Virus record (IMG/VR): IMGVR_UViG_2585427748_000014
Coordinates: 1 to 35,993 of that record
Length of the DNA stretch: 35,993 bases
Reading direction: 5' to 3' (one strand)
DNA from: a virus
Taxonomy: Duplodnaviria; Heunggongvirae; Uroviricota; Caudoviricetes
How positions within the stretch are numbered: position 1 is the first letter of the stretch; each line of letters begins with the position of its first letter. Below the pieces are notes generated by a model, which was given only the letters and a program-made list of their open reading frames with translations, did not search any database and had not been told where the DNA came from. The position numbers were made by a program, and so were the translations under genes. Below are positions 1-35,993 of this stretch, piece after piece.

Positions 1-366
1 CAGAGCAGAGAACGGTGCTGTCTTTTTCAGTTTGAGTGTGGCGGTGTTATCTGCGTGACCTGGTTCACCAATAGTACCCAGGTTAAGCACACTGACGGCA
101 CGCATATTATCGGCATCGATAAAGCAGCGGGTGCCTTCATCTGCAAGATCTTTAGAATAACGGGTAAAGTCATCGATGCTGGCAGTGGAAAGCGCACCAC
201 GGAAACGGAAGCGATTTAAATTAAATTTTTCCAGATCATGAATGCGGAAATTCTCAGGCAATGCCACAGCATCGGCACCAATCTTACTGATAATTTCATT
301 AACACCCTGAGCAGAAATAAGGGCATGGATTTGATTAATTGCGGTTGCGTCTAAGTTCTGAGACAT
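1..366 (-). CDS. YfdQ-like prophage protein (DUF2303-like), N-terminal part; C-terminus lies beyond the window edge
   Basis: Minus-strand ORF starting at ATG 364-366 ([12 protein letters not shown]...) with GAGGA 6 nt upstream; resembles CPS-53 YfdQ-type proteins from memory. Confidence 0.5.
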
Positions 367-431
367 AATAAGTCCTCACTATATAAAGATATTCAGTGAT
401 GAGATAAATAATCGGTTAATTAAGAACGATA

Positions 432-794
432 TTAATGACCTGCTGCGCGGAGTTTTCCGTCAGGTTCACCGGCAAGAGTCAGTAATTGTCCCTGGTCTTC
501 CTGCAGAATAGTCAGGCGACCACCGCGATTGACATACATCGGCGTTTCGGTGGTGTCTTCTTCGGAAATTTTCCCGCGGTTAGTCGGGCGAACATATGAG
601 AGTTTGTGTTTGATTTTCACACGGTTCTCATCAAATGGTTCGATTTCCAGGTTGAGTGAGACCTTACCTTTGGTTTTCGTGTTCATCACACCGGAAGCGA
701 CTTCACTGAGAACTGCGCCGATTTTGGTTTCAAATACGCCGCCGTCCAGCTCCCCAATAAATGCCTGCACATCAGTACTGCGTTCGCTAGCCAT
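432..794 (-). CDS. YfdP-like prophage protein (about 120 aa)
   Basis: ATG at 792-794 preceded by AGGAG with a 7-nt spacer; the longer ORF-track N-terminal extension looks like non-coding translation. Confidence 0.5.
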   Translation of the reverse strand: MASERSTDVQAFIGELDGGVFETKIGAVLSEVASGVMNTKTKGKVSLNLEIEPFDENRVKIKHKLSYVRPTNRGKISEEDTTETPMYVNRGGRLTILQEDQGQLLTLAGEPDGKLRAAGH

Positions 795-1232
795 TTTTCT
801 GCTCCTAATCATATCGACCCTGCAAGGTCGGTTGGTTTCTCCACAAAACAGAGAAGAACACCTGCGGTGGCAGCCGCCCGGATGGATTGGGTTATGAGCC
901 CGTCGTCCGGTGATGTTCTTCTCTGTTTTGTAAAAAGAGCGGTACCAGCCGGAAGCAAGTGTACAAACTGGTACCGCGAGGACTACACACAGCATAAAGT
1001 TGTGGTGCCGGGTGCCTCCCGGTGCCTGGCGAAAGTTGCACACCAGGCGGGTGGGTATCCACAGAAGGTCGACTGTCAGCCTCAACCTTAACCCGCGTGC
1101 GCTGAGCCGCATTCACCACAACGCTAAGGATTCTCTCTGGTTGAAAATACTTAGCTGTTATGTGCCTGTCTTTTCACCACTTCAGGCTCGGTGGTATCTT
1201 GGTGTTTTCATATAGCCAAGAAGGAAATAGTT

Positions 1233-1424
1233 ATGACCAAAGAAGAAAAAATTCTTTATTTATTCCAACTATCGGTTAAGACTCACACTGCATATCAGAC
1301 TGCTGCCATGACATCAGATAAAAATTACAGTACGTCAGAAAACCCGATAGACGACATAAGCAAGCTTTACGATAAGTTCGAAGCACTACTCGATAAAAAG
1401 TTTGCTGAGGCTGGGCTTGAGTGA
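1233..1424 (+). CDS. Small hypothetical protein (63 aa), A+T-rich
   Basis: ATG at 1233 with AAGGA 7 nt upstream; its 3' end overlaps a convergent small ORF. Confidence 0.3.
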   Translation: MTKEEKILYLFQLSVKTHTAYQTAAMTSDKNYSTSENPIDDISKLYDKFEALLDKKFAEAGLE

Positions 1425-1562
1425 TTGTTGAATAATCGACAAAACCCAACTTAAATTTTCGTCAGTGGGCTCGATGCCATGTGCGGTGAGCTCACTTTTC
1501 AAAACTCCAAGCAATTCAGAGCTGATTTTCAATATATCTGCTTGATTTCTAACTATTCCCAC
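1386..1562 (-). CDS. Small hypothetical protein (about 59 aa from GTG 1562; 68 aa if from ATG 1592), same strand as cI
   Basis: AGGGAGGA sits 5 nt upstream of GTG 1560-1562; N-terminus has basic residues (MTARRPREEK). Confidence 0.3.
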   Translation of the reverse strand: MGIVRNQADILKISSELLGVLKSELTAHGIEPTDENLSWVLSIIQQSLKPSLSKLFIE

Positions 1563-1775
1563 TTTTTCCTCCCTTGGTCTACGCGCGGTCATGTTTTACG
1601 CCCAAACGACTTCACAGTTATTGTTTAAAATCTGGACTTTCATTTCATACACCTGCTTTAACATGAGTGCCTAGTGGCACAACATGACTCAACGAATCAT
1701 CCTGGACTTCATATGCCCCAGGCGGCTACTTCGTGGGCGTCCTGCCTGTTCGTTATCTTTGATATAAAATCTAAC

Positions 1776-1839
1776 TTAACTTAGTTATTATGGCAAGAGA
1801 AAACACCAAACTTTTCTTAGTTCGGTGCCTTAGTTAGAG
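1776..1839. promoter_or_regulatory. OL-like operator cluster: three CTTAGTT motifs (1780-1786, 1816-1822, 1829-1835) just beyond the cI stop
   Basis: Same 7-mer as in the cI-cro intergenic sites, clustered on the other side of cI. Confidence 0.45.
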
Positions 1840-1849
1840 AAGAGAGGTC

Positions 1850-2476
1850 TTAGAGTTCGTATTGAACTCCTTTGACTACACCAATGATAAGGCAATTACC
1901 ATTGATAGGGATGTTGGGATACCGAGGATTTAATGGCACTAAAAACTTTTGAGGGCCATCGATGACTAATTTTTTTACTGTAGCTTCGTTTGTTCCATCA
2001 AGTCGAGCGATGACTATTTTTCCATGACGAGGTTCTGCATCTGGATCTACAATCACTGTTGCGCCTTCTGGTATTGTTGGGAGGCCATTAGGGTTAGTCA
2101 TGGAGTCACCTTTAACCTCTAATGCAAATGAGTTATCACCAATCTTTAATGATGTATCTACCCACTTGTCCACTTCACTAAACACTTCTGCTGCCCTGCA
2201 CTCAGTAAACTGCCCAGCCTGAACCCACGATATTACAGGAACTCTGCGCATGTTTGTGACGAGTTTGCCTTCAAACTCAGCACCATAAAGAATGTAATCT
2301 ATTGACGTATTGAAGAACTTCGCTAATTTCGAAAGTGCCTCCCCACCAGGGGTATTGATGTCTTTCTCCCAGTACCCCACAGCAACGTCGCTTACTCCAC
2401 AAAATTTACCCAATTCTTTCTGGGACGTTCCGGTAACTCTTCTCAGAGCTTTTATACGCTGACCAACCGTTTCCAT
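1850..2476 (-). CDS. cI: Prophage repressor, cI/LexA-like (N-terminal XRE-type HTH plus C-terminal S24 peptidase domain)
   Basis: 208-aa ORF; HTH segment QKELGKFCGVSDVAVGYWEK; C-terminal GDSM...KKLV consistent with a Ser-Lys autocleavage dyad; divergent from the Cro-like gene; no Shine-Dalgarno, consistent with a leaderless message. Confidence 0.9.
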   Translation of the reverse strand: METVGQRIKALRRVTGTSQKELGKFCGVSDVAVGYWEKDINTPGGEALSKLAKFFNTSIDYILYGAEFEGKLVTNMRRVPVISWVQAGQFTECRAAEVFSEVDKWVDTSLKIGDNSFALEVKGDSMTNPNGLPTIPEGATVIVDPDAEPRHGKIVIARLDGTNEATVKKLVIDGPQKFLVPLNPRYPNIPINGNCLIIGVVKGVQYEL

Positions 2477-2498
2477 AGGAGCACCATTTCTTGAATTG

Positions 2499-2562
2499 CT
2501 AAGTAATCTTAGTTTTTATTGACCAAAGATAGATTTGTAATTAGCATCTAATAAAACTTAGT
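2499..2562. promoter_or_regulatory. OR-like operator/promoter region between cI and cro: two 14-bp sites (2499-2512 CTAAGTAATCTTAG; 2548-2561 CTAATAAAACTTAG) and a candidate PR (-35 TTGACC 2519-2524, 17-bp spacer, -10 TAGCAT 2542-2547)
   Basis: Inverted-repeat sites carrying the shared CTTAGTT motif flank a sigma70-like promoter in the divergent intergenic region. Confidence 0.55.
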
Positions 2563-2573
2563 TTGGAGGGCGT

Positions 2574-2774
2574 ATGACAACTGACGATATCGAAAGCTAC
2601 TTCGGCAGTATTGAGAAAGTTGCTGCTTTTTTCGGCATAACAACTGAAGCCGTTTATCAGTGGCGAAACCGTCCGGGCCAGTTAATTCCAAAAGGACGTG
2701 CAGCAGAAGCTGCATATAGAACTTGCGGACGGTTGCCATTTAAACCTGAGCTTTATGAAAAATCTAATGGATAA
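2574..2774 (+). CDS. cro: Cro-like DNA-binding regulator (Cro/YdaS-type HTH)
   Basis: 66-aa ORF divergent from cI; GGAGG 4 nt upstream; HTH-like segment VAAFFGITTEAVYQWRNR. Confidence 0.75.
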   Translation: MTTDDIESYFGSIEKVAAFFGITTEAVYQWRNRPGQLIPKGRAAEAAYRTCGRLPFKPELYEKSNG

Positions 2775-3363
2775 ATCGATTAACAGAAACCACAGAACGA
2801 TGAGGCTAACCGTGGGTAAGCATCACTGGAAAGTAGAAAAACAGCCTGAGTGGTACGTGAAAGCTGTCAGAAAAACTATCGCAGCGTTGCCGGGTGGTTA
2901 CGCTGAAGCAGCTGACTGGCTGGATGTAACAGAAAACGCATTATTTAACCGTCTTCGTGCCGATGGCGATCAGATTTTCCCGCTGGGATGGGCAATGATT
3001 TTGCAACGTGCTGGTGGAACTCACTTCATTGCTGACGCTGTGGCGCAGTCTGCAAATGGCGTCTTTGTGTCTCTTCCTGACGTCGAGGATGTGGACAACG
3101 CCGATATTAACCAGCGCCTGCTGGAAGTCATTGAACAGATTGGCAGTTATTCCAGACAGATTCGTTCGGCAATCGAAGACGGTGTGGTGGAACCGCATGA
3201 GAAGACAGCAATTAACGACGAGCTGTATCTCTCAATTTCGAAGCTGCAGGAGCATGCAGCACTGGTCTACAAAATCTTTTGCATTTCAGAAAGTAATGAC
3301 GCCCGCGAGTGTGCAGCTCCGGGCGCCGTGGCGTGTCGTGACTGTGGAGAAACTAACGCATGA
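2755..3363 (+). CDS. Hypothetical early regulatory protein (possibly YdaT/CII-like); start uncertain (2755, 2767 or 2800)
   Basis: Long ORF immediately after cro; no strong Shine-Dalgarno, so translational coupling is possible. Confidence 0.45.
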
Positions 3364-3698
3364 ACAGTTTAACAACACACTACCGTCGCTCGCAACTGAT
3401 TGCGCTTCCTGTACCGGGTGGAAAAGCGAAGGTGGAGTATTGCTATGCAGTTAATGTACCAGGTGACAGGGAAATTGTAACCCACAGCTTTGCTGAGTGG
3501 GCTGTGGGTGATTTCAACCGGCAGAAGGAGACAGTCCTTTGCGACAAGTTAACCGCTGGTTCAAAGATCACTACGGAGTGCCCGTCAGAGTCATTCGTTG
3601 GGAGCCGGAAACACAACGAGTTATCTACCTCCGCGAAGGCTATGAGCATGAGTGCTTCAGCCCGCTCGAACAGTTTCGTCGTAAATTCAGGGAAATAG
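3360..3698 (+). CDS. Hypothetical protein; its 3' half may be mis-framed (see finding on the alternative frame 3539..3718)
   Basis: ATG overlaps the upstream stop (ATGA); the C-terminal half is Ser-rich and low-complexity, while an overlapping frame encodes a more protein-like sequence. Confidence 0.35.
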
Positions 3699-3707
3699 AG
3701 GTCGGTC

Positions 3708-4649
3708 ATGAGCACTAAATTAACCGGCTATGTATGGGATGGTTGCGCTGCATCAGGCATGAAATTATCCAGCGTGGCAATTATGGCCCGCCTGGCTGAT
3801 TTCAGTAATGACGAAGGTGTGTGCTGGCCATCAATTGAAACTATTGCCCGTCAGATTGGCGCGGGGATGAGTACCGTCAGGACGGCTATCGCACGGCTGG
3901 AAGCAGAAGGCTGGTTAACACGTAAGGCGCGTCGCCAGGGTAACCGCAATGCGTCGAATGTTTATCAGCTTAACGTTGCGAAGCTTCAGGCAGCGGCATT
4001 TTCTCAACTGTCAGATTCTGACCCGTCAAAATCTGACGCATCAAAATCTGACCCGTCAAAATTTGATGCGTCGAAATCTGGCAAAAAAGCGGGTTTTCAC
4101 CCGTCAGAATCTGGCGGGGATCCGTCAGTAAAATCAAAACATGATCCGTCAGATAAAAAACCTTCTCGTCCGGACGCTTCGCAACCGGACACGCAGACGG
4201 ATGAACAGGATTTTTTAACTCGCCATCCTGATGCGGTTGTATTCAGCCCTAAAAAGCGCCAGTGGGGAACGCAGGATGATTTGACCTGCGCACAGTGGCT
4301 CTGGAAAAAAATCATCGCCCTGTACGAGCAAGCCGCCGAATGTGACGGCGAGGTGGTTCGTCCCAAAGAACCGAACTGGACAGCCTGGGCAAACGAAATT
4401 CGCCTGATGTGTGTGCAGGATGGTCGTACTCACAAACAAATCTGCGAGATGTACAGCCGCGTCAGCCGCGATCCGTTCTGGTGCCGTAACGTGCTCAGCC
4501 CGTCGAAGTTGCGGGAAAAATGGGATGAGCTTTCCCTGCGCTTATCACCGTCCGTCAGCACGTACACCGAAAAACGCGAAGACCCGTACTTCAAAGCCAG
4601 TTACGACAACGTGGACTACAGCCAGATCCCGGCAGGATTCAGGGGGTGA
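3708..4649 (+). CDS. Replication initiation protein, O-like (N-terminal wHTH; internal linker encoded by iterons)
   Basis: AGAGG 6 nt upstream of ATG; N-terminal HTH segment; tandem 15-bp repeats inside the gene, as for lambda O/ori. Confidence 0.7.
   Translation: MSTKLTGYVWDGCAASGMKLSSVAIMARLADFSNDEGVCWPSIETIARQIGAGMSTVRTAIARLEAEGWLTRKARRQGNRNASNVYQLNVAKLQAAAFSQLSDSDPSKSDASKSDPSKFDASKSGKKAGFHPSESGGDPSVKSKHDPSDKKPSRPDASQPDTQTDEQDFLTRHPDAVVFSPKKRQWGTQDDLTCAQWLWKKIIALYEQAAECDGEVVRPKEPNWTAWANEIRLMCVQDGRTHKQICEMYSRVSRDPFWCRNVLSPSKLREKWDELSLRLSPSVSTYTEKREDPYFKASYDNVDYSQIPAGFRG
4009..4160. repeat. Iteron array (candidate ori): five tandem 15-bp repeats (consensus about CCGTCAAAATCTGAC, 4009-4082) plus three degenerate copies (4101-4115, 4122-4136, 4146-4160), ending in an A-rich tract
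   Basis: Direct tandem repeats read from the sequence; they lie inside the O-like gene. Confidence 0.75.
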
Positions 4650-4651
4650 TC

Positions 4652-5140
4652 ATGAGTCTTTTGAATGACGTTCAGAAATTCATTGAAGCCCATCCGGGGT
4701 GTACTTCCGGAGACATTGCAGATGCTTTTGCTGGTTACTCACGGCAGCGCGTTCTGCAGTCAGCAAGCAAGTTACGTCAGAGTGGGCGTGTGGCTCACCG
4801 TTGTGAAGGGGATACACGCAGACATTTCCCGCGCCTGACTGAGAGAGCGCAGGAGCCGGAACCACAACCAGTTCGTGAAACCAGACCTGTGCGCAATTTC
4901 TATGTCGGCACTAACGACCCCCGGGTGATTTTGTGCCTGACCCGCCAGGCTGAAGAACTGGAGTCCAGGGGCTTATTCCGTCGAGCTGCAACGGTGTGGA
5001 TGGAGGCATTCCGTGAAAGCCACTCCCAGCCAGAACGAAACAATTTTCTGGCGCATCGTGAGCGGTGCTTACGGAAAAGCAGCAAGCGCGCTGCATCGGG
5101 TGAAGAGTGGTATCTGTCAGGGAATTACGTGGGGGCTTAA
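4652..5140 (+). CDS. PerC-family-like transcriptional regulator (C-terminal PerC/Pch-like motif)
   Basis: AGGGGG 5 nt upstream of ATG 4652; C-terminal motif EELESRGLFRRAATVWMEAF resembles the PerC/Pch signature. Confidence 0.45.
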   Translation: MSLLNDVQKFIEAHPGCTSGDIADAFAGYSRQRVLQSASKLRQSGRVAHRCEGDTRRHFPRLTERAQEPEPQPVRETRPVRNFYVGTNDPRVILCLTRQAEELESRGLFRRAATVWMEAFRESHSQPERNNFLAHRERCLRKSSKRAASGEEWYLSGNYVGA

Positions 5141-5793
5141 TGAGTAATAAATATTGCCAGGCGCTGGTGGAGCTGCGAAACAAACCAGCCCATGAACTGA
5201 AGGAAGTGGGCGATCAGTGGCGCACGCCGGACAACATTTTCTGGGGAATTAACACCCTGTTTGGCCCGTTTGTTCTGGATCTGTTCACTGATGGTGATAA
5301 CGCCAAATGTGCCGCTTATTACACTGCGGAAGACAACGCGCTGGCGCATGACTGGTCTGAACGTCTTGCGGAGCTTAAAGGTGCTGCCTTTGGTAATCCC
5401 CCGTACAGCCGCGCCAGTCAGCATGAGGGGCAATACATCACCGGCATGCGTTACATCATGAAACATGCCAGTGCTATGCGTGATAAAGGCGGGCGCTATG
5501 TTTTCCTGATCAAAGCTGCCACCAGCGAAGTTTGGTGGCCGGAAGATGCAGACCATATTGCTTTTATTCGCGGGCGTATTGGTTTTGAACTGCCAGCCTG
5601 GTTTATCCCGAAGGATGAGAAGCAGGTTCCGACAGGAGCTTTCTTCGCTGGTGCTATTGCTGTTTTCGACAAGACCTGGAAGGGACCGGCAATCAGCTAC
5701 ATCGGGCGCGATGAACTTGAGGCATGTGGTGAGGCCTTTCTGGCGCAGGTTCGCCAGCAGGCAGAAAAACTGGTCAGGGAGATGGTGGCATGA
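5140..5793 (+). CDS. Phage DNA N-6-adenine methyltransferase (Dam-like)
   Basis: NPPY motif (GNPPYS); start overlaps the upstream stop (TAATG); GGGGG Shine-Dalgarno. Confidence 0.8.
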   Translation: MSNKYCQALVELRNKPAHELKEVGDQWRTPDNIFWGINTLFGPFVLDLFTDGDNAKCAAYYTAEDNALAHDWSERLAELKGAAFGNPPYSRASQHEGQYITGMRYIMKHASAMRDKGGRYVFLIKAATSEVWWPEDADHIAFIRGRIGFELPAWFIPKDEKQVPTGAFFAGAIAVFDKTWKGPAISYIGRDELEACGEAFLAQVRQQAEKLVREMVA

Positions 5794-6116
5794 CGACGTT
5801 AACTCAATGCCAGCAGCAGGTGCTGGATATGCTGATTTCTTATCAGAAAGAACGTGGCTTCCCGCCAACCAATCAGGAGGTGGCAACCATGCTGGGATAC
5901 CGTTCAGTGAATGCAGCGGTAGAACATCTTCGCGCACTGGAGAAAAAAGGCGTCATCACGATAAAGCGTGGCGTGGCCCGGGGCATCACGCTTCATACCG
6001 CGGTGAAGGACGACGACAGCGAGGCGGTCGGGATTATCCGCTCACTGCTTGTCGGTGAGGAAAACGCCAGGCTGCGTGCAGCCCACTGGTTACATGAGAG
6101 GGGCCTGAAAGTATGA
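5790..6116 (+). CDS. LexA DNA-binding-domain-like protein (no peptidase domain)
   Basis: 108 aa resembling the LexA N-terminal wHTH (QQQVLDMLISYQKERGFPPTNQEVATMLGYRSVNAAVEHLRALEKKGVI); ATGA overlap with Dam. Confidence 0.6.
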   Translation: MTTLTQCQQQVLDMLISYQKERGFPPTNQEVATMLGYRSVNAAVEHLRALEKKGVITIKRGVARGITLHTAVKDDDSEAVGIIRSLLVGEENARLRAAHWLHERGLKV

Positions 6117-6502
6117 AGCTGATCCTGCCTTTCCCGCCCAGCGTGAACACGTACTGGCGACACCCCAACAAAGGGGCGTTTGCAGGTAAGAGCCTGATAA
6201 GCGCGGCGGGGCGCAAATTCCAGAGCGCGGCGTGTGCAGCAATAGTTGAGCAGTTACGTCGTCTGCCAAAACCAACGTCGGCACCTGCTTCAGTGGAGAT
6301 CGTGTTGTTTCCTCCGGATAACCGGATCCGCGATCTGGACAACTATAACAAGGCGCTGTTTGACGCCCTGACCCACGCGGGTGTGTGGGAAGACGACAGT
6401 CAGGTGAAAAGAATGCTGGTTGAGTGGGGATCGGTTATCCCGGGAGGGAAGGTCGAGATCACTATCAGTAAGTACGAGAAAACGGCGGGTGCAGCCGCCT
6501 GA
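6113..6502 (+). CDS. rusA: RusA Holliday-junction resolvase
   Basis: 129 aa; motifs PPSVNTYWR and RDLDNYNKALFDALTHAGVWEDDSQV match the RusA family. Confidence 0.85.
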   Translation: MKLILPFPPSVNTYWRHPNKGAFAGKSLISAAGRKFQSAACAAIVEQLRRLPKPTSAPASVEIVLFPPDNRIRDLDNYNKALFDALTHAGVWEDDSQVKRMLVEWGSVIPGGKVEITISKYEKTAGAAA

Positions 6503-6521
6503 TTAAGAGGAGAAACGAAGT

Positions 6522-7331
6522 ATGAATAATCTGATGGTCATTGATGGTATTGAAGTTCGTCGTGATGCTTATGGGCGTTACAGCCTGAACGATCTGCACA
6601 GGGCAGCCGGGGGAGAACAAAAAAACCGCCCGAAATACTGGCTCTCCAATAAGCAAACCTGTGAATTGATTGAACAACTTTTCACCGAGGGTGGAATTCC
6701 GCCTCTGGAACAAAATCAACCAGTTAGCGTCATTAATGGCGGAAATAACCAGGGGACGTATGTCTGCAAAGAACTGGTGTATGCCTATGCAATGTGGATC
6801 AGCCCGTCATTCCATCTGAAGGTGATCCGTACTTTCGATATGGTAACCAGCGCACCGGAAAAATTATCCGGGCAGGCTGCTGACAAGATGCAGGCTGGAG
6901 TGATTCTGCTGGACTTTATGCGCAGGGAGTTAAACCTGTCTAACTCTTCAGTGCTTGGGGCCTGTCAGAAACTCCAGGAGGCTGTTGGCTTACCGAATCT
7001 GGCACCGCGCTATGCCATTGATGCTCCTGCTGACGCGCCTGATGGCTCAAGCCGCCCCACGCTGTCACTGAGTGCACTGCTGAAGCAGTATGGTATCCGC
7101 CTGACAGCTAATCAGGCATATCATCAGATGGTGAAGCTGGGGATCGTCGAGCAGCGCGAACGATACAGCCGTACCGCGATTAACAACATCAAAAAATTCT
7201 GGTCGCTGACGGCGAAAGGCTGCATGTTCGGCAAGAACATCACCAGTCCTGCAAATCCGCGCGAGACGCAGCCGCATTTCTTCGAATCCCGATTCCCTGA
7301 GCTGTTAAAGCTGCTCGATACCGTTCATTGA
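6522..7331 (+). CDS. KilA-N domain protein (antirepressor-like)
   Basis: GAGGAG Shine-Dalgarno; N-terminal KilA-N-like segment (VIDGIEVRRDAYGRYSLNDLHRAAG). Confidence 0.7.
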   Translation: MNNLMVIDGIEVRRDAYGRYSLNDLHRAAGGEQKNRPKYWLSNKQTCELIEQLFTEGGIPPLEQNQPVSVINGGNNQGTYVCKELVYAYAMWISPSFHLKVIRTFDMVTSAPEKLSGQAADKMQAGVILLDFMRRELNLSNSSVLGACQKLQEAVGLPNLAPRYAIDAPADAPDGSSRPTLSLSALLKQYGIRLTANQAYHQMVKLGIVEQRERYSRTAINNIKKFWSLTAKGCMFGKNITSPANPRETQPHFFESRFPELLKLLDTVH

Positions 7332-7332
7332 G

Positions 7333-8328
7333 GTGACCGTGAGAGCACTACTGACCCCTGAAATTGCCCCGCGTATGGGGATCGTATTGTTCAGGCCAGG
7401 TTCAGAGCTGATGCCCCTGTTTATGCAGGGGCGTGTCCTGCTGGAGCCTGAGCCGGAACGTTATTCATCTTTCGCCAGTGGTGCCGTTCCGGCGGCATCA
7501 CAACCGCTGGCGGATGATCCTGCCGTTCGGGCCGTGTTCCGCAATGAGGCAGTGATCCGTCGTGCTGGTGGCGTGGAATGTCTTGAAAGCTGGTTACTTC
7601 GTGAAAAAGGCTGCCAGTGGCCTCATTCCGACTGGCACAGCGAGAACATGACCACAATGCGACACGCGCCGGGCGCAATCCGTCTGTGCTGGCACTGCGA
7701 TAACCAGCTGCGCGATCAGTTCACGGAACGGCTGGAATCAATGGCAACGGATAACTGTGTCCGGTGGGTGTTATCTGTCGTGCGTCGGGATCTCGGTTTT
7801 GATGACAGTCACGTTGTGACAATGCCGGAACTGTGCTGGTGGCTGATTCGTAATGATCTGGCGGATGCCTTACCGGAAAGTGCAGCCCGTAAGGCACTGA
7901 GATTACCGAAGCCTGTTGTGCCGTCTGTTACCCGGGAAAGTGACCTTGTGCCTTCGGTTCCTGCCACCAGCATCATCCAGGATAAGGCGAAAAAGGTGCT
8001 GGCGCTGAAAGTGGATCCGGAGTCGCCGGAGTCTTTTATGTTACGCCCAAAACGTCGCCGCTGGGTTAATGAAAAGTACACGCGCTGGGTTAAGACACAG
8101 CCGTGTGCATGTTGTGGAAAGCCTGCTGATGATCCCCACCACCTGATAGGCCACGGTCAGGGGGGAATGGGTACAAAAGCGCATGACCTCTTCGTGCTGC
8201 CTTTGTGCAGAAAGCATCACGACGAGCTGCATGCGGGTACCGTGGCATTTGAAGAGATGTATGGCTCCCAGTTGGAGCTGATATTTCGTTTTATCGATCG
8301 TGCGCTGGCAATAGGCGTACTGGCGTAA
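7333..8328 (+). CDS. DUF968-family protein (Ref/HNH-like C-terminal Cys/His cluster); start uncertain (GTG 7333 or 7339, or ATG 7375)
   Basis: C-terminal CACCGK...HHLIGHGQGGMGTKAHD...CRKHHDELH motif typical of DUF968 Nin-region proteins. Confidence 0.65.
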   Translation: MTVRALLTPEIAPRMGIVLFRPGSELMPLFMQGRVLLEPEPERYSSFASGAVPAASQPLADDPAVRAVFRNEAVIRRAGGVECLESWLLREKGCQWPHSDWHSENMTTMRHAPGAIRLCWHCDNQLRDQFTERLESMATDNCVRWVLSVVRRDLGFDDSHVVTMPELCWWLIRNDLADALPESAARKALRLPKPVVPSVTRESDLVPSVPATSIIQDKAKKVLALKVDPESPESFMLRPKRRRWVNEKYTRWVKTQPCACCGKPADDPHHLIGHGQGGMGTKAHDLFVLPLCRKHHDELHAGTVAFEEMYGSQLELIFRFIDRALAIGVLA

Positions 8329-8341
8329 GTGGAGAACGAGC

Positions 8342-9094
8342 ATGAACCTTGAAGCCTTACCAAAATATTACTCCCCAAAATCTCCAAAATTGAGTGATGA
8401 CGCACCGGCGACAGGCTCGGGTGGTTTAACAATTACAGATGTGATGGCTGCGCAGGGGATGGTGCAGTCGAAAGCACCGCTTGGGTTTTCCTTATTCCTG
8501 GCAAAAGTTGGTGTTCAGGATCCTCAGTTTGCGATTGAAGGTCTGCTCAATTACGCGATGGCACTGGATAACCCGACATTGAACAAATTGAGTGAAGAAA
8601 CCCGGCTACAGATCATTCCTTACCTTGTGAATTTTGCCTTTGCTGATTATTCCAGGTCTGCGGCAAGTAAGGCTCGCTGTGAGCATTGTGCTGGTACTGG
8701 ATTTCATAATGTATTGCGCGAAGTGGTGAAACACTCCAGAAGCGGGGAGTCTGTTATCAAGGAAGAGTGGGTGAAGGAACTATGTCAGCATTGTCATGGT
8801 AAGGGAGAAGTCAGCACAGCGTGCAGAGGGTGTAAGGGTAAAGGTATTGTCCTGGATGAAAAAAGAACCCGGCTTCATGGCACGCCTGTTTATAAGATTT
8901 GTGGGCGTTGCAATGGAAACCGGTTTAGCCGTTTACCAACCACACTGGCGCGGCTTCATGTCCAGAAGCTGGTACCAGACCTGACGGATTATCAGTGGTA
9001 CAAAGGATATGCAGATGTCATTGATAAACTGGTTACAAAGTGCTGGCAGGAGGAAGCTTACGCTGAAGCACAATTGAGAAGGGTGACGAGATAA
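8342..9094 (+). CDS. Q: Late-gene antitermination protein Q
   Basis: 250 aa with CxxC zinc-binding pairs (CEHCAGTG, CQHCHGKG, CRGCKGKG, CGRC); positioned before the lysis genes. Confidence 0.8.
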   Translation: MNLEALPKYYSPKSPKLSDDAPATGSGGLTITDVMAAQGMVQSKAPLGFSLFLAKVGVQDPQFAIEGLLNYAMALDNPTLNKLSEETRLQIIPYLVNFAFADYSRSAASKARCEHCAGTGFHNVLREVVKHSRSGESVIKEEWVKELCQHCHGKGEVSTACRGCKGKGIVLDEKRTRLHGTPVYKICGRCNGNRFSRLPTTLARLHVQKLVPDLTDYQWYKGYADVIDKLVTKCWQEEAYAEAQLRRVTR

Positions 9095-9180
9095 GCGATT
9101 TTCGCCGAAGATAACGACATAATGCTTGTGTTTCTCAAAAAATATGGATAAGATTTTCTCAACGATGGGGCTTGTGTATC

Positions 9181-9226
9181 TATCGTTGAACGATTTTTAC
9201 GACCTCGCTATTGCGAGGTTTTTTTA
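9181..9226 (+). terminator. Tandem rho-independent terminators downstream of Q (tR'-like): hairpin 9203-9218 CCTCGCTATTGCGAGG plus T-run, preceded by a smaller hairpin plus T-run
   Basis: GC-rich stems followed by U tracts on the + strand. Confidence 0.7.
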
Positions 9227-9262
9227 TGGTTTTTTTCTATTCAATCTACATCAAAATCAATG

Positions 9263-9271
9263 TGTTATAAT
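9263..9271 (+). promoter_or_regulatory. Extended -10 promoter (TGtTATAAT) upstream of the moron gene at 9309
   Basis: Perfect TATAAT at 9266-9271 with TG at 9263-9264. Confidence 0.5.
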
Positions 9272-9308
9272 GTTTTCTGTAAAACAACATTAAAAACAGG
9301 AGAACATT

Positions 9309-9578
9309 ATGAAACTGACCTCTATCCATCTTGAAATACTACGTCGAGTGAATGAATTGCAGCCAAAGGATTCTAGAATTCAGGCTGCATCATTACCTCA
9401 TCTCTCAGCAAAAGAGGTTAATTTTGCTATTTCAGATCTTGCTGATATAGGTTTTATCGATGTTATACGAAGCAAATCTGCCGAAGGTGGATTGATTGCT
9501 AATGAGATAACGTCAAAAGGTTTTGCTTTTTTGAGTGAGATTGGCGCTGAAAAAAATTCATCGATGAGCACTCATTGA
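9309..9578 (+). CDS. Small winged-helix-like protein (89 aa), A+T-rich moron gene
   Basis: AGGAG Shine-Dalgarno; wHTH-like features (LEILRRVNELQ...ISDLADIGFIDVIRS); A+T-rich relative to neighbours. Confidence 0.5.
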   Translation: MKLTSIHLEILRRVNELQPKDSRIQAASLPHLSAKEVNFAISDLADIGFIDVIRSKSAEGGLIANEITSKGFAFLSEIGAEKNSSMSTH

Positions 9579-9592
9579 TTTCTGCTTCAATC

Positions 9593-9610
9593 GGCTGCCA
9601 ATTGGCAGCC
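9593..9610. promoter_or_regulatory. Perfect 18-bp palindrome GGCTGCCAATTGGCAGCC (hairpin or dimeric-regulator site)
   Basis: Perfect inverted repeat read from the sequence; a related copy lies at 10616-10633. Confidence 0.5.
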
Positions 9611-9775
9611 TAAACTGTAAAGTGAATTTAAAATCGCCTACAATTGATGCTTAAATTTTGTTCTGTATCATCTGCAGGTTTAGGGATATCACAGTAGCTT
9701 TCTGACAAGAAGAGTTCTTTTCTTCTACCAATGAAGTGGTTATGTTAACCTGCGCTAAATCGAGACTGGTGCGGA

Positions 9776-10582
9776 GTGGAATCGAAAGTGTCATATTTTT
9801 ACAGAAGCAAGAATATTTCAGGTGTTTCTATAAATGAAGATAGCTTGATTAGCTTAAGCACGGCAATTGTCGAACGCTGCGTTAAAATGAATGAGCAAGC
9901 TCAAAAGGAAAGTAGGGAAGTTTGTGCCCAATGTGTTTTTTTTATTTTGTTCGATGGTAAGGGATATAAAGTTGATTCTATCGGTGAGCTTGTGAAATAC
10001 TTTAGACAGGCCACTAGGATTGATCAAATAATTTTTACTATTGAAACTTATCAAAGTCGACAGTCTAACAGGATGAATGGATCTTGGATGGAGCTACGAA
10101 TTGATGAGAGGAATTCAAATAGCAGCACAATGATTGTAGCATCGGAAGATAATGAGTGGGTTGACTCGTTATGGATTACGATTCAGGATTTACTTAACAA
10201 GTGCAAAAATAAATTTAGATTTTTTAGAACAGCTTGGACTATGTTAAGTATCCAGATTTCAGGTGTGACAGTTGGCTTTTTGCTTAGCTTATGGACAGCC
10301 TCAAAACTGGCGCCAAAACTATCAATCGATGGTGCATTTGCTTTATCATTTATTTGTATCTTTATTTTGTTTTCGAACTTATGGAGCTTTGCTATTCCAT
10401 TAATAATTAAGCTTATCGACTTTTTGTTTCCTAGTGTTAAGTTTGTTATTAATGGTAAAAATTACTTTCACTGGAGTGTCCAGGCTATAATTGGAGCGAT
10501 TGCCAGTGCGGTTATATTATATTTTATTAGCTCCATGTTGCTTTTTGCATTAGAAATGTTAAATAGCATCATTAAGAAATAG
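9776..10582 (+). CDS. Hypothetical membrane protein: soluble N-terminal domain plus three C-terminal transmembrane helices (A+T-rich moron); start uncertain (GTG 9776 or a downstream start)
   Basis: Three hydrophobic segments in the C-terminal third; A+T-rich; flanked by related hairpins. Confidence 0.5.
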   Translation: MESKVSYFYRSKNISGVSINEDSLISLSTAIVERCVKMNEQAQKESREVCAQCVFFILFDGKGYKVDSIGELVKYFRQATRIDQIIFTIETYQSRQSNRMNGSWMELRIDERNSNSSTMIVASEDNEWVDSLWITIQDLLNKCKNKFRFFRTAWTMLSIQISGVTVGFLLSLWTASKLAPKLSIDGAFALSFICIFILFSNLWSFAIPLIIKLIDFLFPSVKFVINGKNYFHWSVQAIIGAIASAVILYFISSMLLFALEMLNSIIKK

Positions 10583-10615
10583 TTAATGAATTAGTTATAA
10601 TTACATCAATTCTAT

Positions 10616-10640
10616 GGCTGCCAAATGGTGGCCTTTTTTA
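10616..10640 (+). terminator. Rho-independent terminator after the moron membrane gene (GGCTGCCAAATGGTGGCC plus T-run)
   Basis: 7-bp stem (including G-U pairs) followed by TTTTTT. Confidence 0.6.
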
Positions 10641-10690
10641 TTCCTCTCATTTCTATTTCTGAGAGGACTCACTGCAATAAGAGGTGGCTA

Positions 10691-11077
10691 ATGTCCGATC
10701 CGATTTCCGGCACAGGGTTAGCTGGTGGAGCCCTAACGGGCGCTAGTATTTATGGACTGCTGACCGGAACTGATTACGGCGTTGTATTTGGCGCATTTGC
10801 AGGGGCTGTATTCTATATAGCAACAGCAGCAGATCTGAGTGCATCGCGTCGACTGGCATATTTTATCGTGTCATATATTGCTGGGATCCTTTGCTCTGGG
10901 TTGGTTGGCTCCAAGCTGGCAAACTTGACCGGATACAGTGATAAACCTCTGGATGCTATTGGTGCCGTAATCGTCTCTGCTTTAGCCGTTAAAATCCTGA
11001 CGTTCCTGAATAATCAGGATATCGGCTCCCTGGGGGGGCTCATAACGCGCCGGGGAGGTTCAGGTGGAGCTAAATGA
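10691..11077 (+). CDS. Putative holin (multi-TM small membrane protein)
   Basis: AAGAGG Shine-Dalgarno; Gly/Ala-rich hydrophobic segments; first gene of the lysis cassette after Q. Confidence 0.6.
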   Translation: MSDPISGTGLAGGALTGASIYGLLTGTDYGVVFGAFAGAVFYIATAADLSASRRLAYFIVSYIAGILCSGLVGSKLANLTGYSDKPLDAIGAVIVSALAVKILTFLNNQDIGSLGGLITRRGGSGGAK

Positions 11078-11345
11078 CCCGACAGCAACTATTAATGCGC
11101 TGTTATGTGCTTGTGTTGTTATTACTCTGATGTTTTATCGTCGTGGTGATTCGCGGCATCGTCCTTGGGTTTCACGTTTAGCCTGGCTGATTACTGTTAC
11201 ATACAGTGCTGTTCCGTTGGCCTATCTCTGTGGGATTTATCCTCACTCCTCATGGCTCATTATCGTGGCGAATACTATTTTTCTTTCCGTGCTGGTGGCC
11301 GTCAGAGGCAACGTTGCACGTCTGGTTGATCATCTGAGGCACTAA
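11064..11345 (+). CDS. Second lysis-cassette membrane protein (holin/antiholin-like, 3 TM), GTG start
   Basis: GGGGAGG 5 nt upstream of GTG 11064; overlaps the holin 3' end; three hydrophobic helices. Confidence 0.45.
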   Translation: MELNDPTATINALLCACVVITLMFYRRGDSRHRPWVSRLAWLITVTYSAVPLAYLCGIYPHSSWLIIVANTIFLSVLVAVRGNVARLVDHLRH

Positions 11346-11962
11346 TGAACCAACAATTATTTCAAAAGGCGGCTGGTATTAGCGCCGGGCTGGCTGCGCG
11401 CTGGTTTCCGCACATTGATGCTGCAATGAAAGAGTTTGGAATCACAGCAGTTAACGATCAGGCCATGTTCATTGCACAAGTTGGGCATGAATCTGCTGGT
11501 TTTACCTCGCTGGTGGAAAGCTTCAACTACTCGGTAGACGGGCTGAAGAAAACCTTTAGTAAACGCCTGACGCCTTATCAGTGTGAAATGCTGGGGCGTG
11601 TCGATGGTAAGCAGGTAGCCCACCAGCCGCAAATAGCCAATCTGGTATATGGTGACCGCATGGGGAATAACAGCCAGGGTGACGGCTGGAAATATCGCGG
11701 TCGTGGCCTGCTTCAAATCACCGGCCGCGAGAACTACGCCAAATGCGGTGCGGCGCTGAAGTTGGATCTGATCAGCACACCAGAGTTGCTGACACAGGAG
11801 AAACATGCAGCCCGTTCTGCTGCATGGTATTTCACATTACGTGGTTGTCTGATGTATTCAGGTGATGTTGTCCGTGTAACGCAGATCATCAACGGTGGCC
11901 AGAATGGACTGGCTGACAGAAATAGTCGTTATAACAAAGCGCGGGCGGCGTTGCTGGTATGA
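11345..11962 (+). CDS. Endolysin, glycoside hydrolase family 19 (chitinase-like lysozyme)
   Basis: Motifs [12 protein letters not shown] and [13 protein letters not shown] typical of GH19 phage endolysins. Confidence 0.85.
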
Positions 11963-12495
11963 CAGCGGTCTTTGCTTTTGTTCAGGCGCGGTGGAAAACA
12001 ATCATTGTTTTGCTGATGTTGGCTGGTGCATTTCTTGCCGGGAACATCTGGAGTGAGCGGGGCTGGCAAAAGAAGTGGGCTGACCACAATAGCATGGAAT
12101 CTTCACAGGAAGCGAACGCGCAGACTGCCGCACGCTGGATTGAACAAGGGCGCATAATTGCCCGTGATGAGGCTGTAAAAGATGCACAAGCACAAGCCGC
12201 TAAATCTGCTGCCACTGCTGCTGGCCTGTCTGCCACTGTTAGCCAGTTGCGTACCGAAGCAACAAAGCTTGCCGCACGCCTGGACGCCGCAAAGCACACC
12301 GCTGATCTTGCCGCTGCCGTCCGAAGCAAAACAACCGACGCTGACGCCGGAATGTTCGCCGACATGCTCGGAGATATTGCAGCAGAAGCTAAACGTTATG
12401 CTGGAATCGCTGACGAACGCTACACCGCCGGGATGACGTGTGAACGTATTTACGACTCGTTGAGAGAGTCAAATAACGCTATCCCCCACAATTGA
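11959..12495 (+). CDS. i-spanin (Rz-like)
   Basis: N-terminal TM helix followed by an Ala/Gln-rich coiled-coil-like region; follows the endolysin with ATGA overlap. Confidence 0.75.
12182..12436 (+). CDS. o-spanin (Rz1-like lipoprotein) embedded in the +1 frame of Rz
   Basis: Signal peptide with lipobox LLASC; Pro-rich mature region; wholly inside the Rz gene. Confidence 0.65.
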
Positions 12496-12561
12496 TTTTT
12501 TATCATATTCGAACGACTATGAAGGGTGTAAACAATTATAATCCAGTGATGAATTTTTCAA

Positions 12562-12837
12562 ATGTCAAAGCAAGGATATGCAGTGAGTGGTCATAGTGAT
12601 GGTTTAGCAGATATTTTGAGCATTGTAATTGTATTAGCAGTGGAACATTGGATTATCGCATCTCTCATAGTTGGTTTGATTATGTATCTAGTGGGGGCGA
12701 GCATAAACGAAAATGCTCAGACAAATGCCGGTGCCATTGCATCGGGAATCATAGGGGTATGTGGTCAATTTATTTTTGGTTTTGGCGTTCTGGCTAGCAT
12801 TATTGGGATTGTTAAATTCATTTGGACCCACACCTGA
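12562..12837 (+). CDS. Small hypothetical membrane protein (91 aa, 2 TM), A+T-rich moron
   Basis: Two hydrophobic helices; A+T-rich; TATAAT-like element upstream and a strong terminator downstream. Confidence 0.45.
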   Translation: MSKQGYAVSGHSDGLADILSIVIVLAVEHWIIASLIVGLIMYLVGASINENAQTNAGAIASGIIGVCGQFIFGFGVLASIIGIVKFIWTHT

Positions 12838-12859
12838 CAGCATCACTTTAGTCAATCAT

Positions 12860-12886
12860 AGCCTCGCAATAGCGGGGCTTTTTAAC
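12860..12886 (+). terminator. Rho-independent terminator (AGCCTCGC-AATA-GCGGGGCT plus T-run)
   Basis: 8-bp stem followed by a U tract. Confidence 0.65.
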
Positions 12887-12901
12887 AACTGAGGTATGAG
12901 C

Positions 12902-13099
12902 ATGACAGTAGTTCTTACAGCTAAGCAGATTGAAGACCTAGCAGCATTCGCGAAAGAAGATGGTCAGCCCCAATACACCATCACCACTGGTACAATCCCG
13001 GAATTCGAAGCGGATGATGGCGAGATTATCCCTGAATACACAGGGCTGATCGCTTACTCAGAGTCACTTGAGCACGGTGTATTGCAACTCGACGATTAG
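12902..13099 (+). CDS. Small acidic hypothetical protein
   Basis: ORF with GAGG upstream; start could be ATG 12896 or 12902. Confidence 0.4.
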   Translation: MTVVLTAKQIEDLAAFAKEDGQPQYTITTGTIPEFEADDGEIIPEYTGLIAYSESLEHGVLQLDD

Positions 13100-13162
13100 T
13101 GGCATTCAGCAGGCATTCATTAAGTGTCTGCGATAATGCTATACGTTTTTTAGGGAGTGAAT

Positions 13163-13513
13163 ATGCCACCGCGCACACCAAAGGCTTGCCGTGTTCGCGG
13201 CTGTCGCAACACCACAACAGACCCATCTGGCTACTGTGAAAATCACAAAGGTGAAGGCTGGAAGTCCTACAAGCCTGGTCAATCACGGCAGCAGCGAGGA
13301 TACGGAACAAAGTGGGAAGTCATCCGGGAGCGGATACTTAAGCGCGACAAAGGGCTGTGTCAGAACCATCTACGGCAGGCGATAGTGAAGCAGGCGTCCT
13401 GCGTGGACCACATCAAGGCGAAGGCCCACGGCGGTACTGATGAAGACAGCAACCTTGAAAGCCTGTGCTGGTCGTGTCACGCAGCGAAGACCGCGCGTGA
13501 GCGGCTCAAGTGA
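13163..13513 (+). CDS. HNH endonuclease (packaging-associated)
   Basis: AGGGAG Shine-Dalgarno; Cys/His motifs (CRVRGCRN...CENH, CQNH...CVDH...HGGTDEDSNLESLCWSCH); immediately upstream of the terminase genes. Confidence 0.85.
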   Translation: MPPRTPKACRVRGCRNTTTDPSGYCENHKGEGWKSYKPGQSRQQRGYGTKWEVIRERILKRDKGLCQNHLRQAIVKQASCVDHIKAKAHGGTDEDSNLESLCWSCHAAKTARERLK

Positions 13514-13639
13514 TAATTAATGTCATCATCAGACTGGGGAGGGGGAGGTCAAATCTCTGCGACCGCGCGCCTTCCGGACTGCCCGCCCCATCGTTTTTTT
13601 ATACCCGCGAAAAATGAAATTTAACCAGGAGTGCCGCAT
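13514..13639. other. Candidate cos/packaging site region between HNH and TerS
   Basis: GC-rich non-coding segment (GGGGAGGGGGAGG...) at the position where HK97-type phages carry cos. Confidence 0.35.
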
Positions 13640-14134
13640 ATGGCTGGAACGGCGGGGGGTTCCGGGCGTCGCCCCAAGCCAACGGCGCGCAAGGCGCTGG
13701 CCGGAAACCCCGGCAAGCGAGCCCTGAATAAAGATGAACCTGTTTTTACGCCCATCAAAGGTGTTGAGCCACCGGAGTGGTTCGCTGAAGAAGATCTCCC
13801 TCTCGCTACGATCATGTGGCAACTGACAACTAAAGAACTCTGCGGTCAGGGCCTGCTGTGCGTGACTGACCTTGCGGTGCTTGAGCGGTGGTGCGTGGCC
13901 TACGAGTTCTGGCGACGTGCCGTGAAAAATATTGCCAGACAGGGCAACACCATCACCGGTGCAATGGGCGGTATGGTCAAAAATCCGGAGCTGACTGCCA
14001 AAAAAGAACAGGAGTCCGAGATGAGCAGTACGGGGGCAATGCTCGGACTCGACCCCAGCAGCCGCCAGCGTCTGATTGGCCTGGCGGGGAAGAAGAAAGC
14101 CACTAACCCGTTTCTGAAAATCATCGAATCATGA
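13640..14134 (+). CDS. Terminase small subunit
   Basis: AGGAG Shine-Dalgarno; basic N-terminus; directly precedes TerL with ATGA overlap. Confidence 0.8.
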
Positions 14135-15864
14135 GCCGGAAATCTTACCCCAACGTAAATGCTGCAAATCAGTATGCCCGGGATGTCGTGCGCGGAAAGA
14201 TTGTTGCCTGCCAGTTTGTGATTCAGGCCTGCCAGCGCCATCTTGATGACCTGATGGCGGAAAAAAGTAAGTCGTTTCGTTACCGCTTCGACAAGGACCT
14301 GGCTGAACGGGCCGCGAAATTTATTCAGCTGTTGCCGCACACCAAGGGGGAGTGGGCATTCAAACGGATGCCCATCACGCTGGAGCCGTGGCAGCTATTT
14401 GTGATCTGCTGTGCGTTTGGCTGGGTCAATAAAGGCACCCGGTTGCGCCGCTTCCGGGAGGTGTACACCGAAATCCCCCGTAAGAACGGCAAATCAGCAA
14501 TCTCTGCCGGTGTTGCCCTGTATTGTTTTGCCTGTGATAACGAGTTTGGCGCGGAAGTGTATTCCGGTGCCACGACAGAGAAACAGGCGTGGGAAGTCTT
14601 TCGCCCGGCGCGACTGATGTGTAAACGCACACCCATGCTGACGGAAGCGTTCGGGATTGAGGTTAACGCCTCAAACATGAACCGTCCGGAGGATGGCGCG
14701 CGGTTTGAACCGCTGATCGGCAACCCAGGTGATGGTTCATCACCCCACTGTGCCGTGGTTGATGAATATCACGAGCATGCCACCGATGCGCTTTATACCA
14801 CAATGCTTACCGGGATGGGGGCGCGACGTCAGCCACTGATGTGGGCCATCACCACCGCCGGGTACAACATTGAGGGGCCGTGCTACGACAAGCGGCGGGA
14901 AGTCATCGAGATGCTCAACGGCTCGGTGCCTAACGATGAACTGTTCGGGATCATCTATACCGTTGATGAAGGTGACGACTGGACCGACCCGCAGGTGCTG
15001 GAAAAAGCCAATCCAAATATTGGCGTGTCGGTTTATCGCGAATTTTTGTTAAGTCAGCAGCAGCGTGCGAAAAATAACGCCCGTCTGGCAAACGTCTTTA
15101 AAACAAAACACCTCAATATCTGGGTGTCGGCGCGTTCGGCGTATTTCAACCTGGTGAGCTGGCAGAGCTGCGAGGATAAATCACTGACTCTTGAGCAGTT
15201 CGAGGGGCAGCCGTGCATTCTGGCCTTTGACCTGGCGCGTAAGCTGGATATGAACAGCATGGCGCGACTTTATACCCGCGAGATTGACGGTAAAACGCAT
15301 TACTACAGTGTGGCCCCGCGTTTCTGGGTACCGTATGACACGGTGTACAGCGTCGAGAAAAATGAAGATCGCCGGACAGCCGAACGCTTTCAGAAATGGG
15401 TGGAAATGGGCGTTCTGACCGTTACCGATGGTGCAGAGGTGGATTATCGCTACATCCTCGAAGAGGCCAAAGCGGCGAACAAAATCAGCCCGGTCAGTGA
15501 GTCACCCATCGACCCTTTCGGAGCGACCGGGCTGTCACATGACCTTGCTGATGAAGACCTGAATCCCGTTACTATCGTCCAGAACTTCGCCAATATGTCC
15601 GACCCGATGAAAGAGCTGGAGGCAGCGATTGAATCGGGACGCTTTCATCATGACGGCAATCCCATCATGACCTGGTGTATCGGCAATGTGGTCGGCAAAA
15701 ACATGCCAGGTAACGATGATTTAGTGAAGCCCGTCAAAGAGCAGGCGGAAAACAAAATCGATGGTGCAGTTGCGCTGATTATGGCGGTTGGCAGAGCCAT
15801 GCTGTACGAGAAAGAAGACACGCTGTCTGACCACATTGAGTCCTATGGGATCCGCTCGCTTTAA
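14131..15864 (+). CDS. Terminase large subunit
   Basis: 577 aa with ATPase and nuclease features typical of TerL; classic position. Confidence 0.9.
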
Positions 15865-15875
15865 CTGAGGTAATT

Positions 15876-16058
15876 ATGATCATGCTGATTCTCGCGCCTC
15901 TGGTGGGCGTGCTGGGGGCGCTTTTGCTGGCGTATGGTGCCTGGCTGATTTATCCCCCGGCGGGGTTTGTTGTTGCCGGGGCGTTGTGTCTGTTCTGGTC
16001 GTGGCTGGTGGCGCGATATCTCGACCGTACACAGTCGGCTGTCGGCGGAGGTAAATAG
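15876..16058 (+). CDS. Small hypothetical membrane protein (60 aa)
   Basis: GAGG Shine-Dalgarno; two hydrophobic helices. Confidence 0.35.
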
Positions 16059-17299
16059 TGTTCTTTTCGGGATTATTTCAACGAAAAAGTGACGCACCGG
16101 TGACCACGCCAGCAGAGCTGGCGGATGCTATCGGGTTGTCCTACGACACCTATACCGGAAAGCAGATCAGCAGTCAGCGGGCCATGCGACTGACGGCGGT
16201 TTTTTCCTGCGTCAGGGTGCTGGCGGAGTCGGTCGGGATGTTGCCCTGCAACCTGTATCACCTGAACGGCAGCCTGAAGCAGAGAGCCACTGGCGAACGT
16301 CTGCATAAGCTGATCTCCACGCATCCCAATGGCTATATGACGCCGCAGGAGTTCTGGGAGCTGGTGGTCACCTGTCTGTGCCTGCGGGGAAACTTTTACG
16401 CCTACAAAGTGAAAGCATTTGGCGAAGTGGCTGAACTGCTGCCCGTCGATCCCGGCTGTGTGGTACCGAAGCTTAACAGTAGCTGGGAGCCGGTCTATCA
16501 GGTCACATTCCCGGATGGCTCCACGGATGTACTGAGCCAGGAGGATATCTGGCATGTGCGCACGCTGACGCTGGACGGACTGGTGGGGCTGAATCCCATC
16601 GCCTATGCCCGCGAGGCAATATCGCTGGCGGCAGCGACCGAAGAGCACGGGGCCAGACTGTTCAGCAATGGCGCGGTGACGTCGGGTGTGTTGCGTACAG
16701 AGCAGACGCTGTCAGATCAGGCTTACGAGCGCCTGAAGAAAGATTTTGAGGAGCGTCACACCGGGCTTGGCAATGCTCACCGCCCGATGATCCTTGAGAT
16801 GGGGCTGGACTGGAAGTCGATGGCGCTGAACGCCGAGGACAGCCAGTTCCTGGAAACCCGCAAGTTTCAGCTTGAAGAAATCTGTCGTCTGTTCCGGGTG
16901 CCGTTGCACATGGTGCAGAACACCGATCGCGCCACCTTCAACAATATCGAAGAGCTGGGGCTGGGATTTATCAACTATTCACTGGTGCCGTATCTGACCC
17001 GCATCGAGCAGCGGATCAACACCGGACTGGTTCGAAAAAGTAAGCAGGGCGTTTATTACGCCAAATTTAACGCCGGGGCGTTACTGCGCGGGGATATGAA
17101 GTCCCGTTTTGAAGCCTACGCCACCGGGATCAACTGGGGAATTTACTCTCCCAATGACTGCCGCGACCTGGAAGATATGAATCCGCGTCCCGGTGGGGAT
17201 GTCTATCTCACACCGATGAATATGACCACGAAACCCTCCGATGGCAGTAAAGCCGGTAAGCAGAAGGATAACGCCAATGCAGACGAAACAACGTCTTGA
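16058..17299 (+). CDS. Portal protein (HK97 family), GTG start
   Basis: GGAGG 7 nt upstream of GTG; 413 aa; position and sequence typical of HK97-type portals. Confidence 0.9.
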   Translation: MFFSGLFQRKSDAPVTTPAELADAIGLSYDTYTGKQISSQRAMRLTAVFSCVRVLAESVGMLPCNLYHLNGSLKQRATGERLHKLISTHPNGYMTPQEFWELVVTCLCLRGNFYAYKVKAFGEVAELLPVDPGCVVPKLNSSWEPVYQVTFPDGSTDVLSQEDIWHVRTLTLDGLVGLNPIAYAREAISLAAATEEHGARLFSNGAVTSGVLRTEQTLSDQAYERLKKDFEERHTGLGNAHRPMILEMGLDWKSMALNAEDSQFLETRKFQLEEICRLFRVPLHMVQNTDRATFNNIEELGLGFINYSLVPYLTRIEQRINTGLVRKSKQGVYYAKFNAGALLRGDMKSRFEAYATGINWGIYSPNDCRDLEDMNPRPGGDVYLTPMNMTTKPSDGSKAGKQKDNANADETTS

Positions 17300-17927
17300 T
17301 GTACCGCTGAGTCTGAAATCTGTCAGTGACTCCGGTGAGTTTGAAGGATATGGCTCCGTCTTTGGTGTAAAGGACAGCCACGATGATGTGGTGATGTCCG
17401 GGGCATTTGCTGCTTCCCTGCGGGCGTGGAGTGACAGAAAAGCGTTACCTGCGCTGCTCTGGCAGCACCGCATGGATGAGCCCATCGGTGTTTACACCGA
17501 AATGAAGGAAGACGATGTCGGGCTTTACGTCAGGGGGCGGTTGCTTATTGATGATGATCCCCTCGCAAAACGCGCACATGCACACATGAAGGCCGGTTCG
17601 TTAACCGGCCTTTCTATTGGGTACGTCCTGAAAGACTGGGAATACGACCGGAGCAAAGAAGCCTTTCTGCTGAAAGAAATCGACCTCTGGGAAGTCAGTC
17701 TGGTGACGTTCCCGTCTAACGACGAGGCGCGGATCAGCGACGTCAAGAACGCGCTGGCCCGCGGTGAAATCCCCGAACAGAAAAAAATCGAAAGAGTCCT
17801 GCGTGATGTCGGACTCTCCCGTACCCAGGCCAAAGCATTCATGGCCGGGGGCTATGGCGCACTGTCCCTGCGCGACGCTGAGGATGTGGGCTCTGCACTG
17901 AATGCACTGAAAAATCTGAACTTCTAA
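17277..17927 (+). CDS. Prohead protease (HK97 family)
   Basis: AAGGA Shine-Dalgarno; motifs GYGSVFG..DSHDD and LWEVSLVTFPSNDEAR. Confidence 0.9.
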   Translation: MQTKQRLDVPLSLKSVSDSGEFEGYGSVFGVKDSHDDVVMSGAFAASLRAWSDRKALPALLWQHRMDEPIGVYTEMKEDDVGLYVRGRLLIDDDPLAKRAHAHMKAGSLTGLSIGYVLKDWEYDRSKEAFLLKEIDLWEVSLVTFPSNDEARISDVKNALARGEIPEQKKIERVLRDVGLSRTQAKAFMAGGYGALSLRDAEDVGSALNALKNLNF

Positions 17928-17941
17928 TCAGGAGAAATACG

Positions 17942-19147
17942 ATGGCGGTTGATATTAAAGATGTGGAACAGGTCGCGCAGGAGCTGCAGCAGAAGTTTGA
18001 CGACTTCAAAGCAAAGAACGACAAGCGCGTGGATGCGATTGAGCAGGAAAAAGGCAAACTTGCCGGGCAGGTGGAAACCCTGAACGGGAAACTCAGCGAG
18101 CTGGAAAATCTCAAAAGCGACCTTGAAAAAGAGCTGCTTGAGCTGAAACGTCCGGCAGGTGGTGTGCAAAATAAACTGGCCACTGAGCATAAAGAGGCTT
18201 TTGTGGGCTTCCTGCGTAAAGGCCGTGAAGACGGTCTGCGCGATCTGGAGCGTAAGGCATTGCAGGTGGGCACCGATGAAGACGGTGGCTACGCCGTGCC
18301 GGAAGAACTGGATCGCAACATTCTCAACCTGCTGAAAGATGAAGTGGTGATGCGTCAGGAAGCCACGGTGATCACCGTTGGCGGTTCCGACTACAAAAAA
18401 CTGGTGAATCTGGGCGGCACGGCTTCCGGATGGGTGGGGGAAACGGATACGCGATCCCAGACTGCCACCTCCAGACTGGAGCTGATTGAACCTCTCATGG
18501 GGGAAATCTACGGCAACCCGCAGGCTACCCAGAAAATGCTGGACGATGCCTTCTTCAACGTGGAGGCCTGGATCAACAGCGAGCTGGCAACCGAATTTGC
18601 TGAACAGGAAGAAATTGCCTTTACCTCCGGCGATGGCATCAAGAAGCCGAAAGGGTTCCTGGCGTATGAATCCACGGATGAAACCGATAAGGTCCGGGCG
18701 TTCGGCAAACTTCAGCATATTGTATCCGGCGAAGCGACTGCGGTGACCGCAGACGCCATTATCAAACTGATTTACACGCTGCGTAAGGCACACCGCACTG
18801 GCGCGAAGTTCATGATGAACAACAACAGCCTGTTTGCCATCCGTCTGCTTAAAGACAGCGAGGGTAACTATCTGTGGCGTCCGGGGCTGGAACTGGGGCA
18901 GCCGTCCTCTCTGGCGGGTTACGGTATCGCTGAAAACGAACAGATGCCGGATATCGCCGCTGATGCGAAAGCCATTGCATTTGGTAACTTCAAACGGGGT
19001 TACACCATCGTTGACCGTATCGGCACCCGCATTCTGCGTGACCCGTACACCAATAAACCGTTTGTCGGTTTTTATACCACCAAGCGCACCGGCGGGATGC
19101 TGGTCGATTCGCAGGCCATCAAACTGCTGAAGATTGCAGCGGCGTAA
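17942..19147 (+). CDS. Major capsid protein (HK97 fold) with N-terminal coiled-coil delta domain
   Basis: AGGAG Shine-Dalgarno; 401 aa; N-terminal coiled-coil then a capsid domain. Confidence 0.9.
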   Translation: MAVDIKDVEQVAQELQQKFDDFKAKNDKRVDAIEQEKGKLAGQVETLNGKLSELENLKSDLEKELLELKRPAGGVQNKLATEHKEAFVGFLRKGREDGLRDLERKALQVGTDEDGGYAVPEELDRNILNLLKDEVVMRQEATVITVGGSDYKKLVNLGGTASGWVGETDTRSQTATSRLELIEPLMGEIYGNPQATQKMLDDAFFNVEAWINSELATEFAEQEEIAFTSGDGIKKPKGFLAYESTDETDKVRAFGKLQHIVSGEATAVTADAIIKLIYTLRKAHRTGAKFMMNNNSLFAIRLLKDSEGNYLWRPGLELGQPSSLAGYGIAENEQMPDIAADAKAIAFGNFKRGYTIVDRIGTRILRDPYTNKPFVGFYTTKRTGGMLVDSQAIKLLKIAAA

Positions 19148-19151
19148 TCAC

Positions 19152-19175
19152 TCAGGGGCGCGGAACCGCGCCCCC
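19152..19175 (+). terminator. GC-rich hairpin downstream of the capsid gene (GGGGCGCG-GAAC-CGCGCCCC); weak U-tract
   Basis: Perfect 8-bp stem immediately after the capsid stop. Confidence 0.4.
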
Positions 19176-19196
19176 TGTTCTGACGGGTGAAGAATC

Positions 19197-19397
19197 ATGA
19201 TCCTGAAACAAGATCTGAAATGGTCACCGGACGGTATGCGTGTTGAGGTCATTCTGGCCGGTGAGTATGACGACGGGGCGCTTCCTGCCCGTGTGCAGGA
19301 GATTGCACTTCAGGCCGGGTTAGCAGAGCGCGGAATCAGTGCAAAAAGCAGTAAAGCGGCAAAAGAGAAAAAAGCCACGACCAGTAAAGAGGGCTGA
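19197..19397 (+). CDS. Small hypothetical head-module protein
   Basis: 66-aa ORF in the head-to-tail joining region. Confidence 0.4.
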   Translation: MILKQDLKWSPDGMRVEVILAGEYDDGALPARVQEIALQAGLAERGISAKSSKAAKEKKATTSKEG

Positions 19398-19399
19398 GC

Positions 19400-19723
19400 A
19401 TGCTTCTGACAATGGAAGAGATTAAAGCCCAACTCCGGCTGGATGAGGATTTCGATACTGATGACCGCCATCTGCAACTGCTGGCCTGTGCGGCACAAAA
19501 GCGGACGGAAACGTATCTGAACCGGACGCTCTATGCACCGGATGAAACCATTCCGGACAGCGATCCGGACGGGCTGCACCTGCCGGATGATATTCGTCTG
19601 GGGATGCTGATGCTTATCAGCCATTTTTACGAAAATCGCTCGTCGGTTACAGACGTTGAGAAAATGGAGTTGCCAATGAGCTTTAACTGGCTTGTCGGCC
19701 CGTACAGGTATTTCCCGCAATGA
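19400..19723 (+). CDS. Head-tail connector protein (gp6-like)
   Basis: AAGAGGG Shine-Dalgarno; N-terminus MLLTMEEIKAQLRLDEDFD typical of the family. Confidence 0.7.
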   Translation: MLLTMEEIKAQLRLDEDFDTDDRHLQLLACAAQKRTETYLNRTLYAPDETIPDSDPDGLHLPDDIRLGMLMLISHFYENRSSVTDVEKMELPMSFNWLVGPYRYFPQ

Positions 19724-20130
19724 AAATTCGTCAGGCGCAGACCAGCGCAACCTACATTCTGCCGGACCCCGGTGAACTGAATAAACGCGTCCTGATCCGC
19801 CAGCGGGTGGATATGCCCGCGGATAACTTTGGCGTGGAGCCTCAATACCCGGTTGCGTTCCGGACATGGGCGAAGGTTGTCCAGACCAGTGCCACCACTT
19901 GGCAGGAAACCGCGCAGACCGGGGACGCCATCACCCATTACATCACCATTCGTTACCGCCGGGGGATCACCGCTGATTATGAGGTGGTCTGCGGTGACAG
20001 TGTGTACCGGGTGAAACGTCAGCGCGATCTGAACGGGGCGCGGCGCTTTCTGCTGCTGGAGTGTACGGAGCTGGGCGAATGTAGGCAGAGTCACGGAGGC
20101 AACAATGACGACTTCCTTTTTGCACGTTGA
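19720..20130 (+). CDS. Head closure / head-tail adaptor protein
   Basis: ATGA overlap with the upstream gene; size and position. Confidence 0.6.
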   Translation: MKIRQAQTSATYILPDPGELNKRVLIRQRVDMPADNFGVEPQYPVAFRTWAKVVQTSATTWQETAQTGDAITHYITIRYRRGITADYEVVCGDSVYRVKRQRDLNGARRFLLLECTELGECRQSHGGNNDDFLFAR

Positions 20131-20611
20131 TTTTCAGCAGCCCGCGGAGATGCGCTTTAACCGCGCCCGTGTCCGGCGGGCGTTTGTCACGATTGGTCAG
20201 CGTCATATGCGTGATGCCCGTCGGCTGGTGATGCGCCGTGCGCGGTCGGCACCGGGTGAAAACCCCGGTTATCAGACCGGACGCCTGGCACGTTCGATTG
20301 GTTACATGGTACCCAGAGCCAGTAAACATCGCCCTGGTTTTATGGCACGTATAGCCCCTAACCAGCGTAATGGAGAGGGAAACCGCCGTATCACCGGTGA
20401 TTTTTATCCGGCTTTTTTGTTCTATGGCGTGAGGCGAGGGGCAAAGCGTCGTCGCAGCCATCATCGTGGTGCATCCGGTGGCAGCGGCTGGCGACTGGCT
20501 CCACGTAATAACTTCATGGTGGAAACGCTTGAAAAGAACCGCAGCTGGACACGCTATTTTCTGGCGCGGGAATTGCGTAAATCACTGAAGCCGGAGCGAC
20601 GACGCAGATGA
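20105..20611 (+). CDS. HK97 gp10-family tail-completion protein
   Basis: GGAGG Shine-Dalgarno; basic protein at the conserved position. Confidence 0.6.
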   Translation: MTTSFLHVDFQQPAEMRFNRARVRRAFVTIGQRHMRDARRLVMRRARSAPGENPGYQTGRLARSIGYMVPRASKHRPGFMARIAPNQRNGEGNRRITGDFYPAFLFYGVRRGAKRRRSHHRGASGGSGWRLAPRNNFMVETLEKNRSWTRYFLARELRKSLKPERRRR

Positions 20612-21168
20612 AACTGACGCCTGTTATTGCTGCGCTGCGTGCCCGCTGCCCGTATTTTGAAAACCGGGTGGCAGGCGCGGCACAGTTCAAAAATCTGCCG
20701 GAGGTCGGAAAGTTGAGACTCCCGGCGGCGTATGTGGTACCGGGTGATGACTCTCCGGGAGAAAACAAAAGCCAGACCGACTACTGGCAGGAGCTGAAAG
20801 AGGGCTTCTCCGTGGTTGTCATACTGAGTAACGGGCGTGATGAGCGCGGTCAGTTTGCCTCGTATGATGTGGTGGACGATGTCCGGCAGATGCTCTTTAA
20901 GGCCCTGCTGGGCTGGAACCCGGAAGCGTGCGGTAACCCGATTACCTATGACGGCGGCACGCTGCTGGATCTGAATCGTCATGAGCTGATTTATCAGTTC
21001 GATTTTTCGGTCATCAGCGAGCTGACCGAAGACGATACCCGCCAGCAGGATGAGCTGAACAATCTGGATGAACTGCGAACGCTGGCGATTGATGTTGATT
21101 ATCTCGATCCCGGTAACGGGCCTGACGGCGATATCGAACATCACACCGAAATAACCCTTCCTTCCTGA
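20608..21168 (+). CDS. Tail terminator / neck protein (Mu gp37-like)
   Basis: ATGA overlap; precedes the sheath gene. Confidence 0.5.
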   Translation: MKLTPVIAALRARCPYFENRVAGAAQFKNLPEVGKLRLPAAYVVPGDDSPGENKSQTDYWQELKEGFSVVVILSNGRDERGQFASYDVVDDVRQMLFKALLGWNPEACGNPITYDGGTLLDLNRHELIYQFDFSVISELTEDDTRQQDELNNLDELRTLAIDVDYLDPGNGPDGDIEHHTEITLPS

Positions 21169-21176
21169 GAATCTTC

Positions 21177-21347
21177 ATGTTTGTGAAACCTGTTAAAGGG
21201 CGGTCAGTGCCTGACCCTGCCCGCGGTGACCTTTTGCCCGCCGAAGGGCGAAATGTTGACGAGAACAACTACTGGCTGCGCCGTGAAGCAGCGGGTGATA
21301 TCCGGCGCGTGAATAAAAAGGTGAACACCGATGACGATAAGCTTTAA
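21177..21347 (+). CDS. Small conserved protein upstream of the sheath gene (DUF2635-like, 56 aa)
   Basis: ORF MFVKPVKGRSVPDPARGDLLPAEG... (below the ORF-track length cutoff); overlaps the sheath start. Confidence 0.45.
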   Translation: MFVKPVKGRSVPDPARGDLLPAEGRNVDENNYWLRREAAGDIRRVNKKVNTDDDKL

Positions 21348-22827
21348 CACCATTCCGTCGAATACGCTGGTTCCGCTGTTTTATGCGGAAATGGATAACT
21401 CGGCGGCGAATACTGCACAGGACAGCGGGGCATCGTTGCTGATTGGTCACGCCAATAACGGTGCAGAGATTGTTGCCAACAGTCTGGTGCTGATGCCGTC
21501 GGCAGACTATGCACGCCAGATTTGTGGTGCGGGAAGTCAGCTGGCGCGTATGGTCGAGGCTTATCGCCAGACCGACCCGTTTGGCGAGCTGTATGTGATT
21601 GCCGTTCCGGAAGCCACAGGCGCGGCGGCAACGGTTACGCTGACGGTGACCGGAGCAGCAACCGAAACCGGCACGGTGAATGTGTATGTGGGACGTACCC
21701 GCGTGCAGGCACCGGTGACCAACGGCGATAACGTCACGACGATTGCCAGCAGTATCAAAGATGCCATCAATGCCGTTCCGGCCCTGCCGTTTACGGCCTC
21801 ATCTTCGGCAGGCGTGGTCACACTGACCGCGCGTCATAAGGGGCTTTGCGGGAATGAAATTCCTGTCAGCCTCAATTACTACGGCTTTGGTGGGGGCGAA
21901 GTGCTGCCAGCGGGTGTACAGATTGCCGTGGCGACGGGGACCGCCGGAACGGGCGCTCCGGTTCTCACCGGTGCGGTGGCTGCAATGGCGGATGAGCCGT
22001 TTGATTATATCGGTCTGCCGTTCAACGACACGGCCTCCGTTAACACGCTGGTGACCGAGATGAACGATACCAGCGGTCGCTGGAGCTATGCGCGTCAGCT
22101 GTATGGTCATGTGTATACGGCAAAGATCGGCACGCTGTCAGAACTGGTGACCGCAGGTGACCAGTTTAACCAGCAGCACATCACCCTGGCGGGGTACGAA
22201 AAAGAGACCCAGACGCCTGCCGACGAGCTGGCGGCAAGCCGTACCGCCCGCGCAGCGGTGTTTATCCGCAACGATCCGGCACGTCCCACGCAGACCGGTG
22301 AGCTGGTGGGTATGCTGCCTGCGCCGAAGGGGAAACGGTTCACGATGACCGAGCAGCAGACCCTGCTGTCTCATGGCGTGGCAACGGCGTATGTCGAAAG
22401 CGGGGTGCTGCGCATTCAGCGTGATGTCACCACGTACAGGAAAAATGCTTACGGGGTTGCGGATAACAGCTACCTCGACAGCGAGACGCTGCATACCAGT
22501 GCGTATGTACTGCGCAAACTGAAATCCGTCATTACCAGTAAGTACGGGCGTCACAAGCTTGCCTGTGACGGTACCCGCTTTGGTCCCGGTCAGGCGATTG
22601 TCACCCCGGCGGTGATCAAAGGGGAACTGCTGGCAACCTACCGTCAGCTCGAGCGTGCGGGGATCGTGGAAAACTACGAACTGTTCAAGCAGTACCTGGT
22701 TGTGGAGCGTGATGCCAGCGATCCGAACCGCCTGAACACGCTGTTCCCGCCTGACTATGTTAACCAGTTGCGTGTCTTTGCCGTGGTTAACCAGTTCCGT
22801 CTTCAGTATTCAGAGGAGTCTGCATAA
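21331..22827 (+). CDS. Tail sheath protein (Mu gpL-like)
   Basis: 498 aa; followed by the tube gene with TAATG overlap. Confidence 0.85.
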   Translation: MTISFNTIPSNTLVPLFYAEMDNSAANTAQDSGASLLIGHANNGAEIVANSLVLMPSADYARQICGAGSQLARMVEAYRQTDPFGELYVIAVPEATGAAATVTLTVTGAATETGTVNVYVGRTRVQAPVTNGDNVTTIASSIKDAINAVPALPFTASSSAGVVTLTARHKGLCGNEIPVSLNYYGFGGGEVLPAGVQIAVATGTAGTGAPVLTGAVAAMADEPFDYIGLPFNDTASVNTLVTEMNDTSGRWSYARQLYGHVYTAKIGTLSELVTAGDQFNQQHITLAGYEKETQTPADELAASRTARAAVFIRNDPARPTQTGELVGMLPAPKGKRFTMTEQQTLLSHGVATAYVESGVLRIQRDVTTYRKNAYGVADNSYLDSETLHTSAYVLRKLKSVITSKYGRHKLACDGTRFGPGQAIVTPAVIKGELLATYRQLERAGIVENYELFKQYLVVERDASDPNRLNTLFPPDYVNQLRVFAVVNQFRLQYSEESA

Positions 22828-23183
22828 TGGCCCGTATCGGGGGAACCTGTTATTTCAAAATTGACGGTCAGCAGCTATCGCTGACCGGCGGCATTGAGGT
22901 GCCCATGAACAGGACGGTCAATGATGACATCATCGGCCTGGACGGTTCAGTGGACCGCAAGGAAACTCACCGTGCGCCTTATGTCAAAGGGACCTTCAAG
23001 GTGCCGAAGAATTTTCCGGTGAGCAAAATCACCTCGTCTGATGAGATGACCATCACTGCCGAGCTGGCGAACGGTCAGGTCTATGTACTGTCGTCTGCCT
23101 GGCTGCACGGCGAAGCGAACCATAATGCCGAAGAAGGCACGGTCGATCTTGAGTTCCACGGTGAAGAAGGGGATTACCAGTAA
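22827..23183 (+). CDS. Tail tube protein (Mu gpM-like)
   Basis: GAGGAG Shine-Dalgarno; 118 aa. Confidence 0.8.
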   Translation: MARIGGTCYFKIDGQQLSLTGGIEVPMNRTVNDDIIGLDGSVDRKETHRAPYVKGTFKVPKNFPVSKITSSDEMTITAELANGQVYVLSSAWLHGEANHNAEEGTVDLEFHGEEGDYQ

Positions 23184-23452
23184 TGAAAGAGCTTGAGTTA
23201 AAGAAACCGATTACCGCTCATGGCGAGACACTCTCCGTACTGGAGTTTGATGAGCCCACCGGGAAAGATGTCCGCGAGCTGGGGTATCCCTACCAGATGA
23301 ATCAGGATGAGTCCGTCAGACTTCTGGCGCATGTGGTATCGAAATATATTGTGCGGCTGGCGAAAGTGCCGCAAAGCTCTGTCGACCAGATGTCTCCGGC
23401 AGACCTGAATGCAGCGGCGTGGCTTGTGGCTGGGTTTTTCCTCCAGGCCTGA
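23183..23452 (+). CDS. Tail assembly chaperone (upstream frame)
   Basis: Small ORF between the tube and tape-measure genes. Confidence 0.6.
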   Translation: MKELELKKPITAHGETLSVLEFDEPTGKDVRELGYPYQMNQDESVRLLAHVVSKYIVRLAKVPQSSVDQMSPADLNAAAWLVAGFFLQA

Positions 23453-23601
23453 CGGCTGAATACCTTACTGATCGCTTCTTTGATTGCGCCAGCTACTGGC
23501 GCATTAATCCCTTCGAATTGCTGAATATGCCGATCAGTGAAATTCCCTTGCTGGTCAGTCAGGCAAACAGGATAGAGCAGGAGAAACGCACACATGGCTG
23601 A
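23419..23601 (+). CDS. Tail assembly chaperone -1 frameshift extension (probably expressed as a fusion with 23183..23452)
   Basis: Overlapping ORF in the -1 frame running into the tape-measure start; T-run GGGTTTTTC at 23432-23440. Confidence 0.45.
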   Translation: MACGWVFPPGLTAEYLTDRFFDCASYWRINPFELLNMPISEIPLLVSQANRIEQEKRTHG

Positions 23602-25426
23602 ATTTGAGCTTAAGGCGTTGATCACCGGTGTCGACAGGCTTTCTCCCGCGCTGTCGAAAATGCAAAAGAAAATCCGGGGATTTAAACGCCAGGCGGAAGA
23701 AGCGTCACAGGGTGGGCTGGCGCTTGGTGGCGGACTGGCAGCGGGTCTGACGCTTTCCCTGAAATCTTATGCCGATCAGGAAAACGCCGCCACCGGGCTG
23801 AAAGTCGCCATGATGGATGCGAATGGCGAGGTTGGAAAGAGCTTTCAGGACATCAATAAACTGGCTATTGGCCTGGGTAACCAGCTACCCGGTACAACGG
23901 CTGATTTCCAGAACATGATGCAGATGCTGGTGCGTCAGGGGATCCCGGCAGAAAACATTCTTGGCGGTGTGGGTAAAGCGACAGCTTATCTTGCGGTACA
24001 ACTGAAAAAAACACCGGAAGCGGCTGCTGAGTTTGCTGCAAAGATGCAGGATGCTACCGGAACGGCGTCAGAAGACATGATGGGGCTGTTCGACACTATC
24101 CAGAAGGCGTTTTATCTGGGCGTTGACGATACCAACATGTTGTCCTTCTTCACTAAAACCAGTTCTGTTCTGAAGATGGTGAACAAGGACGGTCTTCAGG
24201 CTGCACAGAGCCTTGCCCCCATCAGCGTCATGATGGATCAGATGGGGATGAACGGGGAGTCGGCAGGTAATGCCCTGCGAAAAGTTATCCAGTCCGGATT
24301 AAGCGTTAAGAAAATCAGGGACGTCAATAAAATCATGGCCCGCCAGAAACTCGGGGTACAGCTCGATTTTACTGACGGCAAAGGAAGTTTTGGCGGTCTT
24401 GATAACATGTTCAGGCAACTGGCAAAGCTGCGAAAACTGACCGACGTTAAGCGAACAGGTGTACTTAAGGCAATATTTGGTGATGATGCCGAAACCCTTC
24501 AGGTGGTCAATGCACTAATCGATAAAGGAAAGGATGGCTACGATCAGATCCAGCAGAAGATGAATAAACAGGCCAGCCTGAATAAACGTGTTCAGGCCCA
24601 GCTTGGTACGCTGTCCAACCTGTGGGAGGCAATGACGGGGACCGCAACTAACGGCCTTGCGGCTATTGGCGGCGCATTTTCTGGTGACGCCAAAAATATC
24701 ACGCAATGGCTGGGGGAGTTGGGGGAGAAATTCACGAAGTTTGCGGATGAAAATCCCCGGGTTATTCGCGGCGTCGTCGGGCTTGCTGCCGGTCTTGCGA
24801 TTCTGAAACTGGGATTGATGGGCGTGGGCAGTGCCATCAGTATCGTCAGCAGGATCATGTCGATGACGCCGATTGGCATGATTGCGACGGCGATTGCCCT
24901 GGCTGCGGGATTAATTATCACTAACTGGGATGTTGTCGGACCTTATTTTAAGAAACTCTGGGAAACCATTAGTCCTTATTTTGAGGCTGGCTGGGAACTT
25001 CTGAAGAAGGTTTTTGCCTGGTCGCCGCTGGGGATGGTGATCAATAACTGGGGACCGGTTGTTAAGTGGTTTCAGGATATGTGGGATAAGCTGAAGCCGA
25101 TTATTGAATGGTTTACCGACAGTTCCGGTGACACGGTCGATGCCATTAACTCGGCGCAGTGGGGCGCGGGTGCTTATGATGCTTATGGGACGGGAATACC
25201 GGCACGGGGATACACGCCTTATCCGGCGGTGGATCCGGCTCAGGCAAACAACGCCTCCGATGCCACAGGCTCGAATCCCTTCATGATTAATAAAGCTACC
25301 GCGCCAAAAGTTGATGGTGAGATCAAGGTATCATTTATAAATATGCCACCAGATATGCGGGTTACGGAAACACGCTCCAGTGGCATTGATATAAATCACG
25401 ATGTTGGCTATACCCGATTTTGGTAG
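23594..25426 (+). CDS. Tail tape measure protein
   Basis: 610 aa; Ala/Gly/Gln-rich helical repeats and a central hydrophobic segment. Confidence 0.85.
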   Translation: MAEFELKALITGVDRLSPALSKMQKKIRGFKRQAEEASQGGLALGGGLAAGLTLSLKSYADQENAATGLKVAMMDANGEVGKSFQDINKLAIGLGNQLPGTTADFQNMMQMLVRQGIPAENILGGVGKATAYLAVQLKKTPEAAAEFAAKMQDATGTASEDMMGLFDTIQKAFYLGVDDTNMLSFFTKTSSVLKMVNKDGLQAAQSLAPISVMMDQMGMNGESAGNALRKVIQSGLSVKKIRDVNKIMARQKLGVQLDFTDGKGSFGGLDNMFRQLAKLRKLTDVKRTGVLKAIFGDDAETLQVVNALIDKGKDGYDQIQQKMNKQASLNKRVQAQLGTLSNLWEAMTGTATNGLAAIGGAFSGDAKNITQWLGELGEKFTKFADENPRVIRGVVGLAAGLAILKLGLMGVGSAISIVSRIMSMTPIGMIATAIALAAGLIITNWDVVGPYFKKLWETISPYFEAGWELLKKVFAWSPLGMVINNWGPVVKWFQDMWDKLKPIIEWFTDSSGDTVDAINSAQWGAGAYDAYGTGIPARGYTPYPAVDPAQANNASDATGSNPFMINKATAPKVDGEIKVSFINMPPDMRVTETRSSGIDINHDVGYTRFW

Positions 25427-25454
25427 CCAGGATTCCCCTCACAGGTATTGCTGG

Positions 25455-25482
25455 TTGTAAGTCATAAATAGAGTGATAGAAT
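25455..25482 (+). promoter_or_regulatory. Candidate sigma70 promoter for the tail-module moron (-35 TTGTAA, 16-bp spacer, -10 TAGAAT)
   Basis: Hexamers read from the sequence upstream of the gene at 25518. Confidence 0.4.
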
Positions 25483-25517
25483 TAATGCACATTTAGAAAA
25501 ATGTTAATAGGCGAAAA

Positions 25518-26048
25518 ATGAAAGGCTATATCACAGCAAGTGTAATTCTTGGAGCAGCGGCTATTTTTTCATCTCTCATAATCTCTGGCAACATCTCCTT
25601 TAAAGATGAACATATTATTCAGTTATCTGGAGGAGCCATAAAACTTGGTGATGTTTATAAAGAAAATAAATTGATAAGTGCAAAGATTATTTTTCCAGAT
25701 AATCAGGGTGAACAGATTCTTGTTGTCGACGGCAATCCTGAAAACTTTAAGGAGGATTTTCAGGAGAAATTAAATAAAGTAATAAAAACTTTAAATGCGT
25801 CAAAGAAAAAAGATGAAGAGAAAGTTAGCCTGGATAATTTAAGTGTTATTGAAGAGTCTAAACTAGAGCTCGTTTCTGCGGTGCGTTACTCTGCTCAGTA
25901 TGTTCCTATGTTTACTCTGACGCTGGACAAAAAAGAAATTACCATGCCTAAAAATACGGTAATATTTCCATTTGCCAGCGATGAAACAGCTAAGTATTTA
26001 AATGAACAACAGCAAAAGTATAAAGATTCGTTGTTTCTGACTCGCTAA
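25518..26048 (+). CDS. Hypothetical signal-anchored or secreted protein (176 aa), A+T-rich moron inside the tail module
   Basis: N-terminal hydrophobic signal/anchor; Lys/Glu-rich body; A+T-rich; own promoter-like element and terminator. Confidence 0.55.
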   Translation: MKGYITASVILGAAAIFSSLIISGNISFKDEHIIQLSGGAIKLGDVYKENKLISAKIIFPDNQGEQILVVDGNPENFKEDFQEKLNKVIKTLNASKKKDEEKVSLDNLSVIEESKLELVSAVRYSAQYVPMFTLTLDKKEITMPKNTVIFPFASDETAKYLNEQQQKYKDSLFLTR

Positions 26049-26066
26049 TTAATAAAATTCATTACA

Positions 26067-26100
26067 AGGCCACCTTCTAATAGGTGGCTTTTTTATTTTC
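26067..26100 (+). terminator. Rho-independent terminator (AGGCCACC...GGTGGCTT plus T-run)
   Basis: Stem-loop followed by TTTTTTATTTT. Confidence 0.65.
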
Positions 26101-26109
26101 GGAGTGTAT

Positions 26110-27438
26110 ATGACGTGGAAAGACAGGCTTCAGGATGCGTCATTTCGAGGTGTGCCGTTTAAGGTTGAAGAAGAAAGTGCGGGAACCGGTCGCCGTGTGG
26201 AAACACATGAATACCCGAACCGCGACAAGCCCTATACCGAAGATCTGGGAAAAGTCACTTTCCGCCCGTCCATCACAGCTTATGTGGTGGGAGATGACTG
26301 CTTTGACCAGCGCGATCGCCTGATTGAAGCGCTGAATAAACCCGGTCCCGGCAAGCTTGTCCACCCGACATATGGTGAGCTGAAAGTCTGTGTTGACGGG
26401 GAAGTTCGGGTCAGCACATCGAAAAGTGAAGGGCGTATTGTCCGCTTTGACCTGAAGTTTGTCGAAGCAGGAGAACTCTCTTACCCCACATCAGGTGCGG
26501 CGACGGCGCAGACGCTGATGTCATCCTGTTCTGCACTGGATGACTGCATCAGTGACAGTTTCAGTGGTTTCAGTATCGATGGCGTGGCGGATTTTGTGCA
26601 GAACGACGTCGTCGGTAATGCCAGCACAATGCTTGGGTATGTTTCTGATGCGATGAAAGTGGTGGATTCTGCCGTATCGGATGCCGCCAGACTGTTGCAG
26701 GGGGATATCTCGGTACTTCTGCCGCCGCCATCGTCAGGCAAAAATTTCGTTGAGCAGGTGCAGAAAATGTGGCGTACCGGGAAGCGCCTTTATGGTAACG
26801 CCAGCGACCTGGTCACCATGATCAAAACGCTTTCCGGTGTCAGCCTCGGCAGCGATCTGCAACCGCGCGGCGTCTGGAAAACGGACAGTAAAACCACCGC
26901 CACGGCTACGCAGCAGCGTAACGTGGTTGCCAGCACCCTTCGTACGACCGCAATCAGCGAAGCGGCGTATGCCGTCACCCGATTGCCTGCGCCAACAACT
27001 TCCGCGGTGATGCAGAATGCCGCAGTGGGGCAGGCAACAACACCTGCGCAGAGCACTGGCTGGCCTTCCGTCACGCATCCGGCACTGAACAATGCACCGG
27101 CGGTGAAAAACACAGTTGACCTGCCGACGTGGGAAGAACTGACTGACATTCGCGACACACTGAATACGGCAATTGATAAGGAGTTGTCCCGTACAACCAG
27201 TGATGCGCTGTTTCTGGCGCTGCGCCGGGTGAAAGCAGATCTGAATGCGGATATCAACACGCGCCTTGAACAGTCTGCACGGATCATTCAGCGCACGCCG
27301 GATGAGGTTTTACCCGCGCTGGTGCTGGCGGCGACCTGGTTTGATAACGCGGCGCGTGACGCGGACATTATCCGGCGTAATGCCATTACGCATCCCGGCT
27401 TTGTGCCGGTGATCCCTCTGAAGGTGCCAGTGCAATGA
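26110..27438 (+). CDS. DNA circularization protein (Mu gpN-like)
   Basis: GGAG Shine-Dalgarno; position after the tape measure gene. Confidence 0.75.
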   Translation: MTWKDRLQDASFRGVPFKVEEESAGTGRRVETHEYPNRDKPYTEDLGKVTFRPSITAYVVGDDCFDQRDRLIEALNKPGPGKLVHPTYGELKVCVDGEVRVSTSKSEGRIVRFDLKFVEAGELSYPTSGAATAQTLMSSCSALDDCISDSFSGFSIDGVADFVQNDVVGNASTMLGYVSDAMKVVDSAVSDAARLLQGDISVLLPPPSSGKNFVEQVQKMWRTGKRLYGNASDLVTMIKTLSGVSLGSDLQPRGVWKTDSKTTATATQQRNVVASTLRTTAISEAAYAVTRLPAPTTSAVMQNAAVGQATTPAQSTGWPSVTHPALNNAPAVKNTVDLPTWEELTDIRDTLNTAIDKELSRTTSDALFLALRRVKADLNADINTRLEQSARIIQRTPDEVLPALVLAATWFDNAARDADIIRRNAITHPGFVPVIPLKVPVQ

Positions 27439-28514
27439 ACGATAACGTCACGCTACGGGTAAATGGCCGGGAGTGGAATGGCTGGACATCGGTGCGCATC
27501 GGTGCCGGTGTTGAACGACTGGCGCGGGATTTCAGTGTGGAGATCCCCCGCCAGTGGCCGGGAGATGATGGTATCACCACGCTTCAGCCGCGCATTAAAA
27601 ATGGTTCAAAAGTGGAAGTGCTGATTGGTGATGAGCTGGTGATCACCGGCTGGGTGGAGGCGACCCCCGTTCGTTACGATGCCCGTTCGGTCAGCACCGG
27701 TATTGCCGGACGTAGTCTGACCGCTGACCTGATTGACTGTGCAGCCGAACCGACACAGTTTAACGGACGATCGCTGGTACAGATTGCGCAGGCGCTTGCT
27801 GCGCCTTTCGGCATTGAGGTGGTGAACAGCGATGCGCCGTCGGGTGTTATTCCGGATGTCCAGCCTGATCACGGTGAAACGGTGATCGAGGTGATCAACA
27901 AAATACTCGGTCAGCAGCAGGCGCTGGCTTATGACGACCCGCACGGCAGGCTGGTGATTGGTGGTATTGGCTCAACGCGGGCACATACCGCGCTGGTACT
28001 TGGGGAAAACATCCTTTCCTGTGATACGGAGAAGAGTATCCGGGAGCGGTTTTCAGTTTACCAGGTGGCGGGGCAGCGTGCCGGAAACGACGATGATTTC
28101 GGTGAGGCCACCACCACCGCGCTGCGGGCCCGCACAGAGGATGCATTTATTGCCCGTTACCGTCCGATGTATATCAGGCAGACAGGGCAGGCTACGGGGG
28201 CAGGCTGTATTGCGCGTGCTGACTTTGAAGCCCGACAACGGGCGGCGCGGACGGATGAAACCACCTATGTGGTGCAGGGCTGGCGACAGGGTAACGGTAC
28301 GCTGTGGCAGCCCAACCAGCGGGTGATTGTCTTCGATCCGGTCTGTGGTTTCGACAATACCGAACTGCTTGTCTCGGAAGTCACGTTTACTCAGGACCAG
28401 AATGGCACCCTGACGGAAATCCGTGTCGGCCCGCCTGATGCTTATCTGCCTGAACCCGAAGATCCCGGCGCGCGGAAAAAGAAAAAAGCCAGAGTACAGG
28501 AGGACCCGTTCTGA
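27435..28514 (+). CDS. Baseplate hub / tail protein (Mu gpP-like)
   Basis: 359 aa; ATGA overlap; conserved Mu-like order. Confidence 0.75.
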   Translation: MNDNVTLRVNGREWNGWTSVRIGAGVERLARDFSVEIPRQWPGDDGITTLQPRIKNGSKVEVLIGDELVITGWVEATPVRYDARSVSTGIAGRSLTADLIDCAAEPTQFNGRSLVQIAQALAAPFGIEVVNSDAPSGVIPDVQPDHGETVIEVINKILGQQQALAYDDPHGRLVIGGIGSTRAHTALVLGENILSCDTEKSIRERFSVYQVAGQRAGNDDDFGEATTTALRARTEDAFIARYRPMYIRQTGQATGAGCIARADFEARQRAARTDETTYVVQGWRQGNGTLWQPNQRVIVFDPVCGFDNTELLVSEVTFTQDQNGTLTEIRVGPPDAYLPEPEDPGARKKKKARVQEDPF

Positions 28515-29062
28515 TGAGGACGATTGAAGCAATGCAGCGACAACTTCTCGGCCTGATTGGGCGGGCAGTGGTGAAAAGCATCAGTGCCGCCACGAAATGT
28601 CAGACCGTGGATGTGTCCCTGATTGCCGGTGAACCCAAAGCCGGGGTTGAACATCTTGAACCCTACGGTTTTACCGCAAGGGCAAACAGCGGTGCGGAAG
28701 CGGTGGTGTTGTTTCCGGATGGCGACCGTTCTCACGCGGTGGTTGTTACGGTGTCGGACCGTCGCTACCGCCTGAAAGGGCTGCAGACGGGTGAGGTGGC
28801 TGTCTATGACGATCAGGGGCAGTCCGTGACGCTGACCCGGGAGGGGATCGTGGTGGACGGTGCAGGTAAAACGATCACGTTTCGCAATTCACCTAAAGCA
28901 CGTTTTGAAATGGACCTTGAAGTGACCGGACAGGTGAAAGACCTGTGCGACTCCGGCGGTACCACCATGTCAGCGATGCAGCTTGCCTATAACGGGCATC
29001 GTCACAGAGAGAACGGTCAGGGCAGTAACACCGACAAACCTGATAAAGCGATGGAGGCATGA
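28514..29062 (+). CDS. Baseplate spike/assembly protein (gpV / Mu gp45-like)
   Basis: 182 aa at the conserved position. Confidence 0.7.
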   Translation: MRTIEAMQRQLLGLIGRAVVKSISAATKCQTVDVSLIAGEPKAGVEHLEPYGFTARANSGAEAVVLFPDGDRSHAVVVTVSDRRYRLKGLQTGEVAVYDDQGQSVTLTREGIVVDGAGKTITFRNSPKARFEMDLEVTGQVKDLCDSGGTTMSAMQLAYNGHRHRENGQGSNTDKPDKAMEA

Positions 29063-29487
29063 TGGAACTGTGGCTGACGGTGAACGGTAAACGCACCTGC
29101 GCCAGCGCACAGCTGGATCCGCTGACCCGCGCCGTGGTGATTTCCCTGTTTACCTGGCGGCGGGCGGAGCCTGATGACAACGCCGACGTCCCGATGGGAT
29201 GGTGGGGGGATACCTGGCCTGCGGTACAGAATGACCGTTACGGCTCCCGACTGTGGCTGCTTCAGCGCAGCAAACTGACCAATCAGCTGGTGCAGACGGT
29301 AAGGGGGTATATCCGCGAATGCCTGCAATGGATGATTGATGACGGCGTGGTGTCCCGTATTGATCTGGATATCCGCCGCACCGGGATTAATGAACTGGGT
29401 AACAGTATCACTCTCTGGCGTCGTGACGGACCGGTAATGATTTCTTTTGATGATCTGTGGAGTGCGATAACGCATGGCGGACAGTGA
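29059..29487 (+). CDS. Baseplate protein (Mu gp46-like)
   Basis: 142 aa; ATGA overlap. Confidence 0.65.
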   Translation: MMELWLTVNGKRTCASAQLDPLTRAVVISLFTWRRAEPDDNADVPMGWWGDTWPAVQNDRYGSRLWLLQRSKLTNQLVQTVRGYIRECLQWMIDDGVVSRIDLDIRRTGINELGNSITLWRRDGPVMISFDDLWSAITHGGQ

Positions 29488-30532
29488 ATTTCAGCGCCCG
29501 ACGCTGGCAGAAAATATCAGTATGCTCCGTAACGATTTATTCGCCAGGCTGGACGTCAGCAACACGCTCCGGCGCATGGATGAAGACGTGCGGGCAAAGG
29601 TGTATGCGGCGGCGCTGCATACGGTTTACGGGTACATCGATTATCTGGCAATGAACATGCTGCCTGACCTGTGCGATGAGTCCTGGCTGGCGCGACATGC
29701 TGCGATGAAACGGTGTCCGCGCAAGGGGGCCACGGCTGCCAGCGGGTATATGCGCTGGGAAGGTGTCAGCGATGGCCTGAAGGTGACCGCCGGGAGTGTT
29801 ATTCAGCGCGATGACCTGGTGCAGTACACGGCAACTGCCGATGCAACCAGCTCCGGTGGTGTCCTGCGCGTGCCGATCGCCTGCTCAAGTGCAGGCGCGG
29901 TCGGTAACGCTGACGACGGTACGTCATTAATCCTGGTCACGCCGGTGAATGGTCTGCCGTCTTCCGGCGTGGCAGATACACTGACAGGTGGATTTGATAC
30001 TGAAGAGCTGGAAACGTGGCGCGCCCGCGTCATTGAGCGGTATTACTGGACGCCTCAGGGCGGGGCTGACGGGGACTATGTCGTCTGGGCTAAAGAAGTG
30101 CCCGGCATTACCCGCGCATGGACATACCGACACTGGATGGGAACGGGGACTGTCGGTGTGATGATTGCCAGCAGTGACCTGATTAATCCCATTCCGGAAG
30201 AATCAACGGAAATGGCGGCAAGACAACATATCGGGCCACTGGCCCCGGTGGCAGGCTCTGATTTGTATGTGTTCAGGCCGGTGGCGCATACGGTGGATTT
30301 TCATATCCGTGTGACGCCGGATACACCAGAAATACGGGCTGCCATCACCGCCGAGTTGCGTTCGTTCCTGCTGCGTGATGGTTATCCGCAGGGAGAACTG
30401 AAGGTGTCGCGTATCAGTGAAGCGATTTCCGGTGCGAACGGGGAATACAGCCATCAGTTGCTTGCACCGGCAGACAATATCTCCATTGCAAAAAATGAAC
30501 TGGCGGTACTGGGGACGATTTCATGGACGTGA
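29474..30532 (+). CDS. Baseplate J-like protein (Mu gp47-like)
   Basis: 352 aa at the conserved position. Confidence 0.8.
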
Positions 30533-31107
30533 CAAACGATGATTACATCCGTCTGTTGTCGGCACTGTTGCCCCCCGGTCCGGCGTGGTCAGCCAGCGAT
30601 CCGGCGATTGCCGGTGCGGCACCGTCATTAACCCGCGTTCATCAGCGTGCGGATGCCCTGATGCGGGAGCTGGATCCGCGCACCACCACTGAACTGATAA
30701 ACCGCTGGGAGCGTCTGTGCGGCCTGCCGGATGAATGTATTCCTACAGGGACACAGACCCTTCGCCAGCGTCAGCAACGGCTGGATGCGAAGATTAATCT
30801 GGCGGGCGGCATTAATGAGGATTTTTACCTTGCACAGCTTGCTGCCCTGGGCAGACCAGACGCCACCATCACGCGATACGATAAAAGCACGTTCACCTGC
30901 TCATCTGCCTGTACTGACGCGGTGAATGCGCCGGAATGGCGGTATTACTGGCAGGTCAACATGCCAGCCGCCACCAACACCACCTGGATGACATGTGGCG
31001 ATCCCTGTGATTCCGCACTGCGTATCTGGGGCGACACCGTTGTCGAGTGTGTGCTTAACAAACTCTGCCCTTCGCATACCTACGTAATTTTTAAATATCC
31101 GGAGTAA
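30523..31107 (+). CDS. Tail protein (Mu gp48-like, YmfQ/DUF2313 family)
   Basis: 194 aa between baseplate J and the tail fibre. Confidence 0.7.
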
Positions 31108-31110
31108 TCC

Positions 31111-32211
31111 ATGCATCGTATAGACACGAAAACCGCGCAGAAGGATAAGTTCGGCGCGGGTAAGAACGGTTTTACCCGTGGTAACCCCCAGACCGGCACG
31201 CCTGCCACCGATCTGGATGATGACTACTTTGACATGTTGCAGGAAGAACTCTGCAGCGTGGTGGAGGCATCCGGTGCCAGCCTGGAGAAGGGGCGGCACG
31301 ATCAGCTTCTTACCGCGCTTCGTGCGCTGCTGTTAAGCCGCAAGAATCCGTTTGGCGATATCAAATCGGATGGCACTGTGCAAACGGCTCTCGAAAACCT
31401 GGGAATGACAGACATTCTGAATGATAAACAGGATAAAAATGATAATCTGACATCATTGTCGAGCTTAACAGGAATACCGGATGGGCTGGCATTTTTTACA
31501 GGTGCTGGAACAATGGATATGACAGCGCTGACTCAAAATGGTAGGGAAATTTTAAGTAAAAAAAACGTATCGGAAACTCTACAATATTTAACACTTGGTG
31601 ATGGAACAGGAAGGCTTTTGGGGGTTCAGGTATTTGGATCATCTGGGACTTATCACAAATCACCTGGTGTAACGAAAATTATAGTGGAAGCCGTTGGCGG
31701 TGGTGGTGCCAGTGGCAATTTATCAGCAACAGCCTCAAATAACTGTGGTGTAAGTGCTGCCGGTTCCAACGGGGCATATGCTAAAGCATTTTTTTATCAG
31801 TCTATACCTGAATCCGTGCAAGTAACTATTGGAAGCGGTGGTGTAGCAGGAACAGGACCAGGAGGCTCTGGAGGTGACGGCGGGAATACAAGCTTTGGTG
31901 ATTTGCTTGTATGCCCGGGAGGAAGGGGATCAACTCAAGTTCAGCAGGTACCTCCATTTTCAGGGGGAAGTGCAACAGAAGCACCAATTCCTACAGGGCA
32001 AGGGATTCTGTTCCATTCAGTTTCACGATCAAATTTATGTGGGGCACTTGGACTTGGTGATGATCAGGCGATTGGCGTTGAAAGTATAACCACTACTATG
32101 CTTGGGACATACGGTATTGGCGGGACAGGGAAATACAATAAGGCGTCATCAGGCCCAGCGACAGGAAATAATGGAAATCAGGGATATATTCTTGTGTGGG
32201 AGTATCAGTAA
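31111..32211 (+). CDS. Tail fibre protein (conserved N-terminus, divergent Gly-rich A+T-rich C-terminal domain)
   Basis: N-terminus [47 protein letters not shown] typical of fibre N-termini; composition changes at about 31380. Confidence 0.8.
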
Positions 32212-32390
32212 TGAGCGATATTTATGCAGTCGTACAAAATGGTGTCGTTACAAATCTTGTTGTATGGGATGGTAAGTCAGAGTTTAAGCCAGAAAAAGCG
32301 GATATAGTTAAATGTGTTGGAGATGTTGGTATTGGCTGGTCATATGACGGTAAAAAATTCATCAAGCCTGAAGATAAAACCGCGCAATAG
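32211..32390 (+). CDS. Small hypothetical protein downstream of the fibre (possible fibre chaperone)
   Basis: TAATG overlap with the fibre stop; GGGAG upstream; A+T-rich like the fibre C-terminus. Confidence 0.35.
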   Translation: MSDIYAVVQNGVVTNLVVWDGKSEFKPEKADIVKCVGDVGIGWSYDGKKFIKPEDKTAQ

Positions 32391-32410
32391 CGCGGTTTTA
32401 TTTATTTTAC
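32376..32410. terminator. Bidirectional rho-independent terminator between convergent genes (ACCGCGC-AATA-GCGCGGT flanked by A- and T-runs)
   Basis: Perfect 7-bp GC stem with an A tract upstream and a T tract downstream. Confidence 0.75.
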
Positions 32411-33421
32411 TGCTAAAATTCGTTTTCTTAGCATCAGCTCTAAAGGCTCCTCAACTAATTTATAAAGTATGATTGAGACTATGGTTATTATAACAAGGAG
32501 CGCTATTAAATAGAGTGGTCCGGGGTTATGTCCAAAGATTTTAAAGCAAAATAATATAATGGGTTGATGAATTAAATAAAAAATAAATGATGATTTCCCT
32601 AATAGCTCTAGGGTTTTTGAACTGAGGATAGTATGAATGACTCCATTTCTTAGATAGATGCATGAAGTAAAGAATATTACCATGGGGAGTAAATAATATA
32701 ACGAATAACGTAGACTATTATTTATGTTGTTGCTATAATATATAGCTATTAGCAGAGGTAATAGTGAAATTAAAAACAAAAGGCTGTCGACTGTCTGCTG
32801 TCGGCTGTTTTTCCAGCAAGCGTAAATAATCATGCCGCAAATAAATTCTACCAAGCGGCTTACTGGGAATATATAATATAACCAGTGATTAAGTTCTTCT
32901 GTTTGTATAATTTTTAAAAAATATATAGTTAATAGTAGAGTTATAATTGATATTGCAGTGATTACTTTCTTTGTAATTGATGTATAAATCAACGGAATAA
33001 ACATTAAATAAAAAAACAGCTCATCAGACAAAGACCATGATACACCATTTAATGAGAAGTAGTAATCCTCCTTTGGTATCCAACTTTGCATTAATAAAAT
33101 ATTTGTTAAGGTTTTTGAAAAATCAAAGTTCTTTAAGTGAATGGTTAGTAAAATAAATGGCATGGCTAATAATAGATGCATTGGAACAATTCTTGCCAAT
33201 CTTAAAAGAATAAACTGTCTTTTACTTGTTACTTCATTTTTTAGCTTGTCTTCATATGAATATGAAAGAATGAAGCCAGATAAAATAAAGAAAAAGGAAA
33301 CGCCAATAAATCCCTGGGAAAACATTTCTTTTACAAAAACACCAAAATAGTCTGTATTTAAATGGCATAAATAAACCATTAATGCAGCTATAAATCTGAG
33401 TCCTGTTAAGTGGCGAAGCAT
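32402..33421 (-). CDS. Acyltransferase family 3 membrane protein (O-antigen acetyltransferase-like conversion gene)
   Basis: ATG at 33421 with AGAGG Shine-Dalgarno; N-terminal motif RHLTGLRFIAALMVYLCH typical of acyltransferase-3; about 10 predicted TM helices; A+T-rich. Confidence 0.8.
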   Translation of the reverse strand: MLRHLTGLRFIAALMVYLCHLNTDYFGVFVKEMFSQGFIGVSFFFILSGFILSYSYEDKLKNEVTSKRQFILLRLARIVPMHLLLAMPFILLTIHLKNFDFSKTLTNILLMQSWIPKEDYYFSLNGVSWSLSDELFFYLMFIPLIYTSITKKVITAISIITLLLTIYFLKIIQTEELNHWLYYIFPVSRLVEFICGMIIYACWKNSRQQTVDSLLFLISLLPLLIAIYYSNNINNSLRYSLYYLLPMVIFFTSCIYLRNGVIHTILSSKTLELLGKSSFIFYLIHQPIILFCFKIFGHNPGPLYLIALLVIITIVSIILYKLVEEPLELMLRKRILAVK

Positions 33422-34156
33422 CAATAACCTCTTGTTATGAAGATAAAGCAATTCAAAAGAGGCATTTTATGACTGTAGGGGATTGGTGTCTATATGAATG
33501 AGTAATCTGGTTTTTAAAATCTTCTTTAATTACAAAATAAACCTTTCTTAGGCTATAGATTTGTGGCTGTAACACTGTGTGTCCACGACATTGAGACATC
33601 CTTCCGCTTTGCTATAGATGTGGAATTCAGGATCAAGCGATATCGGACTCATCCTCAGCACCACCCGGTTAATCTGGATAACGGGAGAAGGGAAGCGCTG
33701 CCAGAAGATGATGATGGTTACAGTTCTGCACTGGCTATTCTGCACTGGCTATATTCGTGGTGATCACTTACATAATTAATGACGCCAGGAATACGGAGTT
33801 TGATGATTGCCTGGTGATGTGAGAAAAAACTCATACACACAAAGCTTTGCACTGGATTGCAAGGCTTTGTGCTATTCGATAGCACGAGTTTGAATGAAAA
33901 TCAGCCGTTATCGATTTTACGTATTTTTGTATGAGAGGATTTTTACCTCCTCCCACCGATCCTCCATAACTTTACGACACTGTCTCTAGGACTGCTATGT
34001 GCCAAGAGCGGAATTTTCTAATATTATGCTGCATTCGTTTAAGGGGAGCAGATCAGCTAACGACTCCTACGTCCTGGGGAAAGGTCACATATGCTAAACA
34101 GCAGCTCAGCAAAGAGAAGAGCGAATTTGGTAACGGGAAACCGTTATGATATGAAT

Positions 34157-34185
34157 AAGGCTCCCAATGGGAGCCTTATTTTTTG
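34157..34185. terminator. Hairpin plus T-run terminator (AAGGCTCCC-AAT-GGGAGCCTT, then TTTTTT), possibly bidirectional
   Basis: Perfect stem followed by U tract on the + strand; lies just 3' of the minus-strand small gene. Confidence 0.6.
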
Positions 34186-34201
34186 ATAGGGATGATGAAT
34201 A

Positions 34202-34375
34202 TTATCCGAGGCTTACTGGCTTTACACCTTTCTTCGGCCCGACCATATCCATGTCTTTTTCCTTCTGACCAACTTTGGCAAGTTTGTTGCCGTCGATGGA
34301 AGCCCAGAAGTCGAGAGAGCGTCTTGCACTAGCCATAGCTTTATCAGAAGTGATTTTTTTATGTTGTTTGATCAT
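34202..34375 (-). CDS. Small Lys-rich hypothetical protein (57 aa)
   Basis: AAGAGG upstream of ATG 34373-34375; below the ORF-track length cutoff; downstream of the 190-aa gene on the same strand. Confidence 0.4.
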   Translation of the reverse strand: MIKQHKKITSDKAMASARRSLDFWASIDGNKLAKVGQKEKDMDMVGPKKGVKPVSLG

Positions 34376-34465
34376 GGTTAACCTCTTTGGCTATAGACTT
34401 TACGGATAATTTTATAACAAATGCGTTCATTAAACAAACAGCCCATCGACTGCTGATTGAGATTG

Positions 34466-35038
34466 TCATTCTTCAACTGGGTCAATGCCATTCACTTTCC
34501 GTCGTATGGTGTCGAGGATGTCGTGCACATCTGCAGACATCTTACTGTGGTCATGCCATACTTGGGCAAATCCGTAGCTCCTGTAACGCGGTTGTGCATC
34601 TTCAGTAGGATCTTGAATATAAACGTCGTCAAGCTCCGCGATCTGGCAGAAGGTAGTCGCGTAAATAAGTGCGATGATCAACACATTGCCTGTTAGGTCG
34701 GTATCCTCATCTGAAATGAAGTTTTCTAACATGCAAATTGAGAATTGCTCACGGCGCCAGTCGTATTTACAAATGATAACCGCATGAAGCTGTTCGGGCT
34801 CATCACGGTCGATCAGCTTTAACGTTATATCCAGTATTCCATCTACAGCGTCACCGCGATAGGTCTGCATCGCCCATCGCCAGTCCAAGTGGCTTTGTAA
34901 ACTTGCATCTTCAAGCTGGCGTCTCTCTTCATCGCTCAAAACGCCTACAGAGATATTAGTCCATCCAAGTGATTCAATAGCTTTTTGTGTTGTTGCTAGA
35001 CATTGATCATGTATTTGCTGAGTAGATAGGAAGCTCAC
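34466..35038 (-). CDS. Hypothetical acidic protein (190 aa), GTG start, att-proximal cargo
   Basis: AAGGA 9 nt upstream of GTG; no recognisable family. Confidence 0.45.
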   Translation of the reverse strand: MSFLSTQQIHDQCLATTQKAIESLGWTNISVGVLSDEERRQLEDASLQSHLDWRWAMQTYRGDAVDGILDITLKLIDRDEPEQLHAVIICKYDWRREQFSICMLENFISDEDTDLTGNVLIIALIYATTFCQIAELDDVYIQDPTEDAQPRYRSYGFAQVWHDHSKMSADVHDILDTIRRKVNGIDPVEE

Positions 35039-35410
35039 TTCATGTCATCCTTTATCTTTTGTCCCACAGCAATTATATCGTTCAAGTGTGAAAGTAGGCG
35101 AGTTATTCTGACCTACGCCTCTCGCTATACGTGGTTTTAGAGGGCTGACATGACTGTTCCCAGCTGATTGCCACACGGCATTGTTCGCAAGATTTATGTC
35201 GACTCAATTATGAACGTCTGCTGATCGCTCATAACAGGCATTCACTACATTTATCTTCATTGGCTATGCAAGTCGTAATACAAGTTGGGACAAAACTGAG
35301 ACACATAAGGCCTCACAATGGCTTGCAAGGCTTTACATGTTTTGATGTGATGGGACGTGTGAGCGCAGTGTTGATGGGGTAATGCTTTGAATTAGAAACG
35401 GATTCTTATA

Positions 35411-35456
35411 ATTCGTAATGCGAAGGTCGTAGGTTCGACTCCTATTATCGGCACCA
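35411..35456 (+). other. attR core: 3' fragment of a tRNA-Thr gene (anticodon loop through CCA), not a complete tRNA
   Basis: ATTCGTAATGCGAAGGTCGTAGGTTCGACTCCTATTATCGGCACCA contains a T-arm (GGTTCGACTCC), acceptor 3' strand and CCA; the 5' half of the tRNA is absent. Confidence 0.75.
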
Positions 35457-35582
35457 TTAAAATCAAAGAGTTACCCCATATTTAAATACACCACGTTTCC
35501 TCCTGTGCCGTATTTGTGCCATTGTAACCTTGGCAATTCATCAAAATACTGTTCTGACATCAGGCAGTGCAGGTGCAGACAT

Positions 35583-35993
35583 TTAAGCCAATTGCTGCCG
35601 CCATTCTTTGACGTAGTCAATCAGGGCGCGGAGCTTTGGTGCAATATTGCGACGCTGTGGGAAATACAGATAGAAGCCCGGAAATTGTGGAAGAAAGTCA
35701 TCAAGCAGCGATACAAGCTTACCGCTTTCAATATATGGCCTGAAAGTTTCCTGAGTGGCAATTGTTATTCCTCCGCCGGCAAGAGCCAGCCTCAACATCA
35801 GACGCAGATCATTAGTCGTAATCTGCGGTTCAATCGCAAGGTCGAAAGTTCTCCCGTTTTCTTCAAATGGCCAGCGATAAGGCGCAACCTCCGGGGACTG
35901 ACGCCAGCCGATACACTTATGGGTATTTCCCCCGGAGGCGAGAAAGCGCTCTCCACGCCCGGCCGCAAGGATCAGGACGACGGGGGCAGGCAT
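35583..35993 (-). CDS. LysR-family transcriptional regulator, C-terminal substrate-binding part (host flank; N-terminus beyond the window edge)
   Basis: C-terminal pattern ...LRLALAGGGITIA...FPGFYLYFPQRR... typical of LysR effector domains. Confidence 0.65.
   Translation of the reverse strand: MPAPVVLILAAGRGERFLASGGNTHKCIGWRQSPEVAPYRWPFEENGRTFDLAIEPQITTNDLRLMLRLALAGGGITIATQETFRPYIESGKLVSLLDDFLPQFPGFYLYFPQRRNIAPKLRALIDYVKEWRQQLA

Follow-up and report, generated by a model that had tools for sequence, protein, structure and literature searches.

The window analysed here is a stretch of 35,993 nucleotides (IMG/VR record IMGVR_UViG_2585427748_000014) and represents a lambdoid prophage of the SfV/e14/ST64B type in Escherichia coli. 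The leader at 795-1232 adjoins yfdP, a gene of 120 aa that is read on the minus strand from 794 to 432 (432..794) and was identified from the ORF list, a match to phrog_204 and the PGAP name "protein YfdP" in relatives. It is the first conserved gene 3' of the leader, and an alternative in-frame ATG for it is present at 812-810. The right boundary of the leader is formed by a plus-strand ORF of 63 aa (1233..1424; ORF list, phrog_2605 and phrog_15476), which is convergent with a minus-strand ORF of 68 aa (1386-1592); in relatives, an ORF starts at the same place (1233). According to the ORF list and PHROG matches, a cI-like S24 repressor gene (2476 to 1850, minus strand), a cro-like gene (2574-2774) and a CII-like gene (2698-3363) follow. 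An earlier note, made from the letters of this DNA, had placed the stretch upstream of a YfdP-like gene, which is correct; since 795-1232 lies upstream of the minus-strand yfdP in the early-left operon, its proper reading is that of the minus strand.

The leader is widespread: of 5426 complete E. coli genomes, 2785 have a match to it, as do 76 phage records, among them SfII, SfV, SfIV, mEp460, cdtI, Stx2c-converting phages, ST64B, and phages of Klebsiella, Cronobacter and Citrobacter. The sequence common to the window and the mEp460, cdtI and Stx2c phages is limited to 795-977, which comprises the junction and the terminator described below and thus gives the position of a mosaic module boundary.

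The stretch had been described as GC-rich and devoid of a convincing ORF. GC content is indeed 0.52-0.565 across 700-1200, compared with 0.36-0.48 in the flanks. The second statement holds in the sense that no reading frame is conserved, but a formal ORF of 226 aa (432..1112, minus strand) does exist, running in frame into yfdP. Its PHROG match covers only residues 103-225, the YfdP part, and the N-terminal 102 residues had no family match in PHROG. In e14, in ST64B and in loci of three other genera (L023, L031 and L033), each of the three frames is broken. The homologous stretch is annotated as "ymfH" in the K-12 prophage e14 and called a "frameshifted hypothetical protein" by PGAP elsewhere; both annotations overlie RNA structure and are corrected here. 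The leader is non-coding, and a decayed gene, which had been among the possibilities raised, was rejected because the frames are broken in relatives.

The STnc100-family RNA and its terminator

The 5' part of the leader is a structured RNA of the STnc100 family (Rfam RF02076; 930..1152, read from 1152 to 930 on the minus strand), hereafter module 1. It was found by the covariance-model search against Rfam that the earlier note had proposed, and the same search gave no match for the junction that follows. The hit spans model positions 1-206 of 206 with 48.5 bits (E = 1.2e-7), a borderline score relative to the gathering score of 47. ST64B and other genera miss this threshold, and on about 37 related loci STnc100 rose above it in the E. 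coli type only. A closing helix of 9 bp (1114-1122/999-1007) encloses a multibranched fold, the internal hairpins of which include CCGGG-AGGCA-CCCGG (1008-1022) and GCCUGG...CCAGGC (1024-1048). The GC-rich palindromes reported earlier near 1010-1070 are these two hairpins, and they are found there because they belong to the STnc100-family RNA. In an RNAalifold alignment of the window, e14, ST64B, Buttiauxella, two more distant copies (L023 and L033) and two canonical STnc100 copies, both from IMG/VR contig L102, 23 pairs were shared and 9 of them carried compensatory changes, spread over the closing helix, the first hairpin and the last one.

Module 1 ends in an intrinsic terminator (932..977, minus strand), recognised both as an inverted repeat (I5) and as the terminator part of the Rfam alignment, in which GCGGUACCAG (977-968) pairs with CUGGUACCGC (948-939) and is followed by the tail UCUUUUU (938-932). 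At the other end, reading of the sequence suggests a weak candidate sigma-70 promoter (1144..1172, minus strand), composed of AAGACA (1172-1167), a 17-nt spacer and TATTTT (1149-1144). It matches the consensus at 8 of 12 positions, which is under the scan threshold, and its -10 hexamer varies in other genera; its geometry is that of the TTGACT/TTGACA elements directly after which the canonical L102 copies begin. Such elements in front of the canonical copies would fit a PR'-type leader RNA. Module 1 might be transcribed from the candidate promoter or, alternatively, from PL. Two small hairpins conserved by BLAST in several genera (1198-1220 and 1175-1196) lie 5' of module 1 and overlap the 5' UTR of the divergent plus-strand ORF; they may act on either strand, and compensatory changes were seen in them by eye (alignment A3).

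STnc100 RNAs are prophage-borne and multi-copy; in strain EDL933, 11 copies were found to be expressed by RNA-seq and Northern blot analysis, one of them being Northern-confirmed (PMC5331693). Module 1 is likewise prophage-borne. Features that it has in common with the family are the terminator at its end, the CCGGG-AGGCA-CCCGG hairpin, the closing helix UGGUGAAU...CACCA and the first hairpin. It differs in its borderline score (48.5 versus 47) and in its middle hairpins. STnc100 is also related to PasD and occurs in the flanks of Pas sRNA genes, which neighbour Q and the genes for lysis (bioRxiv 10.64898/2026.05.13.724894). In contrast to PasD and its flanking STnc100 copies (bioRxiv 10.64898/2026.05.13.724894), module 1 is located in the early-left operon, between the cI-like repressor gene (1850-2476) and yfdP, and the PR'-like promoter and late-region context typical of STnc100 is absent for the window copy. 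Furthermore, the two canonical L102 copies have no three-way junction behind them. Module 1 thus adds to a known family a copy whose location is unusual.

The three-way junction

The perfect inverted repeat of 17 bp that had first drawn attention to this leader is real but longer than described. Its perfect core measures 18 bp (843-860/914-931), within arms of 25 nt (843-867/907-931; 88% complementarity by repeat search), and it extends to a 25-bp helix; the spacing of 53 nt between the 17-bp arms (844-860 and 914-930) had been given correctly. A perfect inverted repeat of 18 bp within 438 bp is beyond chance expectation. The hairpin RNA of the minus strand folds with -51.2 kcal/mol, against -24.9 +/- 3.2 kcal/mol for 200 dinucleotide shuffles (RNAfold; z = -8.3), none of which equalled it. 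As an intrinsic terminator the repeat was rejected: there is no U-run after the hairpin on either strand, the following sequence being GGAGAAAC on the minus strand and the A-rich tract GTAAAAAGAGCGG on the plus strand, and the terminator scan of the sequence did not list it.

RNAfold, RNAalifold and a covariance model built for the element (R1) agree on a three-way-junction RNA at 838..936 (936 to 838, minus strand), which constitutes module 2. Its basal helix P1 has 25 bp (936-912 with 862-838), includes the inverted repeat and takes in the U-tract of the terminator, which is paired to a conserved GUGGAGA. The first arm, H1, consists of a stem (910-906/882-878), an internal loop and the apical stem-loop GGG-CUCAUAA-CCC, and the second, H2 (877-864), is a variable hairpin. 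A single unpaired A stands on each side of the junction (911 and 863). A further small hairpin, CGACC-UUGCAG-GGUCG (815..830, minus strand; alignment A1), separates the junction from AGGAG (806-802), the ribosome-binding site of yfdP. This hairpin covaries, its stem being CGACC/GGUCG, GGCGG/CCGCC or GCCCC/GGGGC in that alignment.

Relatives of the junction were collected from the yfdP loci of 31 genome contigs and from IMG/VR loci containing the 15-mer GCTCATAACCCAATC. The covariation set comprised 27 sequences from more than 10 genera, namely Escherichia, Salmonella, Kosakonia, Phytobacter, Mangrovibacter, Leclercia, Enterobacter, Atlantibacter, Superficieibacter, Pseudocitrobacter and others. 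In these 27 sequences, 97.7% of the junction cells are paired, versus 90.6% in shuffles and 44-60% when the partners are slid. Changes on both sides affect 14 of the 35 pairs, compared with 7.2 +/- 1.5 in shuffled and 1-5 in slid controls, and 60 cells, compared with 15.6 in shuffles; 0 of 500 shuffles reached 14 pairs, a statistic that overstates independence in that the aligned copies come from related prophages. The alignment to related prophages that had been proposed for this locus thus uncovered compensatory changes in both modules. The substitutions conserve base pairs rather than codons, which argues against a protein-coding reading.

The structure is also bound to one strand. Several of its pairs are invariant U·G, and the minus strand of the window received 113.4 bits from R1 but its plus strand 41.9 bits, in line with its general behaviour (about 113 bits on the yfdP strand versus about 40 on the opposite one). 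Read on the opposite strand, the G·U pairs would turn into C·A mismatches; together with this asymmetry of scores, this makes the structure strand-specific. The junction is an RNA, or single-stranded DNA of the yfdP strand, and not a duplex-DNA site; the recombination or regulatory DNA site considered in the earlier note fails on the same asymmetry.

Rfam 15 holds no family that matched the junction, either across the whole window at the gathering threshold or within 600-1900 at E <= 10, where the hairpin gave only a chance match to a miRNA model (E = 1.2), and no family was assigned to it on the approximately 37 related loci. A second copy in the window was found neither by pattern search nor by R1 or BLAST. 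A search of a literature library on ymfH, yfdP, phage initiator-tRNA mimics and tRNA-like holin leaders returned no published description of the element. The junction is thus a well-supported conserved RNA motif that is absent from Rfam 15 and apparently undescribed. We regard it as almost certain that the leader is a functional structured RNA of the minus strand. The structured ncRNA that had been suspected here was the right idea, except that what had been taken for a single feature without a strand is two consecutive minus-strand RNA modules.

Genomic contexts and the apical loop

A downstream ORF could be called for 127 junction copies. It is yfdP in 94, rdgC in 15 and an HD hydrolase gene in 8; xis follows in 2 copies (e14, where the intervening genes are deleted), and the remainder precede genes for small membrane or holin-like proteins. 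In its long-stem form, the junction stands 5' of yfdP, rdgC or the HD hydrolase gene in the early-left operon. A second scan yielded 58 loci with a short-stem form, in which P1 has only 6 bp and is often followed by GCC(A). This class has the same three helices, with 99.4% of cells paired and 4 compensated pairs at low diversity. It mostly precedes holin-like genes and is located between Q and the holin gene in late operons. One contig (L130) holds both classes, with a long-stem copy before rdgC in the early-left operon and a short-stem copy between the Q antiterminator gene and a class-3 holin gene. In vB_EcoM-689R2, the order is Q, two terminators, the junction (3013-3067), a small hairpin, a Shine-Dalgarno sequence and the holin gene. 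The late operon of the window itself is without a junction, which is therefore dispensable there.

Of 129 unique copies of the junction, no fewer than 95 have a hairpin with a U-run directly 5' of it, a lower bound in that the terminator heuristic undercounts (for example, in the L157 type). The junction is thus usually found right after a terminator and before the first gene of a phage operon. The sequence 5' of that terminator is not constant: the E. coli type has a body resembling STnc100 there, one Phytobacter prophage has a tRNA-Ile(AAU), and other sequences occupy the place elsewhere. The junction follows differing upstream RNAs and is a mobile module in its own right. Its carriers include Shigella serotype-converting, Stx2c-converting and Salmonella ST64B-type phages and many other prophages of the Enterobacterales.

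The apex of H1, C-GGG-CUCAUAA-CCC (889..902, minus strand; alignments and tRNAfMet comparison), is identical in 14 of 14 nucleotides to nt 28-41 of E. coli tRNAfMet, that is, three G-C pairs and the loop with the CAU anticodon. The tRNAfMet sequence was verified as that of the annotated tRNA-Met gene, which has a median of 4 copies per genome. By our own estimate, chance alone would give about 1e-3 matches of this length when an element of 99 nt is compared with all E. coli tRNAs. Except in the defective prophage e14, where the apical loop is degraded, CUCAU (loop positions 32-36, including CAU) and the GG/CC of the apical stem are invariant in the long-stem alignment (A2); AAUC flanking the apex is also conserved. 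Loop positions 37-38 vary (AA, UA or UC), and the GGG/CCC stem shows no covariation, its third G-C pair being lost in some lineages (CGG...CCC). The apical 16-mer occurs once in the window. The junction was rejected as a tRNA gene, since ARAGORN recognised no tRNA or tmRNA gene in the window and the Rfam tRNA model had no match over 600-1900 at E <= 10. Like tRNAfMet, it has the GGG/CCC stem with the CUCAUAA loop, a Y-shaped fold and an acceptor-like basal helix; unlike a tRNA, it has no D or T arm.

Possible roles of the junction

Considering these features together, we propose that the second of the two minus-strand modules acts in cis on read-through transcripts, an explanation that we judge about as probable as its negation. 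Transcripts stopping at the terminator would yield an STnc100-like small RNA, and only read-through (antiterminated) transcripts would contain the junction, which would then be a self-folding 5'-UTR element in cis, deciding the fate of the downstream operon mRNA. For action in cis on the downstream operon as such, our confidence is again near the midpoint. It might be achieved in two ways. The first would be processing or stabilisation. With its 25 bp, P1 has the length of nearly perfect dsRNA (at least about 20 bp) that is typical of RNase III substrates and is predicted from the sequence to be one, whereas the 6-bp stem of the short-stem class is too short; together with the 3' GCC(A), that stem would rather resemble an RNase P substrate. 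Given a basal helix of anything between 6 and 25 bp, RNase III cannot be what all copies have in common. In the second way, the invariant initiator-like anticodon arm would be offered to a conserved host factor, tuning initiation on the first gene. The loop is invariant in two operon types and before unrelated first genes, which favours a conserved host component over a phage-specific RNA target. In the host, the initiator anticodon arm is universally read by the 30S P site and by MetRS. The location of the junction, 75-215 nt 5' of the start codon, speaks for the ribosome, and the 30S P site would be the likeliest factor. More speculatively, the junction might serve as a fail-safe, as leaky read-through into the holin gene or into xis-int would be harmful in lysogens.

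That the loop works as an initiator-tRNA mimic is suggested by its sequence, and we hold this only tentatively, with the greater weight on the side of doubt. Anticodon-arm mimics are known from mRNA leaders and viral RNAs, including the thrS operator, viral tRNA-like structures and the PKI of the dicistrovirus IGR IRES. The junction differs from these in that its model would be initiator tRNA and its setting a phage operon leader. In the fullest version, which we find rather unlikely, the junction, at the head of operons gated by a terminator, would be a phage mimic of the initiator anticodon arm that is read by the 30S P site with IF3, by MetRS or by an anticodon-arm nuclease, and that either gates or recruits ribosomes on the first gene in an IRES-like manner or shields phage translation from initiator-tRNA-directed defence. 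If the likeness is functional, this would be, to our knowledge, the first bacterial or phage mRNA leader to mimic the initiator anticodon arm.

The same likeness could serve in trans. A junction excised from plentiful early-left and late transcripts, as a stable mimic of the tRNAfMet anticodon arm, might absorb or inhibit a factor targeting initiator tRNA, such as a PIN nuclease of the VapC/MvpT type, and so protect phage translation. VapC homologues of Shigella and Salmonella cut tRNAfMet where its anticodon stem joins the loop (PMC8522696), which is the very stem-loop with which the 14 nt of the apex are identical. The junction moreover heads the two most strongly transcribed phage operons, and its stable basal helix would protect the excised RNA. 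However, VapC is accessory and not universal among the hosts carrying the junction, positions 37-38 beside the reported cut site vary, and a fixed site just 5' of the start codon suits a role in cis better. We therefore consider a decoy of this kind improbable.

Action in cis on the downstream mRNA also has to be weighed against an antisense role. The C4 antisense RNA of P1 and P7 (RF01695) and the CI RNA of P4 are embedded in leaders, have a basal helix with two hairpins, and belong to the same operon as the genes that they control. By analogy, the leader RNA might be cut out by RNase P and its loop might pair within the operon, blocking translation or transcription of the first genes. The layout of the junction agrees with this, and in many short-stem copies the stem is followed by the 3' GCC(A) that resembles an RNase P-type signal. 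In many yfdP genes, AUGAGY at the start codon could also form base pairs with GCUCAU of the loop, as could the GGG of the Shine-Dalgarno sequence with CCC (-10 to -13 kcal/mol). For duplexes between the loop and the start region, the mean of -9.2 kcal/mol does not clearly exceed the background of -7.5 kcal/mol, in which 30% of windows are as good. In contrast to C4 and CI, the junction has only one conserved loop, which stays invariant while the downstream genes and start regions differ, and no convincing complementary target was found for it: the window offers no extended complement, and GGGTTATGAG with at most one mismatch occurs there at chance level. The C4 model (RF01695) gave no match at E <= 10. 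An antisense RNA of this type accordingly has little probability in our assessment.

An effect on transcription, by contrast, would require the nascent junction to bind RNA polymerase, a phage protein or a Nus factor, as a processive antitermination or anti-pausing RNA (put, EAR) or a nut-like site, and polymerase would then traverse the long operon that follows. The put RNAs of HK022 are nascent two-hairpin RNAs of about 70-100 nt that head the early operons as putL and putR, upstream of the terminators that they suppress (PMC9378689). The junction resembles them as a two-hairpin RNA at the head of a lambdoid early operon, in SfV/e14/ST64B-type phages that show no evident N gene beside PL; it stands at the start of long operons whatever the first gene, and invariant loop nucleotides would suit binding to a conserved host machine. 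Unlike put, it comes after the leader terminator rather than before it and is present in a single copy in the window, with none in the PR operon. It also occurs in late operons, where it coexists with Q, which is already an antiterminator. Its H2 is too variable for a second contact arm, and R1 found no similarity in the HK022 immunity region (24000-32000). We would be surprised if antitermination were its function.

It is very improbable that the junction is a functionless relic, left by a phage tRNAfMet-like gene or by tRNA-derived att DNA and carried along with the adjacent terminator. The tRNA-derived look of the apex, the real tRNA in the neighbouring slot of one relative and the degraded loop of e14 could be read in this way. 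Nevertheless, all three helices are kept by compensatory changes, a loop segment of 16 nt does not vary between genera or between two operon contexts, and neither ARAGORN nor the Rfam tRNA model sees a tRNA. Finally, we give almost no credence to a ymfH-like protein gene that has decayed or been overlooked, or to a site at the DNA level such as an operator, a recombination site or a bidirectional terminator, which could appeal to the ymfH and PGAP annotations and to the ORF open in the window but is contradicted by the stops or frameshifts in every frame of the relatives, the ORF extension without a family match, the conservation of pairs instead of codons, a G·U asymmetry that excludes a symmetric duplex-DNA site, and the lack of a U-run after the hairpin on either strand.

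The leader with its junction has matches in about half of the complete E. coli genomes. In these and other hosts, the junction would mark the entry of read-through transcription into two key phage operons, namely the lysis/late operon and the early-left operon that leads to xis and int. Once its role is understood, a control step in prophage induction and lysis timing that has so far gone unnoticed might thus come to light.

Reading frames over and beside the leader

In K-12, the e14 gene 'ymfH' (L002 2497-2808) overlies the RNA leader of yfdP, and the 'frameshifted hypothetical protein' annotations of other strains likewise overlie this leader; the stretch concerned in the window is 432-1112 (minus strand). 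Both sets of gene calls are probably annotation artefacts. In the e14 copy of the three-way junction, which forms the second module of the leader, the helices are intact and the loop is degraded to UUAAUAA. For yfdP itself, a possible alternative start is present as an in-frame ATG at 810-812 (minus strand), 18 nt upstream of the main start, with the sequence from one start to the other reading ATG ATT AGG AGC AGA AAA ATG, and this extension contains the main start's Shine-Dalgarno sequence.

Between the leader and the cI-like repressor gene, two small convergent ORFs were located at 1233-1424 (plus strand) and 1386-1592 (minus strand), overlapping by 39 nt and matching PHROG families of unknown function (phrog_2605 and phrog_15476). 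In relatives, an ORF begins at the same position as the plus-strand ORF of the window (1233).

Small hairpins at the two ends of the leader

The interval separating the junction from the Shine-Dalgarno sequence of yfdP holds a small covarying hairpin at 815-830 (minus strand). In many relatives the loop of this hairpin, UUGCAG or UGGCAG, is similar to that of the junction arm H2, and the two look as if they were duplicates of one hairpin. At 1175-1220, two further small hairpins, with stems CUUGG/CCAAG and UACCAC/GUGGUG, overlap the 5' UTR of the plus-strand ORF; both are retained, with compensatory substitutions, in Kosakonia, Mangrovibacter, Atlantibacter and Superficieibacter, and Kosakonia carries them in two tandem copies.

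Other RNA genes and the modularity of the leader

Rfam matches to the Salmonella prophage sRNAs isrK (64.3 bits; ST64B, L004 5232-5308, plus strand) and isrI (99.9 bits; L141 13836-13932, minus strand) were obtained in related loci, and these are unrelated to the yfdP leader. In a Phytobacter ursingii prophage, a tRNA-Ile whose anticodon, AAT, is unusual (L020 2722-2800, plus strand) lies directly 5' of the junction, occupying the slot of the STnc100-like body in the window, and in another locus (L077) a copy of the junction motif lies about 250 nt upstream of tRNA-Gln.

In a Buttiauxella prophage (L010 2819-3003, plus strand), the STnc100-like body is fused straight to GGAGAAC...yfdP, with both its terminator and the junction absent; therefore, the modules of the leader are separable.

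What the first reader, a model, noticed from the sequence alone, without database searches (positions are those of the whole stretch)
1233..1592. Convergent, 3'-overlapping small ORFs left of the immunity region
Two small ORFs, each with a credible Shine-Dalgarno, overlap by about 39 bp at their 3' ends on opposite strands. The minus-strand ORF lies on the cI strand, where lambdoid phages carry exclusion or N-like genes, and has a short basic N-terminus. Either one is spurious, or they form an antisense-coupled pair.
Basis: seen in the sequence. Interest (0 to 1): 0.4.

Follow-up and report, generated by a model that had tools for sequence, protein, structure and literature searches.

The report
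Conserved convergent overlapping phage gene pair
Two small genes on opposite DNA strands that share 39 bases at their ends are both real, conserved protein-coding genes of a lambda-like prophage, sitting where phage lambda has its N and sieB genes; this is a new example of a known layout rather than a new kind of system.

Summary
ORF63 (+, 1233-1424) and the minus-strand ORF (1386-1592) converge and share exactly 39 bp. Neither is spurious. In their unique parts each evolves as a coding sequence in its own frame only (pN/pS 0.21 and 0.23, against 0.9-1.8 in other frames), and the shared 39 bp are constrained in both frames. All 58 loci examined, from at least five genera, carry both genes. The minus gene really starts at GTG 1562 (58 aa, strong Shine-Dalgarno). 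Its 'basic N-terminus' is a recombination scar next to a remnant of SfV orf33, so it is not N-like. ORF58 is the first gene after a repressor-controlled pL-type promoter (lambda N's position). ORF63 sits behind a 35-nt block that is 94% identical to the one just upstream of the sieB promoter in lambda and P22 (sieB's position). Lambda N/sieB, P22 24/sieB, e14 ymfJ/ymfI and Rac ydaF/sieB have the same convergent layout, and the two K-12 pairs are published RNA-seq 'excludons'. Most likely ORF63 is made in the lysogen and ORF58 on induction, with transcripts that are antisense to each other. The biochemical functions remain unknown. Verdict: a new member of a known kind, of modest interest.

The parts
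1233..1424 (+). ORF63: 63-aa protein gene in the 'sieB slot' (phrog_2605; SfII_36 / WP_000159356). Predicted two-helix hairpin.
   Evidence: pN/pS 0.21 in its own frame; AF2 pLDDT 73, helices 3-28 and 38-59.
1386..1562 (-). ORF58: 58-aa protein gene in the 'N slot', the first intact gene of the pL operon (phrog_15476). It starts at GTG 1562 behind AGGGAGG. The open frame extends to ATG 1592, but that extension is not conserved. It corresponds to the C-terminal domain of a two-domain family.
   Evidence: start codon and SD conserved in all 8 module types; pN/pS 0.23; AF2 pLDDT 69, helices 7-27 and 34-55; longer relatives.
1386..1424 (.). 39-bp dual-coding 3' overlap. Codon position 2 of both genes coincides, and position 3 of one coincides with position 1 of the other. 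It encodes LLDKKFAEAGLE* on the + strand and LKPSLSKLFIE* on the - strand.
   Evidence: diversity 0.08/0.00/0.15 against about 0.4 at third positions outside; exactly 39 bp in 8 of 9 divergent modules and in 47 of 49 further loci.
1161..1195 (+). Conserved 35-nt block (TGTGCCTGTCTTTTCACCACTTCAGGCTCGGTGGT) shared with lambda, P22 and more than 130 phage records. In P22 it lies at -77 to -43 of the mapped sieB RNA start. It is also the left mosaic joint of the cassette.
1171..1200 (+). Predicted ORF63 promoter: -35-like TTTTCA (1171-1176), 18-nt spacer, extended -10 TGgTATCTT (1192-1200). The predicted start is near 1207. Inferred, not mapped.
   Evidence: TGnTAT(C/G/T/A)(T/C)T is present at the block's edge in every SfV/e14-type locus despite four different downstream sequences; also in EPP-1 and Rac-SA53.
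1198..1225 (.). Hairpin following the block (CTTGG-N13-CCAAG), ending just before the ORF63 Shine-Dalgarno. The stem covaries between phages. The strand on which it acts and its role are unresolved.
   Evidence: CTTGG/CCAAG, GCTGG/CCAGC (e14, L007), ACTGG/CCAGT (Rac-SA53), CCTTTT/AAAAGG (SfV), TCTCG/CGAGA (lambda, P22).
1768..1796 (-). pL-type promoter (TTGCCA-17-TAGATT) firing leftward toward ORF58, overlapped by operator palindrome CTAACTTAACTTAG (1771-1784).
   Evidence: CTAA-N6-TTAG occurs 3 times in 36 kb, 0.25 expected; the other two copies lie between cI and cro.
1691..1754 (-). Conserved structured RNA at about +7 to +70 of the predicted pL transcript, upstream of ORF58. It is also the right mosaic joint of the cassette.
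1596..1664 (-). Remnant of the 5' end of SfV orf33 (MLKQVYEMKVQILNNNCEVVWA*), in frame with ATG 1592 and one codon upstream of it.

Best explanation
Both ORFs are real genes that form one mobile two-gene cassette in the early-left region of an SfII/SfV/e14-type lambdoid prophage. ORF58 (minus strand, 1562-1386) is the first intact gene transcribed from the repressor-controlled pL promoter, so it is silent in the lysogen and made immediately on induction or infection. This is the position of lambda N, but the protein is unrelated to N. ORF63 (plus strand) is transcribed in the opposite direction from its own promoter, which is built on the conserved block that also precedes sieB in lambda and P22. 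It is therefore most likely a lysogen-expressed accessory ('moron') gene in the sieB slot. No terminator separates the genes and the pL operon continues leftward, so the pL transcript is antisense to the whole of ORF63 and the ORF63 transcript is antisense to ORF58. The pair should behave as a convergent excludon: ORF63 on and ORF58 off in the lysogen, and the reverse once pL fires, through polymerase collision and/or cleavage of the RNA duplex. The 39-bp coding overlap welds the two genes into a single unit of inheritance. Shown here: coding status of both genes, conserved overlap, co-occurrence, position relative to operators and cI, homology of the upstream block, and the same layout in relatives. 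Inferred: the exact promoters, the timing of expression, antisense interference, and any biochemical role. By analogy with other small pL-operon proteins ORF58 may inhibit a host factor, and by analogy with SieB ORF63 may be a prophage accessory or exclusion function; these last two ideas are guesses.
For: Coding status. Strict co-occurrence and conserved overlap: 9 divergent modules from Escherichia/Shigella, Kluyvera, Atlantibacter, Klebsiella and metagenomes, 49 of 49 further loci, and a 40%-identity pair in Edwardsiella phage EPP-1. pL and operators. Block homology to lambda and P22, and the curated P22 sieB promoter and RNA start immediately downstream of it. Extended -10 conserved at the block's edge. 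No terminator-like site between 1233 and 1592 on either strand. Same convergent layout next to the repressor with unrelated genes: lambda, P22, e14, Rac, 689R6, SfV-type. ymfI-ymfJ and sieB-ydaF are in the core MG1655 'excludome' (at least 50% of 58 transcriptomes; PMC12288877). Cassette behaviour: recurrent breakpoints at about 1160-1198 and 1645-1755, tandem cassettes, 38.8% GC against 50.7% for the window.
Against: There are no transcription or translation data for this pair. The ORF63 promoter is only predicted: in P22 the mapped sieB promoter lies downstream of the block, not in it, so homology of the block does not by itself prove a promoter here. The pL-like hexamers alone are not above chance (3 found, 2.9 expected); their support comes from the overlapping operator and the context. 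When the coding regions themselves overlap, overlapping transcripts follow by definition, so an 'excludon' listing is not evidence that the overlap is regulatory. Neither protein has any recognisable family, defence-system or structural match, so the functional labels are analogies. ORF63 has no predicted membrane segment, unlike SieB.
Confidence: 0.55

Rival explanations
1. Both genes are real and sit in the N and sieB slots, but the 39-bp overlap and antisense geometry are incidental genome compaction with no regulatory consequence. Each gene would be controlled only by its own promoter, with transcripts ended by Rho or processing.
For: In the same slot the 3' relationship ranges from a 20-nt gap (P22) and abutment (lambda) to overlaps of 4-167 bp, so no particular overlap length is required. 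3' overlaps of convergent phage genes are common. Conservation of exactly 39 bp is explained by double coding constraint alone.
Against: The pL operon must read leftward through all of ORF63 to reach the downstream early genes, so head-on transcription across an active ORF63 promoter is unavoidable on induction. The convergent arrangement itself recurs with many unrelated gene pairs, which suggests the orientation is selected.
Confidence: 0.25
2. The two proteins are functional partners, for example an exclusion or toxic factor and its antidote, like SieB and Esc in P22. They would be kept together because they act on each other, the overlap being a device that enforces co-inheritance.
For: Co-occurrence is perfect across 40-100% identity and the two proteins diverge in parallel (92/83, 84/69, 81/81, 79/73, 78/64, 73/70, 64/53, 41/40 % identity). 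Both are two-helix hairpins of similar size. ORF63 relatives are found only with proteins carrying the ORF58-like domain, whereas 689R6, whose N-slot protein has only the family's other domain, has an unrelated plus-strand partner.
Against: Physical overlap alone explains both the co-occurrence and the parallel divergence, because the genes cannot be separated without truncating one. Opposite promoters under different control are a poor design for a stoichiometric pair. There are no PADLOC, Pfam or NCBIfam matches. No interaction could be modelled with the tools available.
Confidence: 0.15
3. The minus-strand gene is an N-like antiterminator that acts on the structured RNA in the pL leader.
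For: It is the first gene after pL. A conserved structured RNA lies at the start of the pL transcript. The ORF read from ATG 1592 begins with a few basic residues.
Against: The basic extension is absent from all homologs and is junction sequence. The conserved 58-aa protein has no arginine-rich motif and no Pfam hit. The same leader RNA occurs with unrelated first genes: SfV orf33, e14 ymfJ and the 689R6 68-aa protein. Some ORF58-bearing loci lack the leader RNA (L016, L007, L070). Protein and RNA therefore do not co-vary.
Confidence: 0.04
4. One of the two ORFs is a spurious open frame on the antisense strand of the real gene.
For: Annotators call only one of them: SfII and PGAP annotate only ORF63. 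Both ORFs are short and have no known domains.
Against: In each unique segment, third-position bias and low pN/pS appear only in that ORF's own frame, and the phase switches at the overlap. Both frames are intact in all 58 loci examined. The start codon and Shine-Dalgarno are conserved for both.
Confidence: 0.02

Closest known systems
Lambda N / sieB and P22 gene 24 / sieB (convergent genes just downstream of pL/oL)
   Same: The order is the same: repressor, oL/pL, leader element, first pL gene on the repressor strand, then an oppositely oriented gene whose 3' end meets it. The same 35-nt block (33 of 35 identical) lies upstream of the plus-strand gene. From my own knowledge, sieB is expressed from the prophage (Ranade & Poteete 1993, J Bacteriol 175:4712; that paper is not held in the library).
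   Different: The proteins are unrelated: there is no SieB (PF14163) or N signature. Lambda's genes abut and P22's are 20 nt apart, whereas here 39 bp are dual-coding. In P22 the mapped promoter is 6-36 nt beyond the block, with the RNA start 43 nt beyond it. Here the ATG is only 37 nt after the block, and an extended -10 at the block's edge is the likely promoter. The leader here is a different RNA from nutL.
e14 ymfI / ymfJ and Rac sieB / ydaF of E. coli K-12, published convergent 'excludons'
   Same: These are convergent pairs directly on the pL side of the prophage repressor, with 63-bp and 4-bp coding overlaps. e14 carries the same block with TGgTATGCT, the same hairpin with compensatory changes, and the same leader RNA. 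Both pairs show overlapping transcription in at least 50% of 58 MG1655 transcriptomes (PMC12288877).
   Different: There is no sequence similarity to ORF63 or ORF58. The functions of YmfI and YmfJ are also unknown, so the analogy is architectural only.
Lambda OOP RNA / cII 3'-overlap antisense control
   Same: Convergent transcripts in the lambdoid control region overlap at their 3' ends. OOP overlaps the 3' end of cII and lowers CII synthesis (as summarised in PMC7067206).
   Different: OOP is a short non-coding RNA. Here both partners are protein-coding and each transcript would cover the whole partner gene.
Two-domain N-slot proteins of 121-201 aa (for example Edwardsiella phage EPP-1 WJN66849; clusters P0025, P0027, P0030, P0031, P0037)
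   Same: Their C-terminal roughly 50 residues are homologous to ORF58 (40% identity to EPP-1). In EPP-1 the gene converges on an ORF63 homolog with a 33-bp overlap.
   Different: They carry an extra N-terminal domain (M.KQEP.I..G.SD.EL..W plus a coiled-coil-like stretch), which occurs on its own as the 68-aa N-slot protein of phage vB_EcoM-689R6. ORF58 is the C-terminal domain alone.

Membership tests
Lambda N-type antiterminator | First gene of the pL operon, downstream of oL/pL | tested here: met
   pL-like promoter at 1796-1768 overlapped by an operator palindrome. ORF58 is the first intact gene downstream.
Lambda N-type antiterminator | N-terminal arginine-rich motif that binds boxB RNA | tested here: not met
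   The conserved protein starts MG/MA-x-V at the GTG 1562 position. The MTARRPREEK extension is absent from all homologs and is junction sequence.
Lambda N-type antiterminator | Sequence or profile similarity to N proteins, and a cognate nut site (boxA + boxB) that co-varies with the protein | tested here: not met
   No Pfam hit and no similarity to lambda N. The leader RNA is shared with phages that have unrelated first genes and is missing from some ORF58 loci.
SieB superinfection exclusion protein | Profile match to PF14163 (SieB) | tested here: not met
   ORF63 has no Pfam match at E <= 1, whereas slot-mates of the sieB type score 2.5e-22.
SieB superinfection exclusion protein | Position: opposite strand to pL, converging on the first pL gene, behind the conserved block | tested here: met
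SieB superinfection exclusion protein | Expressed from the prophage and aborts superinfecting phage growth | not testable with these tools
   Needs lysogen transcriptomics and plating assays.
Convergent excludon | Convergent neighbouring genes whose transcription units must overlap | tested here: met
   There is a 39-bp coding overlap and no terminator-like site on either strand within 1233-1592. The pL operon continues leftward through ORF63.
Convergent excludon | Both strands transcribed, with mutually exclusive expression | not testable with these tools
   Only indirect evidence exists: RNA-seq overlap for the architecturally equivalent K-12 pairs ymfI-ymfJ and sieB-ydaF.
PHROG 2605 (ORF63) and PHROG 15476 (ORF58/68) | Full-length profile HMM match | tested here: met
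   E 1.4e-33 over 1-63 of 69 profile positions; E 7.4e-50 over 1-68 of 68. Both families are annotated 'unknown function'.
Toxin-antitoxin or known anti-phage defence system | Match to a known toxin, antitoxin or defence protein model; co-directional bicistronic operon | tested here: not met
   No PADLOC, Pfam or NCBIfam hits. The genes are convergent, not co-transcribed.

The most novel reading that the evidence does not exclude
The pair is one cassette of a hypervariable, recombination-driven slot in lambdoid phages. The slot would be bounded on one side by the conserved 35-nt block and on the other by the conserved pL-leader RNA. Within it, dozens of unrelated convergent and often dual-coding gene pairs are exchanged and even stacked in tandem. 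Each cassette would encode a lysogen-expressed protein and a lytic-phase counter-protein, wired by antisense transcription into a two-state toggle, and the coding overlap would serve to keep the two halves together.
Probability: 0.15. Interest if true: 0.6.

Novelty: new member of a known kind. Interest (0 to 1): 0.35.

Why it matters
This is a clean, statistically well-supported case of a conserved dual-coding 3' overlap between two real genes. It exposes a systematic annotation gap. ORF58 is missing from the SfII GenBank record and from the one RefSeq E. coli locus inspected, and the summary rows for 63 E. coli genomes list only one CDS. The 81-aa partner of SfV orf33 is likewise unannotated. 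It also shows that the lambda N/sieB arrangement is a general design of the early-left region: a conserved upstream block followed by a variable plus-strand gene that converges on a variable first pL gene. If the antisense toggle is real, it gives a simple route by which prophage accessory genes are switched off at induction. The practical gain is a set of defined candidates (ORF63, ORF58 and their slot-mates) for lysogen-expressed and early-lytic small proteins of unknown function.

Tried and rejected
(1) Domain and family searches of both proteins and eight slot-mates found nothing above threshold in Pfam, NCBIfam or PADLOC. (2) AlphaFold2 gave two-helix hairpins at pLDDT 69-73, and Foldseek against the PDB gave no hit with E < 1, which says nothing about function. 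(3) A profile search of 1.84 billion representatives found only 15 clusters. It revealed the two-domain relatives but no annotated homolog. (4) I first took the 35-nt block to be the sieB promoter itself. The curated P22 record places the promoter and RNA start just downstream of it, so I revised this to 'block adjacent to the promoter, with an extended -10 at its edge in SfV/e14-type phages'. (5) I considered the block as lambda's tL1 terminator or a pL-transcript element. No U-tract follows on the minus strand, single-sequence folding is unremarkable, and the literature search was unproductive, so this stays unresolved. (6) I tested the leader RNA as an HK022 put-like antiterminator. A covariance model finds no match in HK022, lambda, P22, Rac or EPP-1 and no second copy in the window, and Rfam has no hit, so no link to put could be shown. 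(7) The ST64B gene STMMW_20121, independently transcribed in lysogens, turned out to lie elsewhere in that prophage and is not evidence for this slot. (8) The 207-nt minus ORF of 689R6 looked like the same gene because of its length, but it is not homologous to ORF58 (one search gave no hit). It matches the other domain of the family. (9) The original sieB promoter paper (Ranade & Poteete 1993) is not held, and the ExcludonFinder supplements are not held.

Full report
WHAT IS THERE. The window is an SfII/SfV/e14-type lambdoid prophage. Positions 1100-1754 are 99.5% identical to Shigella phage SfII. The control region reads: cI-like repressor 1850-2476 (minus strand; HTH_3 + Peptidase_S24), a cro-like gene at 2574-2774 (plus strand), then cII-like and O-like genes. 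The two ORFs of the finding are present exactly as described. ORF63 is at 1233-1424 (+) and a 68-codon ORF is at 1386-1592 (-), sharing 1386-1424, which is 39 bp.

ARE BOTH REAL? Each ORF matches its own PHROG over full length (phrog_2605, E 1.4e-33; phrog_15476, E 7.4e-50). Searches of 5.8 billion proteins found about a dozen clusters for each at 64-100% identity, from Escherichia, Kluyvera, Atlantibacter, Klebsiella and metagenomes. I fetched the DNA of divergent homologs of either protein. Every locus encodes both genes, convergent, including loci where only one had been called. I aligned eight distinct modules and measured diversity by codon position. In the ORF63-only segment it is 0.16/0.09/0.41 for ORF63 codon positions 1/2/3. 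In the ORF58-only segment the phase flips to 0.18/0.09/0.37 in the minus-strand frame. In the overlap it falls to 0.08/0.00/0.15. Variable sites are non-randomly distributed (p 3.5e-9 and 5.7e-6). pN/pS is 0.21 and 0.23 in the proper frames against 0.9-1.8 in all others. Synonymous divergence drops from 0.60 and 0.54 to 0.22 and 0.10 inside the overlap. A further 49 loci from IMG/VR and GTDB, retrieved through ORF58, all carry an intact ORF63, and 47 of them have exactly 39 bp of overlap. A 40%-identity version of the pair with a 33-bp overlap exists in Edwardsiella phage EPP-1. The 'one is spurious' alternative is therefore rejected.

CORRECTION TO THE MINUS-STRAND GENE. All homologs begin at the position of the window's Val11. 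That GTG (1562) is preceded by AGGGAGG, and a start codon with a Shine-Dalgarno sequence is conserved there in all eight module types. The extra ten codons (MTARRPREEK) are specific to the SfII lineage. Immediately upstream, 1664-1596 (minus strand) encodes MLKQVYEMKVQILNNNCEVVWA*, the first 21 residues of SfV orf33 followed by a stop, in the same frame as ATG 1592 and one codon before it. The 'basic N-terminus' is thus a recombination scar, and the gene is best described as ORF58 (1386-1562).

WHERE IT SITS. The palindrome CTAA-N6-TTAG occurs three times in the 36-kb window, against 0.25 expected. Two copies lie between cI and cro, and one lies at 1771-1784. That third copy covers the spacer and -10 of a leftward promoter-like site, TTGCCA-17-TAGATT, at 1796-1768. 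ORF58 is therefore the first intact gene of a repressor-controlled pL-type operon, which is the position of N in lambda. Upstream of ORF63 lies a block of about 75 nt that is nearly invariant in all modules, although everything further upstream differs. Its first 35 nt are 33/35 identical to lambda 34394-34428 and to P22, and they hit 138 phage records. In both lambda and P22 the block lies just upstream of sieB, which is oriented against pL and converges on N (lambda, abutting) or on gene 24 (P22, 20-nt gap). The curated P22 records place the sieB promoter at 29690-29720 and the RNA start at 29727. That is 6-36 nt and 43 nt beyond the block, which occupies 29650-29684. So the block is adjacent to the mapped promoter and is not the promoter itself. 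In this window the ATG is only 37 nt past the block. Here, and in every SfV/e14-type locus, the block's 3' edge forms an extended -10 (TGgTATCTT, 1192-1200; variants TATCCT, TATGCT, TATTCT, TATACT) with a 4/6 -35-like hexamer 16-18 nt upstream, despite unrelated downstream sequence. I infer a transcription start near 1207. This is a prediction.

THE SAME DESIGN ELSEWHERE. Unrelated gene pairs occupy the same slot in the same convergent way. They are e14 ymfI/ymfJ (63-bp overlap), K-12 Rac sieB/ydaF (4 bp), Rac-SA53 rac10/rac11 (39 bp), vB_EcoM-689R6 144 aa/68 aa (29 bp), and the SfV type, orf33 with an unannotated 81-aa gene (83 bp). Pairwise BLASTP finds no similarity among these families apart from the EPP-1 and Klebsiella relatives of ORF63 and ORF58. 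ExcludonFinder lists ymfI-ymfJ and sieB-ydaF among the 165 convergent excludons seen in at least half of 58 MG1655 transcriptomes (PMC12288877). Among 84 analysable loci, mechanical ORF calling found about 35 plus-strand ORF families after the block. 41 loci had a converging ORF with a 3' overlap of 4-167 bp and 14 more had a gap of 26 nt or less. These calls are unvalidated. Only SieB has a known function among these slot genes.

CASSETTE BEHAVIOUR. Similarity to the window breaks recurrently at about 1155-1165, 1198, 1645, 1691-1693, 1752-1755 and 2787. The pair is found next to different repressors and different downstream genes, such as RdgC or YfdP/DUF2303. It is 38.8% GC in a 50.7% GC window. 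Several loci (L007, L038, L042, L049, L050) carry two block-bounded cassettes in tandem. The module occurs in 63 of 5,426 complete E. coli genomes. In the summary rows only one CDS lies under it, and in the locus I inspected PGAP annotates only ORF63. SfII likewise lacks ORF58.

THE PROTEINS. Neither has a Pfam, NCBIfam or PADLOC match. AlphaFold2 predicts two-helix hairpins for both (pLDDT 73 and 69), and Foldseek finds nothing significant. A profile search of 1.84 billion representatives found 15 clusters. Several are proteins of 92-201 aa with the ORF58-like segment at the C-terminus. The N-terminal domain of several of these is homologous (E about 1e-15) to the 68-aa N-slot protein of 689R6. 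The N-slot family is therefore modular, and ORF58 is its C-terminal domain alone. No function can be assigned to it.

HOW IT MOST LIKELY WORKS. ORF58 is silent while the repressor occupies the operator over pL and is made at once on induction. ORF63 is transcribed the other way from its own promoter, most plausibly in the lysogen, as sieB is. No terminator-like site lies within 1233-1592 on either strand, and the pL operon must continue leftward through ORF63 to reach the remaining early genes. Each transcript is therefore antisense to the other gene. I expect reciprocal expression of the excludon type (confidence 0.55). The rivals are as follows. The overlap may be incidental compaction (0.25). 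The proteins may be functional partners kept together by the overlap (0.15, not exclusive of the main model). ORF58 may be N-like (0.04); this is disfavoured because the leader RNA occurs with unrelated first genes and some ORF58 loci lack it. One ORF may be spurious (0.02).

SIDE FINDING. The pL leader holds a conserved structured RNA (window 1754-1691, minus strand). In 16 distinct sequences from SfII, SfV, e14, ST64B, Klebsiella, Kluyvera, Atlantibacter and other backgrounds, 94% of cells pair and five pairs change on both sides. The covariation score is 0.376, against 0.142 in shuffles (0 of 500 reach it) and at most 0.11 in slid controls. Two G.U pairs are possible only on the minus-strand RNA. 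Rfam has no match. A covariance model finds one copy in the window and none in HK022, lambda, P22, Rac or EPP-1. Its function is unknown.

VERDICT. The pair is a new member of a known kind, the lambdoid N-slot/sieB-slot convergent pair. It stands out for a conserved dual-coding overlap and for being routinely half-annotated.

Noticed in passing
window 1691-1754 (minus strand): Conserved structured RNA at about +7 to +70 of the predicted pL transcript. It has an outer stem (1754-1749 with 1696-1691), an invariant 28-nt core (CAGGCAGGACGCCCACGAAGUAGCCGCC) and an inner hairpin (1722-1718 with 1705-1701). Covariation is strong (0 of 500 shuffles reach it), Rfam has no match, and there is no detectable relation to HK022 put. 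It is shared by SfV, e14, ST64B and Klebsiella, Kluyvera and Atlantibacter prophages with unrelated first genes. It may be an undescribed leader RNA family.
   Followed up: partly
window 1161-1225; also lambda 34394-34428 and P22 BK000583 29650-29684: A 35-nt block is conserved at about 94% across more than 130 lambdoid phages. It contains two mutually exclusive inverted repeats (GCCTG..CAGGC and ACCAC..GTGGT), and variation is confined to the would-be loops. It is followed by a hairpin whose stem covaries between phages (CTTGG/CCAAG, GCTGG/CCAGC, ACTGG/CCAGT, CCTTTT/AAAAGG, TCTCG/CGAGA). The 5' arm of that hairpin overlaps the predicted -10, so it is unclear on which strand or at what level it acts.
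   Followed up: partly
IMG/VR loci L077-L196 (block scan): The block marks a hypervariable locus. About 35 different plus-strand ORF families follow it. About half of the loci have a converging minus-strand ORF with a 3' coding overlap of 4-167 bp. Tandem cassettes occur (L007, L038, L042, L049, L050). The ORF calls are mechanical and unvalidated.
   Followed up: partly
window 1596-1664 (minus strand): A 22-codon remnant of the 5' end of SfV orf33 (MLKQVYEMKVQILNNNCEVVWA*) lies between the leader RNA and ORF58. It marks where the ORF58/ORF63 cassette replaced or joined an SfV-type cassette.
   Followed up: yes
window 930-1152 (minus strand): Rfam match to the prophage sRNA family STnc100 (48.5 bits, gathering score 47), immediately downstream of the cassette in the pL direction. 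It lies inside the 226-codon ORF 432-1112, and only the C-terminal part of that ORF (residues 103-225) matches a phage protein family (phrog_204). The N-terminal roughly 100 codons, and the SfII_35 annotation over the same stretch, are therefore probably not coding.
   Followed up: partly
L002 (SfV U82619) about 3096-3340 (not checked; inferred from ATG 36 nt after the block); L042 3241-3486: SfV and its relatives encode an unannotated 81-aa plus-strand gene (MTFDEKELDNAINK..., phrog_3311, E 1e-53) behind the block. It converges on orf33 with an 83-bp overlap, so it is another half-annotated pair.
   Followed up: partly
L003 3570-3776 (phage vB_EcoM-689R6); proteins P0025, P0027, P0030, P0031, P0037: The N-slot protein family is modular. 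One domain (M.KQEP.I..G.SD.EL..W plus a coiled-coil-like stretch) occurs alone in 689R6. The other occurs alone as ORF58. Both occur fused in proteins of 130-171 aa.
   Followed up: yes
window 1771-1784, 2499-2512, 2548-2561: Three perfect copies of the 14-bp palindrome CTAA-N6-TTAG (0.25 expected in the window) are the likely repressor operators: one over pL and two in the cI-cro intergenic region.
   Followed up: yes
L073 1406-1503 (E. coli K-12 Rac): The annotated sRNA KilS lies on the pL strand just beyond sieB in Rac. That is the same relative position as the STnc100 match here, which hints that an sRNA downstream of the slot may be a recurrent feature.
   Followed up: no

Follow-up and report, generated by a model that had tools for sequence, protein, structure and literature searches.

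A probable P22-type immunity switch with its own operator motif in an SfV/SfII-like prophage of Escherichia coli

The window analysed here, by which I mean the whole stretch of 35,993 bp, contains the immunity region of a lambdoid prophage, in agreement with a preliminary description that had pointed to an immunity switch around a cI gene; this gene has HTH_3 and Peptidase_S24 domains, and it is accompanied by a divergent cro gene of the P22_Cro family. The genes at the centre of this region are the following.

1850..2476, minus strand: cI repressor, 208 aa, with the Pfam domains HTH_3 (1e-10) and Peptidase_S24 (9e-28)
2574..2774, plus strand: cro, 66 aa, Pfam P22_Cro (4e-11), transcribed divergently from cI
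2812..3363, plus strand: cII-type activator of the YmfL / Phage_CP76 family (Pfam Phage_CP76, 9e-14), downstream of cro

The Cro protein is 30% identical to P22 Cro, and its gene is preceded by the Shine-Dalgarno sequence GGAGG (2565-2569), with a duplex energy of -9.8 kcal/mol against the anti-Shine-Dalgarno sequence. The GTG start of the cII-type gene at position 2812 was taken from the annotation of phage vB_EcoM-689R6, and this gene is followed by an O-like replication gene. The backbone of the prophage is SfV/SfII-like, as in phages of E. coli and Shigella. The cI-cro module recurs at 94-100% identity in the phages vB_EcoM-689R6, vB_EcoS-569R4 and mEp460_4F5, and at 76% identity in phage LLS. 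Of 5,426 complete E. coli genomes, 513 contain at least 80% of this 1.2-kb module.

The cI protein aligns with the P22 c2 repressor over 205 amino acids at 47% identity (BLASTP, E 2e-65). Its N-terminal domain matches the P22 c2 structures 1adr, 2r1j and 3jxb (approximately 2e-9), and its C-terminal domain matches the structures of lambda cI (E 1e-27), with VQAG, GDSM and KKL in register. The alignment places VQA87-G88QF of cI opposite VQA111-G112MF of lambda cI, GDS125M opposite GNS149M, and K168 opposite K192; the S24 domain has the Ala-Gly site for cleavage as well as the catalytic pair of Ser and Lys. The S24 peptidase domain that had been noticed initially is thereby borne out. As Ala87-Gly88, Ser125 and Lys168 are all present, it is plausible that cI is SOS-inducible, a conclusion that draws on the conserved self-cleavage residues and on the homology to P22 c2 and lambda cI.

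The motif CTTAGTT occurs five times in the window, each time on the plus strand (1780-1786, 1816-1822, 1829-1835, 2508-2514 and 2557-2563), in two clusters that flank the repressor gene, exactly as first reported; the last copy ends one base past the region as it was then delimited. The total is ordinary for 36 kb of DNA, with 2.93 copies expected and at least five in 16 of 100 shuffles. The placement is another matter. All five copies fall within the 354 nt of non-coding DNA around cI, made up of 257 nt reaching to the next leftward open reading frame and 97 nt reaching to cro. In dinucleotide shuffles of these flanks alone, the motif is found 0.10 times on average and three times at most, and none of the 20,000 shuffles contains five or more copies. 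By this measure the clustering goes far beyond chance. As a control for the post-hoc choice of the motif, I counted how often any 7-mer reaches five copies in shuffles of the cI flanks, which is the case in 14 of 3,000. The flanks have a G+C content of 39%, as against 51% for the window.

CTTAGTT is one half, and the better conserved one, of an 18-bp operator AACTAAG-N4-CTTAGTT, of which the general form is A-N-C-T-A-A-G, 4 bp, C-T-T-A-G-N-T. When every 18-mer of the window is scored against AACTAAG-N4-CTTAGTT over 14 positions, only the sites here named OL1, OL2, OR3 and OR1 score at least 11/14. Five sites fit the looser 18-bp form A-N-C-N-A-A-N, N4 and its mirror image. These putative operators and the signals among which they lie are listed here; no strand is given for the operator sites.

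1768..1796, minus strand: PL-like promoter, TTGCCA-17-TAGATT, reading leftward (promoter scan 9/12)
1769..1786: OL1, ATCTAAC-TTAA-CTTAGTT, over the PL -10 and spacer (12/14)
1800..1831, minus strand: intrinsic cI terminator, composed of a 13-bp hairpin and a U-rich tail
1805..1822: OL2, ACCAAAC-TTTT-CTTAGTT, upstream of the PL -35 and inside the cI terminator hairpin (11/14)
1829..1835: third CTTAGTT beyond the cI stop; site 10/14, left half 3/7, overlapping OL2 by 5 bp
2497..2514: OR3, TGCTAAG-TAAT-CTTAGTT, the operator nearest cI, holding the predicted PRM -10 (12/14)
2506..2511, minus strand: predicted PRM -10, TAAGAT, inside OR3, placed by homology with P22
2519..2547, plus strand: PR-like promoter, TTGACC (2519-2524)-17-TAGCAT (2542-2547) (promoter scan 9/12)
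2522..2539: OR2, ACCAAAG-ATAG-ATTTGTA, a degenerate middle operator over the PR -35 (9/14)
2546..2563: OR1, ATCTAAT-AAAA-CTTAGTT, kept in relatives (12/14)

In the gap between cI and cro, the two CTTAGTT copies had been described as parts of the 14-bp inverted repeats CTAAGTAATCTTAG (2499-2512) and CTAATAAAACTTAG (2548-2561), which bracket a PR-like promoter. These repeats are present, and the promoter is indeed found between them. The right operator is nevertheless not bipartite as was supposed, for the middle site OR2 had been missed. The distance is 25 bp between OR3 and OR2 and 24 bp between OR2 and OR1. Since 46 other 18-mers in the window equal the score of OR2, I call it an operator on account of its position and conservation and not of its score. 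Its position is kept in the relatives and coincides exactly with that of OR2 in P22; some of the relatives have better half-sites, with ACCTAAG in mEp460 and CTAAT..ATTAG in Rahnella as examples. The core of OR3 is near-invariant in 19 relatives, in the register of the annotated P22 OR3. OR1 extends over the final 2 nt of the PR -10 and over the predicted PR start. The promoter itself, equivalent in position to the annotated PR of P22, retains TTGAC and a TAnnAT -10 in the relatives. Conservation is high throughout OR, and per-column information content across the 19 OR regions does not separate the half-sites from the DNA between the sites (means of 1.5 and 1.4 bits, respectively); because promoters overlap everything in this interval, conservation alone cannot tell the operators from the promoters.

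On the other side of cI, OL1 is essentially invariant in the relatives from Enterobacter, Kosakonia, Kluyvera, Rahnella and Serratia, and its geometry matches that of P22 OL1. The PL -35 reads TTGACC or TTGACA in relatives, and the promoter is equivalent in position to the annotated PL of P22. OL2 lies 36 bp from OL1 in the window. Its left half is poor (4/7), and CTTAG is kept in most relatives. The relatives from Yersinia, Providencia and Proteus have a clean palindrome at OL2, at a distance of 34 bp from OL1 and without a terminator hairpin, and in the lineage of E. coli and Enterobacter the left half has decayed to ACCAAAC. The hairpin at 1800-1831 folds as RNA with -15.1 kcal/mol (z = -2.6) and shows a compensatory stem change, from CACC/GGTG to CATC/GATG, in phage LLS and in the Enterobacter relatives. 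On this evidence the hairpin is the predicted terminator of cI, which would stop maintenance transcripts before the PL operon, and by itself it could explain part of the conservation of OL2.

All three CTTAGTT copies that had been reported beyond the cI stop are present, but only two of them lie in sites conserved among relatives. At the base of the terminator stem lies the third copy, which is changed to TTTTGGTT in mEp460 and missing from most relatives. As a candidate operator I rejected it for this disruption, for its lack of conservation and for its poor left half, and it is probably not an operator. A search for an OL3 at the distance equivalent to that in P22, 29 bp beyond OL2, gave a best site of 7/14, which was rejected as well.

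Directly downstream of PL, on the minus strand, lies a structured RNA of approximately 75 nt (1687-1761) that is common to SfV, SfII, mEp460 and many other phages, irrespective of their immunity type. Covariation in this RNA is strong: both sides change in 10 of 16 pairs, and 96.6% of the cells are paired, compared to 19-41% in slid controls. No Rfam family matched it, and a comparison with putL and putR of HK022 by blastn-short and a covariance model gave no match.

The comparison with P22 bears directly on the question of which protein recognises these sites. The repressor of P22 contacts operator positions 2-7 and 12-17 and leaves the central four base pairs uncontacted (PMC4267663). Half-sites in P22 have the form A-N-T-N-A-A-G and those in the window the form A-N-C-N-A-A-N; position 3 is T in 11 of 12 of the former and C in all ten of the latter. 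Even OR2 follows this rule, with ACTAAAG in both halves of the P22 site and ACCAAAG in the window. The exchange of T for C at this position (3C) abolishes specific binding by the P22 repressor, which binds such an operator only non-specifically (PMC4267663). The recognition helix differs as well, with SDVAVGYW in the cI of the window versus SNVAISQW in P22 c2, and Cro shows a parallel change (TEAVYQW versus SDAAVSQW).

To follow this pattern across other genera, I scanned one genome per species for relatives of cI. Twenty relatives with a cI 63-90% identical to that of the window, from Enterobacter, Kosakonia, Kluyvera, Serratia, Rahnella, Yersinia, Rouxiella, Providencia and Proteus, carry the helix GVSDV[AST]VGYWEKD, and all of them have CTAAG/CTTAG upstream of cI at the same positions; sixteen of them have no more than one TTAAG/CTTAA pentamer in this region. 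Six relatives from Photorhabdus and Xenorhabdus, with 41-46% identity, have instead the P22-like helix GVSH[VA]A[IV]SQWEKE, and upstream of their cI genes there is no CTAAG at all, but five to six TTAAG/CTTAA pentamers (6 of 6); as in P22, OR3 abuts the ATG in this group. In 19 diverged immunity regions, with cI proteins 63-90% identical, the operator cores are conserved and do not shift in position; these regions span nine other genera and the E. coli phages mEp460 and LLS. The operator motif thus switches together with the recognition helix, and this is strong comparative evidence that the CTTAGTT inverted repeats are operators bound by the adjacent cI. From the C at position 3 and the SDVAVGYW helix, the phage is probably heteroimmune to phages of the P22 type.

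The start of the cI transcript can be approached by the same homology. TAAGAT, the -10 hexamer of P22 PRM, occupies the identical position within OR3 and lies 30 nt upstream of the cI ATG. All 19 of 19 relatives keep the two spacer bases of OR3 that complete it, AT, whereas the remaining two bases of the spacer vary. The predicted PRM -35, ATCTAT, is poor. In the P22 record, the 5' nucleotide of the RM transcript lies 6 nt downstream of the PRM -10 and 4 nt before the c2 ATG. If this distance from -10 to start is applied here, the cI transcript begins at approximately 2500 and has a leader of about 24 nt (2500..2477). Most likely, then, cI mRNA from PRM starts near 2500, with a leader of some 24 nt carrying a weak Shine-Dalgarno sequence, GGUG. 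A PRM with lambda geometry (OR2 at -41.5; TGGTCA-18-TAGCAA) and a start around 2489 is possible, but weaker than the placement by homology with P22; under either placement the leader would measure 13-24 nt.

The preliminary description had the cI mRNA leaderless and its ATG without any Shine-Dalgarno sequence. The latter was overstated. GGTG lies 5 nt upstream of the ATG and is kept in the closest relatives, and its energy against the 3' end of 16S rRNA, -6.7 kcal/mol, is within the top 15% of random 20-mers (compared to the value for cro given above). More distant relatives have AGGAG, GGCGGA or GAGAG before the cI ATG. A PRE transcript could likewise make use of such a sequence. I looked for a -10 in the manner of lambda that would place the start on the ATG itself, and the only candidate is AATGGT at -12 to -7, with three of six positions matching, which I rejected. 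Between OR3 and the cI ATG there are approximately 22 nt in the window and 22-35 nt among relatives (19 of 20), versus none in the P22 clade. As this spacing varies, a transcription start set at a constant distance from the operators cannot fall on the ATG throughout the clade. With no -10-like hexamer at the right distance, with TAAGAT 30 nt upstream and with GGTG conserved, the claim of a leaderless message does not stand up well, and I regard it as unlikely.

Taken as a whole, this is very probably a switch of the immC type, organised like that of P22 and with a leadered cI mRNA, in a temperate SfV/SfII-like prophage of E. coli. A dimer of cI, with its c2-like helix-turn-helix domain and its self-cleaving S24 C-terminal domain, would bind the 18-bp operators. 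In the cI-cro gap, OR3, OR2 and OR1 would cover PR, and OR3, from the homology with P22 and lambda, would hold the PRM -10. Given this arrangement, cI on OR1 and OR2 would shut off cro and the lytic genes, and at a high level of cI the occupancy of OR3 would limit the synthesis of cI itself. The leftward early operon would be shut off from OL1, over the PL -10, and OL2, upstream of the -35. Cro, being a member of the P22_Cro family, may use the same operators as cI. Upon DNA damage, RecA would stimulate self-cleavage of cI at Ala87-Gly88. A literature search, which included mEp460, 689R6 and P22 c2/PRM, returned no binding, transcript-mapping or induction study of this immunity type.

Alternatively, the switch could resemble that of lambda: a pair of operators would bracket PR, three more would lie beyond cI, and the cI mRNA would begin at the ATG, without a leader. 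There is indeed no AGGAGG-type sequence in front of this ATG, and AATGGT, which a few relatives have as well, does agree with a -10 at A2 and T6. Moreover, near-leaderless repressor mRNAs do occur in the P22 family, as the PRM transcript of P22 starts just 4 nt before the c2 ATG. However, it is in the P22-like clade that OR3 abuts the ATG, not here, and among the relatives the block of operators and promoters is fixed while its distance to the ATG varies. The invariant P22 -10 hexamer 30 nt upstream, the conserved GGTG with its duplex energy and the sequences AGGAG, GGCGGA and GAGAG of the relatives all speak for a leader. An OR2 exists, furthermore, and the third copy on the left is not conserved. 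A lambda-like arrangement of this kind seems to me quite improbable.

A narrower doubt concerns the downstream cluster (1805-1835), which may be mainly the cI terminator, with CTTAGTT kept there for RNA structure or by descent and OL1 as the sole working left operator. The 13-bp hairpin with its U-rich tail, its folding energy and z-score, and the compensatory stem change in LLS and the Enterobacter relatives would all fit such a reading, as would the weak left halves of OL2 and of the third copy. Against it, CTTAG lies largely in the loop of the hairpin and is kept while adjacent loop bases vary, and the Yersinia, Providencia and Proteus relatives keep a clean palindrome at the same distance from OL1 where there is no hairpin; P22, too, has its OL2 at the same 35-bp distance. 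Operator and terminator functions can also coexist. I consider this reading of the cluster rather unlikely. The most sceptical view would have the repeats arise by chance in AT-rich intergenic DNA, or serve as sites of another protein, such as a host nucleoid protein, unrelated to cI. The low G+C content of the flanks and the unremarkable count over the whole window are in its favour. Yet composition-matched shuffles never reproduce the cluster, the sites are conserved at fixed spacing across ten genera, the motif switches with the recognition helix of the repressor, and the register is identical to that of the experimentally defined operators of P22. This view is effectively refuted, and I hold it to be exceedingly improbable.

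If the immC-type switch is accepted, two of its features may be read jointly. The module would be a naturally occurring variant of the repressor and operator of P22 with altered specificity, in which the single contacted position 3 has gone from T to C in every half-site and Ser36-Gln37 of the helix to Gly-Tyr; Cro shows a Tyr in parallel, and switches that are otherwise collinear preserve both states. OL2, in turn, would form part of the loop and of the 3' arm of the cI terminator, such that repressor occupancy and termination share the same 18 bp. I offer this combined reading tentatively, as it has in my estimate slightly less than an even chance of being right. If true, it would provide a ready-made system for how helix-turn-helix repressors shift to a new immunity specificity. 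With P22 it would form a clean natural pair for the study of repressor and operator co-evolution, though not a new kind of switch. Operators, promoters and a likely induction route are now defined for an immunity type found in about one tenth of complete E. coli genomes. Its carriers include mEp460-like gut phages. These assignments help to predict inducibility and immunity to superinfection, and they are of modest practical value.

The immunity regions of SfV and SfII have the same neighbours as that of the window, namely YfdP/YfdQ, a YmfL-type cII and an O-like replication protein, and they share the layout of cI, terminator and PL with a leader RNA downstream of PL. Their cI and cro alleles are different, however, and only the flanks align, at 91-97%; the operators of SfV and SfII differ from those of the window because these alleles differ. 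With lambda the window shares a homologous cI C-terminal domain, a tripartite OR, divergent PR and PRM and a left operator controlling PL. The DNA-binding domain and the operators, which measure 17 bp in lambda, are unrelated. Unlike in lambda, OL lies about 0.7 kb from OR, without rexAB in between, and whereas the cI mRNA of lambda is leaderless, that of the window probably is not.

The closest likeness is to immC of P22, which the region matches nearly to the base. Both have 18-bp operators of the form 7-4-7 with the core AAG-N4-CTT, and the OR sites are spaced 25 and 23 bp apart in P22 and 25 and 24 bp in the window. In both, the PR -35 (TTGACT in P22, TTGACC in the window) overlaps OR2, the PR -10 overlaps OR1 by 2 nt, and TAAGAT takes the same place within OR3. 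The left operators lie directly beyond the stop codon of the repressor gene, c2 or cI, with OL1 covering the PL -10 (TAGATT in the window), the PL -35 between OL1 and OL2 (TTGACC in P22, TTGCCA in the window) and a distance between these two sites of 35 bp in P22 and 36 bp here. There are also differences. P22 has OL1-3, while two OL sites and no OL3 are recognised in the window; OR3 and the ATG are separated by approximately 22 nt here and by nothing in P22; in the window, unlike in P22, OL2 and the cI terminator are fused; the activator gene downstream belongs to the CP76/YmfL type and not to that of P22 c1 and lambda cII; and no counterpart of the N-like gene 24 of P22 is recognised in the window. 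What defines a c2-type switch is found here, that is, homology of the repressor over both domains, 18-bp operators and the OR/OL layout, but not the immunity specificity of P22 itself, with its T at position 3 and its SNVAISQW helix. The architecture is that of P22, and the immunity group is probably a different one, because position 3 is C and the helix is SDVAVGYW.

The early-left transcript carries a conserved structured RNA at its 5' end, directly downstream of PL, the predicted leftward early promoter just beyond the cI stop codon:

1687-1761, minus strand: structured RNA, about 75 nt (covariance model and covariation)

The elements of this RNA are an outer stem, a mini-hairpin (GGC/GCC) that does not vary, the conserved single-stranded stretch CACGAAGUAGCC, and a hairpin that shows covariation and has the loop GGCAUAUGAAG. 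Ten of its 16 base pairs are changed on both sides, and paired cells amount to 96.6%, versus 19-41% in slid controls. The element is found in SfII, SfV and mEp460, as well as in relatives from Kluyvera, Kosakonia, Yersinia, Photorhabdus and Xenorhabdus, and it is present there regardless of immunity type. In a scan, at least 120 viral contigs carried it. Of the 78 sources searched with its covariance model, 76 scored 73-101 bits, and two loci have a second, weaker copy. Rfam holds no family for this RNA, and comparison with putL and putR of HK022, and also with P22, gave no match. In some relatives a boxA (GCTCTTTAACAA) is located further downstream. The RNA may function in processive antitermination, in the manner of put, or else as a leader element.

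An Rfam match to the gammaproteobacterial sRNA STnc100 (RF02076; 930-1152, minus strand) also falls in the early-left region, with the YfdP-like open reading frame on one side and the small open reading frames on the other. At 48.5 bits it only just exceeds the gathering score of 47.

On the rightward side, the first ATG of the cII-like (YmfL/CP76) open reading frame, at 2800, is not preceded by a Shine-Dalgarno sequence (duplex energy -0.3 kcal/mol). An in-frame GTG at 2812 is preceded by GAGG, and in phage vB_EcoM-689R6 (689R6) the annotated start is the equivalent GTG.

Downstream of the O-like replication gene, two genes follow in order, and a LexA-like protein is encoded nearby:

4646-5140, plus strand: protein with a PerC-family activator domain (domain match)
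5140-5793, plus strand: phage Dam-type N6-adenine methyltransferase
5790-6116, plus strand: LexA-like protein, 108 aa (PF01726, 3e-19)

The last of these, also annotated as 'LexA-like protein' in 689R6, consists of the LexA DNA-binding domain alone, without the S24 cleavage domain. Such a protein could bind SOS boxes and yet not be open to cleavage, and this may bear on the interplay of the prophage with the host SOS response.

After the tail genes, and on the opposite strand to them, one further gene is present:

32402-33451, minus strand: acyltransferase, Acyl_transf_3 family (family match 2e-30)

It is probably a lysogenic-conversion gene whose product modifies the O-antigen, as in the SfV/SfII group.

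Follow-up and report, generated by a model that had tools for sequence, protein, structure and literature searches.

The locus and the question it raises

Which protein or proteins does a stretch of DNA encode when two frames of the same strand are open across it, just upstream of a replication gene? Positions 3360 to 3718 of the window (the whole stretch of viral DNA analysed here, 35,993 nucleotides) raise this question. An earlier note on this DNA had described an ATG-started ORF of 112 codons at 3360..3698 and, overlapping it, a TTG-started frame at 3539..3718 with AAGGAG upstream; both exist as described. The note proposed either a small gene missed by ATG-only calling or an indel that had fused two frames. 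The reading that we favour, and consider probable, is same-strand dual coding. YmfM would consist of an N-terminal domain (N-domain) and a disordered tail overprinted on a DUF4222 gene, and the tail would be kept open for the passage of ribosomes. The features discussed are listed in Table 1.

Table 1. Positions and strands of features at the ymfM locus, in window coordinates
Feature	Position	Strand	Basis and remarks
ymfL (CII-like, Phage_CP76)	2812..3363	+	PGAP on identical DNA; Pfam PF06892, E=8.4e-14
ymfM ORF	3360..3698	+	ATG start, 112 aa; orthologue of K-12 b1148 by sequence and synteny; phrog_1170, E=3.8e-70
YmfM N-domain	3360..3530	+	About 57 aa; alignment, stand-alone forms, polymorphism ratio, AF2
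TGA	3509-3511	+	Closes the DUF4222 frame upstream
Shine-Dalgarno (SD) AAGGAG for DUF4222	3525-3530	+	Within ymfM codons 56-57
DUF4222 gene	3539..3718	+	59 aa, TTG start; Pfam PF13973; PGAP CDS WP_001250269.1
YmfM tail	3540..3695	+	About 52 aa, rich in Ser, Thr, Ala and Gly; predicted to be disordered; +1 frame relative to DUF4222
ymfM stop TAG	3696-3698	+	Inside the O-gene SD TAGAGG (3696..3701); 9 nt before the O ATG, same frame as O
O-like replication initiator (HTH_36)	3708..4649	+	15-nt iterons at 4011-4085
Antisense ORF	3443..3715	-	90 aa; codon-aligned antisense to DUF4222

The prophage stretch is e14-like, and its gene order (cI-like, cro-like, ymfL, ymfM, O-like) matches the synteny of Escherichia coli K-12. 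The ymfL stop codon (TGA, 3361-3363) and the ymfM start codon (ATG, 3360-3362) overlap as ATGA, sharing 3360-3363. The DUF4222 frame ends with TAA at 3716-3718, 11 nt inside the O-like gene, and extends 20 nt beyond the ymfM stop, i.e., it is not fully embedded. No promoter-like internal site was found upstream of the ymfM ORF or the DUF4222 ORF, and no Rfam family was found in the region.

The locus is present in about 2,000 complete E. coli genomes (2,004 with a locus that covers 80% or more of the query), which is roughly 40% of complete genomes, and 100%-identical DNA occurs in many finished genomes. The two-frame arrangement recurs in Klebsiella, Raoultella, Citrobacter and Pantoea. It was the change of character in the middle of the ORF that prompted the idea of an indel, and changes of frame, at various positions, do exist in rare database proteins (P0030, P0052, P0059, P0065). 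However, these variants have differing junctions and come mostly from single contigs, and the 52 haplotypes from 85 loci related to that of the window are all of the same length. The same arrangement is found in K-12, in finished genomes and in other genera. These comparative data already refute a sequencing error or recent indel in this genome, to which we assign practically no probability.

YmfM and its N-domain

Judged by sequence and synteny, the long ORF is the orthologue of K-12 b1148, the "cell division inhibitor YmfM" (SfiC). The two proteins are identical at 109 of 112 residues, and the DNA is nearly identical to that of K-12 e14. In the tail, HNELSTSAK of the window is HNGLSTSAK in K-12, and window position 3539 corresponds to 1204001 of K-12 NC_000913.3. 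The N-domain shows the motif ..QL..LPVxGG..Y.V.VPG...H.F.EWAVGDF in alignment and is predicted to be folded (AF2 pLDDT 70-83 for YmfM residues 10-66), and its polymorphisms in E. coli comprise 18 synonymous and 7 nonsynonymous changes. The domain is rare, with only 56 representatives among 1.84e9 proteins, and a fold search with it gave no match.

The N-domain is encoded by a stand-alone gene of 59-71 aa in phiNP-like, Hafnia, Providencia/Morganella and Yersinia prophages, where DUF4222 is either 700-1000 nt away from it or ATGA-coupled to it. The lengths of called proteins in the family are bimodal (59-77 and 111-123 aa), and the few proteins of intermediate length are truncated variants or chimeras produced by frameshifts. 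We rejected phrog_20047 (63 aa) as an E. coli family consisting of the N-domain only, as its 63-aa proteins are frameshift variants; genuine stand-alone N-domain genes belong to genera other than that of E. coli. Like the window, the Morganella, Providencia, Yersinia YeP2 and phiNP-like prophages carry the N-domain and DUF4222 modules in the same cI-cro-cII-...-O operon. Unlike in the window, their N-domain gene has a stop, which overlaps the start of DUF4222 (or of O) as ATGA where the genes are adjacent, the +1 frame of DUF4222 has the expected 2-5 stops, and DUF4222 overlaps the O start by 4 nt.

The second half of YmfM has a different character. That it is Ser-rich, as reported earlier, is confirmed by the counts: 12 Ser in the 52 residues 61-112, versus 3 in the 59 residues 1-59. 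Residues 68-112 have AF2 pLDDT below 50 and no predicted secondary structure. We considered this composition as a sign of function and rejected it, given that the +1 frames of class B genes are similarly Ser/Thr-rich. The richness of the tail in Ser, Thr and Ala follows largely from the coding sequence of DUF4222, and composition is therefore uninformative about tail function. The earlier note did not recognise the long ORF as ymfM, nor did it foresee selection for an open low-complexity half.

Evidence for a DUF4222 gene in the alternative frame

The alternative frame had been thought the more protein-like of the two, and it has a full-length match to Pfam DUF4222 (score 67.3 bits, cutoff 27; E=8.6e-19; positions 3-52 of the 53 in the profile). 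It resembles other DUF4222 proteins also in its site, which is typically just 5' of a lambdoid replication gene. DUF4222 occurs in 111 phage records, in many contexts without ymfM. In other prophages, DUF4222 genes are free-standing and ATGA-coupled, whereas here, and in defined lineages, the gene is overprinted by the frame of the upstream gene.

Because the TGA at 3509-3511 closes the frame upstream, the TTG at 3539 is the sole usable start of DUF4222; this TGA is lost by a SNP (T3509G/A/C) in 21 of the 85 related loci. The distance from AAGGAG to the TTG is 8 nt. In every homologue whose junction between the N-domain and the tail frame is open ("junction-open"), an ATG, GTG or TTG is found at the same aligned codon, and about 19 of 20 have a G-rich SD-like motif 6-12 nt 5' of this start. 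The product is predicted to be a small five-strand beta-barrel with a helix (AF2 pLDDT 83.5). Its best Foldseek match has E=0.065, and the matches are generic small beta-barrels only (KOW/Tudor/SH3/KorB-C), which give no functional lead. There is no NCBIfam model for either YmfM or the DUF4222 protein.

Sequence change in the overlap is strongly asymmetric. Among the E. coli haplotypes, 14 of the 15 SNPs in the overlap leave the DUF4222 protein unchanged but alter the ymfM tail, and there are no stops and no indels; the DUF4222 frame therefore carries the amino-acid constraint there. Between E. coli and a Klebsiella phage, amino-acid identity is 88% for DUF4222 (at approximately 75% DNA identity), 61% for the N-domain and 50% for the tail. 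On the evidence of domain homology, purifying selection and conservation of the start and SD, the ORF that starts with TTG is a genuine DUF4222 gene.

The suggestion of a small gene missed by ATG-only calling is thus right as to the gene and only partly right as to its having been missed, since RefSeq PGAP annotates DUF4222, instead of ymfM, on 100% identical DNA. It might be supposed that ymfM alone is real and the DUF4222 frame spurious, as the K-12 annotation lists only ymfM and several phage annotations likewise omit DUF4222. However, the Pfam match, the 111 phage records, the 14:1 ratio of SNPs and the confident fold prediction already refute this supposition, whose probability is negligible. 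Nor do homologues support the long frame only, an outcome that the earlier note had allowed for; they support both frames.

Frameshifting and the antisense frame

A programmed -1 frameshift might join the N-domain to DUF4222 as one fusion protein. The DUF4222 frame is indeed -1 relative to ymfM, and rare in-frame N-domain::DUF4222 fusion variants exist. However, because the TGA at 3509-3511 closes the DUF4222 frame, a shift is possible in 3512-3538 only, and this interval contains no X XXY YYZ slippery heptamer. There is also no stimulatory RNA structure: the fold of 3500-3730 is not significant compared to shuffled sequences (z=-0.10). Moreover, DUF4222 has its own conserved SD and start, and many prophages carry the N-domain and DUF4222 as separate genes. 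We consider frameshifting very improbable.

It is similarly far-fetched that the antisense ORF is the real gene, or an additional one. This ORF is annotated in Klebsiella phage ST101-KPC2phi6.3, matches phrog_13771 and phrog_14536, and is open in 20 of 20 junction-open loci. However, because it is codon-aligned antisense to DUF4222, its stops depend only on the rare codons TTA, CTA and TCA, and the probability that it is open, given that the +1 frame is open, is 0.5-1.0 per sequence. Neither a Pfam match nor a promoter-like site was found for it, and SNPs that are silent in DUF4222 hit its first codon positions. Most likely, the antisense ORF is a by-product.

The tail frame is free of stop codons across lineages

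We analysed whether the openness of the tail frame exceeds what the DUF4222 coding sequence would provide by itself. The ymfM frame has no internal stop across DUF4222 in any of the 20 curated junction-open loci. Stops in the +2 frame were counted in ten of the loci, and each has several. Val and Leu codons that can create a stop (GTG, GTA, CTG) are present only before codons starting with C. When synonymous codons were resampled, 1.5-2.4 stops were expected, and the frame was open with P=0.03-0.15 per sequence. This null was calibrated on class B genes (2-5 stops observed, 1.8-5 expected) and on the window's own genes (455 observed, 485 expected). In the latter, 11.6% of 52-codon windows have an open +1 frame. 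An open overlapping frame in a single genome is therefore unremarkable, and the signal that matters is the comparison across lineages.

This comparison was made in two ways. In a tree-aware neutral simulation starting from an open ancestor, none of 3000 runs left all tips open for 15 sequences that had not been ascertained by their tail, with estimated or halved branch lengths. With 20 sequences, at most 1 in 3000 runs did so even at quarter branch lengths. These simulations use a simplified codon-replacement model and a tree derived from 52 codons. An independent sample was drawn by means of the DUF4222 frame. In it, all 105 unique junction-open phage sequences (26 clusters at 95% identity) are stop-free, with the first +1 stop at DUF codon 53-56, whereas all 18 junction-stop sequences have 2-5 internal stops. 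Among sequences without an upstream N-domain, 35 of 45 unique sequences have 2-3 internal +1 stops. The other 10 are stop-free, some of them fusing into Ash/Rha ORFs, so openness is not exclusive to the ymfM context.

These data bear on the idea that only DUF4222 and the N-domain matter. The tail would then be neutral read-through, open by chance and shared ancestry, and the length of 112 aa would be accidental. In favour of this idea, the chance of an open 52-codon +1 frame in one genome is about 4-15%, the tail sequence is unconstrained, and its composition is a by-product. However, every junction-open lineage is open despite near-saturated synonymous divergence (pairwise codon identity 0.24-0.7), safe codons are chosen by context, hardly any neutral simulation run reproduces the openness, and all 105 junction-open but none of the 18 junction-stop sequences are stop-free. 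A neutral tail is therefore improbable.

As far as these comparisons reach, the amino-acid sequence of the tail is unconstrained and its frame is held free of stops. By the same evidence, ymfM and DUF4222 are an overlapping same-strand pair, with different frames, shared DNA and independent evidence of selection for each. We infer that both products are made.

What the open tail may be kept for

The geometry of stops and starts offers a clue. In 15 of the 20 curated junction-open loci, the ymfM stop is 9, 3 or 0 nt before the O ATG; in 2 it is 11 nt past this ATG, and in 3 the frame runs into an Ash/Rha gene. The ymfM frame is the same as the O frame in most loci. The DUF4222 stop, by comparison, wanders: here and in most junction-open loci, it has drifted 11-80 nt into O, unlike in other prophages, where the stop-at-junction and separate-gene types have a DUF4222-O start overlap of exactly 4 nt (in the five loci with the start read correctly). 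The proximity of stops and starts expected of a translationally coupled operon is present at both ends of ymfM, i.e., in the ATGA shared with ymfL and in the TAG just before the O ATG. As the YmfM frame ends within or beside the O SD, we think that the tail serves mainly to carry ribosomes to the start of the replication gene, and that it is probably kept open to deliver them there. It is important to emphasize that this coupling role is deduced purely from geometry, and that O has a good SD of its own. The position of the ymfM stop could simply mark the end of the DUF4222 constraint and the start of the purine-rich SD.

A different possibility is that the tail has a function within the YmfM inhibitor, such as that of a disordered region for interactions or degradation, and is kept open for the sake of the protein. 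This possibility is compatible with dual coding and differs only in what is selected. The open tail frame has a conserved length of about 52-57 residues across lineages, over-expression of the full ymfM ORF leads to filamentation (bioRxiv 10.1101/2020.11.19.390815), and the disorder predicted by AF2 would tolerate sequence change. However, almost all overlap polymorphisms change the tail, which is also much less conserved than DUF4222 between E. coli and Klebsiella phage. Tail-less stand-alone N-domain genes are common, and the tail frame instead runs on into an Ash/Rha ORF in ST64B-like phages. A functional tail also leaves the tight placement of the stop beside the O start unexplained. On balance, we regard it as rather unlikely.

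Our preferred reading, dual coding with a tail kept open for ribosomes, can be stated as follows. One early-right-operon mRNA of an e14-like lambdoid prophage would be read in two frames over 3539-3698. Ribosomes that finish ymfL would restart at the ATGA and make YmfM, a folded N-domain of about 57 residues followed by about 52 residues in the +1 frame of the next gene. Other ribosomes would bind AAGGAG at 3525-3530 and start at TTG 3539, making the 59-aa DUF4222 beta-barrel protein. DUF4222, which is independently distributed, would be the older gene, and the tail would have arisen by overprinting after the N-domain gene lost its stop. Because codon 2 of DUF4222 begins with C (with G in one locus), the N-domain frame has TGC (or TGG) there rather than TGA. 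Selection would since have removed stops from the tail and left its amino acids free to vary, so that, by translational coupling, ribosomes coming from upstream could pass over the embedded DUF4222 gene along the tail and reach the O start. The disordered C-terminal tail of YmfM would then be a by-product, possibly exapted.

The lambda Rz/Rz1 genes are a same-strand embedded phage gene pair in different frames, whose product sequences are both constrained and whose products act together. The ymfM locus is like Rz/Rz1 in that one lambdoid phage gene lies within another, on the same strand but in a different frame, and both frames are maintained. It is unlike Rz/Rz1 in that the DUF4222 frame appears to carry the amino-acid constraint and the other frame to be constrained only to stay open.

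Implications for SfiC and for annotation

YmfM (b1148) of the cryptic prophage e14 has been reported to be the SOS-associated division inhibitor SfiC (Ansari et al., bioRxiv 10.1101/2020.11.19.390815), and when the ymfM region is over-expressed, the formation of FtsZ rings is blocked and cells filament (same reference). The YmfM of the literature has the same sequence as ours and the same position between ymfL and the O-like gene. Only the reading differs, as the literature treats it as a simple 112-aa ORF, and we found no mention of an embedded DUF4222 gene in the ymfM literature. In a small-ORF paper's supplement, which we sought as ribosome-profiling evidence, ymfM is not named.

The pBAD ORF clone and the ymfM deletions include most or all of DUF4222, and so does the 2013 library clone (ymfL 142-185, ymfM and ymfN 1-92). 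Taking the 3' end of the pBAD-ymfM insert to be the end of the ORF, all published ymfM constructs carry the DUF4222 SD, the TTG and at least 52 full codons spanning the Pfam-matched domain. Because of this, the published ymfM experiments cannot assign the division block to YmfM or to DUF4222. We tentatively raise the possibility that SfiC is the embedded 59-aa DUF4222 beta-barrel protein, or requires it. If this is true, the DUF4222 family, which is widespread in prophages, would gain its first function, and a K-12 gene assignment would be corrected.

The same DNA is currently called ymfM (K-12 and some phages), DUF4222 (PGAP) or an antisense ORF (one phage record), and PHROGs has three "families" for one 180-nt stretch. 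With such inconsistent annotation, pangenome and prophage comparisons will mis-cluster the locus. If our reading is correct, the locus is a clear-cut case, occurring in nature, of overprinting with selection on the new frame for continuity only. Methods for detecting overlapping genes could therefore usefully be tested on it, and so could the idea that selection can act on the continuity of an ORF to let ribosomes pass an embedded gene. The gene ymfM, which has a name and an assigned function in K-12 (SfiC, a puzzle for 35 years), shares its locus with a second gene, whose better-conserved protein the K-12 annotation omits.

Two genes in overlapping frames

The window covers the immunity and early-right region of an e14-like lambdoid prophage. 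Five or six direct repeats with a 15-nt period (TCAAAATCTGACCCG-like), at 4011-4085 (and 4089-4157) inside the O-like gene, match the expectation for origin iterons. Left of the immunity region, the sRNA model STnc100 (Rfam RF02076) matches at 48.5 bits (gathering score 47).

Features of the window and of homologous loci discussed in the text
Sequence	Feature	Coordinates	Strand	Remarks
Window	STnc100 match	930-1152	-	
Window	cI-like repressor	1850..2476	-	
Window	cro-like	2574..2774		after cI-like repressor
Window	ymfL/CII-like	2812..3363		after cro-like, before ymfM/DUF4222 pair
Window	ymfM	3360..3698	+	ATG; 112 aa
Window	Antisense ORF	3443..3715	-	90 aa
Window	DUF4222 gene	3539..3718	+	TTG; 59 aa
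Window	O-like replication gene	3708..4649	+	with 15-nt iterons
Window	PerC/yfdN-like and Dam methylase genes			beyond O-like gene
K-12 (NC_000913.3)	Unannotated DUF4222 ORF	1204001..1204180		
L112 (ST64B sb41)	Ash/Rha run-on ORF	1058..2215		
L111 (2H10)	Ash/Rha run-on ORF	1052..1888		
L113 (Stx2 phage)	Ash/Rha run-on ORF	1184..2017		
L089 (Hafnia yong2)	Ash/Rha run-on ORF	2996..3679		
L120 (Entomohabitans teleogrylli)	N-domain gene	1501..1737		ends 11 nt inside O gene

An earlier note had proposed either a missed small gene or an indel that fused two frames ahead of the O-like gene. Both ORFs that it named are present in the ORF listing of the window. The long ORF is ymfM: 109 of 112 residues match b1148, labelled 'cell division inhibitor YmfM' in K-12 RefSeq, and the DNA is nearly identical to that of K-12 e14. 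The idea of a missed gene was right, as the DUF4222 (PF13973) domain spans the alternative frame full-length (67.3 bits; cutoff 27) and this gene is absent from the K-12 annotation. The indel was not borne out, since 85 closely related loci (52 haplotypes) have no length variation across 3360-3718.

Other details of the note also hold: the second half of the long ORF is Ser-rich (12 of 52 residues, versus 3 of 59 in the first half), AAGGAG at 3525-3530 precedes TTG 3539 with a spacing of 8 nt, and the alternative ORF ends (TAA 3716-3718) 11 nt inside the O-like gene. With TGA at 3509-3511 upstream, this TTG is the sole possible DUF4222 start. A SNP at 3509 (T>G/A/C) in 21 of 85 related loci abolishes that TGA while leaving ymfM Gly50 unchanged, and accounts for database DUF4222 entries of greater length (69-86 aa, e.g., P0093-P0095). 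At 3524-3541, the minimum-free-energy fold has a 6-bp hairpin in which the DUF4222 Shine-Dalgarno (SD) sequence, AAGGAG, pairs with a CCUUU that extends into the beginning of the TTG start; this hairpin may be without meaning, since the whole region is no more structured than shuffled sequence. Upstream, ymfL and ymfM overlap as ATGA.

On 100%-identical DNA of other complete E. coli genomes, PGAP calls the DUF4222 ORF (WP_001250269.1) and not ymfM, while ymfM and not DUF4222 is called in K-12 and several phage records. PHROGs has three families for this one stretch of DNA (phrog_1170, phrog_1343 and phrog_13771). The locus was found in 2,629 of 5,426 complete E. coli genomes, with query coverage of at least 80% in 2,004.

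Constraint and modularity

Variants within the E. coli population number 18 synonymous and 7 nonsynonymous in the first 59 codons of ymfM, which marks this part as truly coding in the ymfM frame. Within the overlap, 14 of 15 variants are silent in DUF4222 yet nonsynonymous in ymfM. Between E. coli and Klebsiella phages, identity is 88% for DUF4222, 61% for the conserved first part of YmfM (the N-domain, about 57 aa) and 50% for the remaining tail. The predicted DUF4222 fold is a small five-strand barrel plus helix (pLDDT 83.5) with only generic SH3/KOW/Tudor-like structural neighbours; YmfM residues 68-112 have pLDDT below 50 (AF2), and a fold search gave no structural match for the N-domain.

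The two-frame arrangement also occurs in Klebsiella phages, Raoultella, Citrobacter, Pantoea/Mixta and more E. coli phages, with DNA identity falling to about 75% or lower. Elsewhere the modules are separate. Prophages of phiNP-like type and of Hafnia, Providencia/Morganella, Xenorhabdus and Yersinia carry a stand-alone N-domain gene of 59-71 aa, with DUF4222 absent, 700-1000 nt downstream or directly ATGA-coupled; conversely, DUF4222 is present in 111 phage records, many lacking a ymfM homologue. The N-domain belongs to a tiny family: 1.84 billion proteins yielded 56 representatives at E<1e-3. Called proteins of this family are bimodal in length (59-77 and 111-123 aa), the rare intermediates being frameshift chimeras or truncated variants rather than nonsense truncations. 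Rare in-frame fusions of N-domain and DUF4222 (P0030, P0052, P0059 and P0065) have four different junctions, and 63-aa proteins of the 'phrog_20047' type are frameshift variants; all of these resemble what indel mutation or misassembly would produce in a cryptic prophage that is decaying. In Entomohabitans teleogrylli, an N-domain gene with the first tail residues (..ALCSQLT..) and no DUF4222 seems to derive from the overlapping type by deletion.

A single base separates the overlapping (junction-open) from the junction-stop type. Junction-stop loci read ATGA where DUF4222 begins, which puts TGA in the N-domain frame. In junction-open loci the base that follows the start codon is C (G in one locus), and the N-domain frame reads TGC or TGG.

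The tail is kept free of stops

Our initial expectation was a meaningless read-through tail. Instead, the tail is stop-free to DUF4222 codon 53 or beyond in all 20 curated junction-open loci, while the +2 frame has several stops in each of the ten counted. Their codon tables reveal avoidance that depends on context: ahead of a codon starting with A or G, only GTT/GTC encode Val and only CTT/CTC encode Leu, and GTG, GTA and CTG are confined to sites where the next codon starts with C. Synonymous resampling predicts 1.5-2.4 stops per sequence and a 3-15% chance of an open frame. The same null fits unfused-type DUF4222 genes (2-5 stops seen, 1.8-5 expected) and the window's own genes (455 seen, 485 expected).

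The junction-open lineages are near synonymous saturation (pairwise codon identity 0.24-0.7). In tree-aware neutral simulations conditioned on an open ancestor, 15 of 15 open tips arose in 0 of 3000 runs at estimated and halved branch lengths and in 1.4% at quarter lengths; with 20 tips the frequency was at most 1/3000 even at quarter lengths. The 15-tip simulation is the unbiased one, because 5 of the 20 tips were ascertained via the long ORF. A further sample, from four IMG/VR scans, was ascertained only via the DUF4222 protein frame.

Stops in the +1 frame among 168 unique DUF4222 cores
Class	Unique cores	+1 stops before DUF4222 codon 53
Junction-open, with contiguous N-domain	105 (26 clusters at 95% identity)	none; every first stop at codon 53-56
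Junction-stop, with N-domain upstream	18	each with 2-5 more inside the frame
No contiguous upstream N-domain	45	2-3 in 35, none in 10

Position of the ymfM-frame stop

In 15 of the 20 junction-open loci, the ymfM frame ends ahead of the O ATG, by 9 nt in most and by 3 or 0 nt in the others, with its stop in or adjoining the O SD; the window reads TAGAGGTCGGTCATG. In two the stop lies 11 nt past the ATG, and in three ST64B-like loci the ymfM frame runs on. In 18 of 20, ymfM and the gene after it share a frame. The DUF4222 stop falls 11-80 nt into O in most junction-open loci; among unfused types, the five loci with a correctly read start all have exactly 4 nt of overlap between DUF4222 and the beginning of O. 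At 3696-3710 of the window, only TAG and three codons (AGG TCG GTC) separate ymfM from the O-like gene, which it matches in frame, so that hypothetical readthrough would give a YmfM-O fusion. In L112, L111, L113 and L089 the +1 frame of DUF4222 continues into Phage_ASH (PF10554), with or without Phage_pRha, which is why annotators call a single long 'antirepressor/Ash' ORF that swallows DUF4222.

Interpretation

These sequence patterns suggest same-strand dual coding by overprinting. DUF4222 would be the ancestral, amino-acid-constrained gene, and the N-domain gene would have lost its stop and now read through DUF4222 in the +1 frame. Any use of the ymfM start would entail translation of the tail. 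We favour the reading that tail continuity is selected for delivering ribosomes to the next gene (translational coupling), with the disordered tail a by-product, because tail sequence is free to vary, because the tail has a set length and stops at a set place with respect to the start codon that follows, and because in ST64B, 2H10, the Stx2 phage and Hafnia yong2 the frame continues into the Ash/Rha ORF. A functional disordered region is a live alternative.

The antisense ORF is an annotated CDS in Klebsiella phage ST101-KPC2phi6.3, in place of ymfM and DUF4222, has its own PHROG families (13771 and 14536), and is open in 20 of 20 junction-open loci and 7 of 10 others. We rejected it as a gene: its codons are in register with those of DUF4222, and the open frame, only weakly beyond expectation given +1 stop avoidance, is mostly a by-product. 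A programmed -1 frameshift is opposed by the lack of a slippery heptamer in the sole permissive stretch (3512-3538) and of RNA structure, by DUF4222's own start, and by the modules being separate genes elsewhere. That DUF4222 is spurious is countered by its Pfam match, its phage records and the silent variants. Sequencing error or an indel is ruled out by the constant length of the locus and by near-identical or identical DNA in K-12 and other complete E. coli genomes.

Consequences for SfiC

Expression of 'the open reading frame' of ymfM from pBAD24 caused loss of Z rings and filamentation, and recA441-induced filamentation was reduced when ymfM and sulA were both deleted (Ansari et al., bioRxiv 10.1101/2020.11.19.390815). 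That paper makes no mention of DUF4222, of an overlapping frame or of a protein that was tagged or detected, and our literature search found no published mention of DUF4222 concerned with ymfM. The original library clone, ymfL(142-185)+ymfM+ymfN(1-92), includes the whole DUF4222 gene, and the ymfM ORF clone retains its SD, TTG and first 52 full codons; later work used whole-ORF deletions. Because ymfM constructs include most or all of DUF4222, it is ambiguous whether SfiC should be assigned to the 112-aa product or to DUF4222.

Singly, ymfM is already known in K-12 and DUF4222 in Pfam and PGAP. What appears new to the searchable literature is their overlap, the omission of the better-conserved DUF4222 from the K-12 annotation, the ymfM tail as an overprinted segment held open by selection, and the resulting ambiguity over SfiC. 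The ymfM/DUF4222 pair joins the overprinted phage genes, with a consequence that is directly testable.

Follow-up and report, generated by a model that had tools for sequence, protein, structure and literature searches.

Does the A+T-rich interval between the antiterminator gene Q and the lysis genes of this prophage hold one regulated two-gene module, or two cargo genes that arrived there independently? The initial annotation of the locus described a small winged-helix-like protein (orf89) and a membrane protein bracketed by related palindromic hairpins, and raised the possibility that the two form a regulator and its effector. The sequence features it described were all found where it had placed them in the window, by which we mean the whole stretch of 35,993 nucleotides that was analysed, and this window is an Escherichia coli lambdoid prophage (features in Table 1). 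On comparison with related prophages, however, we consider it probable that the interval consists of two independent single-gene morons, stacked between Q with its tR' terminator and the lysis cassette.

The interval is framed by sequence shared widely among E. coli prophages. Of 5426 complete E. coli genomes, 2523 carry Q, at 90–96% nucleotide identity, and K-12 ydfT is 90.7% identical to it. Homology with other Q-bearing prophages continues to 9179–9224 and breaks at 9180–9225. The tR'-type terminator in this region (stem 9201–9220 followed by a T-run) was positive in a terminator scan, with an RNA fold of -13.7 kcal/mol (z = -4.75). On the right, homology with cassette-free prophages restarts at 10655–10659, inside a hairpin of the holin leader (CCTCTCA-N10-TGAGAGG, 10642–10665; fold -10.8 kcal/mol) that is also present in contigs L002, L003, L005, L013, L074 and L075. 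The holin leader is matched in 342 E. coli genomes, and approximately 60 further genomes without the cassette match from the hairpin region onward. Two holin genes (10691–11077 and 11064–11345) follow the cassette, and a GH19 endolysin gene (11345–11962) lies downstream of both.

The insert delimited in this way (approximately 9229–10654) is variable among E. coli prophages. The cassette is carried by 41 of the 5426 complete genomes, compared with the 2523 that carry Q, and has breakpoints on both sides; other strains fill the slot with other genes, such as cspF/cspB in K-12 Qin. The proposal that the Q-to-holin interval serves as a cargo slot was thus borne out, as was the expectation that the cassette would prove to be a variable insert in related prophages. 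It separates genes that are otherwise contiguous or flank different cargo. Its base composition is unlike that of the phage backbone, with a G+C content of 0.30–0.39 across 9000–10800 against 0.46–0.58 in the flanks, and at the sequence level it possesses a terminator of its own (the hairpin with T6 at its right end). Each homologous locus likewise has a terminator behind the gene.

Table 1. Features of the Q-to-holin interval and its anchors (window coordinates).
Feature	Position	Strand	Remarks
Antiterminator Q, ydfT/quuQ type	8342..9094	+	Left anchor of the cargo slot; PF03589 3.5e-53, phrog_127
Late-operon leader conserved with Q	9095..9228	+	3' end is a tR'-type intrinsic terminator
Moron 1 promoter block (putative)	9241..9271	+	Perfect extended -10 TGTTATAAT at 9263-9271; consensus match
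orf89, small DUF2513/MarR-like protein, predicted winged helix, phrog_32916	9309..9578	+	89 aa; AGGAG 9298-9302
Perfect 18-bp palindrome GGCTGCCAATTGGCAGCC	9593..9610		Predicted stem-loop of orf89's original terminator, T-run gone; putative module junction
Joint between modules	9611..9738	+	Promoter-like site TTGATG-16-TATCAT, 9644-9671, consensus match only
Inner-membrane protein, phrog_30208	9788..10582	+	264 aa, GTG start; cytoplasmic alpha/beta domain 1-140, basic linker, three TM helices
GGCTGCC hairpin GGCTGCCAAATGGTGGCC + T6	10616..10640	+	Scores as intrinsic terminator; usual right slot boundary before Phage_holin_8 cassettes
Holin leader + Phage_holin_8 gene	10642..11077	+	Right anchor of the slot; PF16931 1.2e-34

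The first gene of the cassette, orf89, has an AGGAG sequence 6 nt 5' of its ATG and, upstream of this, the extended -10 motif that had been attributed to it, which we found to be perfect. The sequence TGNTATAAT occurs three times in the window against 0.84 occurrences expected. The promoter block is identical at 29 of 31 bases in contig L089, where the coding sequence downstream shows only 67% nucleotide and 49–51% amino-acid identity with orf89. We regard this site as a putative promoter, a consensus match backed by conservation in the single diverged relative L089. In the Klebsiella clade of orf89, TGGTAAAAT occupies the position equivalent to the extended -10.

Family-level comparisons favoured a winged-helix-like nature for the orf89 product. 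The protein itself matches DUF2513 with E = 2.4e-4 and 21.8 bits, below the Pfam cut-off of 29.6, and all 11 of the 11 family members match this domain (best 1.2e-6). Weak co-linear matches to HTH_45, Lrs14 and MarR_EPS were also observed, and the best solved structures for the family profile were MarR-type regulators (3gfj and 3f3x, E = 0.015–0.026), with the alignment covering both the recognition helix and the wing. A single-sequence AF2 model of orf89, built without an alignment, had a pLDDT of 54 and was unusable. From these matches orf89 may be a DNA-binding regulator.

Homologues of orf89 at 35–51% identity were identified in more than 20 phage contigs. The diverged set comprises 20 IMG/VR contigs and two Klebsiella phages, in which the gene directly follows Q genes of three types. 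A holin or lysozyme was recognisable downstream in 14 of these 22 loci with the limited reference set used, and there it lies directly 3' of the orf89 homologue; no membrane gene was found near the homologue in any of the 22. Many Escherichia and Klebsiella prophages have a gene of the orf89 family, for a small and probably winged-helix protein, as the first one behind tR'.

The 18-bp palindrome reported in front of the membrane gene is present and is the only perfect palindrome of at least 16 bp in the window, its symmetry extending through the loop. As RNA it folds with -15.7 kcal/mol and is not followed by a U-run. A perfect palindrome of this length is unremarkable alone, appearing in 16% of composition-preserving shuffles. 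Its relatedness to the second hairpin exceeds chance: two matches at up to three mismatches were found against 0.04 expected, and in none of 100 shuffles. The related hairpin with its T-run is likewise present behind the membrane gene and is terminator-like.

The same GGCTGCC hairpin with a T-run follows unrelated cargo, directly 5' of the holin, in L074, L075, L089, L005 and L013. L089 has GGCTGCCATTCGGTGGCC and T6 behind its orf89 homologue, with the holin directly after them; correspondingly, window segments 9241–9445 and 10603–10700 match parts of L089 that are 130 nt apart. The Klebsiella orf89 clade carries an unrelated terminator (CCTCGCTTCGGCGGGG plus a T-run) and no GGCTGCC palindrome. 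Because the GGCTGCC hairpin and T-run usually front this holin type whatever the cargo, the palindrome is best interpreted as a terminator stem that now lies approximately 1 kb, including the membrane gene, away from its T-run. Its proposed role as an operator for the winged-helix protein is accordingly unlikely, since its stem is that of the terminator found before this holin type in L089, L074 and L075. The segment that follows it, 9611–9738, is matched only in the 41 E. coli genomes that carry the cassette, and co-linear homology between the window and L005 and L013, two membrane-gene loci, begins only at 9739. We found no structured-RNA match to Rfam in the cassette and no credible small ORFs in its intergenic regions.

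Taken together, these comparisons suggest the following arrangement. A first moron (approximately 9241–9610) would comprise the extended -10 promoter, orf89 and the GGCTGCC terminator stem, and a second (9611–10640) the 128-nt joint with its promoter-like site, the membrane gene and the same hairpin, here keeping its T-run. The ancestral order would have been Q, tR', promoter, orf89, hairpin with T-run and holin, as in L089. Approximately 1 kb containing the membrane gene may then have been inserted between the hairpin stem and the T-run by recombination at the terminator hairpin, leaving the hairpin duplicated and its first copy without a U-tract. Judging from the sequence signals, the cassette's own promoter or promoters would transcribe both genes in the lysogen. 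The first hairpin would terminate weakly at best, because it has no U-run, and may allow read-through, and the second would keep transcription out of the lethal lysis genes. Q-modified polymerase starting at pR' after induction is expected to pass tR' and both hairpins and to continue into the holin.

For the membrane protein, the initial annotation gave 268 residues with a soluble N-terminus and three transmembrane helices. The topology stood and the length probably did not: translation appears to begin at GTG 9788, the start given by PGAP and also indicated by where distant homologues begin, so that the start originally chosen (9776) would be 12 nt too far upstream. Hydropathy, the family-wide charge distribution and an AF2 model all agree on a soluble domain of residues 1–140 followed by three helices, with the N-terminus in and the C-terminus out; the pLDDT of the model is approximately 85 over residues 1–140. 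The family contains at least 230 clusters (50% identity, E <= 1e-3), nearly all of 255–270 residues and conserved over their full length, from Proteobacteria, Bacteroidota, Nitrospirota and Verrucomicrobia, and its distant members, spread over five or more bacterial phyla, are solitary chromosomal genes. This full-length conservation, together with a dN/dS of 0.16 relative to the L005 homologue, indicates that the gene is real and constrained. Copies with a disrupted frame do exist, such as one with an 11-nt deletion in L024. Homologues at 51–79% identity in other enteric phages lie before holins, with other Q types and an N6_N4 methyltransferase upstream, and no orf89 was found near the diverged membrane-gene loci.

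No match to the membrane protein was identified in Pfam, NCBIfam, PADLOC or PDB. When it was searched together with 51 diverse family members against Pfam, NCBIfam, PHROGs and PADLOC, only phrog_30208, a family of unknown function, was matched consistently; PADLOC returned no match for orf89 or the membrane protein and only scattered single matches among the 51 members (E >= 1e-4). Sequence searches of solved structures gave nothing below E = 0.1, and the best Foldseek hits of the AF2 model, at E = 0.026 in PDB and 0.041 in BFVD, were not convincing. We detected no profile or fold similarity to CBASS 2TM/4TM proteins, SLATT, PycTM or RexB. The collection of sequenced phages gave neither a DNA match nor a tblastn match for the membrane protein, and no distant family members were found in IMG/VR. 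An RFDxKG motif had suggested a PD-(D/E)xK nuclease; this idea was dropped, the motif being located in a beta-hairpin loop. The enteric phage clade has jointly lost the family-invariant residues D7 and R54, a pattern more in keeping with a structural salt bridge than with a catalytic site. The family is best described as a widespread three-helix membrane protein whose cytoplasmic domain is confidently modelled and has no fold match.

All-against-all BLAST of neighbours at 38 loci revealed no conserved neighbour of the family; Fic adjoins the gene in only three of the 38, of which two come from a single MAG. Distant members have SoFic (E = 1.4e-119), AbiEii, integrases and restriction-modification genes among their neighbours, a weak hint toward defence, and many distant members are surrounded by housekeeping genes. 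The protein could be a solo inner-membrane accessory factor, expressed in the lysogen, in which a sensor-like cytoplasmic domain is fused to a three-helix module. Our leading guess, offered tentatively, is that it excludes or aborts infection by other phages and does so independently of orf89. It is more doubtful that phrog_30208 as a whole constitutes a new single-gene, membrane-acting anti-phage system with a cytoplasmic sensor and a three-helix effector; such a family would shuttle between chromosomal defence islands and the moron slots of lambdoid phages.

A possible alternative, although also one we would not presume, is that the membrane protein serves lysogenic conversion and has nothing to do with defence, acting for instance in envelope or stress physiology, ion homeostasis or host colonisation, and that orf89 separately regulates genes of the host or the prophage. 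The many chromosomal homologues among housekeeping genes of environmental bacteria are consistent with this, as are the purifying selection on the family, the non-defence cargo (cspB/cspF) of the same slot elsewhere and the retention of the cassette in degraded prophages without Q (L025, L030 and L031). However, no family, fold or neighbour indicates a particular physiological role, and the sporadic distribution with occasional SoFic, AbiE, restriction-modification and integrase neighbours fits a conflict gene slightly better.

An accessory role for the membrane protein in lysis, for instance as an antiholin or as a holin-timing or membrane-priming factor, with late expression alongside the holins, is in our view improbable. 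The protein is a small multi-helix inner-membrane protein, Q-antiterminated transcription must cross its gene, and every phage copy lies immediately 5' of a holin of one of two families (Phage_holin_8 or Phage_holin_2_1). Nevertheless, every lineage has an intrinsic terminator between this gene and the holin, the majority of the family is chromosomal and lacks lysis genes in the vicinity, and most prophages with the same holins do not carry it. Holin-family matches among the 51 members are isolated and weak. Neither a family match nor an obligatory linkage to lysis genes places it among holins, antiholins or lysis regulators.

The reading from which we started, in which both genes belong to a single regulated exclusion or abortive-infection module whose winged-helix protein controls the effector through the palindrome, is the least likely. 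In its favour, the two genes co-occur in all 41 cassette-bearing E. coli genomes and in all sampled assemblies, at 99% identity or more; orf89 is winged-helix-like; the first hairpin has no U-run, which would permit co-transcription; and the palindrome between the genes is perfectly symmetrical, as a dimeric DNA-binding protein would favour and a terminator does not need. Against it, the coupling does not hold in any diverged homologue of either gene, more than 20 of orf89 without the membrane gene and the reverse, the palindrome is not conserved with the supposed regulator but belongs to a terminator family that precedes holins behind unrelated cargo and is replaced by a different terminator in the Klebsiella clade, no second copy of it occurs near either promoter, and no known defence family is matched. 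A type II toxin-antitoxin pair with an HTH antitoxin was also rejected, because the genes are separated by 209 nt holding a stable hairpin and their pairing is not conserved. Two stacked morons thus remain the reading we prefer, although orf89 and the membrane gene may have acquired a functional link after their fusion.

The cassette is ordinary moron architecture with uncharacterised cargo and, as this architecture is textbook moron biology, the finding has little conceptual impact. What it does correct is a plausible misreading: adjacent genes within similar palindromes resemble a regulated module, and comparison resolves them into two independent cargo units. The duplicated hairpin appears as a visible join and illustrates how cargo can stack, which suggests that the terminator before this holin type can serve as a recombination joint. 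Two uncharacterised families are also delimited clearly here, loci with a single gene serving as natural controls, and assays for anti-phage or lysogenic-conversion phenotypes would cost little for either. In the papers found, the accessions, the PHROGs and a function for DUF2513 are not mentioned, and the literature on morons and defence hotspots yielded nothing on this cassette.

Several known systems offer points of comparison. Lambda RexA/RexB and the single-protein membrane exclusion factors P22 SieA, T4 Imm and HK97 gp15 are inner-membrane proteins, encoded by phages or prophages, whose expression is apart from the lytic programme, and by analogy the membrane protein might share their kind of function. 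No sequence or fold similarity to them was detected, and it differs from them in having its own cytoplasmic domain and no conserved partner, its exclusion role being hypothetical. For orf89, the recognition helix and beta-wing of its family align with those of B. subtilis YjcQ (2hgc) and S. tokodaii ST1710 (3gfj/2eb7). Unlike MarR proteins, members of the family have only 79–89 residues and no MarR dimerisation helices, and their DNA binding is putative.

The closest counterparts of the first moron are the orf89 homologues of Klebsiella phages ST405-OXA48phi1.2 (QBP08188.1) and vB_VIPKPNMC05 (XIU00034.1) and of contig L089, which are 35–51% identical to orf89 and share an ITSKGF motif. Like orf89, these genes directly follow tR', have a putative extended -10-like promoter and are followed by a terminator before the holin; unlike orf89 in the window, they stand alone without a membrane gene. 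The Klebsiella clade further differs from orf89 in its promoter sequence and its terminator. More broadly, the lambdoid Q-to-lysis slot holds stx, as a moron, in Stx phages, and K-12 Qin carries cspF/cspB/ynfU after ydfT in the slot occupied by the window cassette. Like these morons, the cassette is A+T-rich, carries its own terminator and promoter-like signals, differs among otherwise related prophages and has to be traversed by Q-modified polymerase. In contrast to them, both of its cargo proteins are uncharacterised, and two morons appear to be stacked, their join still visible as a duplicated hairpin.

The window is a lambdoid prophage, and the E. coli KSC1031 chromosome matches it at 100% over 9100–10700. 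The interval between Q and the holins, which the initial annotation had proposed as a cargo slot, behaves as one. Of 5426 complete E. coli genomes, 2523 carry Q with its leader as far as the tR'-type terminator, whereas 41 carry the A+T-rich cassette (about 9229–10654; G+C down to 0.30–0.39). Among prophages sharing Q and the holins, homology is lost at 9180–9225 and regained at 10655–10659, and the slot holds other cargo in other strains: an 85-aa gene (L002; L-numbers denote comparison loci and contigs), a 213-aa gene (L003), a 111-aa gene (UTI89, L004), a 358-aa gene on the opposite strand (L074), a 261-aa soluble protein (L075) or cspF, cspB and ynfU (K-12 Qin). Because the cassette varies across related prophages, the moron reading stands. 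Three E. coli assemblies (L025, L030, L031) have lost Q and the early genes and kept the cassette and lysis genes.

Features of the cassette and its prophage setting
Feature	Position	Details
Early region		Cro/CI-type and LexA-family regulators, RusA, KilA-N, DUF968
Q	8342–9094	PF03589
tR'-type terminator	9201–9228	end of Q leader
orf89 extended -10	9263–9271	TGTTATAAT, perfect consensus match
orf89 (89 aa)	9309–9578	AGGAG 6 nt 5' of ATG
Hairpin 1 (palindrome)	9593–9610	sole perfect palindrome of at least 16 bp in window
Membrane gene	9788–10582	GTG start per PGAP
Hairpin 2	10616–10633	followed by T6; scores as intrinsic terminator
Two holins	10691–11077 and 11064–11345	after Q
Further lysis genes		after holins; GH19 endolysin, spanin-like gene
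Structural genes		downstream of lysis region; HK97-type head genes, sheathed tail

The initial annotation had suggested that orf89 and the gene for the 264-aa membrane protein (phrog_30208) might form a paired module, which the comparisons contradict. A word-index search for orf89 returned near-identical copies only; tblastn against sequenced phages and pattern scanning of IMG/VR added diverged homologues (35–51% identity) from two Klebsiella phages and 20 viral contigs. In all 22 loci the homologue lies about 150 nt past the stop codon of Q, which is of three types. Where recognisable, a lysis gene follows directly (holin or lysozyme match in 14/22 loci against a limited reference set), and these lysis cassettes are of several kinds. 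None of the 22 loci has a membrane gene. In other enteric phages, homologues of the membrane protein (51–79% identity) lie directly 5' of holins and follow an N6_N4 DNA methyltransferase, not orf89; co-linear homology of the window with these phages runs only from 9739 on, through the gene, terminator and holins. Judged by the distribution of their homologues, the two genes are not conserved as a pair. The methyltransferase (about 350 aa) and the membrane-gene homologue form a different, recurring cargo combination of the same slot (L005 4003–6831, L013 3925–6696, L010 2188–4488); L005 and L013 also carry a 200–226-aa hypothetical protein upstream, and in L009 the methyltransferase is mostly deleted.

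The palindrome before the membrane gene and the related hairpin with T-run after it are both present as annotated. Hairpin 1 has a folding energy of -15.7 kcal/mol and lacks a U-run. An 18-bp palindrome occurs in 16% of shuffles, so the palindrome alone is not significant; the likeness of the two hairpins is (0.04 expected; 0/100 shuffles with two matches). The motif GGCTGCC-N4-GGYGGCC plus T-run stands directly 5' of Phage_holin_8 genes in L074 and L075, where the cargo is unrelated, and follows the membrane gene in L005 and L013, and about 60 further E. coli genomes without the cassette match from the hairpin region onward. Contig L089 is decisive for reading the hairpins as a terminator and its putative relic. 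Its order is Q, tR', a promoter block identical to window 9241–9271 at 29/31 positions, an orf89 homologue (49–51% amino-acid identity), GGCTGCCATTCGGTGGCC, T6 and holin, and the parts matching window 9241–9445 and 10603–10700 are only 130 nt apart. Relative to L089, the window has about 1 kb (9611–10602) extra between hairpin stem and T-run, together with a second hairpin copy. The palindrome had also been put forward as a possible binding site of orf89, which would make it an operator. The Klebsiella orf89 clade ends the gene with another terminator (CCTCGCTTCGGCGGGG plus T-run); the winged-helix gene thus occurs without the palindrome, which counts against that role. One detail, the perfect symmetry of hairpin 1 including its loop, would fit a protein-binding site as a secondary use. 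Another hairpin, CCTCTCA-N(3-10)-TGAGAGG, lies just 5' of the Phage_holin_8 Shine-Dalgarno whatever the cargo (window 10642–10665, where it folds at -10.8 kcal/mol; L002, L003, L005, L013, L074, L075) and may be a holin leader element.

The orf89 gene and its perfect extended -10 were confirmed, promoter activity being putative. The sequence TGNTATAAT occurs three times in the window, where 0.84 occurrences are expected. That the promoter is real is best supported by comparison with L089, in which the promoter block is more strongly conserved than the orf89 coding sequence. The window protein matches DUF2513 at 2.4e-4, under the Pfam cut-off, with weak co-linear matches to HTH_45, Lrs14 and MarR_EPS. 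DUF2513 was matched by 11/11 aligned family members (best 1.2e-6), and the solved structures best matching the family profile are MarR-type regulators, over the recognition helix and wing, with YjcQ likewise among the matches. The AF2 model built from the single sequence was not good enough to use. The winged-helix assignment, which agrees with the initial annotation, is therefore reasonable but not proven on these profile matches; orf89 is probably a DNA-binding regulator. Its -10 region (9262–9277) is complementary to the Shine-Dalgarno and start codon (9300–9315). Read-through RNA over 9255–9322 folds at -14 kcal/mol (z = -2.8), and RNA whose 5' end lies immediately past the -10 is unstructured (-0.9 kcal/mol). 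This pairing could limit orf89 translation to transcripts from the local promoter.

The end of the membrane ORF was annotated correctly, and its start at 9776 is probably four codons off: PGAP and homologue N-termini place it at GTG 9788, from which the N-terminus aligns with homologues' start methionines down to 34% identity. Hydropathy, the AF2 model and family-wide mean net charge (+3.3 before TM1, about 0 in loop 1, +2.0 in loop 2) agree with the annotated topology and indicate a predicted cytoplasmic domain (1–140) followed by three membrane helices. AF2 was confident for residues 1–140 (beta-alpha-beta-beta-alpha-beta-alpha-beta-beta-alpha) and poor for the membrane part. An exhaustive profile search (E <= 1e-3) gave 230 clusters at 50% identity, nearly all of 255–270 aa and aligned end to end, and a species-representative genome scan gave 29 loci, from Beta-, Gamma-, Zeta- and Deltaproteobacteria, Bacteroidota, Nitrospirota and Verrucomicrobia. 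No distant members were found in IMG/VR. The dN/dS against a 77%-identical homologue is 0.16. D7 and R54 (window 9806–9808, 9947–9949) are kept in 94% of the family; because both are replaced in the enteric phage clade (D7 to S, R54 to L), this suggests a lost salt bridge and not catalytic residues. In the E. coli assembly L024 an 11-nt deletion in the membrane gene leaves a 164-aa open frame.

By sequence and comparison, the slot is shown to hold two apparently autonomous units, stacked, with a terminator before the lysis genes. In the lysogen the cassette would be expressed from its own promoter(s), hairpin 1, without a U-tract, would terminate poorly, and hairpin 2 would insulate the lysis genes. 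After induction, Q-modified polymerase would read through everything, and RNA pairing in that transcript would favour orf89 translation from the local promoter. The membrane protein probably acts on its own as an inner-membrane factor expressed in the lysogen. Our leading guess for its function, a tentative one, is phage exclusion or abortive infection. The family has no conserved neighbour; some neighbourhoods hold SoFic, AbiEii, integrases and restriction-modification genes, others clearly consist of housekeeping genes, and together they give a weak, unquantified hint of conflict systems and no more. Exclusion and some other role in lysogenic conversion are about equally likely. Modulation of lysis is improbable, given the intrinsic terminator between membrane gene and holin in every lineage and the chromosomal family members without lysis genes nearby. 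In three loci (L020 44–4500; L063 and L072 4755–6800), two of them from one MAG, a distant family member has a Fic-domain gene immediately 5' of it and on its strand. PADLOC SoFic reaches 1.4e-119 among pooled neighbour proteins, and L020 further includes AbiEii and an integrase fragment.

Elsewhere in the window, a G+C 0.30 island past the tail-fibre genes encodes a 349-aa Acyl_transf_3 protein (32402–33451, minus strand; 2.2e-30), probably an O-antigen-acetylating moron; the other two TGNTATAAT sites fall inside its ORF (32487, minus; 32731, plus). Just past the DUF2514 spanin-like gene, a low-G+C patch (0.38–0.41) encodes a hydrophobic 91-aa protein (12562–12837) that matches no Pfam family and may be another small moron. 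The early region contains a match to the Rfam sRNA STnc100 (930–1152, minus strand; 48.5 bits, gathering threshold 47).

The value of the cassette lies in a recombination joint still visible at the terminator hairpin and in two newly defined protein families, for which phages that carry only one of the two genes provide natural controls. Its architecture is that of an ordinary moron with two uncharacterised cargo families.

What the first reader, a model, noticed from the sequence alone, without database searches (positions are those of the whole stretch)
25455..26100. A+T-rich moron inserted inside the tail module, encoding a signal-anchored protein
Between the tape-measure gene and the Mu N-like gene, where tail genes normally abut, lies an A+T-rich ORF with its own promoter-like element and a strong terminator. 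The product has an N-terminal signal/anchor and a Lys/Glu-rich body, so it is probably periplasmic or membrane-anchored and expressed from the prophage. Envelope-located prophage products often mediate superinfection exclusion or alter the cell surface.
Basis: partly seen in the sequence, partly recalled or inferred. Interest (0 to 1): 0.6.

Follow-up and report, generated by a model that had tools for sequence, protein, structure and literature searches.

The report
Exported-protein moron in prophage tail operon
An extra, A+T-rich gene for a membrane-anchored, probably periplasm-facing protein sits in a swappable slot between two tail genes of an SfV-like E. coli prophage; it is a classic "moron" that most likely helps the lysogen exclude other phages, although its function has not been tested.

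Summary
ORF 25518-26048 (176 aa, RefSeq WP_000679479.1) has 34% G+C against about 55% for the late operon. It lies between the tape-measure gene and the Mu-N-like gene, with a sigma70-like promoter upstream and a strong hairpin terminator downstream.

It is not a tail component. SfV, SfI and SfII have 45 nt at this junction and SfIV has 24 nt. Among 5426 complete E. coli genomes about 532 have the empty junction and 179 carry this gene.

The slot is a cassette hotspot. At least five other unrelated cargos occupy it, and five of the six cargo types carry export signals. One matches a PHROG family annotated "superinfection exclusion Sie-like".

The protein has no Pfam, PADLOC, NCBIfam or PDB match. 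It belongs to phrog_5485 (function unknown). A confident AlphaFold model (pLDDT 92) shows an N-terminal membrane helix and an alpha/beta domain with no fold match in the PDB.

The family is under strong purifying selection (dN/dS about 0.08). It keeps this slot at 41-59% identity in Leclercia and Edwardsiella prophages and in an uncultured viral contig. It survives intact in two decayed prophage remnants. At 23% identity it rides in the cargo regions of integrative elements.

Verdict: a genuine moron, and a new member of a known kind. A superinfection-exclusion role is plausible but unproven.

The parts
23594..25426 (+). Left flank: tail tape-measure protein gene (610 aa)
   Evidence: PF10145 PhageMin_Tail, E 1.3e-26. 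Homologous to SfV orf14.
25427..25517 (+). 5' non-coding part of the cassette. Homology to the empty-site phages ends at the tape-measure stop codon.
   Evidence: Junction comparison with SfV and the other cargo variants. No flanking direct repeats or target duplication.
25455..25482 (+). Sigma70-type promoter-like element: -35 TTGTAA, 16-nt spacer, extended -10 TGaTAGAAT
   Evidence: Consensus scan, 9 of 12 matches plus TG. Not above chance alone. Comparable elements lie 20-40 nt upstream of the ATG in 5 of 8 diverged homologues.
25509..25511 (+). Weak Shine-Dalgarno-like AGG, 6 nt before the ATG
   Evidence: Read directly from the sequence.
25518..26048 (+). Moron ORF, 176 aa (identical to RefSeq WP_000679479.1, 'hypothetical protein'); member of phrog_5485
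   Evidence: dN/dS about 0.08. 73 of 74 near-identical viral-contig copies are intact.
25521..25586 (+). Codons 2-23: N-terminal hydrophobic helix, read as a signal anchor (less likely a cleaved signal peptide)
   Evidence: Kyte-Doolittle 19-residue window scores 2.11 at residues 5-23. AlphaFold helix 2-23. The family median uncharged run is 22 residues, and no lipobox or Cys is present.
25611..26030 (+). Codons 32-171: alpha/beta domain (strands 32-72, helix 74-93, hairpin 114-143, helix 149-171), predicted to face the periplasm
26066..26100 (+). Intrinsic terminator: 10-bp stem (5 G-C pairs), 6-nt loop, T run
   Evidence: dG -15.6 kcal/mol, z -5.3. Analogous hairpins occur in the empty SfV/SfII junction, where SfII depositors annotated a terminator, and in the plus-strand cargo variants examined.
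26110..27438 (+). Right flank: Mu N-like DNA circularization / tail protein gene. Its GGAG ribosome-binding site at 26101-26104 is where homology with empty-site phages resumes.
   Evidence: PF07157 DNA_circ_N, E 5e-34. Junction comparison.
8342..9094 (+). Context: Q-type antiterminator gene. It would let late transcription read through the hairpin terminators inside the tail operon.
   Evidence: PF03589 Antiterm, E 3.5e-53. The read-through itself is an inference from lambdoid biology.

Best explanation
The element is a self-contained accessory cassette (a moron). It occupies an exchangeable slot between the tape-measure gene and the Mu-N-like gene of an SfV-like, Q-antiterminated E. coli prophage.

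It probably has its own sigma70 promoter, so the repressed prophage could express it. In lytic growth, Q-modified late transcription would read through it and its terminator.

The product is a small bitopic inner-membrane protein. It has a short cytoplasmic N-terminus, one membrane helix (residues about 2-23), and a 140-residue alpha/beta domain facing the periplasm.

My committed mechanism: in the lysogen this periplasmic domain interferes with an early envelope step of infection by other phages. Most likely it blocks passage of the tail tip, tape measure or DNA across the periplasm and inner membrane after adsorption. This is superinfection exclusion in the manner of HK97 gp15, P22 SieA, P1 Sim or T4 Sp.

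Shown: the cassette nature, dispensability for the virion, hotspot exchange, membrane-helix-plus-domain architecture, and purifying selection. Inferred: prophage expression, N-in/C-out topology, and the anti-phage activity with its step.
For: Accessory and non-structural:
- The gene is absent from phages SfV, SfI, SfII and SfIV.
- About 532 complete E. coli genomes have the empty junction, against 179 with the gene.

Hotspot:
- The same junction holds a bPH_1 PH-domain protein (28 genomes), a TM-anchored OB-fold protein on the opposite strand (79), a 164-aa signal-peptide protein (85), a 225-aa lipoprotein (55) and a 162-aa signal-peptide protein.
- These cargos are unrelated to this protein.
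- Five of the six cargo types carry export signals.
- The OB-fold cargo matches phrog_8545 'superinfection exclusion Sie-like' at E 1.5e-49. It has the TM-plus-OB architecture of the anti-phage proteins AbiP and PdpSau (PMC10127798).
- The minus-strand orientation of that cargo shows that the slot does not depend on late-operon transcription.

A real, selected protein:
- dN/dS is 0.08 at dS about 1.1, and 73 of 74 copies are intact.
- Homologues at 41-59% identity occupy the same slot in Leclercia and Edwardsiella prophages and in an uncultured viral contig, always at 34-38% G+C.

Retained after prophage decay:
- In Lelliottia only the last 41 tape-measure codons, the gene and the terminator survive, next to icd.
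- In E. coli WL297 the intact gene lies between truncated tape-measure, N, portal and recombinase pseudogenes.

Mobile-element cargo elsewhere: 23%-identical members lie beside resolvase genes in integrative elements, one type also carrying an Mrr-type nuclease, the other an integrase and DUF5906.

Architecture: helix 2-23 plus a confident alpha/beta domain. The only structural neighbour is a phage protein annotated as a lipoprotein, which is also envelope-targeted.

Transcription signals: promoter-like site, terminator and the Q gene.

Precedent: the HK97 gp15 moron lies next to the tape-measure gene. It encodes an inner-membrane protein that blocks DNA entry in a tail-dependent way (PMC3594210).
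Against: - No experiment or transcript data exist; expression from the prophage is only inferred.
- The promoter match is not above chance on its own and is weak in 3 of 8 homologues.
- There is no sequence or fold similarity to any characterised exclusion or defence protein: PADLOC, Pfam and NCBIfam give nothing, and PDB gives nothing by sequence or fold.
- The 'Sie-like' label belongs to a different, unrelated cargo and is itself only a family annotation.
- Topology is ambiguous. Charge counts on the two sides of the helix are similar (1.14 versus 1.31), and cleavage by signal peptidase cannot be excluded.
- Envelope morons can have non-phage roles, as with lambda Bor and Lom.
Confidence: 0.45

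Rival explanations
1. It is an envelope fitness or virulence moron unrelated to phage exclusion. The prophage-expressed periplasmic or membrane protein would change host physiology, for example serum or stress resistance, adhesion or envelope homeostasis, as lambda Bor, Lom and Iss do.
For: The same architecture and cassette evidence applies. Morons with such roles are well documented in late regions of lambdoid phages (PMC3594210). The gene is retained in decayed prophages, which fits any host benefit. The window's prophage also carries an acyltransferase-type surface-modification moron.
Against: There is no similarity to Bor, Iss, Lom or any known virulence family. The hotspot neighbour cargo and the mobile-element contexts point towards phage conflict. 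The family also occurs in genomes named Pseudomonas sp., including a marine (Tara) source, and in Leclercia and Edwardsiella, so it is not tied to one host niche.
Confidence: 0.22
2. It is a membrane-anchored abortive-infection or sensor-effector protein. It would sit in the inner membrane and, when triggered by an infecting phage, damage the membrane or stop growth so that the infected cell yields no progeny, rather than blocking entry.
For: Single-gene, membrane-anchored prophage Abi proteins exist (AbiP, PdpSau; PMC10127798). Distant homologues lie beside an Mrr-type nuclease in mobile-element cargo regions.
Against: The bulk of the protein is predicted to lie on the far side of the membrane from the short N-terminus, with no cytoplasmic domain to sense replication. 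There is no second membrane helix or pore-like feature, and no PADLOC match.
Confidence: 0.1
3. It acts for the phage during lytic growth. It would be transcribed with the late operon and either mask receptors or envelope sites so that progeny are not wasted on debris (as T5 Llp does), or tune lysis or ejection.
For: The gene is co-oriented with the Q-dependent late operon and lies inside it, so it must be transcribed late.
Against: It is dispensable in viable phages SfV, SfI and SfII. One alternative cargo at the slot is on the opposite strand. The gene survives in remnants that can no longer grow lytically. The lysis cassette is already complete (two holin-type genes, an endolysin and a DUF2514 protein).
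Confidence: 0.1
4. It is a structural or assembly component of the tail, such as a tape-measure- or baseplate-associated factor.
For: Only its position between the tape-measure and baseplate-hub genes.
Against: It is absent from SfV, SfI, SfII and SfIV and from about 532 E. coli genomes whose flanks are 95-98% identical. It can be replaced by unrelated cargos. It has an export signal and foreign base composition. Homologues occur outside tail modules.
Confidence: 0.02
5. It is a non-functional hitch-hiking ORF or an annotation artefact in A+T-rich spacer DNA.
For: No family annotation anywhere. A few truncated or 5'-deleted copies exist.
Against: dN/dS is about 0.08. There are 77 family representatives at 50% clustering, with conserved motifs. 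AlphaFold gives a confident fold. 73 of 74 copies are intact.
Confidence: 0.02

Closest known systems
HK97 gp15 moron (Juhala et al. 2000; Cumby et al. 2012; reviewed in PMC3594210)
   Same: Both are self-contained cassettes with foreign base composition, inserted in the tail operon directly beside the tape-measure gene. Both encode a small protein with a single N-terminal membrane helix. HK97 gp15 is prophage-expressed and blocks phage DNA entry in a way that depends on the incoming tail.
   Different: There is no sequence relationship: gp15 is YebO-like, and this protein matches no Pfam family. The insertion is downstream rather than upstream of the tape-measure gene, and the tail is a Mu-type contractile tail rather than a siphovirus tail. 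This protein has a 140-residue folded extracytoplasmic domain. Its function is untested.
Periplasm- or inner-membrane-acting superinfection exclusion proteins: P22 SieA, P1 Sim, T4 Sp and Imm (own knowledge; SieA in PMC10883804)
   Same: All are small prophage- or phage-encoded envelope proteins that act after adsorption. The predicted location matches.
   Different: No homology or fold match was detected. The mechanism and targets here are unknown.
Outer-membrane lipoprotein receptor blockers (T5 Llp, phi80/N15 Cor) and TP-J34 Ltp
   Same: All are exported phage proteins that exclude phages. The one structural neighbour of this protein is a phage protein annotated as a lipoprotein, and one alternative cargo at the slot is a lipoprotein.
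   Different: This protein has no cysteine or lipobox, so it is not a lipoprotein. No sequence similarity was found.
Defence/cargo hotspots of temperate phages and satellites (P2/P4 hotspots, Rousset et al. 2022; PMC13586616)
   Same: A fixed intergenic position between conserved genes holds interchangeable, unrelated cassettes that are exchanged through homologous flanks.
   Different: The location is inside the tail structural operon of SfV-like phages. Cargos are single small genes, mostly exported proteins, and none matches a known defence system in PADLOC. I found no description of this hotspot in the searchable literature.
phrog_5485 (PHROGs v4, unknown function)
   Same: Full-length match, E 3.8e-108, residues 1-176 against profile positions 1-176. 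This is the family it belongs to.
   Different: The family carries no functional annotation.

Membership tests
Moron (Hendrix/Juhala definition) | Extra DNA between two genes that are adjacent in related phages | tested here: met
   SfV, SfI and SfII have 45 nt between the tape-measure and N genes, against 683 nt here. About 532 E. coli genomes have the empty junction.
Moron (Hendrix/Juhala definition) | Base composition different from the surrounding genes | tested here: met
   0.343 against a late-operon mean of 0.546 (sd 0.048). It is the operon's minimum.
Moron (Hendrix/Juhala definition) | Own promoter | tested here: inconclusive
   TTGTAA-16-TGaTAGAAT at 25455-25482. The count of such sites is not above the shuffled expectation. 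Similar sites recur in 5 of 8 diverged homologues. No transcript data.
Moron (Hendrix/Juhala definition) | Own terminator | tested here: met
   Hairpin at 26066-26091 plus a T run, dG -15.6, z -5.3. Caveat: the empty junction also has a terminator hairpin.
Moron (Hendrix/Juhala definition) | Expressed from the repressed prophage | not testable with these tools
   Needs RNA-seq, 5' RACE or a reporter fusion in a lysogen.
HK97 gp15 / YebO family | Sequence homology to YebO/gp15 | tested here: not met
   The Pfam-A scan returned no family at E up to 0.1 for the protein, and no consistent family for 58 relatives.
HK97 gp15 / YebO family | Blocks DNA entry in a tail- or tape-measure-dependent way | not testable with these tools
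   Requires infection assays.
Sie-like OB-fold proteins (phrog_8545) | Homology to the family profile or members | tested here: not met
   This protein hits phrog_5485, not phrog_8545. hhalign against the slot's OB-fold cargo gives probability 1.7%.
Lipoprotein receptor blockers (Cor/Llp type) | Lipobox with an invariant Cys after the signal sequence | tested here: not met
   The protein has no cysteine. Only 1 of 58 family members has a lipobox-like motif.
Known anti-phage defence systems (PADLOC-DB 2.0) | Match to any component model | tested here: not met
   0 families at E up to 0.1 for this protein and for four alternative cargos.
Structural tail protein of SfV-like/Mu-type tails | Present in all functional relatives at a conserved position | tested here: not met
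   Absent from SfV, SfI, SfII and SfIV and from most related prophages.
phrog_5485 | Full-length profile match | tested here: met
   E 3.8e-108, residues 1-176 against profile positions 1-176.

The most novel reading that the evidence does not exclude
The junction between the tape-measure and N genes of SfV-like (Mu-type tail) prophages is an undescribed hotspot that specialises in small exported anti-phage effectors, with at least six interchangeable cassettes. WP_000679479.1 would found a new family, with a fold not seen in the PDB, of periplasm-facing superinfection-exclusion proteins. The family is shared between prophages of the Enterobacterales (Escherichia, Leclercia, Lelliottia, Edwardsiella) and integrative elements in genomes named Pseudomonas sp.
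Probability: 0.3. Interest if true: 0.6.

Novelty: new member of a known kind. Interest (0 to 1): 0.4.

Why it matters
Morons in tail operons are a textbook phenomenon, so the gene's existence is not surprising. Three things make it a useful lead.

First, the protein family is wholly uncharacterised. It has no Pfam, PDB or defence-database match, yet it is under strong purifying selection and gives a confident predicted fold.

Second, it sits in a well-defined hotspot that occurs in about a fifth of complete E. coli genomes. The interchangeable cargos there are almost all exported proteins. That gives a small, directly testable set of candidate envelope-level exclusion factors.

Third, the gene survives after its prophage decays, which suggests a benefit to the host.

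If the exclusion role is confirmed, it would add a new periplasmic mechanism of phage exclusion. It would also add a new place to look for such genes. Such cassettes could also matter for phage-therapy host range in E. coli and Shigella.

Tried and rejected
- Family searches with Pfam, NCBIfam and PADLOC on the protein found nothing. Pfam on all 58 aligned relatives gave only scattered single chance hits.
- A PDB sequence-profile search found nothing.
- The AFDB Foldseek library was unavailable.
- tblastn against 50,697 deposited phage genomes gave no match, so no sequenced isolated phage in that collection carries the gene.
- The search for related loci failed with the deep alignments because they lack conserved peptide stretches. 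The genome scan with the close alignment returned only the Edwardsiella locus.
- I looked for direct repeats or a target-site duplication flanking the insert and found none, so exchange is by flanking homology rather than transposition or site-specific insertion.
- I looked for homology between this protein and the other slot cargos and found none.
- Rfam found no RNA family in the region.
- Literature searches for the hotspot, for the accession, and for morons between tape-measure and DNA-circulation genes found nothing specific.
- A positive-inside charge count across the family did not settle the topology.
- The idea that the terminator is the moron's own was rejected, because the empty junction has one too.

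Full report
**1. What is in the sequence**

The gap between the tape-measure gene (23594..25426; PF10145) and the Mu-N-like DNA_circ_N gene (26110..27438; PF07157) is 683 nt. It contains one substantial ORF, 25518..26048 on the + strand, 176 aa. Nothing comparable lies on the other strand.

Its G+C is 0.343. The late structural operon (13000-32200) has a mean of 0.546 (sd 0.048), and its minimum of 0.331 falls at 25562. The ORF is therefore the only A+T island in that operon, about 4 sd below the mean.

Upstream lies a sigma70-like element at 25455-25482, TTGTAA-16 nt-TGaTAGAAT. It matches 9 of 12 positions and has an extended -10 TG. The number of such sites in this A+T-rich stretch is no higher than in shuffles (2 found, 2.8 expected).

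Downstream, at 26066-26091, is a 10-bp hairpin followed by a T run. Its dG is -15.6 kcal/mol and z is -5.3 against shuffles.

**2. It is extra DNA in an exchangeable slot**

The window is an SfV-like prophage of E. coli. The 2.7 kb around the ORF matches 1099 of 5426 complete E. coli genomes at 95-100% identity. Only about 175 of these matches cover the insert, and the insert itself is found in 179 genomes at 99% identity or more.

In phages SfV, SfI and SfII the tape-measure and N genes are 45 nt apart. In SfIV, which has a different tape-measure lineage, they are 24 nt apart. A probe spanning the empty SfV junction covers at least 80% in 532 genomes.

Other genomes carry other cargo at exactly this junction:
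- a bPH_1 PH-domain protein, in 28 genomes;
- a membrane-anchored tRNA_anti-like OB-fold protein on the opposite strand, in 79 genomes;
- a 164-aa protein with a classical signal peptide, in 85 genomes and also in phage SKA5;
- a 225-aa lipoprotein with lipobox LLGGC, in 55 genomes;
- in another tape-measure lineage, a 162-aa protein with a signal peptide ending SFA|K.

None of the three exported alternatives tested by profile comparison (OB-fold, 164-aa, lipoprotein) is related to the protein studied here.

One genome carries a 5'-deleted copy of the ORF.

No direct repeats flank the insert. Homology with empty-site phages stops at the tape-measure stop codon and resumes at the T run and GGAG ribosome-binding site of the N gene. 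The cassettes are therefore swapped by recombination in the conserved flanks, as in other phage cargo hotspots.

**3. The terminator belongs to the junction**

The empty junction and every plus-strand cargo variant examined end in a G+C-rich hairpin plus a T run directly before the N-gene ribosome-binding site. This includes the empty SfV/SfII junction, where the SfII depositors annotated a rho-independent terminator. The minus-strand OB-fold cassette (L003) has no hairpin at that position.

The window encodes a Q-type antiterminator at 8342..9094 (PF03589). The inference, from lambdoid biology, is that late transcription reads through these hairpins while any cassette-initiated transcript stops there.

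**4. The protein**

Pfam, NCBIfam and PADLOC find nothing. PHROGs places it full-length in phrog_5485, of unknown function (E 3.8e-108). RefSeq calls it WP_000679479.1, 'hypothetical protein'. No paper in the searchable library mentions that accession.

Residues 5-23 form the only hydrophobic segment (Kyte-Doolittle 2.1). There is no cysteine, so it is not a lipoprotein.

An exhaustive profile search of 1.8 billion representatives finds 77 family representatives. Nearly all are 170-200 aa, with the same N-terminal hydrophobic segment (median uncharged run 22 residues). They share the motifs N-[IV]-x5-G-x-V-x-L-G-x-V-Y-x-E and Y-x-S-E-x-x-P-x-F-x-L-x-L-D.

With this 58-sequence alignment AlphaFold2 gives a confident model (pLDDT 92, pTM 0.76). 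It has a helix at 2-23, a short linker, strands across 32-72, a helix at 74-93, a long hairpin at 114-143 and a helix at 149-171.

The length of the hydrophobic segment and the lack of a conserved small-x-small cleavage motif favour a signal anchor with the domain in the periplasm. This is an inference. The charge balance is uninformative, and cleavage is not excluded. One UniRef entry for a homologue is auto-named 'Secreted protein'.

**5. Evolutionary behaviour**

Homologues at 41-59% identity occupy the same slot between the tape-measure and N genes in prophages of Leclercia adecarboxylata, L. pneumoniae and Edwardsiella anguillarum, and in an uncultured viral contig (L088). Two more viral-contig homologues at 55% identity (L090, L091) are preceded by a homologous tape-measure 3' end. 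All have 34-38% G+C against 47-56% flanks.

Its divergence is similar to that of the tape-measure protein (39-49%). It diverges much faster than the N protein (about 70%) and gpP (83%).

Where synonymous sites are not saturated, dN/dS is about 0.08. 73 of 74 near-identical copies in viral contigs are intact, and their few substitutions are mostly synonymous or conservative. It is a real, constrained protein.

Two independent prophage remnants keep the gene:
- In Lelliottia amnigena, next to icd, only the last 41 tape-measure codons, the gene and its hairpin remain.
- In E. coli WL297 the intact gene lies between pseudogene stubs of the portal, tape-measure, N and recombinase genes.

Distant members at about 23% identity, found in genomes named Pseudomonas sp. 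(including a marine source), are not in tail modules. They lie beside resolvase genes in the cargo regions of small integrative elements. One element type also carries an Mrr-type restriction nuclease. The other carries an integrase and DUF5906.

**6. How it most likely works**

Shown:
- It is an autonomous-looking cassette in a hotspot.
- It is dispensable for the virion.
- It encodes a selected membrane-helix-plus-domain protein.

Inferred:
- It is transcribed from its own promoter in the lysogen. Promoter-like sites recur in 5 of 8 diverged homologues. One alternative cargo is on the opposite strand, so the slot does not rely on late transcription.
- The domain faces the periplasm.
- It protects the lysogen from other phages at an envelope step, most plausibly passage of the tail tip, tape measure or DNA across the periplasm and inner membrane.

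Support for the last step is circumstantial:
- Five of the six cargo types are exported proteins.
- One alternative cargo belongs to a PHROG family annotated 'superinfection exclusion Sie-like' (E 1.5e-49). It has the architecture of the membrane-anchored OB-fold anti-phage proteins AbiP and PdpSau.
- The gene outlives its prophage.
- Relatives travel as mobile-element cargo, in one element type beside a restriction enzyme.
- The closest precedent is the HK97 gp15 moron next to the tape-measure gene. It is an inner-membrane protein that blocks DNA entry in a tail-dependent manner.

I put about 0.45 on this full statement. I put about 0.9 on the moron/hotspot part alone.

Rivals:
- a non-phage envelope fitness factor of the Bor/Lom type (0.22);
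- a membrane abortive-infection effector (0.10);
- a role for the phage in lytic growth (0.10);
- a structural tail role (0.02), effectively refuted;
- junk DNA (0.02), effectively refuted.

**7. Comparison with what is known, and novelty**

It meets the definition of a moron on position, composition and terminator. The promoter is inconclusive, and prophage expression cannot be tested here.

It is not a member of the gp15/YebO family, the Sie-like OB-fold family, the Cor/Llp lipoproteins or any PADLOC system. It is a member of phrog_5485.

I found no description of this hotspot or this family in the searchable literature. No deposited phage genome in the collection carries the gene.

It is therefore a new member of a known kind: a tail-operon moron that encodes an envelope protein. 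The added interest is an uncharacterised fold and a tidy hotspot of exported cargos. Interest is moderate (0.4), because the phenomenon is classical and the function is unproven.

Noticed in passing
window 8954-10880 (ORF 9776..10582, +): A second A+T-rich island (35-37% G+C) lies between the Q antiterminator gene and the holin genes, the position where lambdoid phages carry Stx and other morons. It holds a 268-aa ORF with no Pfam match, a member of phrog_30208 (unknown function). A small DUF2513-like ORF lies at 9309..9578.
   Followed up: partly
window 32402..33451 (-), island 32051-33808: A third A+T-rich island (30% G+C) lies just after the tail-fibre genes, on the opposite strand. It encodes a 349-aa Acyl_transf_3 protein (PF01757, E 2e-30). 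This is probably an O-antigen acetyltransferase-type serotype-conversion moron, which would be a surface-modifying exclusion function in the same prophage.
   Followed up: partly
window 930-1152 (-): Rfam match to the sRNA family STnc100 (RF02076), 48.5 bits against a gathering score of 47. It is the only RNA family hit in the window.
   Followed up: no
L007 8013-9808 (Leclercia adecarboxylata prophage): In the Leclercia relative, two extra genes (503 aa and 94 aa, no Pfam hits) lie between the N-like gene and the gpP baseplate gene. These two genes abut in the window and in L. pneumoniae. This may be a second insertion site in the same tail module.
   Followed up: no
L093 5401-5943 and L096 5774-5974: In the integrative elements from genomes named Pseudomonas sp. 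and from metagenomes, the distant homologue is preceded on the same strand by another small envelope protein. One is a 180-aa protein with a signal peptide; the other is a 66-aa two-helix membrane protein. They could be partners in a two-gene unit.
   Followed up: no
L103 (E. coli KSC1031) tape-measure gene, corresponding to window 24400-25426: The closest genome match has a 1-nt length difference within the tape-measure 3' half (2702 nt against 2701 nt), and RefSeq annotates that tape-measure gene as frameshifted. The window's copy is intact. That prophage is probably defective while the moron remains intact.
   Followed up: no
window 10625..11345: Two different holin-family genes sit in tandem (Phage_holin_8, 150 aa, and Phage_holin_3_7, 93 aa). 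They precede a Glyco_hydro_19-type endolysin and a DUF2514 protein.
   Followed up: no
junctions in L001, L002, L004, L005, L007, L092: A terminator hairpin sits inside the tail operon directly upstream of the N-gene ribosome-binding site, even at the empty junction. The hairpin sequence differs between cassettes, but its position is fixed. This may be a remnant of past cassette turnover, or a regulatory feature that sets the ratio of tape-measure to baseplate transcripts.
   Followed up: partly

Follow-up and report, generated by a model that had tools for sequence, protein, structure and literature searches.

The tail-fibre gene at 31111-32211 (plus strand) of the DNA analysed here, a stretch of 35,993 nucleotides hereafter called the window, raises the question of whether a phage fibre has taken its receptor-binding end from elsewhere and, if so, how much other DNA came with it. 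Fibre mosaicism is well known, and the exchange of fibre tips is the main route by which temperate phages change host as well as the basis of host-range engineering in phages and tailocins. The gene is an intact ORF of 366 amino acids, and the element that carries it is an SfV-like E. coli prophage with a Mu-type tail, a temperate myovirus. It is highly probable that the fibre is a chimera, in which an SfV-like anchor is followed by a foreign low-GC cassette comprising a connector, a TNF-like/glycine-rich (TG) receptor-binding domain and a translationally coupled chaperone. The locus is a clear but ordinary case of a phage host-range module swap.

The first 98 codons (31111-31403, plus strand) form an SfV orf21/StfP-type N-terminal module, recognised by its nucleotide identity to SfV and its GC3. 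A sequence-only reading had called this N-terminus conserved, and codons 1-98 are indeed 96.6% identical in nucleotide sequence to SfV orf21/StfP, the same value that is obtained over window positions 30001-31403. The roughly 98 conserved residues are encoded directly 3' of a Mu gp48-like (YmfQ) baseplate gene, the genes upstream of the fibre match the Pfam families Phage_Mu_Gp48 and Baseplate_J, and codons 1-98 weakly resemble the N-terminal part of protein S, the fibre of phage Mu (E 0.02). The orf21/StfP family to which these codons belong has matches in 1,804 complete E. coli genomes out of 5,426, and the module would anchor the fibre to the Mu-type baseplate. Membership in this family does not extend to the whole protein, as residues 99-216 of SfV orf21 have no relationship to residues 99-366 of the window fibre. 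SfV homology stops at 31403, with the boundary located at 31400-31403, close to the break that had been placed near 31380, and comparison of the N- and C-terminal parts found no collinearity with a single fibre family.

The composition of the gene, as windowed GC and codon analysis made clear, is not uniform either. Total GC is 0.57 in codons 1-75, 0.37 in codons 99-166, 0.48 in codons 167-366 and 0.38 in the small downstream ORF, and the corresponding GC3 values are 0.667, 0.265, 0.295 and 0.288; both the A+T-richness of the C-terminal part and the like composition of the small ORF had been pointed out beforehand. GC3 in the backbone, represented by 17 late-gene ORFs with one moron ORF left out, has a mean of 0.632, a standard deviation of 0.060 and a minimum of 0.456 (90-codon windows, n=367), so that the C-terminal fibre windows (0.256-0.300) lie more than five standard deviations under the backbone mean and lower than all 367 backbone windows. 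The A+T-rich tract runs past 32390 into an opposite-strand acyltransferase gene, which, with a GC of 0.30, is yet more A+T-rich. A shift of this kind could in principle reflect the amino-acid and codon usage of a glycine-rich domain in a vertically inherited gene, and the C-terminal part is unusual in the way already recognised from the sequence, with glycine making up 22.5% of residues 167-366 versus 7.8% in the backbone proteins. However, glycine codons (GGN) push total GC up, so that the A+T-richness of the tip is partly hidden and amino-acid composition cannot explain the shift. The shift is also largest at third positions, where changes are synonymous (from 0.67 to 0.27-0.30), is just as large in the glycine-poor connector and in the small ORF, coincides with the end of SfV homology, and affects DNA that is found in identical form on unrelated N-termini and baseplates. 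Vertical inheritance is as good as refuted by the data here.

Horizontal replacement of the fibre end, as had been proposed, is most directly seen in other genomes. The C-terminal DNA is present at 98-100% identity behind three unrelated fibre N-termini (MHRIDTK..., MAKNDFK... and MNRSDAPKK...) and two other baseplate types, and the backbones bearing it differ (Mu gp47/gp48 type vs baseplate J plus DUF2612). The module of C-terminal fibre DNA and small ORF occurs in 12 of the 5,426 complete E. coli genomes. The E41 prophage has 31336-35462 in common with the window at 99.86% identity, and the segments shared with AW1.7, TW10590 and FDAARGOS_1059 are 31389-32369, 31421-33882 and 30001-32369, respectively. 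A 68-bp linker box at 31336-31403 (plus strand; residues 76-98) is the only stretch common to SfV, whose homology runs to 31403, and the unrelated E41-type fibre, whose homology begins at 31336; it also matches the side-tail-fibre genes of three further coliphages at 93-94% identity. By this overlap the linker appears to be the recombination junction between fibre types. Moreover, at least 30 distinct non-TG C-terminal types follow the SfV-type N-terminus in 76 IMG/VR loci, which marks the linker as a general site of fibre diversification. The right ends mapped for the shared segments lie at 32369, about 33880 and 35462. The swapped unit that had been proposed, consisting of the fibre end and its partner, stands as far as those two components are concerned. 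Its extent does not: the exchanged unit is often larger and can extend as far as the acyltransferase gene or the end of the prophage, at about 35462, and a further unit at 31749-32191 is nested inside it.

The foreign module begins with an A+T-rich connector (codons 99-166, 31404-31608, plus strand; GC 0.368), which matches internal parts of several tail-fibre PHROGs, and continues with the TG domain (codons 167-366, 31609-32208, plus strand), assigned by Pfam, AlphaFold and Foldseek. Residues 180-358 match Pfam Gly_rich_2 (PF21722) with 32.3 bits against a gathering cut-off of 24.3. In an AlphaFold model of the fibre monomer, the core of the TG domain has a pLDDT of about 80-90, and confidence is low at residues 1-166, including the connector, and at 306-331. 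The top solved structure found by Foldseek is the Pam3 fibre gp24 (7YPX_A, E 5e-8), with further matches to 7YFW_a (E 1e-6), the Bxb1 tail tip and the TG domains of ALK/LTK (LTK, 3e-4). The domain is thus predicted to be a TNF-like beta-sandwich with stacked glycine-rich loops bearing a GGGGxGG motif; the GGGG-S-G motif of the window fibre (G196-G199, S201, G202) is invariant in 27 homologues. An S16 gp38-type adhesin was considered as nearest relative and rejected, as Pam3 gp24, the Bxb1 tail tip and ALK/LTK all ranked above it, and 6F45 was absent among the 50 fold matches listed. When the PDB was searched with sequence profiles, neither the fibre alignment nor that of the small ORF returned anything relevant, so the link to Pam3 rests on fold comparison. 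A tblastn search of 50,697 phage genomes gave no match for the glycine-rich domain or the small ORF, a result in which low-complexity filtering and query length were likely limiting; since PHROG profiles and BFVD structures include relatives, this absence is uninformative. In all, 242 viral predicted structures match the fold at E <= 1e-3, and in many genera the domain terminates fibres encoded directly after the baseplate wedge genes.

Public annotation implies a different history, in which StfP has been truncated and a deletion has joined it to unrelated DNA, leaving only a decayed pseudogene. PGAP calls codons 1-99 a partial pseudogene in KSC1031, E41, FDAARGOS_1059 and CP52E, and RefSeq labels it 'StfP, incomplete, missing C-terminus' and leaves the glycine-rich part unannotated. 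The tape-measure gene is in addition flagged as frameshifted in KSC1031, a record near-identical to the window, and the prophage may therefore not make virions. Against decay of the fibre, the 366-residue frame is open in the window and uninterrupted in each of the six E. coli loci that were read completely, and diverged alleles have dN/dS values of 0.10-0.17, showing that they are under purifying selection. The C-terminal domain exceeds the Gly_rich_2 threshold and ends fibres behind wedge genes across genera, the coupled downstream ORF is conserved (see below), and the annotations of AW1.7 and TW10590 give the full-length protein. A decayed remnant is very improbable, and the pseudogene label is a naming artefact, the gene having been classed by the family of its N-terminus.

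Within the chimeric fibre, the TG domain would be the receptor-binding domain, and by analogy with related fibres it would lie distally on the trimer and contact the receptor through variable loop tips. A comparison with E. coli CP52E places most of the variation in this part of the gene. Of 202 mismatches over 30002-33873, 151 fall within 31749-32191 (plus strand), corresponding to about residues 213-361, and 3' of this tract there is a single mismatch in about 1.7 kb. The tract has a dS of 0.76-1.7 and a dN/dS of 0.10-0.16, and this clustering marks it as a hypervariable tip and a second exchange unit nested within the larger cassette. A new tip would be expected to change host range, for which the TG fold in Klebsiella phages provides a precedent (PMC12671077).

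The small ORF downstream (32211-32390, plus strand), here called 'mini-Tfa', was suspected to be a partner of the fibre, and synteny, coupling, fold and profile comparisons bear on that suspicion. Its likely start is the ATG at 32211, giving 59 amino acids, rather than the GTG at 32196. The two genes are translationally coupled: this ATG overlaps the fibre stop codon (TAATG), and a Shine-Dalgarno sequence, GGGAG, lies inside the last W-E-Y codons of the fibre. The stop/start layout is the same in Yersinia and Burkholderia (TAATG/TGATG). In 40 of 45 IMG/VR loci the glycine-rich domain is followed, at a distance of 0-15 nt, by a homologous ORF of about 60 residues, and a homologue also follows the domain in Yersinia and Burkholderia prophages, which bears the partnership out. 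The ORF matches phrog_14370 (E 8e-28), and its model (pLDDT 84) has as its best solved match the Pam3 chaperone gp25 (7YPX chain a; TM 0.67, rmsd 2.2 A over 55 columns, probability 1.00, Foldseek E 0.076). An hhalign comparison aligned it with residues 1-61 of a PF16778 protein (probability 95.4%, E 1.8e-8), and HMMER matches fall at the N-terminus of Caudo_TAP proteins, with longer homologues bearing Caudo_TAP C-terminally. The Pfam domains in such homologues occupy residues of about 40-130 (Caudo_TAP) and 66-126 (PF16778). A BLASTP comparison of a long homologue with SfV Orf22 was not significant (E 0.78), so that the connection to Tfa rests on hhalign and the Caudo_TAP-bearing homologues. 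The family is abundant, with 4,683 cluster representatives matching at E <= 1e-3 and 76 of the 150 best database representatives no longer than 80 residues.

Taken with its position directly 3' of the fibre gene, this chaperone homology suggests that the 59-residue protein would be a stand-alone client-binding domain of a Tfa-type assembly chaperone. It could instead be a small moron with no relation to the fibre, or a structural adaptor that the fibre tip retains. The protein stops at residue 59 and lacks the C-terminal helical (trimerisation) domain that defines Caudo_TAP/PF16778; Pfam gave no match to it even at E <= 5 and only a sub-threshold DUF5874 match to homologues of 105-108 residues; and phrog_14370 is labelled 'unknown function', leaving the family with neither a Pfam model nor an assigned function. 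These alternatives are nevertheless quite unlikely, as chaperones scoring above the Caudo_TAP/PF16778 thresholds have an N-terminal domain homologous to the ORF, the structure it matches best is the domain with which Pam3 gp25 binds the fibre, and its position at and coupling to TG fibres are strictly conserved. As a chaperone, the protein would bind the nascent glycine-rich domain in the manner of the N-terminal beta-sandwich of Pam3 gp25 or Mu Tfa, and, since it lacks the helical domain, trimerisation would presumably be left to the N-terminal part of the fibre itself. At 59 residues it would be all that the tip requires as a partner and represents the smallest layout of a Tfa-type chaperone, which is convenient for engineering.

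Convergent to the small ORF lies a gene for an acyltransferase-3 membrane protein (32402-33421, minus strand), identified by Pfam and PHROG, with 339 residues from its ATG and an ORF extending to a TTG at 33451. It matches Acyl_transf_3 (PF01757) with E 2.2e-30 over model positions 4-325/326, the O-acetyltransferase phrog_3333 with E 7.5e-51, and a PHROG O-antigen acetylase; among phage proteins, the closest homologue is the O-acetyltransferase of TL-2011b (35% identity). A promoter-like site precedes the gene at 33492-33464 on the minus strand. By analogy, the enzyme would acetylate O-antigen/LPS as a lysogenic-conversion gene, and it sits where SfV has gtrV/B/A. Between the two convergent genes, a hairpin at 32372-32403 with a 14-bp stem (AAAACCGCGC/GCGCGGTTTT) and a T-run is likely to be a bidirectional terminator; it falls entirely within the cassette version that carries the acyltransferase, rightward of the junction at 32369. 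At the right end, 35286-35474 is 94.7% identical to the SfV gtrA-int interval and probably represents the right prophage end (attR) and the right limit of the largest shared arm. No tRNA was found when one was sought at the prophage end, so the attR call rests on likeness to the SfV attP region.

The presence of this enzyme complicates the question of what is under selection. It is possible that selection acts on the acyltransferase and right arm as a lysogenic-conversion cassette, with the tip and small ORF hitch-hiking and no host-range selection needed. The largest shared segment (that of E41) spans the linker to attR, including the acyltransferase and accessory DNA; SfV holds its gtr serotype-conversion genes at the same position; and the enzyme gene, being more A+T-rich than the tip, appears to have a separate origin. 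However, the tip and small ORF also move independently of the acyltransferase, from which a sharp boundary at 32369 separates them, many non-TG C-termini are found behind the same SfV-type N-terminus, and the tip has its own nested exchange unit with identical flanks, which points to selection on the tip itself. Selection on the conversion genes in place of the fibre is unlikely.

The fibre and the enzyme are nonetheless associated. In complete E. coli genomes, all seven copies of the acyltransferase adjoin this fibre module and none is found elsewhere. Counted as sequence clusters, an adjacent AT3 gene accompanies 14 of 27 TG-fibre clusters vs 2 of 21 non-TG fibre types on SfV-type baseplates (Fisher p = 0.0023), in samples that are small, phylogenetically non-independent and drawn from different backbones. 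The pairing is near one-to-one, with 13 acyltransferase clusters across the 14 TG clusters. An identical tip allele also occurs without the acyltransferase (AW1.7 and FDAARGOS_1059), and a tip allele that differs in about 16% of its amino acids occurs with an identical one; the link is a loose one. It is a doubtful but conceivable proposal that the TG tip, mini-chaperone and acyltransferase-3 constitute a receptor module of three genes that is transferred as a whole between unrelated myovirus prophages, with the pairing due to functional co-adaptation and not to a moron hot-spot. If this were true, a single crossover in the linker would deliver a new LPS specificity, its folding factor and a receptor-masking enzyme, and, should the association of TG tips with acyltransferase-3 hold, receptor choice would be tied to receptor masking in lysogens.

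For the chimeric fibre, the following sequence of events can be proposed. Homologous recombination at the linker would have replaced everything downstream with a foreign low-GC cassette, which in the window also brought the convergent acyltransferase-3 gene and the remaining right arm as far as attR. The variable distal TG loops (about residues 213-361) would then bind a surface glycan, most likely LPS/O-antigen, and so set the host range. The acyltransferase, expressed from the prophage, may modify that glycan, resulting in serotype conversion and protection from superinfection. The locus shows, through junctions that could be mapped cleanly, where a Pam3-like glycine-rich tip is joined to a prophage chassis common in E. 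coli and Shigella, and exposes two blind spots in annotation: intact fibres are named truncated StfP pseudogenes in RefSeq, and the mini-chaperone family is unmodelled in Pfam.

Among known systems, the closest in prophage family is SfV / E. coli e14 StfP, with which the window shares its baseplate genes; the SfV gene order of fibre, chaperone, convergent O-antigen-modification gene and attP also matches. However, the SfV orf21 fibre has 216 residues and another C-terminus (366 residues in the window), its orf22 (Tfa) chaperone has 167 residues and a Caudo_TAP domain (59 residues in the window), and it carries the glucosyltransferase genes gtrV-B-A in place of an acyltransferase. Tfa chaperones (PF02413, PF16778; Mu Tfa 5YVQ) are likewise encoded 3' of the fibre and have a variable N-terminal client-binding domain homologous to the small ORF, which lacks the conserved C-terminal domain modelled by Caudo_TAP and Phage_tail_APC. 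North et al. are said to have found in 2019 that Mu Tfa stays on the fibre. The pairing of an O-antigen-recognising receptor-binding protein with an O-antigen-modifying conversion gene is a classical one. It is exemplified by Sf6, in which the gene for the receptor-binding protein comes first, then a terminator, then oac, a convergent gene for an O-antigen acetylase of the Acyl_transf_3 family, and then int/attP. Sf6 is, however, a podovirus whose receptor-binding protein is a beta-helix endorhamnosidase tailspike, with neither a glycine-rich domain nor a separate chaperone, and its Oac is only distantly related (E 1.7e-16 against the window acyltransferase profile).

The nearest parallel for the exchanged proteins themselves is Pam3, for which the structure and chaperone function of gp24/gp25 have been reported (PMC9608196; PDB 7YPX/7YFW). 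The Pam3 gp24 fibre likewise terminates in a TNF-like and glycine-rich domain, which has a motif of the GGGGxGG type, and is encoded directly after the baseplate wedge genes; gp25 is a chaperone encoded after the fibre, and its N-terminal beta-sandwich binds the TG domain. The best solved matches of both window proteins come from this one Pam3 entry, 7YPX, although the likeness is at fold level only (22-25% identity), the anchor is of SfV/Mu type in the window fibre and a helical bundle in Pam3, and the helical trimerisation domain of gp25 (residues 64-162) is missing from the 59-residue partner. Pam3-like TNF-like and glycine-rich fibres are also described in enterobacterial phages, namely Klebsiella TFP_Y (SCNJ1-Y) and MMNM_27 (PMC12671077), a likeness of architecture. 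These fibres reside on virulent or other backbones, and acyltransferase linkage is not described for them (PMC12671077). Experiments showed that these gp24-like Klebsiella fibres bind LPS, and the mutations that alter their host range fall in the glycine-rich domain (PMC12671077).

The window is an SfV/e14-type prophage of a temperate myovirus, in which repressor, CII-like and replication genes on the left are followed by terminase, sheath, tape-measure and Mu-type baseplate genes (gp45/46/47/48 homologues), and the gp48-like gene directly precedes the fibre gene (31111-32211, plus strand, 366 aa). A prophage 99.9% identical to the window is found in porcine E. coli KSC1031, where its right end adjoins a LysR-family remnant and paoD. 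The tape-measure gene (window 23594-25426; L001, the KSC1031 locus, 1-904) is recorded as frameshifted in KSC1031, and is a 610-aa ORF in the window. Between it and the DNA-circularisation gene lies an A+T-rich 176-aa ORF (25518-26048, plus strand; GC 0.34, GC3 0.30) whose N-terminus is hydrophobic; SfV lacks a gene there, and the ORF looks like a moron inserted in the tail operon. A second A+T-rich island (9001-10750, GC about 0.36) occupies the early/late junction region and includes a 268-aa ORF (9776-10582) whose sole match is phrog_30208, of unknown function.

The sequence-only reading proposed a mosaic fibre with a swapped A+T-rich receptor-binding end, starting near 31380, and a small downstream partner ORF of like composition. 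The break in composition is real and large, with GC3 falling from 0.667 in codons 1-75 to 0.265 in codons 99-166 and 0.295 in codons 167-366; the small ORF (32211-32390, plus strand, 59 aa) indeed has a similar GC3 of 0.288. Windows of 90 codons in the distal fibre range from 0.256 to 0.300, against a mean of 0.632 ± 0.060 and a minimum of 0.456 (n=367) across 17 late backbone genes. Glycine makes up 22.5% of fibre residues 167-366 and 7.8% of backbone proteins; because glycine codons are GC-rich, this bias hides, and does not cause, the fall in total GC.

The mosaic interpretation also holds. Homology to the SfV family stops at 31400-31403 in both megablast and blastn searches. A query comprising the fibre N-terminal module and the upstream baseplate gene matches 1,804 of 5,426 complete E. 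coli genomes, and the DNA downstream of 31403 is present in 12 of them. Copies of this downstream DNA, 98-100% identical, follow three unrelated N-termini of fibres, with differing baseplates and at differing chromosomal sites. Strains E41 (window 31336-35462, 99.86%) and AW1.7 (31389-32369, near dacD) carry it on a baseplate J and DUF2612 backbone, TW10590 (31421-33882, argW/intS site) behind a third N-terminus, and FDAARGOS_1059 (up to 32369, dusA site) and CP52E (30002-33873, bioA/ybhB site) on SfV-type backbones. The only sequence common to the SfV and E41-type fibres is a 68-bp box (31336-31403, encoding a stretch of 24 protein letters), which is taken as the crossover site. Among 76 IMG/VR loci, the linker after the SfV-type N-terminus leads into at least 30 C-terminal types without the TNF-like/glycine-rich (TG) domain and several glycine-rich ones, so this junction is very active, and the mosaic in the window is one example of what it yields. 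Another glycine-rich tip, shorter than that of the window, is found on SfV-type N-termini in L069 and 20 other IMG/VR loci (L067-L137); these fibres of 304-327 aa are very Gly-rich, end in ...GICIIEEFA and are joined at the ...ENLG linker as in the window, with a small-domain ORF next and an acyltransferase-3 gene following in 9 of the 21.

RefSeq annotation would instead make the fibre a pseudogene, with codons 1-99 read as 'StfP, incomplete' and the remainder mostly unannotated, but all copies read have an uninterrupted 366-aa frame, dN/dS between diverged alleles is 0.10-0.17, and full-length homologues exist in Escherichia, Citrobacter, Salmonella, Yersinia, Pragia, Leminorella and Burkholderia. 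In the KSC1031, E41, FDAARGOS_1059 and CP52E records (L001, L002, L003 and L006), PGAP labels the intact chimeric fibre 'StfP/hypothetical protein, incomplete, missing C-terminus', and three of the four have no annotation over about 800 bp of conserved open coding sequence. This labelling of mosaic fibres is a systematic artefact.

The swapped tip of this intact fibre includes residues 180-358, which exceed the Pfam Gly_rich_2 threshold. An AlphaFold monomer model built from 27 homologues is confident over most of residues 167-366 and lacks confidence in the N-terminal part, as expected when a trimeric fibre is modelled as a monomer. Its top Foldseek match in the PDB is the cyanophage Pam3 fibre gp24 (7YPX_A, E 5e-8), followed by mycobacteriophage Bxb1 tail-tip chains and then by the ligand-binding TNF-like/glycine-rich domains of LTK and ALK. 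BFVD contains 242 viral models that match at E <= 1e-3, and many of these bear the name of a glycine-rich domain protein or a tail-fibre protein. The distal, receptor-binding end of the Pam3 fibre is built from this pair of domains, whose glycine stem is conserved and whose loop tips vary (PMC9608196); in Klebsiella phages, gp24-like fibres bind LPS, and host-range mutations arise in their glycine-rich domain (PMC12671077). Differences between the window and CP52E are almost confined to 31749-32191 (residues ~213-361, ~66-70% identity), flanked by 1-4 mismatches per 100 bp upstream and a single mismatch in ~1.7 kb downstream. By this alignment the segment is a nested exchange unit, and its confinement is consistent with the variable loop tips of Pam3 and the Klebsiella mutations. 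In Citrobacter (L014), Pragia (L016) and Salmonella diarizonae (L018), glycine-rich-tip fibre genes adjoin Hin/Gin-type invertase genes (Resolvase plus HTH_7), and L018 has a second fibre/Tfa pair on the opposite strand, which suggests that invertible host-range switches use some TG tips as alternative cassettes.

The small ORF is closely coupled to the fibre: its ATG overlaps the fibre stop codon (TAATG), and its Shine-Dalgarno sequence, GGGAG, is formed by the terminal Trp-Glu-Tyr codons of the fibre, of which Glu and Tyr do not vary across the 27 aligned sequences. In the Yersinia and Burkholderia loci the arrangement is the same, with TGATG as the overlap. The proposal that it is a fibre partner is borne out by a homologous ORF 0-15 nt 3' of the glycine-rich domain in 40 of 45 IMG/VR loci. 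The model of the small ORF product (pLDDT 84) finds a single meaningful match in the PDB, the Pam3 chaperone gp25 (7YPX chain a; TM 0.67, rmsd 2.2 A, 55 columns), in which residues 1-55 are a fibre-gripping beta-sandwich and residues 64-162 a helical trimeriser (PMC9608196). The family profile aligns with residues 1-61 of a 129-aa PF16778 chaperone (hhalign 95%, E 1.8e-8) and matches 4,683 cluster representatives at E <= 1e-3. Nearly all of the best 150 start to match inside their first ten residues, and the lengths of the 150 are bimodal (76 of <=80 aa, 43 of 121-150 aa); Caudo_TAP is present at the C-terminus in five of seven long members tested (all 127-134 aa). Given this N-terminal match and the C-terminal Caudo_TAP of long members, the 59-aa protein is predicted to be the stand-alone client-binding domain of a Tfa-type chaperone, and probably works like the N-terminal half of these chaperones. 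It falls outside the Pfam Tfa families because their models cover the C-terminal domain, which it lacks. A freshwater metagenome phage contig (L013, 3171-5492) carries the fibre-chaperone pair as a tandem duplication: it encodes two glycine-rich proteins in succession (276 and 255 aa), and behind each comes a chaperone with the small-ORF-type N-terminal domain, one of them 108 aa long with an unannotated C-terminal extension, the other 129 aa long and bearing PF16778.

Between the small ORF and a convergent Acyl_transf_3 gene (32402-33421, minus strand, GC 0.30) lies a hairpin (32372-32403). All 7 copies of this acyltransferase gene in complete E. coli genomes adjoin this fibre module; the module also exists without the gene, and the junction is then at 32369, within the final codons of the small ORF. 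Among more distant glycine-rich fibres, those in Yersinia and Leminorella are directly adjoined by a convergent acyltransferase-3 gene, and in Burkholderia such a gene is ~2.6 kb farther downstream and on the same strand. A home-made acyltransferase profile, which picks up even the distant Sf6 Oac at 1.7e-16, was used to score co-occurrence after dereplication at 70% identity. An acyltransferase lies within 4 kb in 14 of 27 TG-domain clusters versus 2 of 21 non-TG fibre types on SfV-type baseplates (Fisher p = 0.0023), and the pairing of TG clusters with distinct acyltransferase clusters is nearly one-to-one. The association is suggestive, but it comes from small, phylogenetically non-independent samples. 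CP52E combines a differing tip allele with an identical acyltransferase, which argues against tight functional matching. Between the acyltransferase and an attP-like site lies accessory DNA (33452-35285), shared in full with the unrelated E41 prophage at 99.86%, which contains a frameshifted S24-peptidase remnant (~33611-33822, from the KSC1031 annotation) and a minus-strand 190-aa ORF (34466-35038; phrog_4350, unknown function).

Both the observation and the interpretation of the sequence-only reading thus stand; the receptor, the host-range change and the acetylation target are, all three, what we infer. The novelty is modest. New are a Pam3-type tip on an SfV chassis with mapped junctions, a previously unannotated one-domain chaperone family, the RefSeq mis-annotation pattern and a possible statistical association of glycine-rich tips with acyltransferase-3 genes. 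Fibre mosaicism with chaperone co-transfer is a textbook phenomenon. The fold and the chaperone principle were already solved in Pam3 (PMC9608196). Compared with SfV, the window has replacements for the fibre C-terminus, the Caudo_TAP chaperone orf22 and gtrV/B/A, with the acyltransferase at the position of gtr, and its fibre-acyltransferase layout matches the tailspike-oac layout of Sf6, from which the fibre-acetylase arrangement is known.
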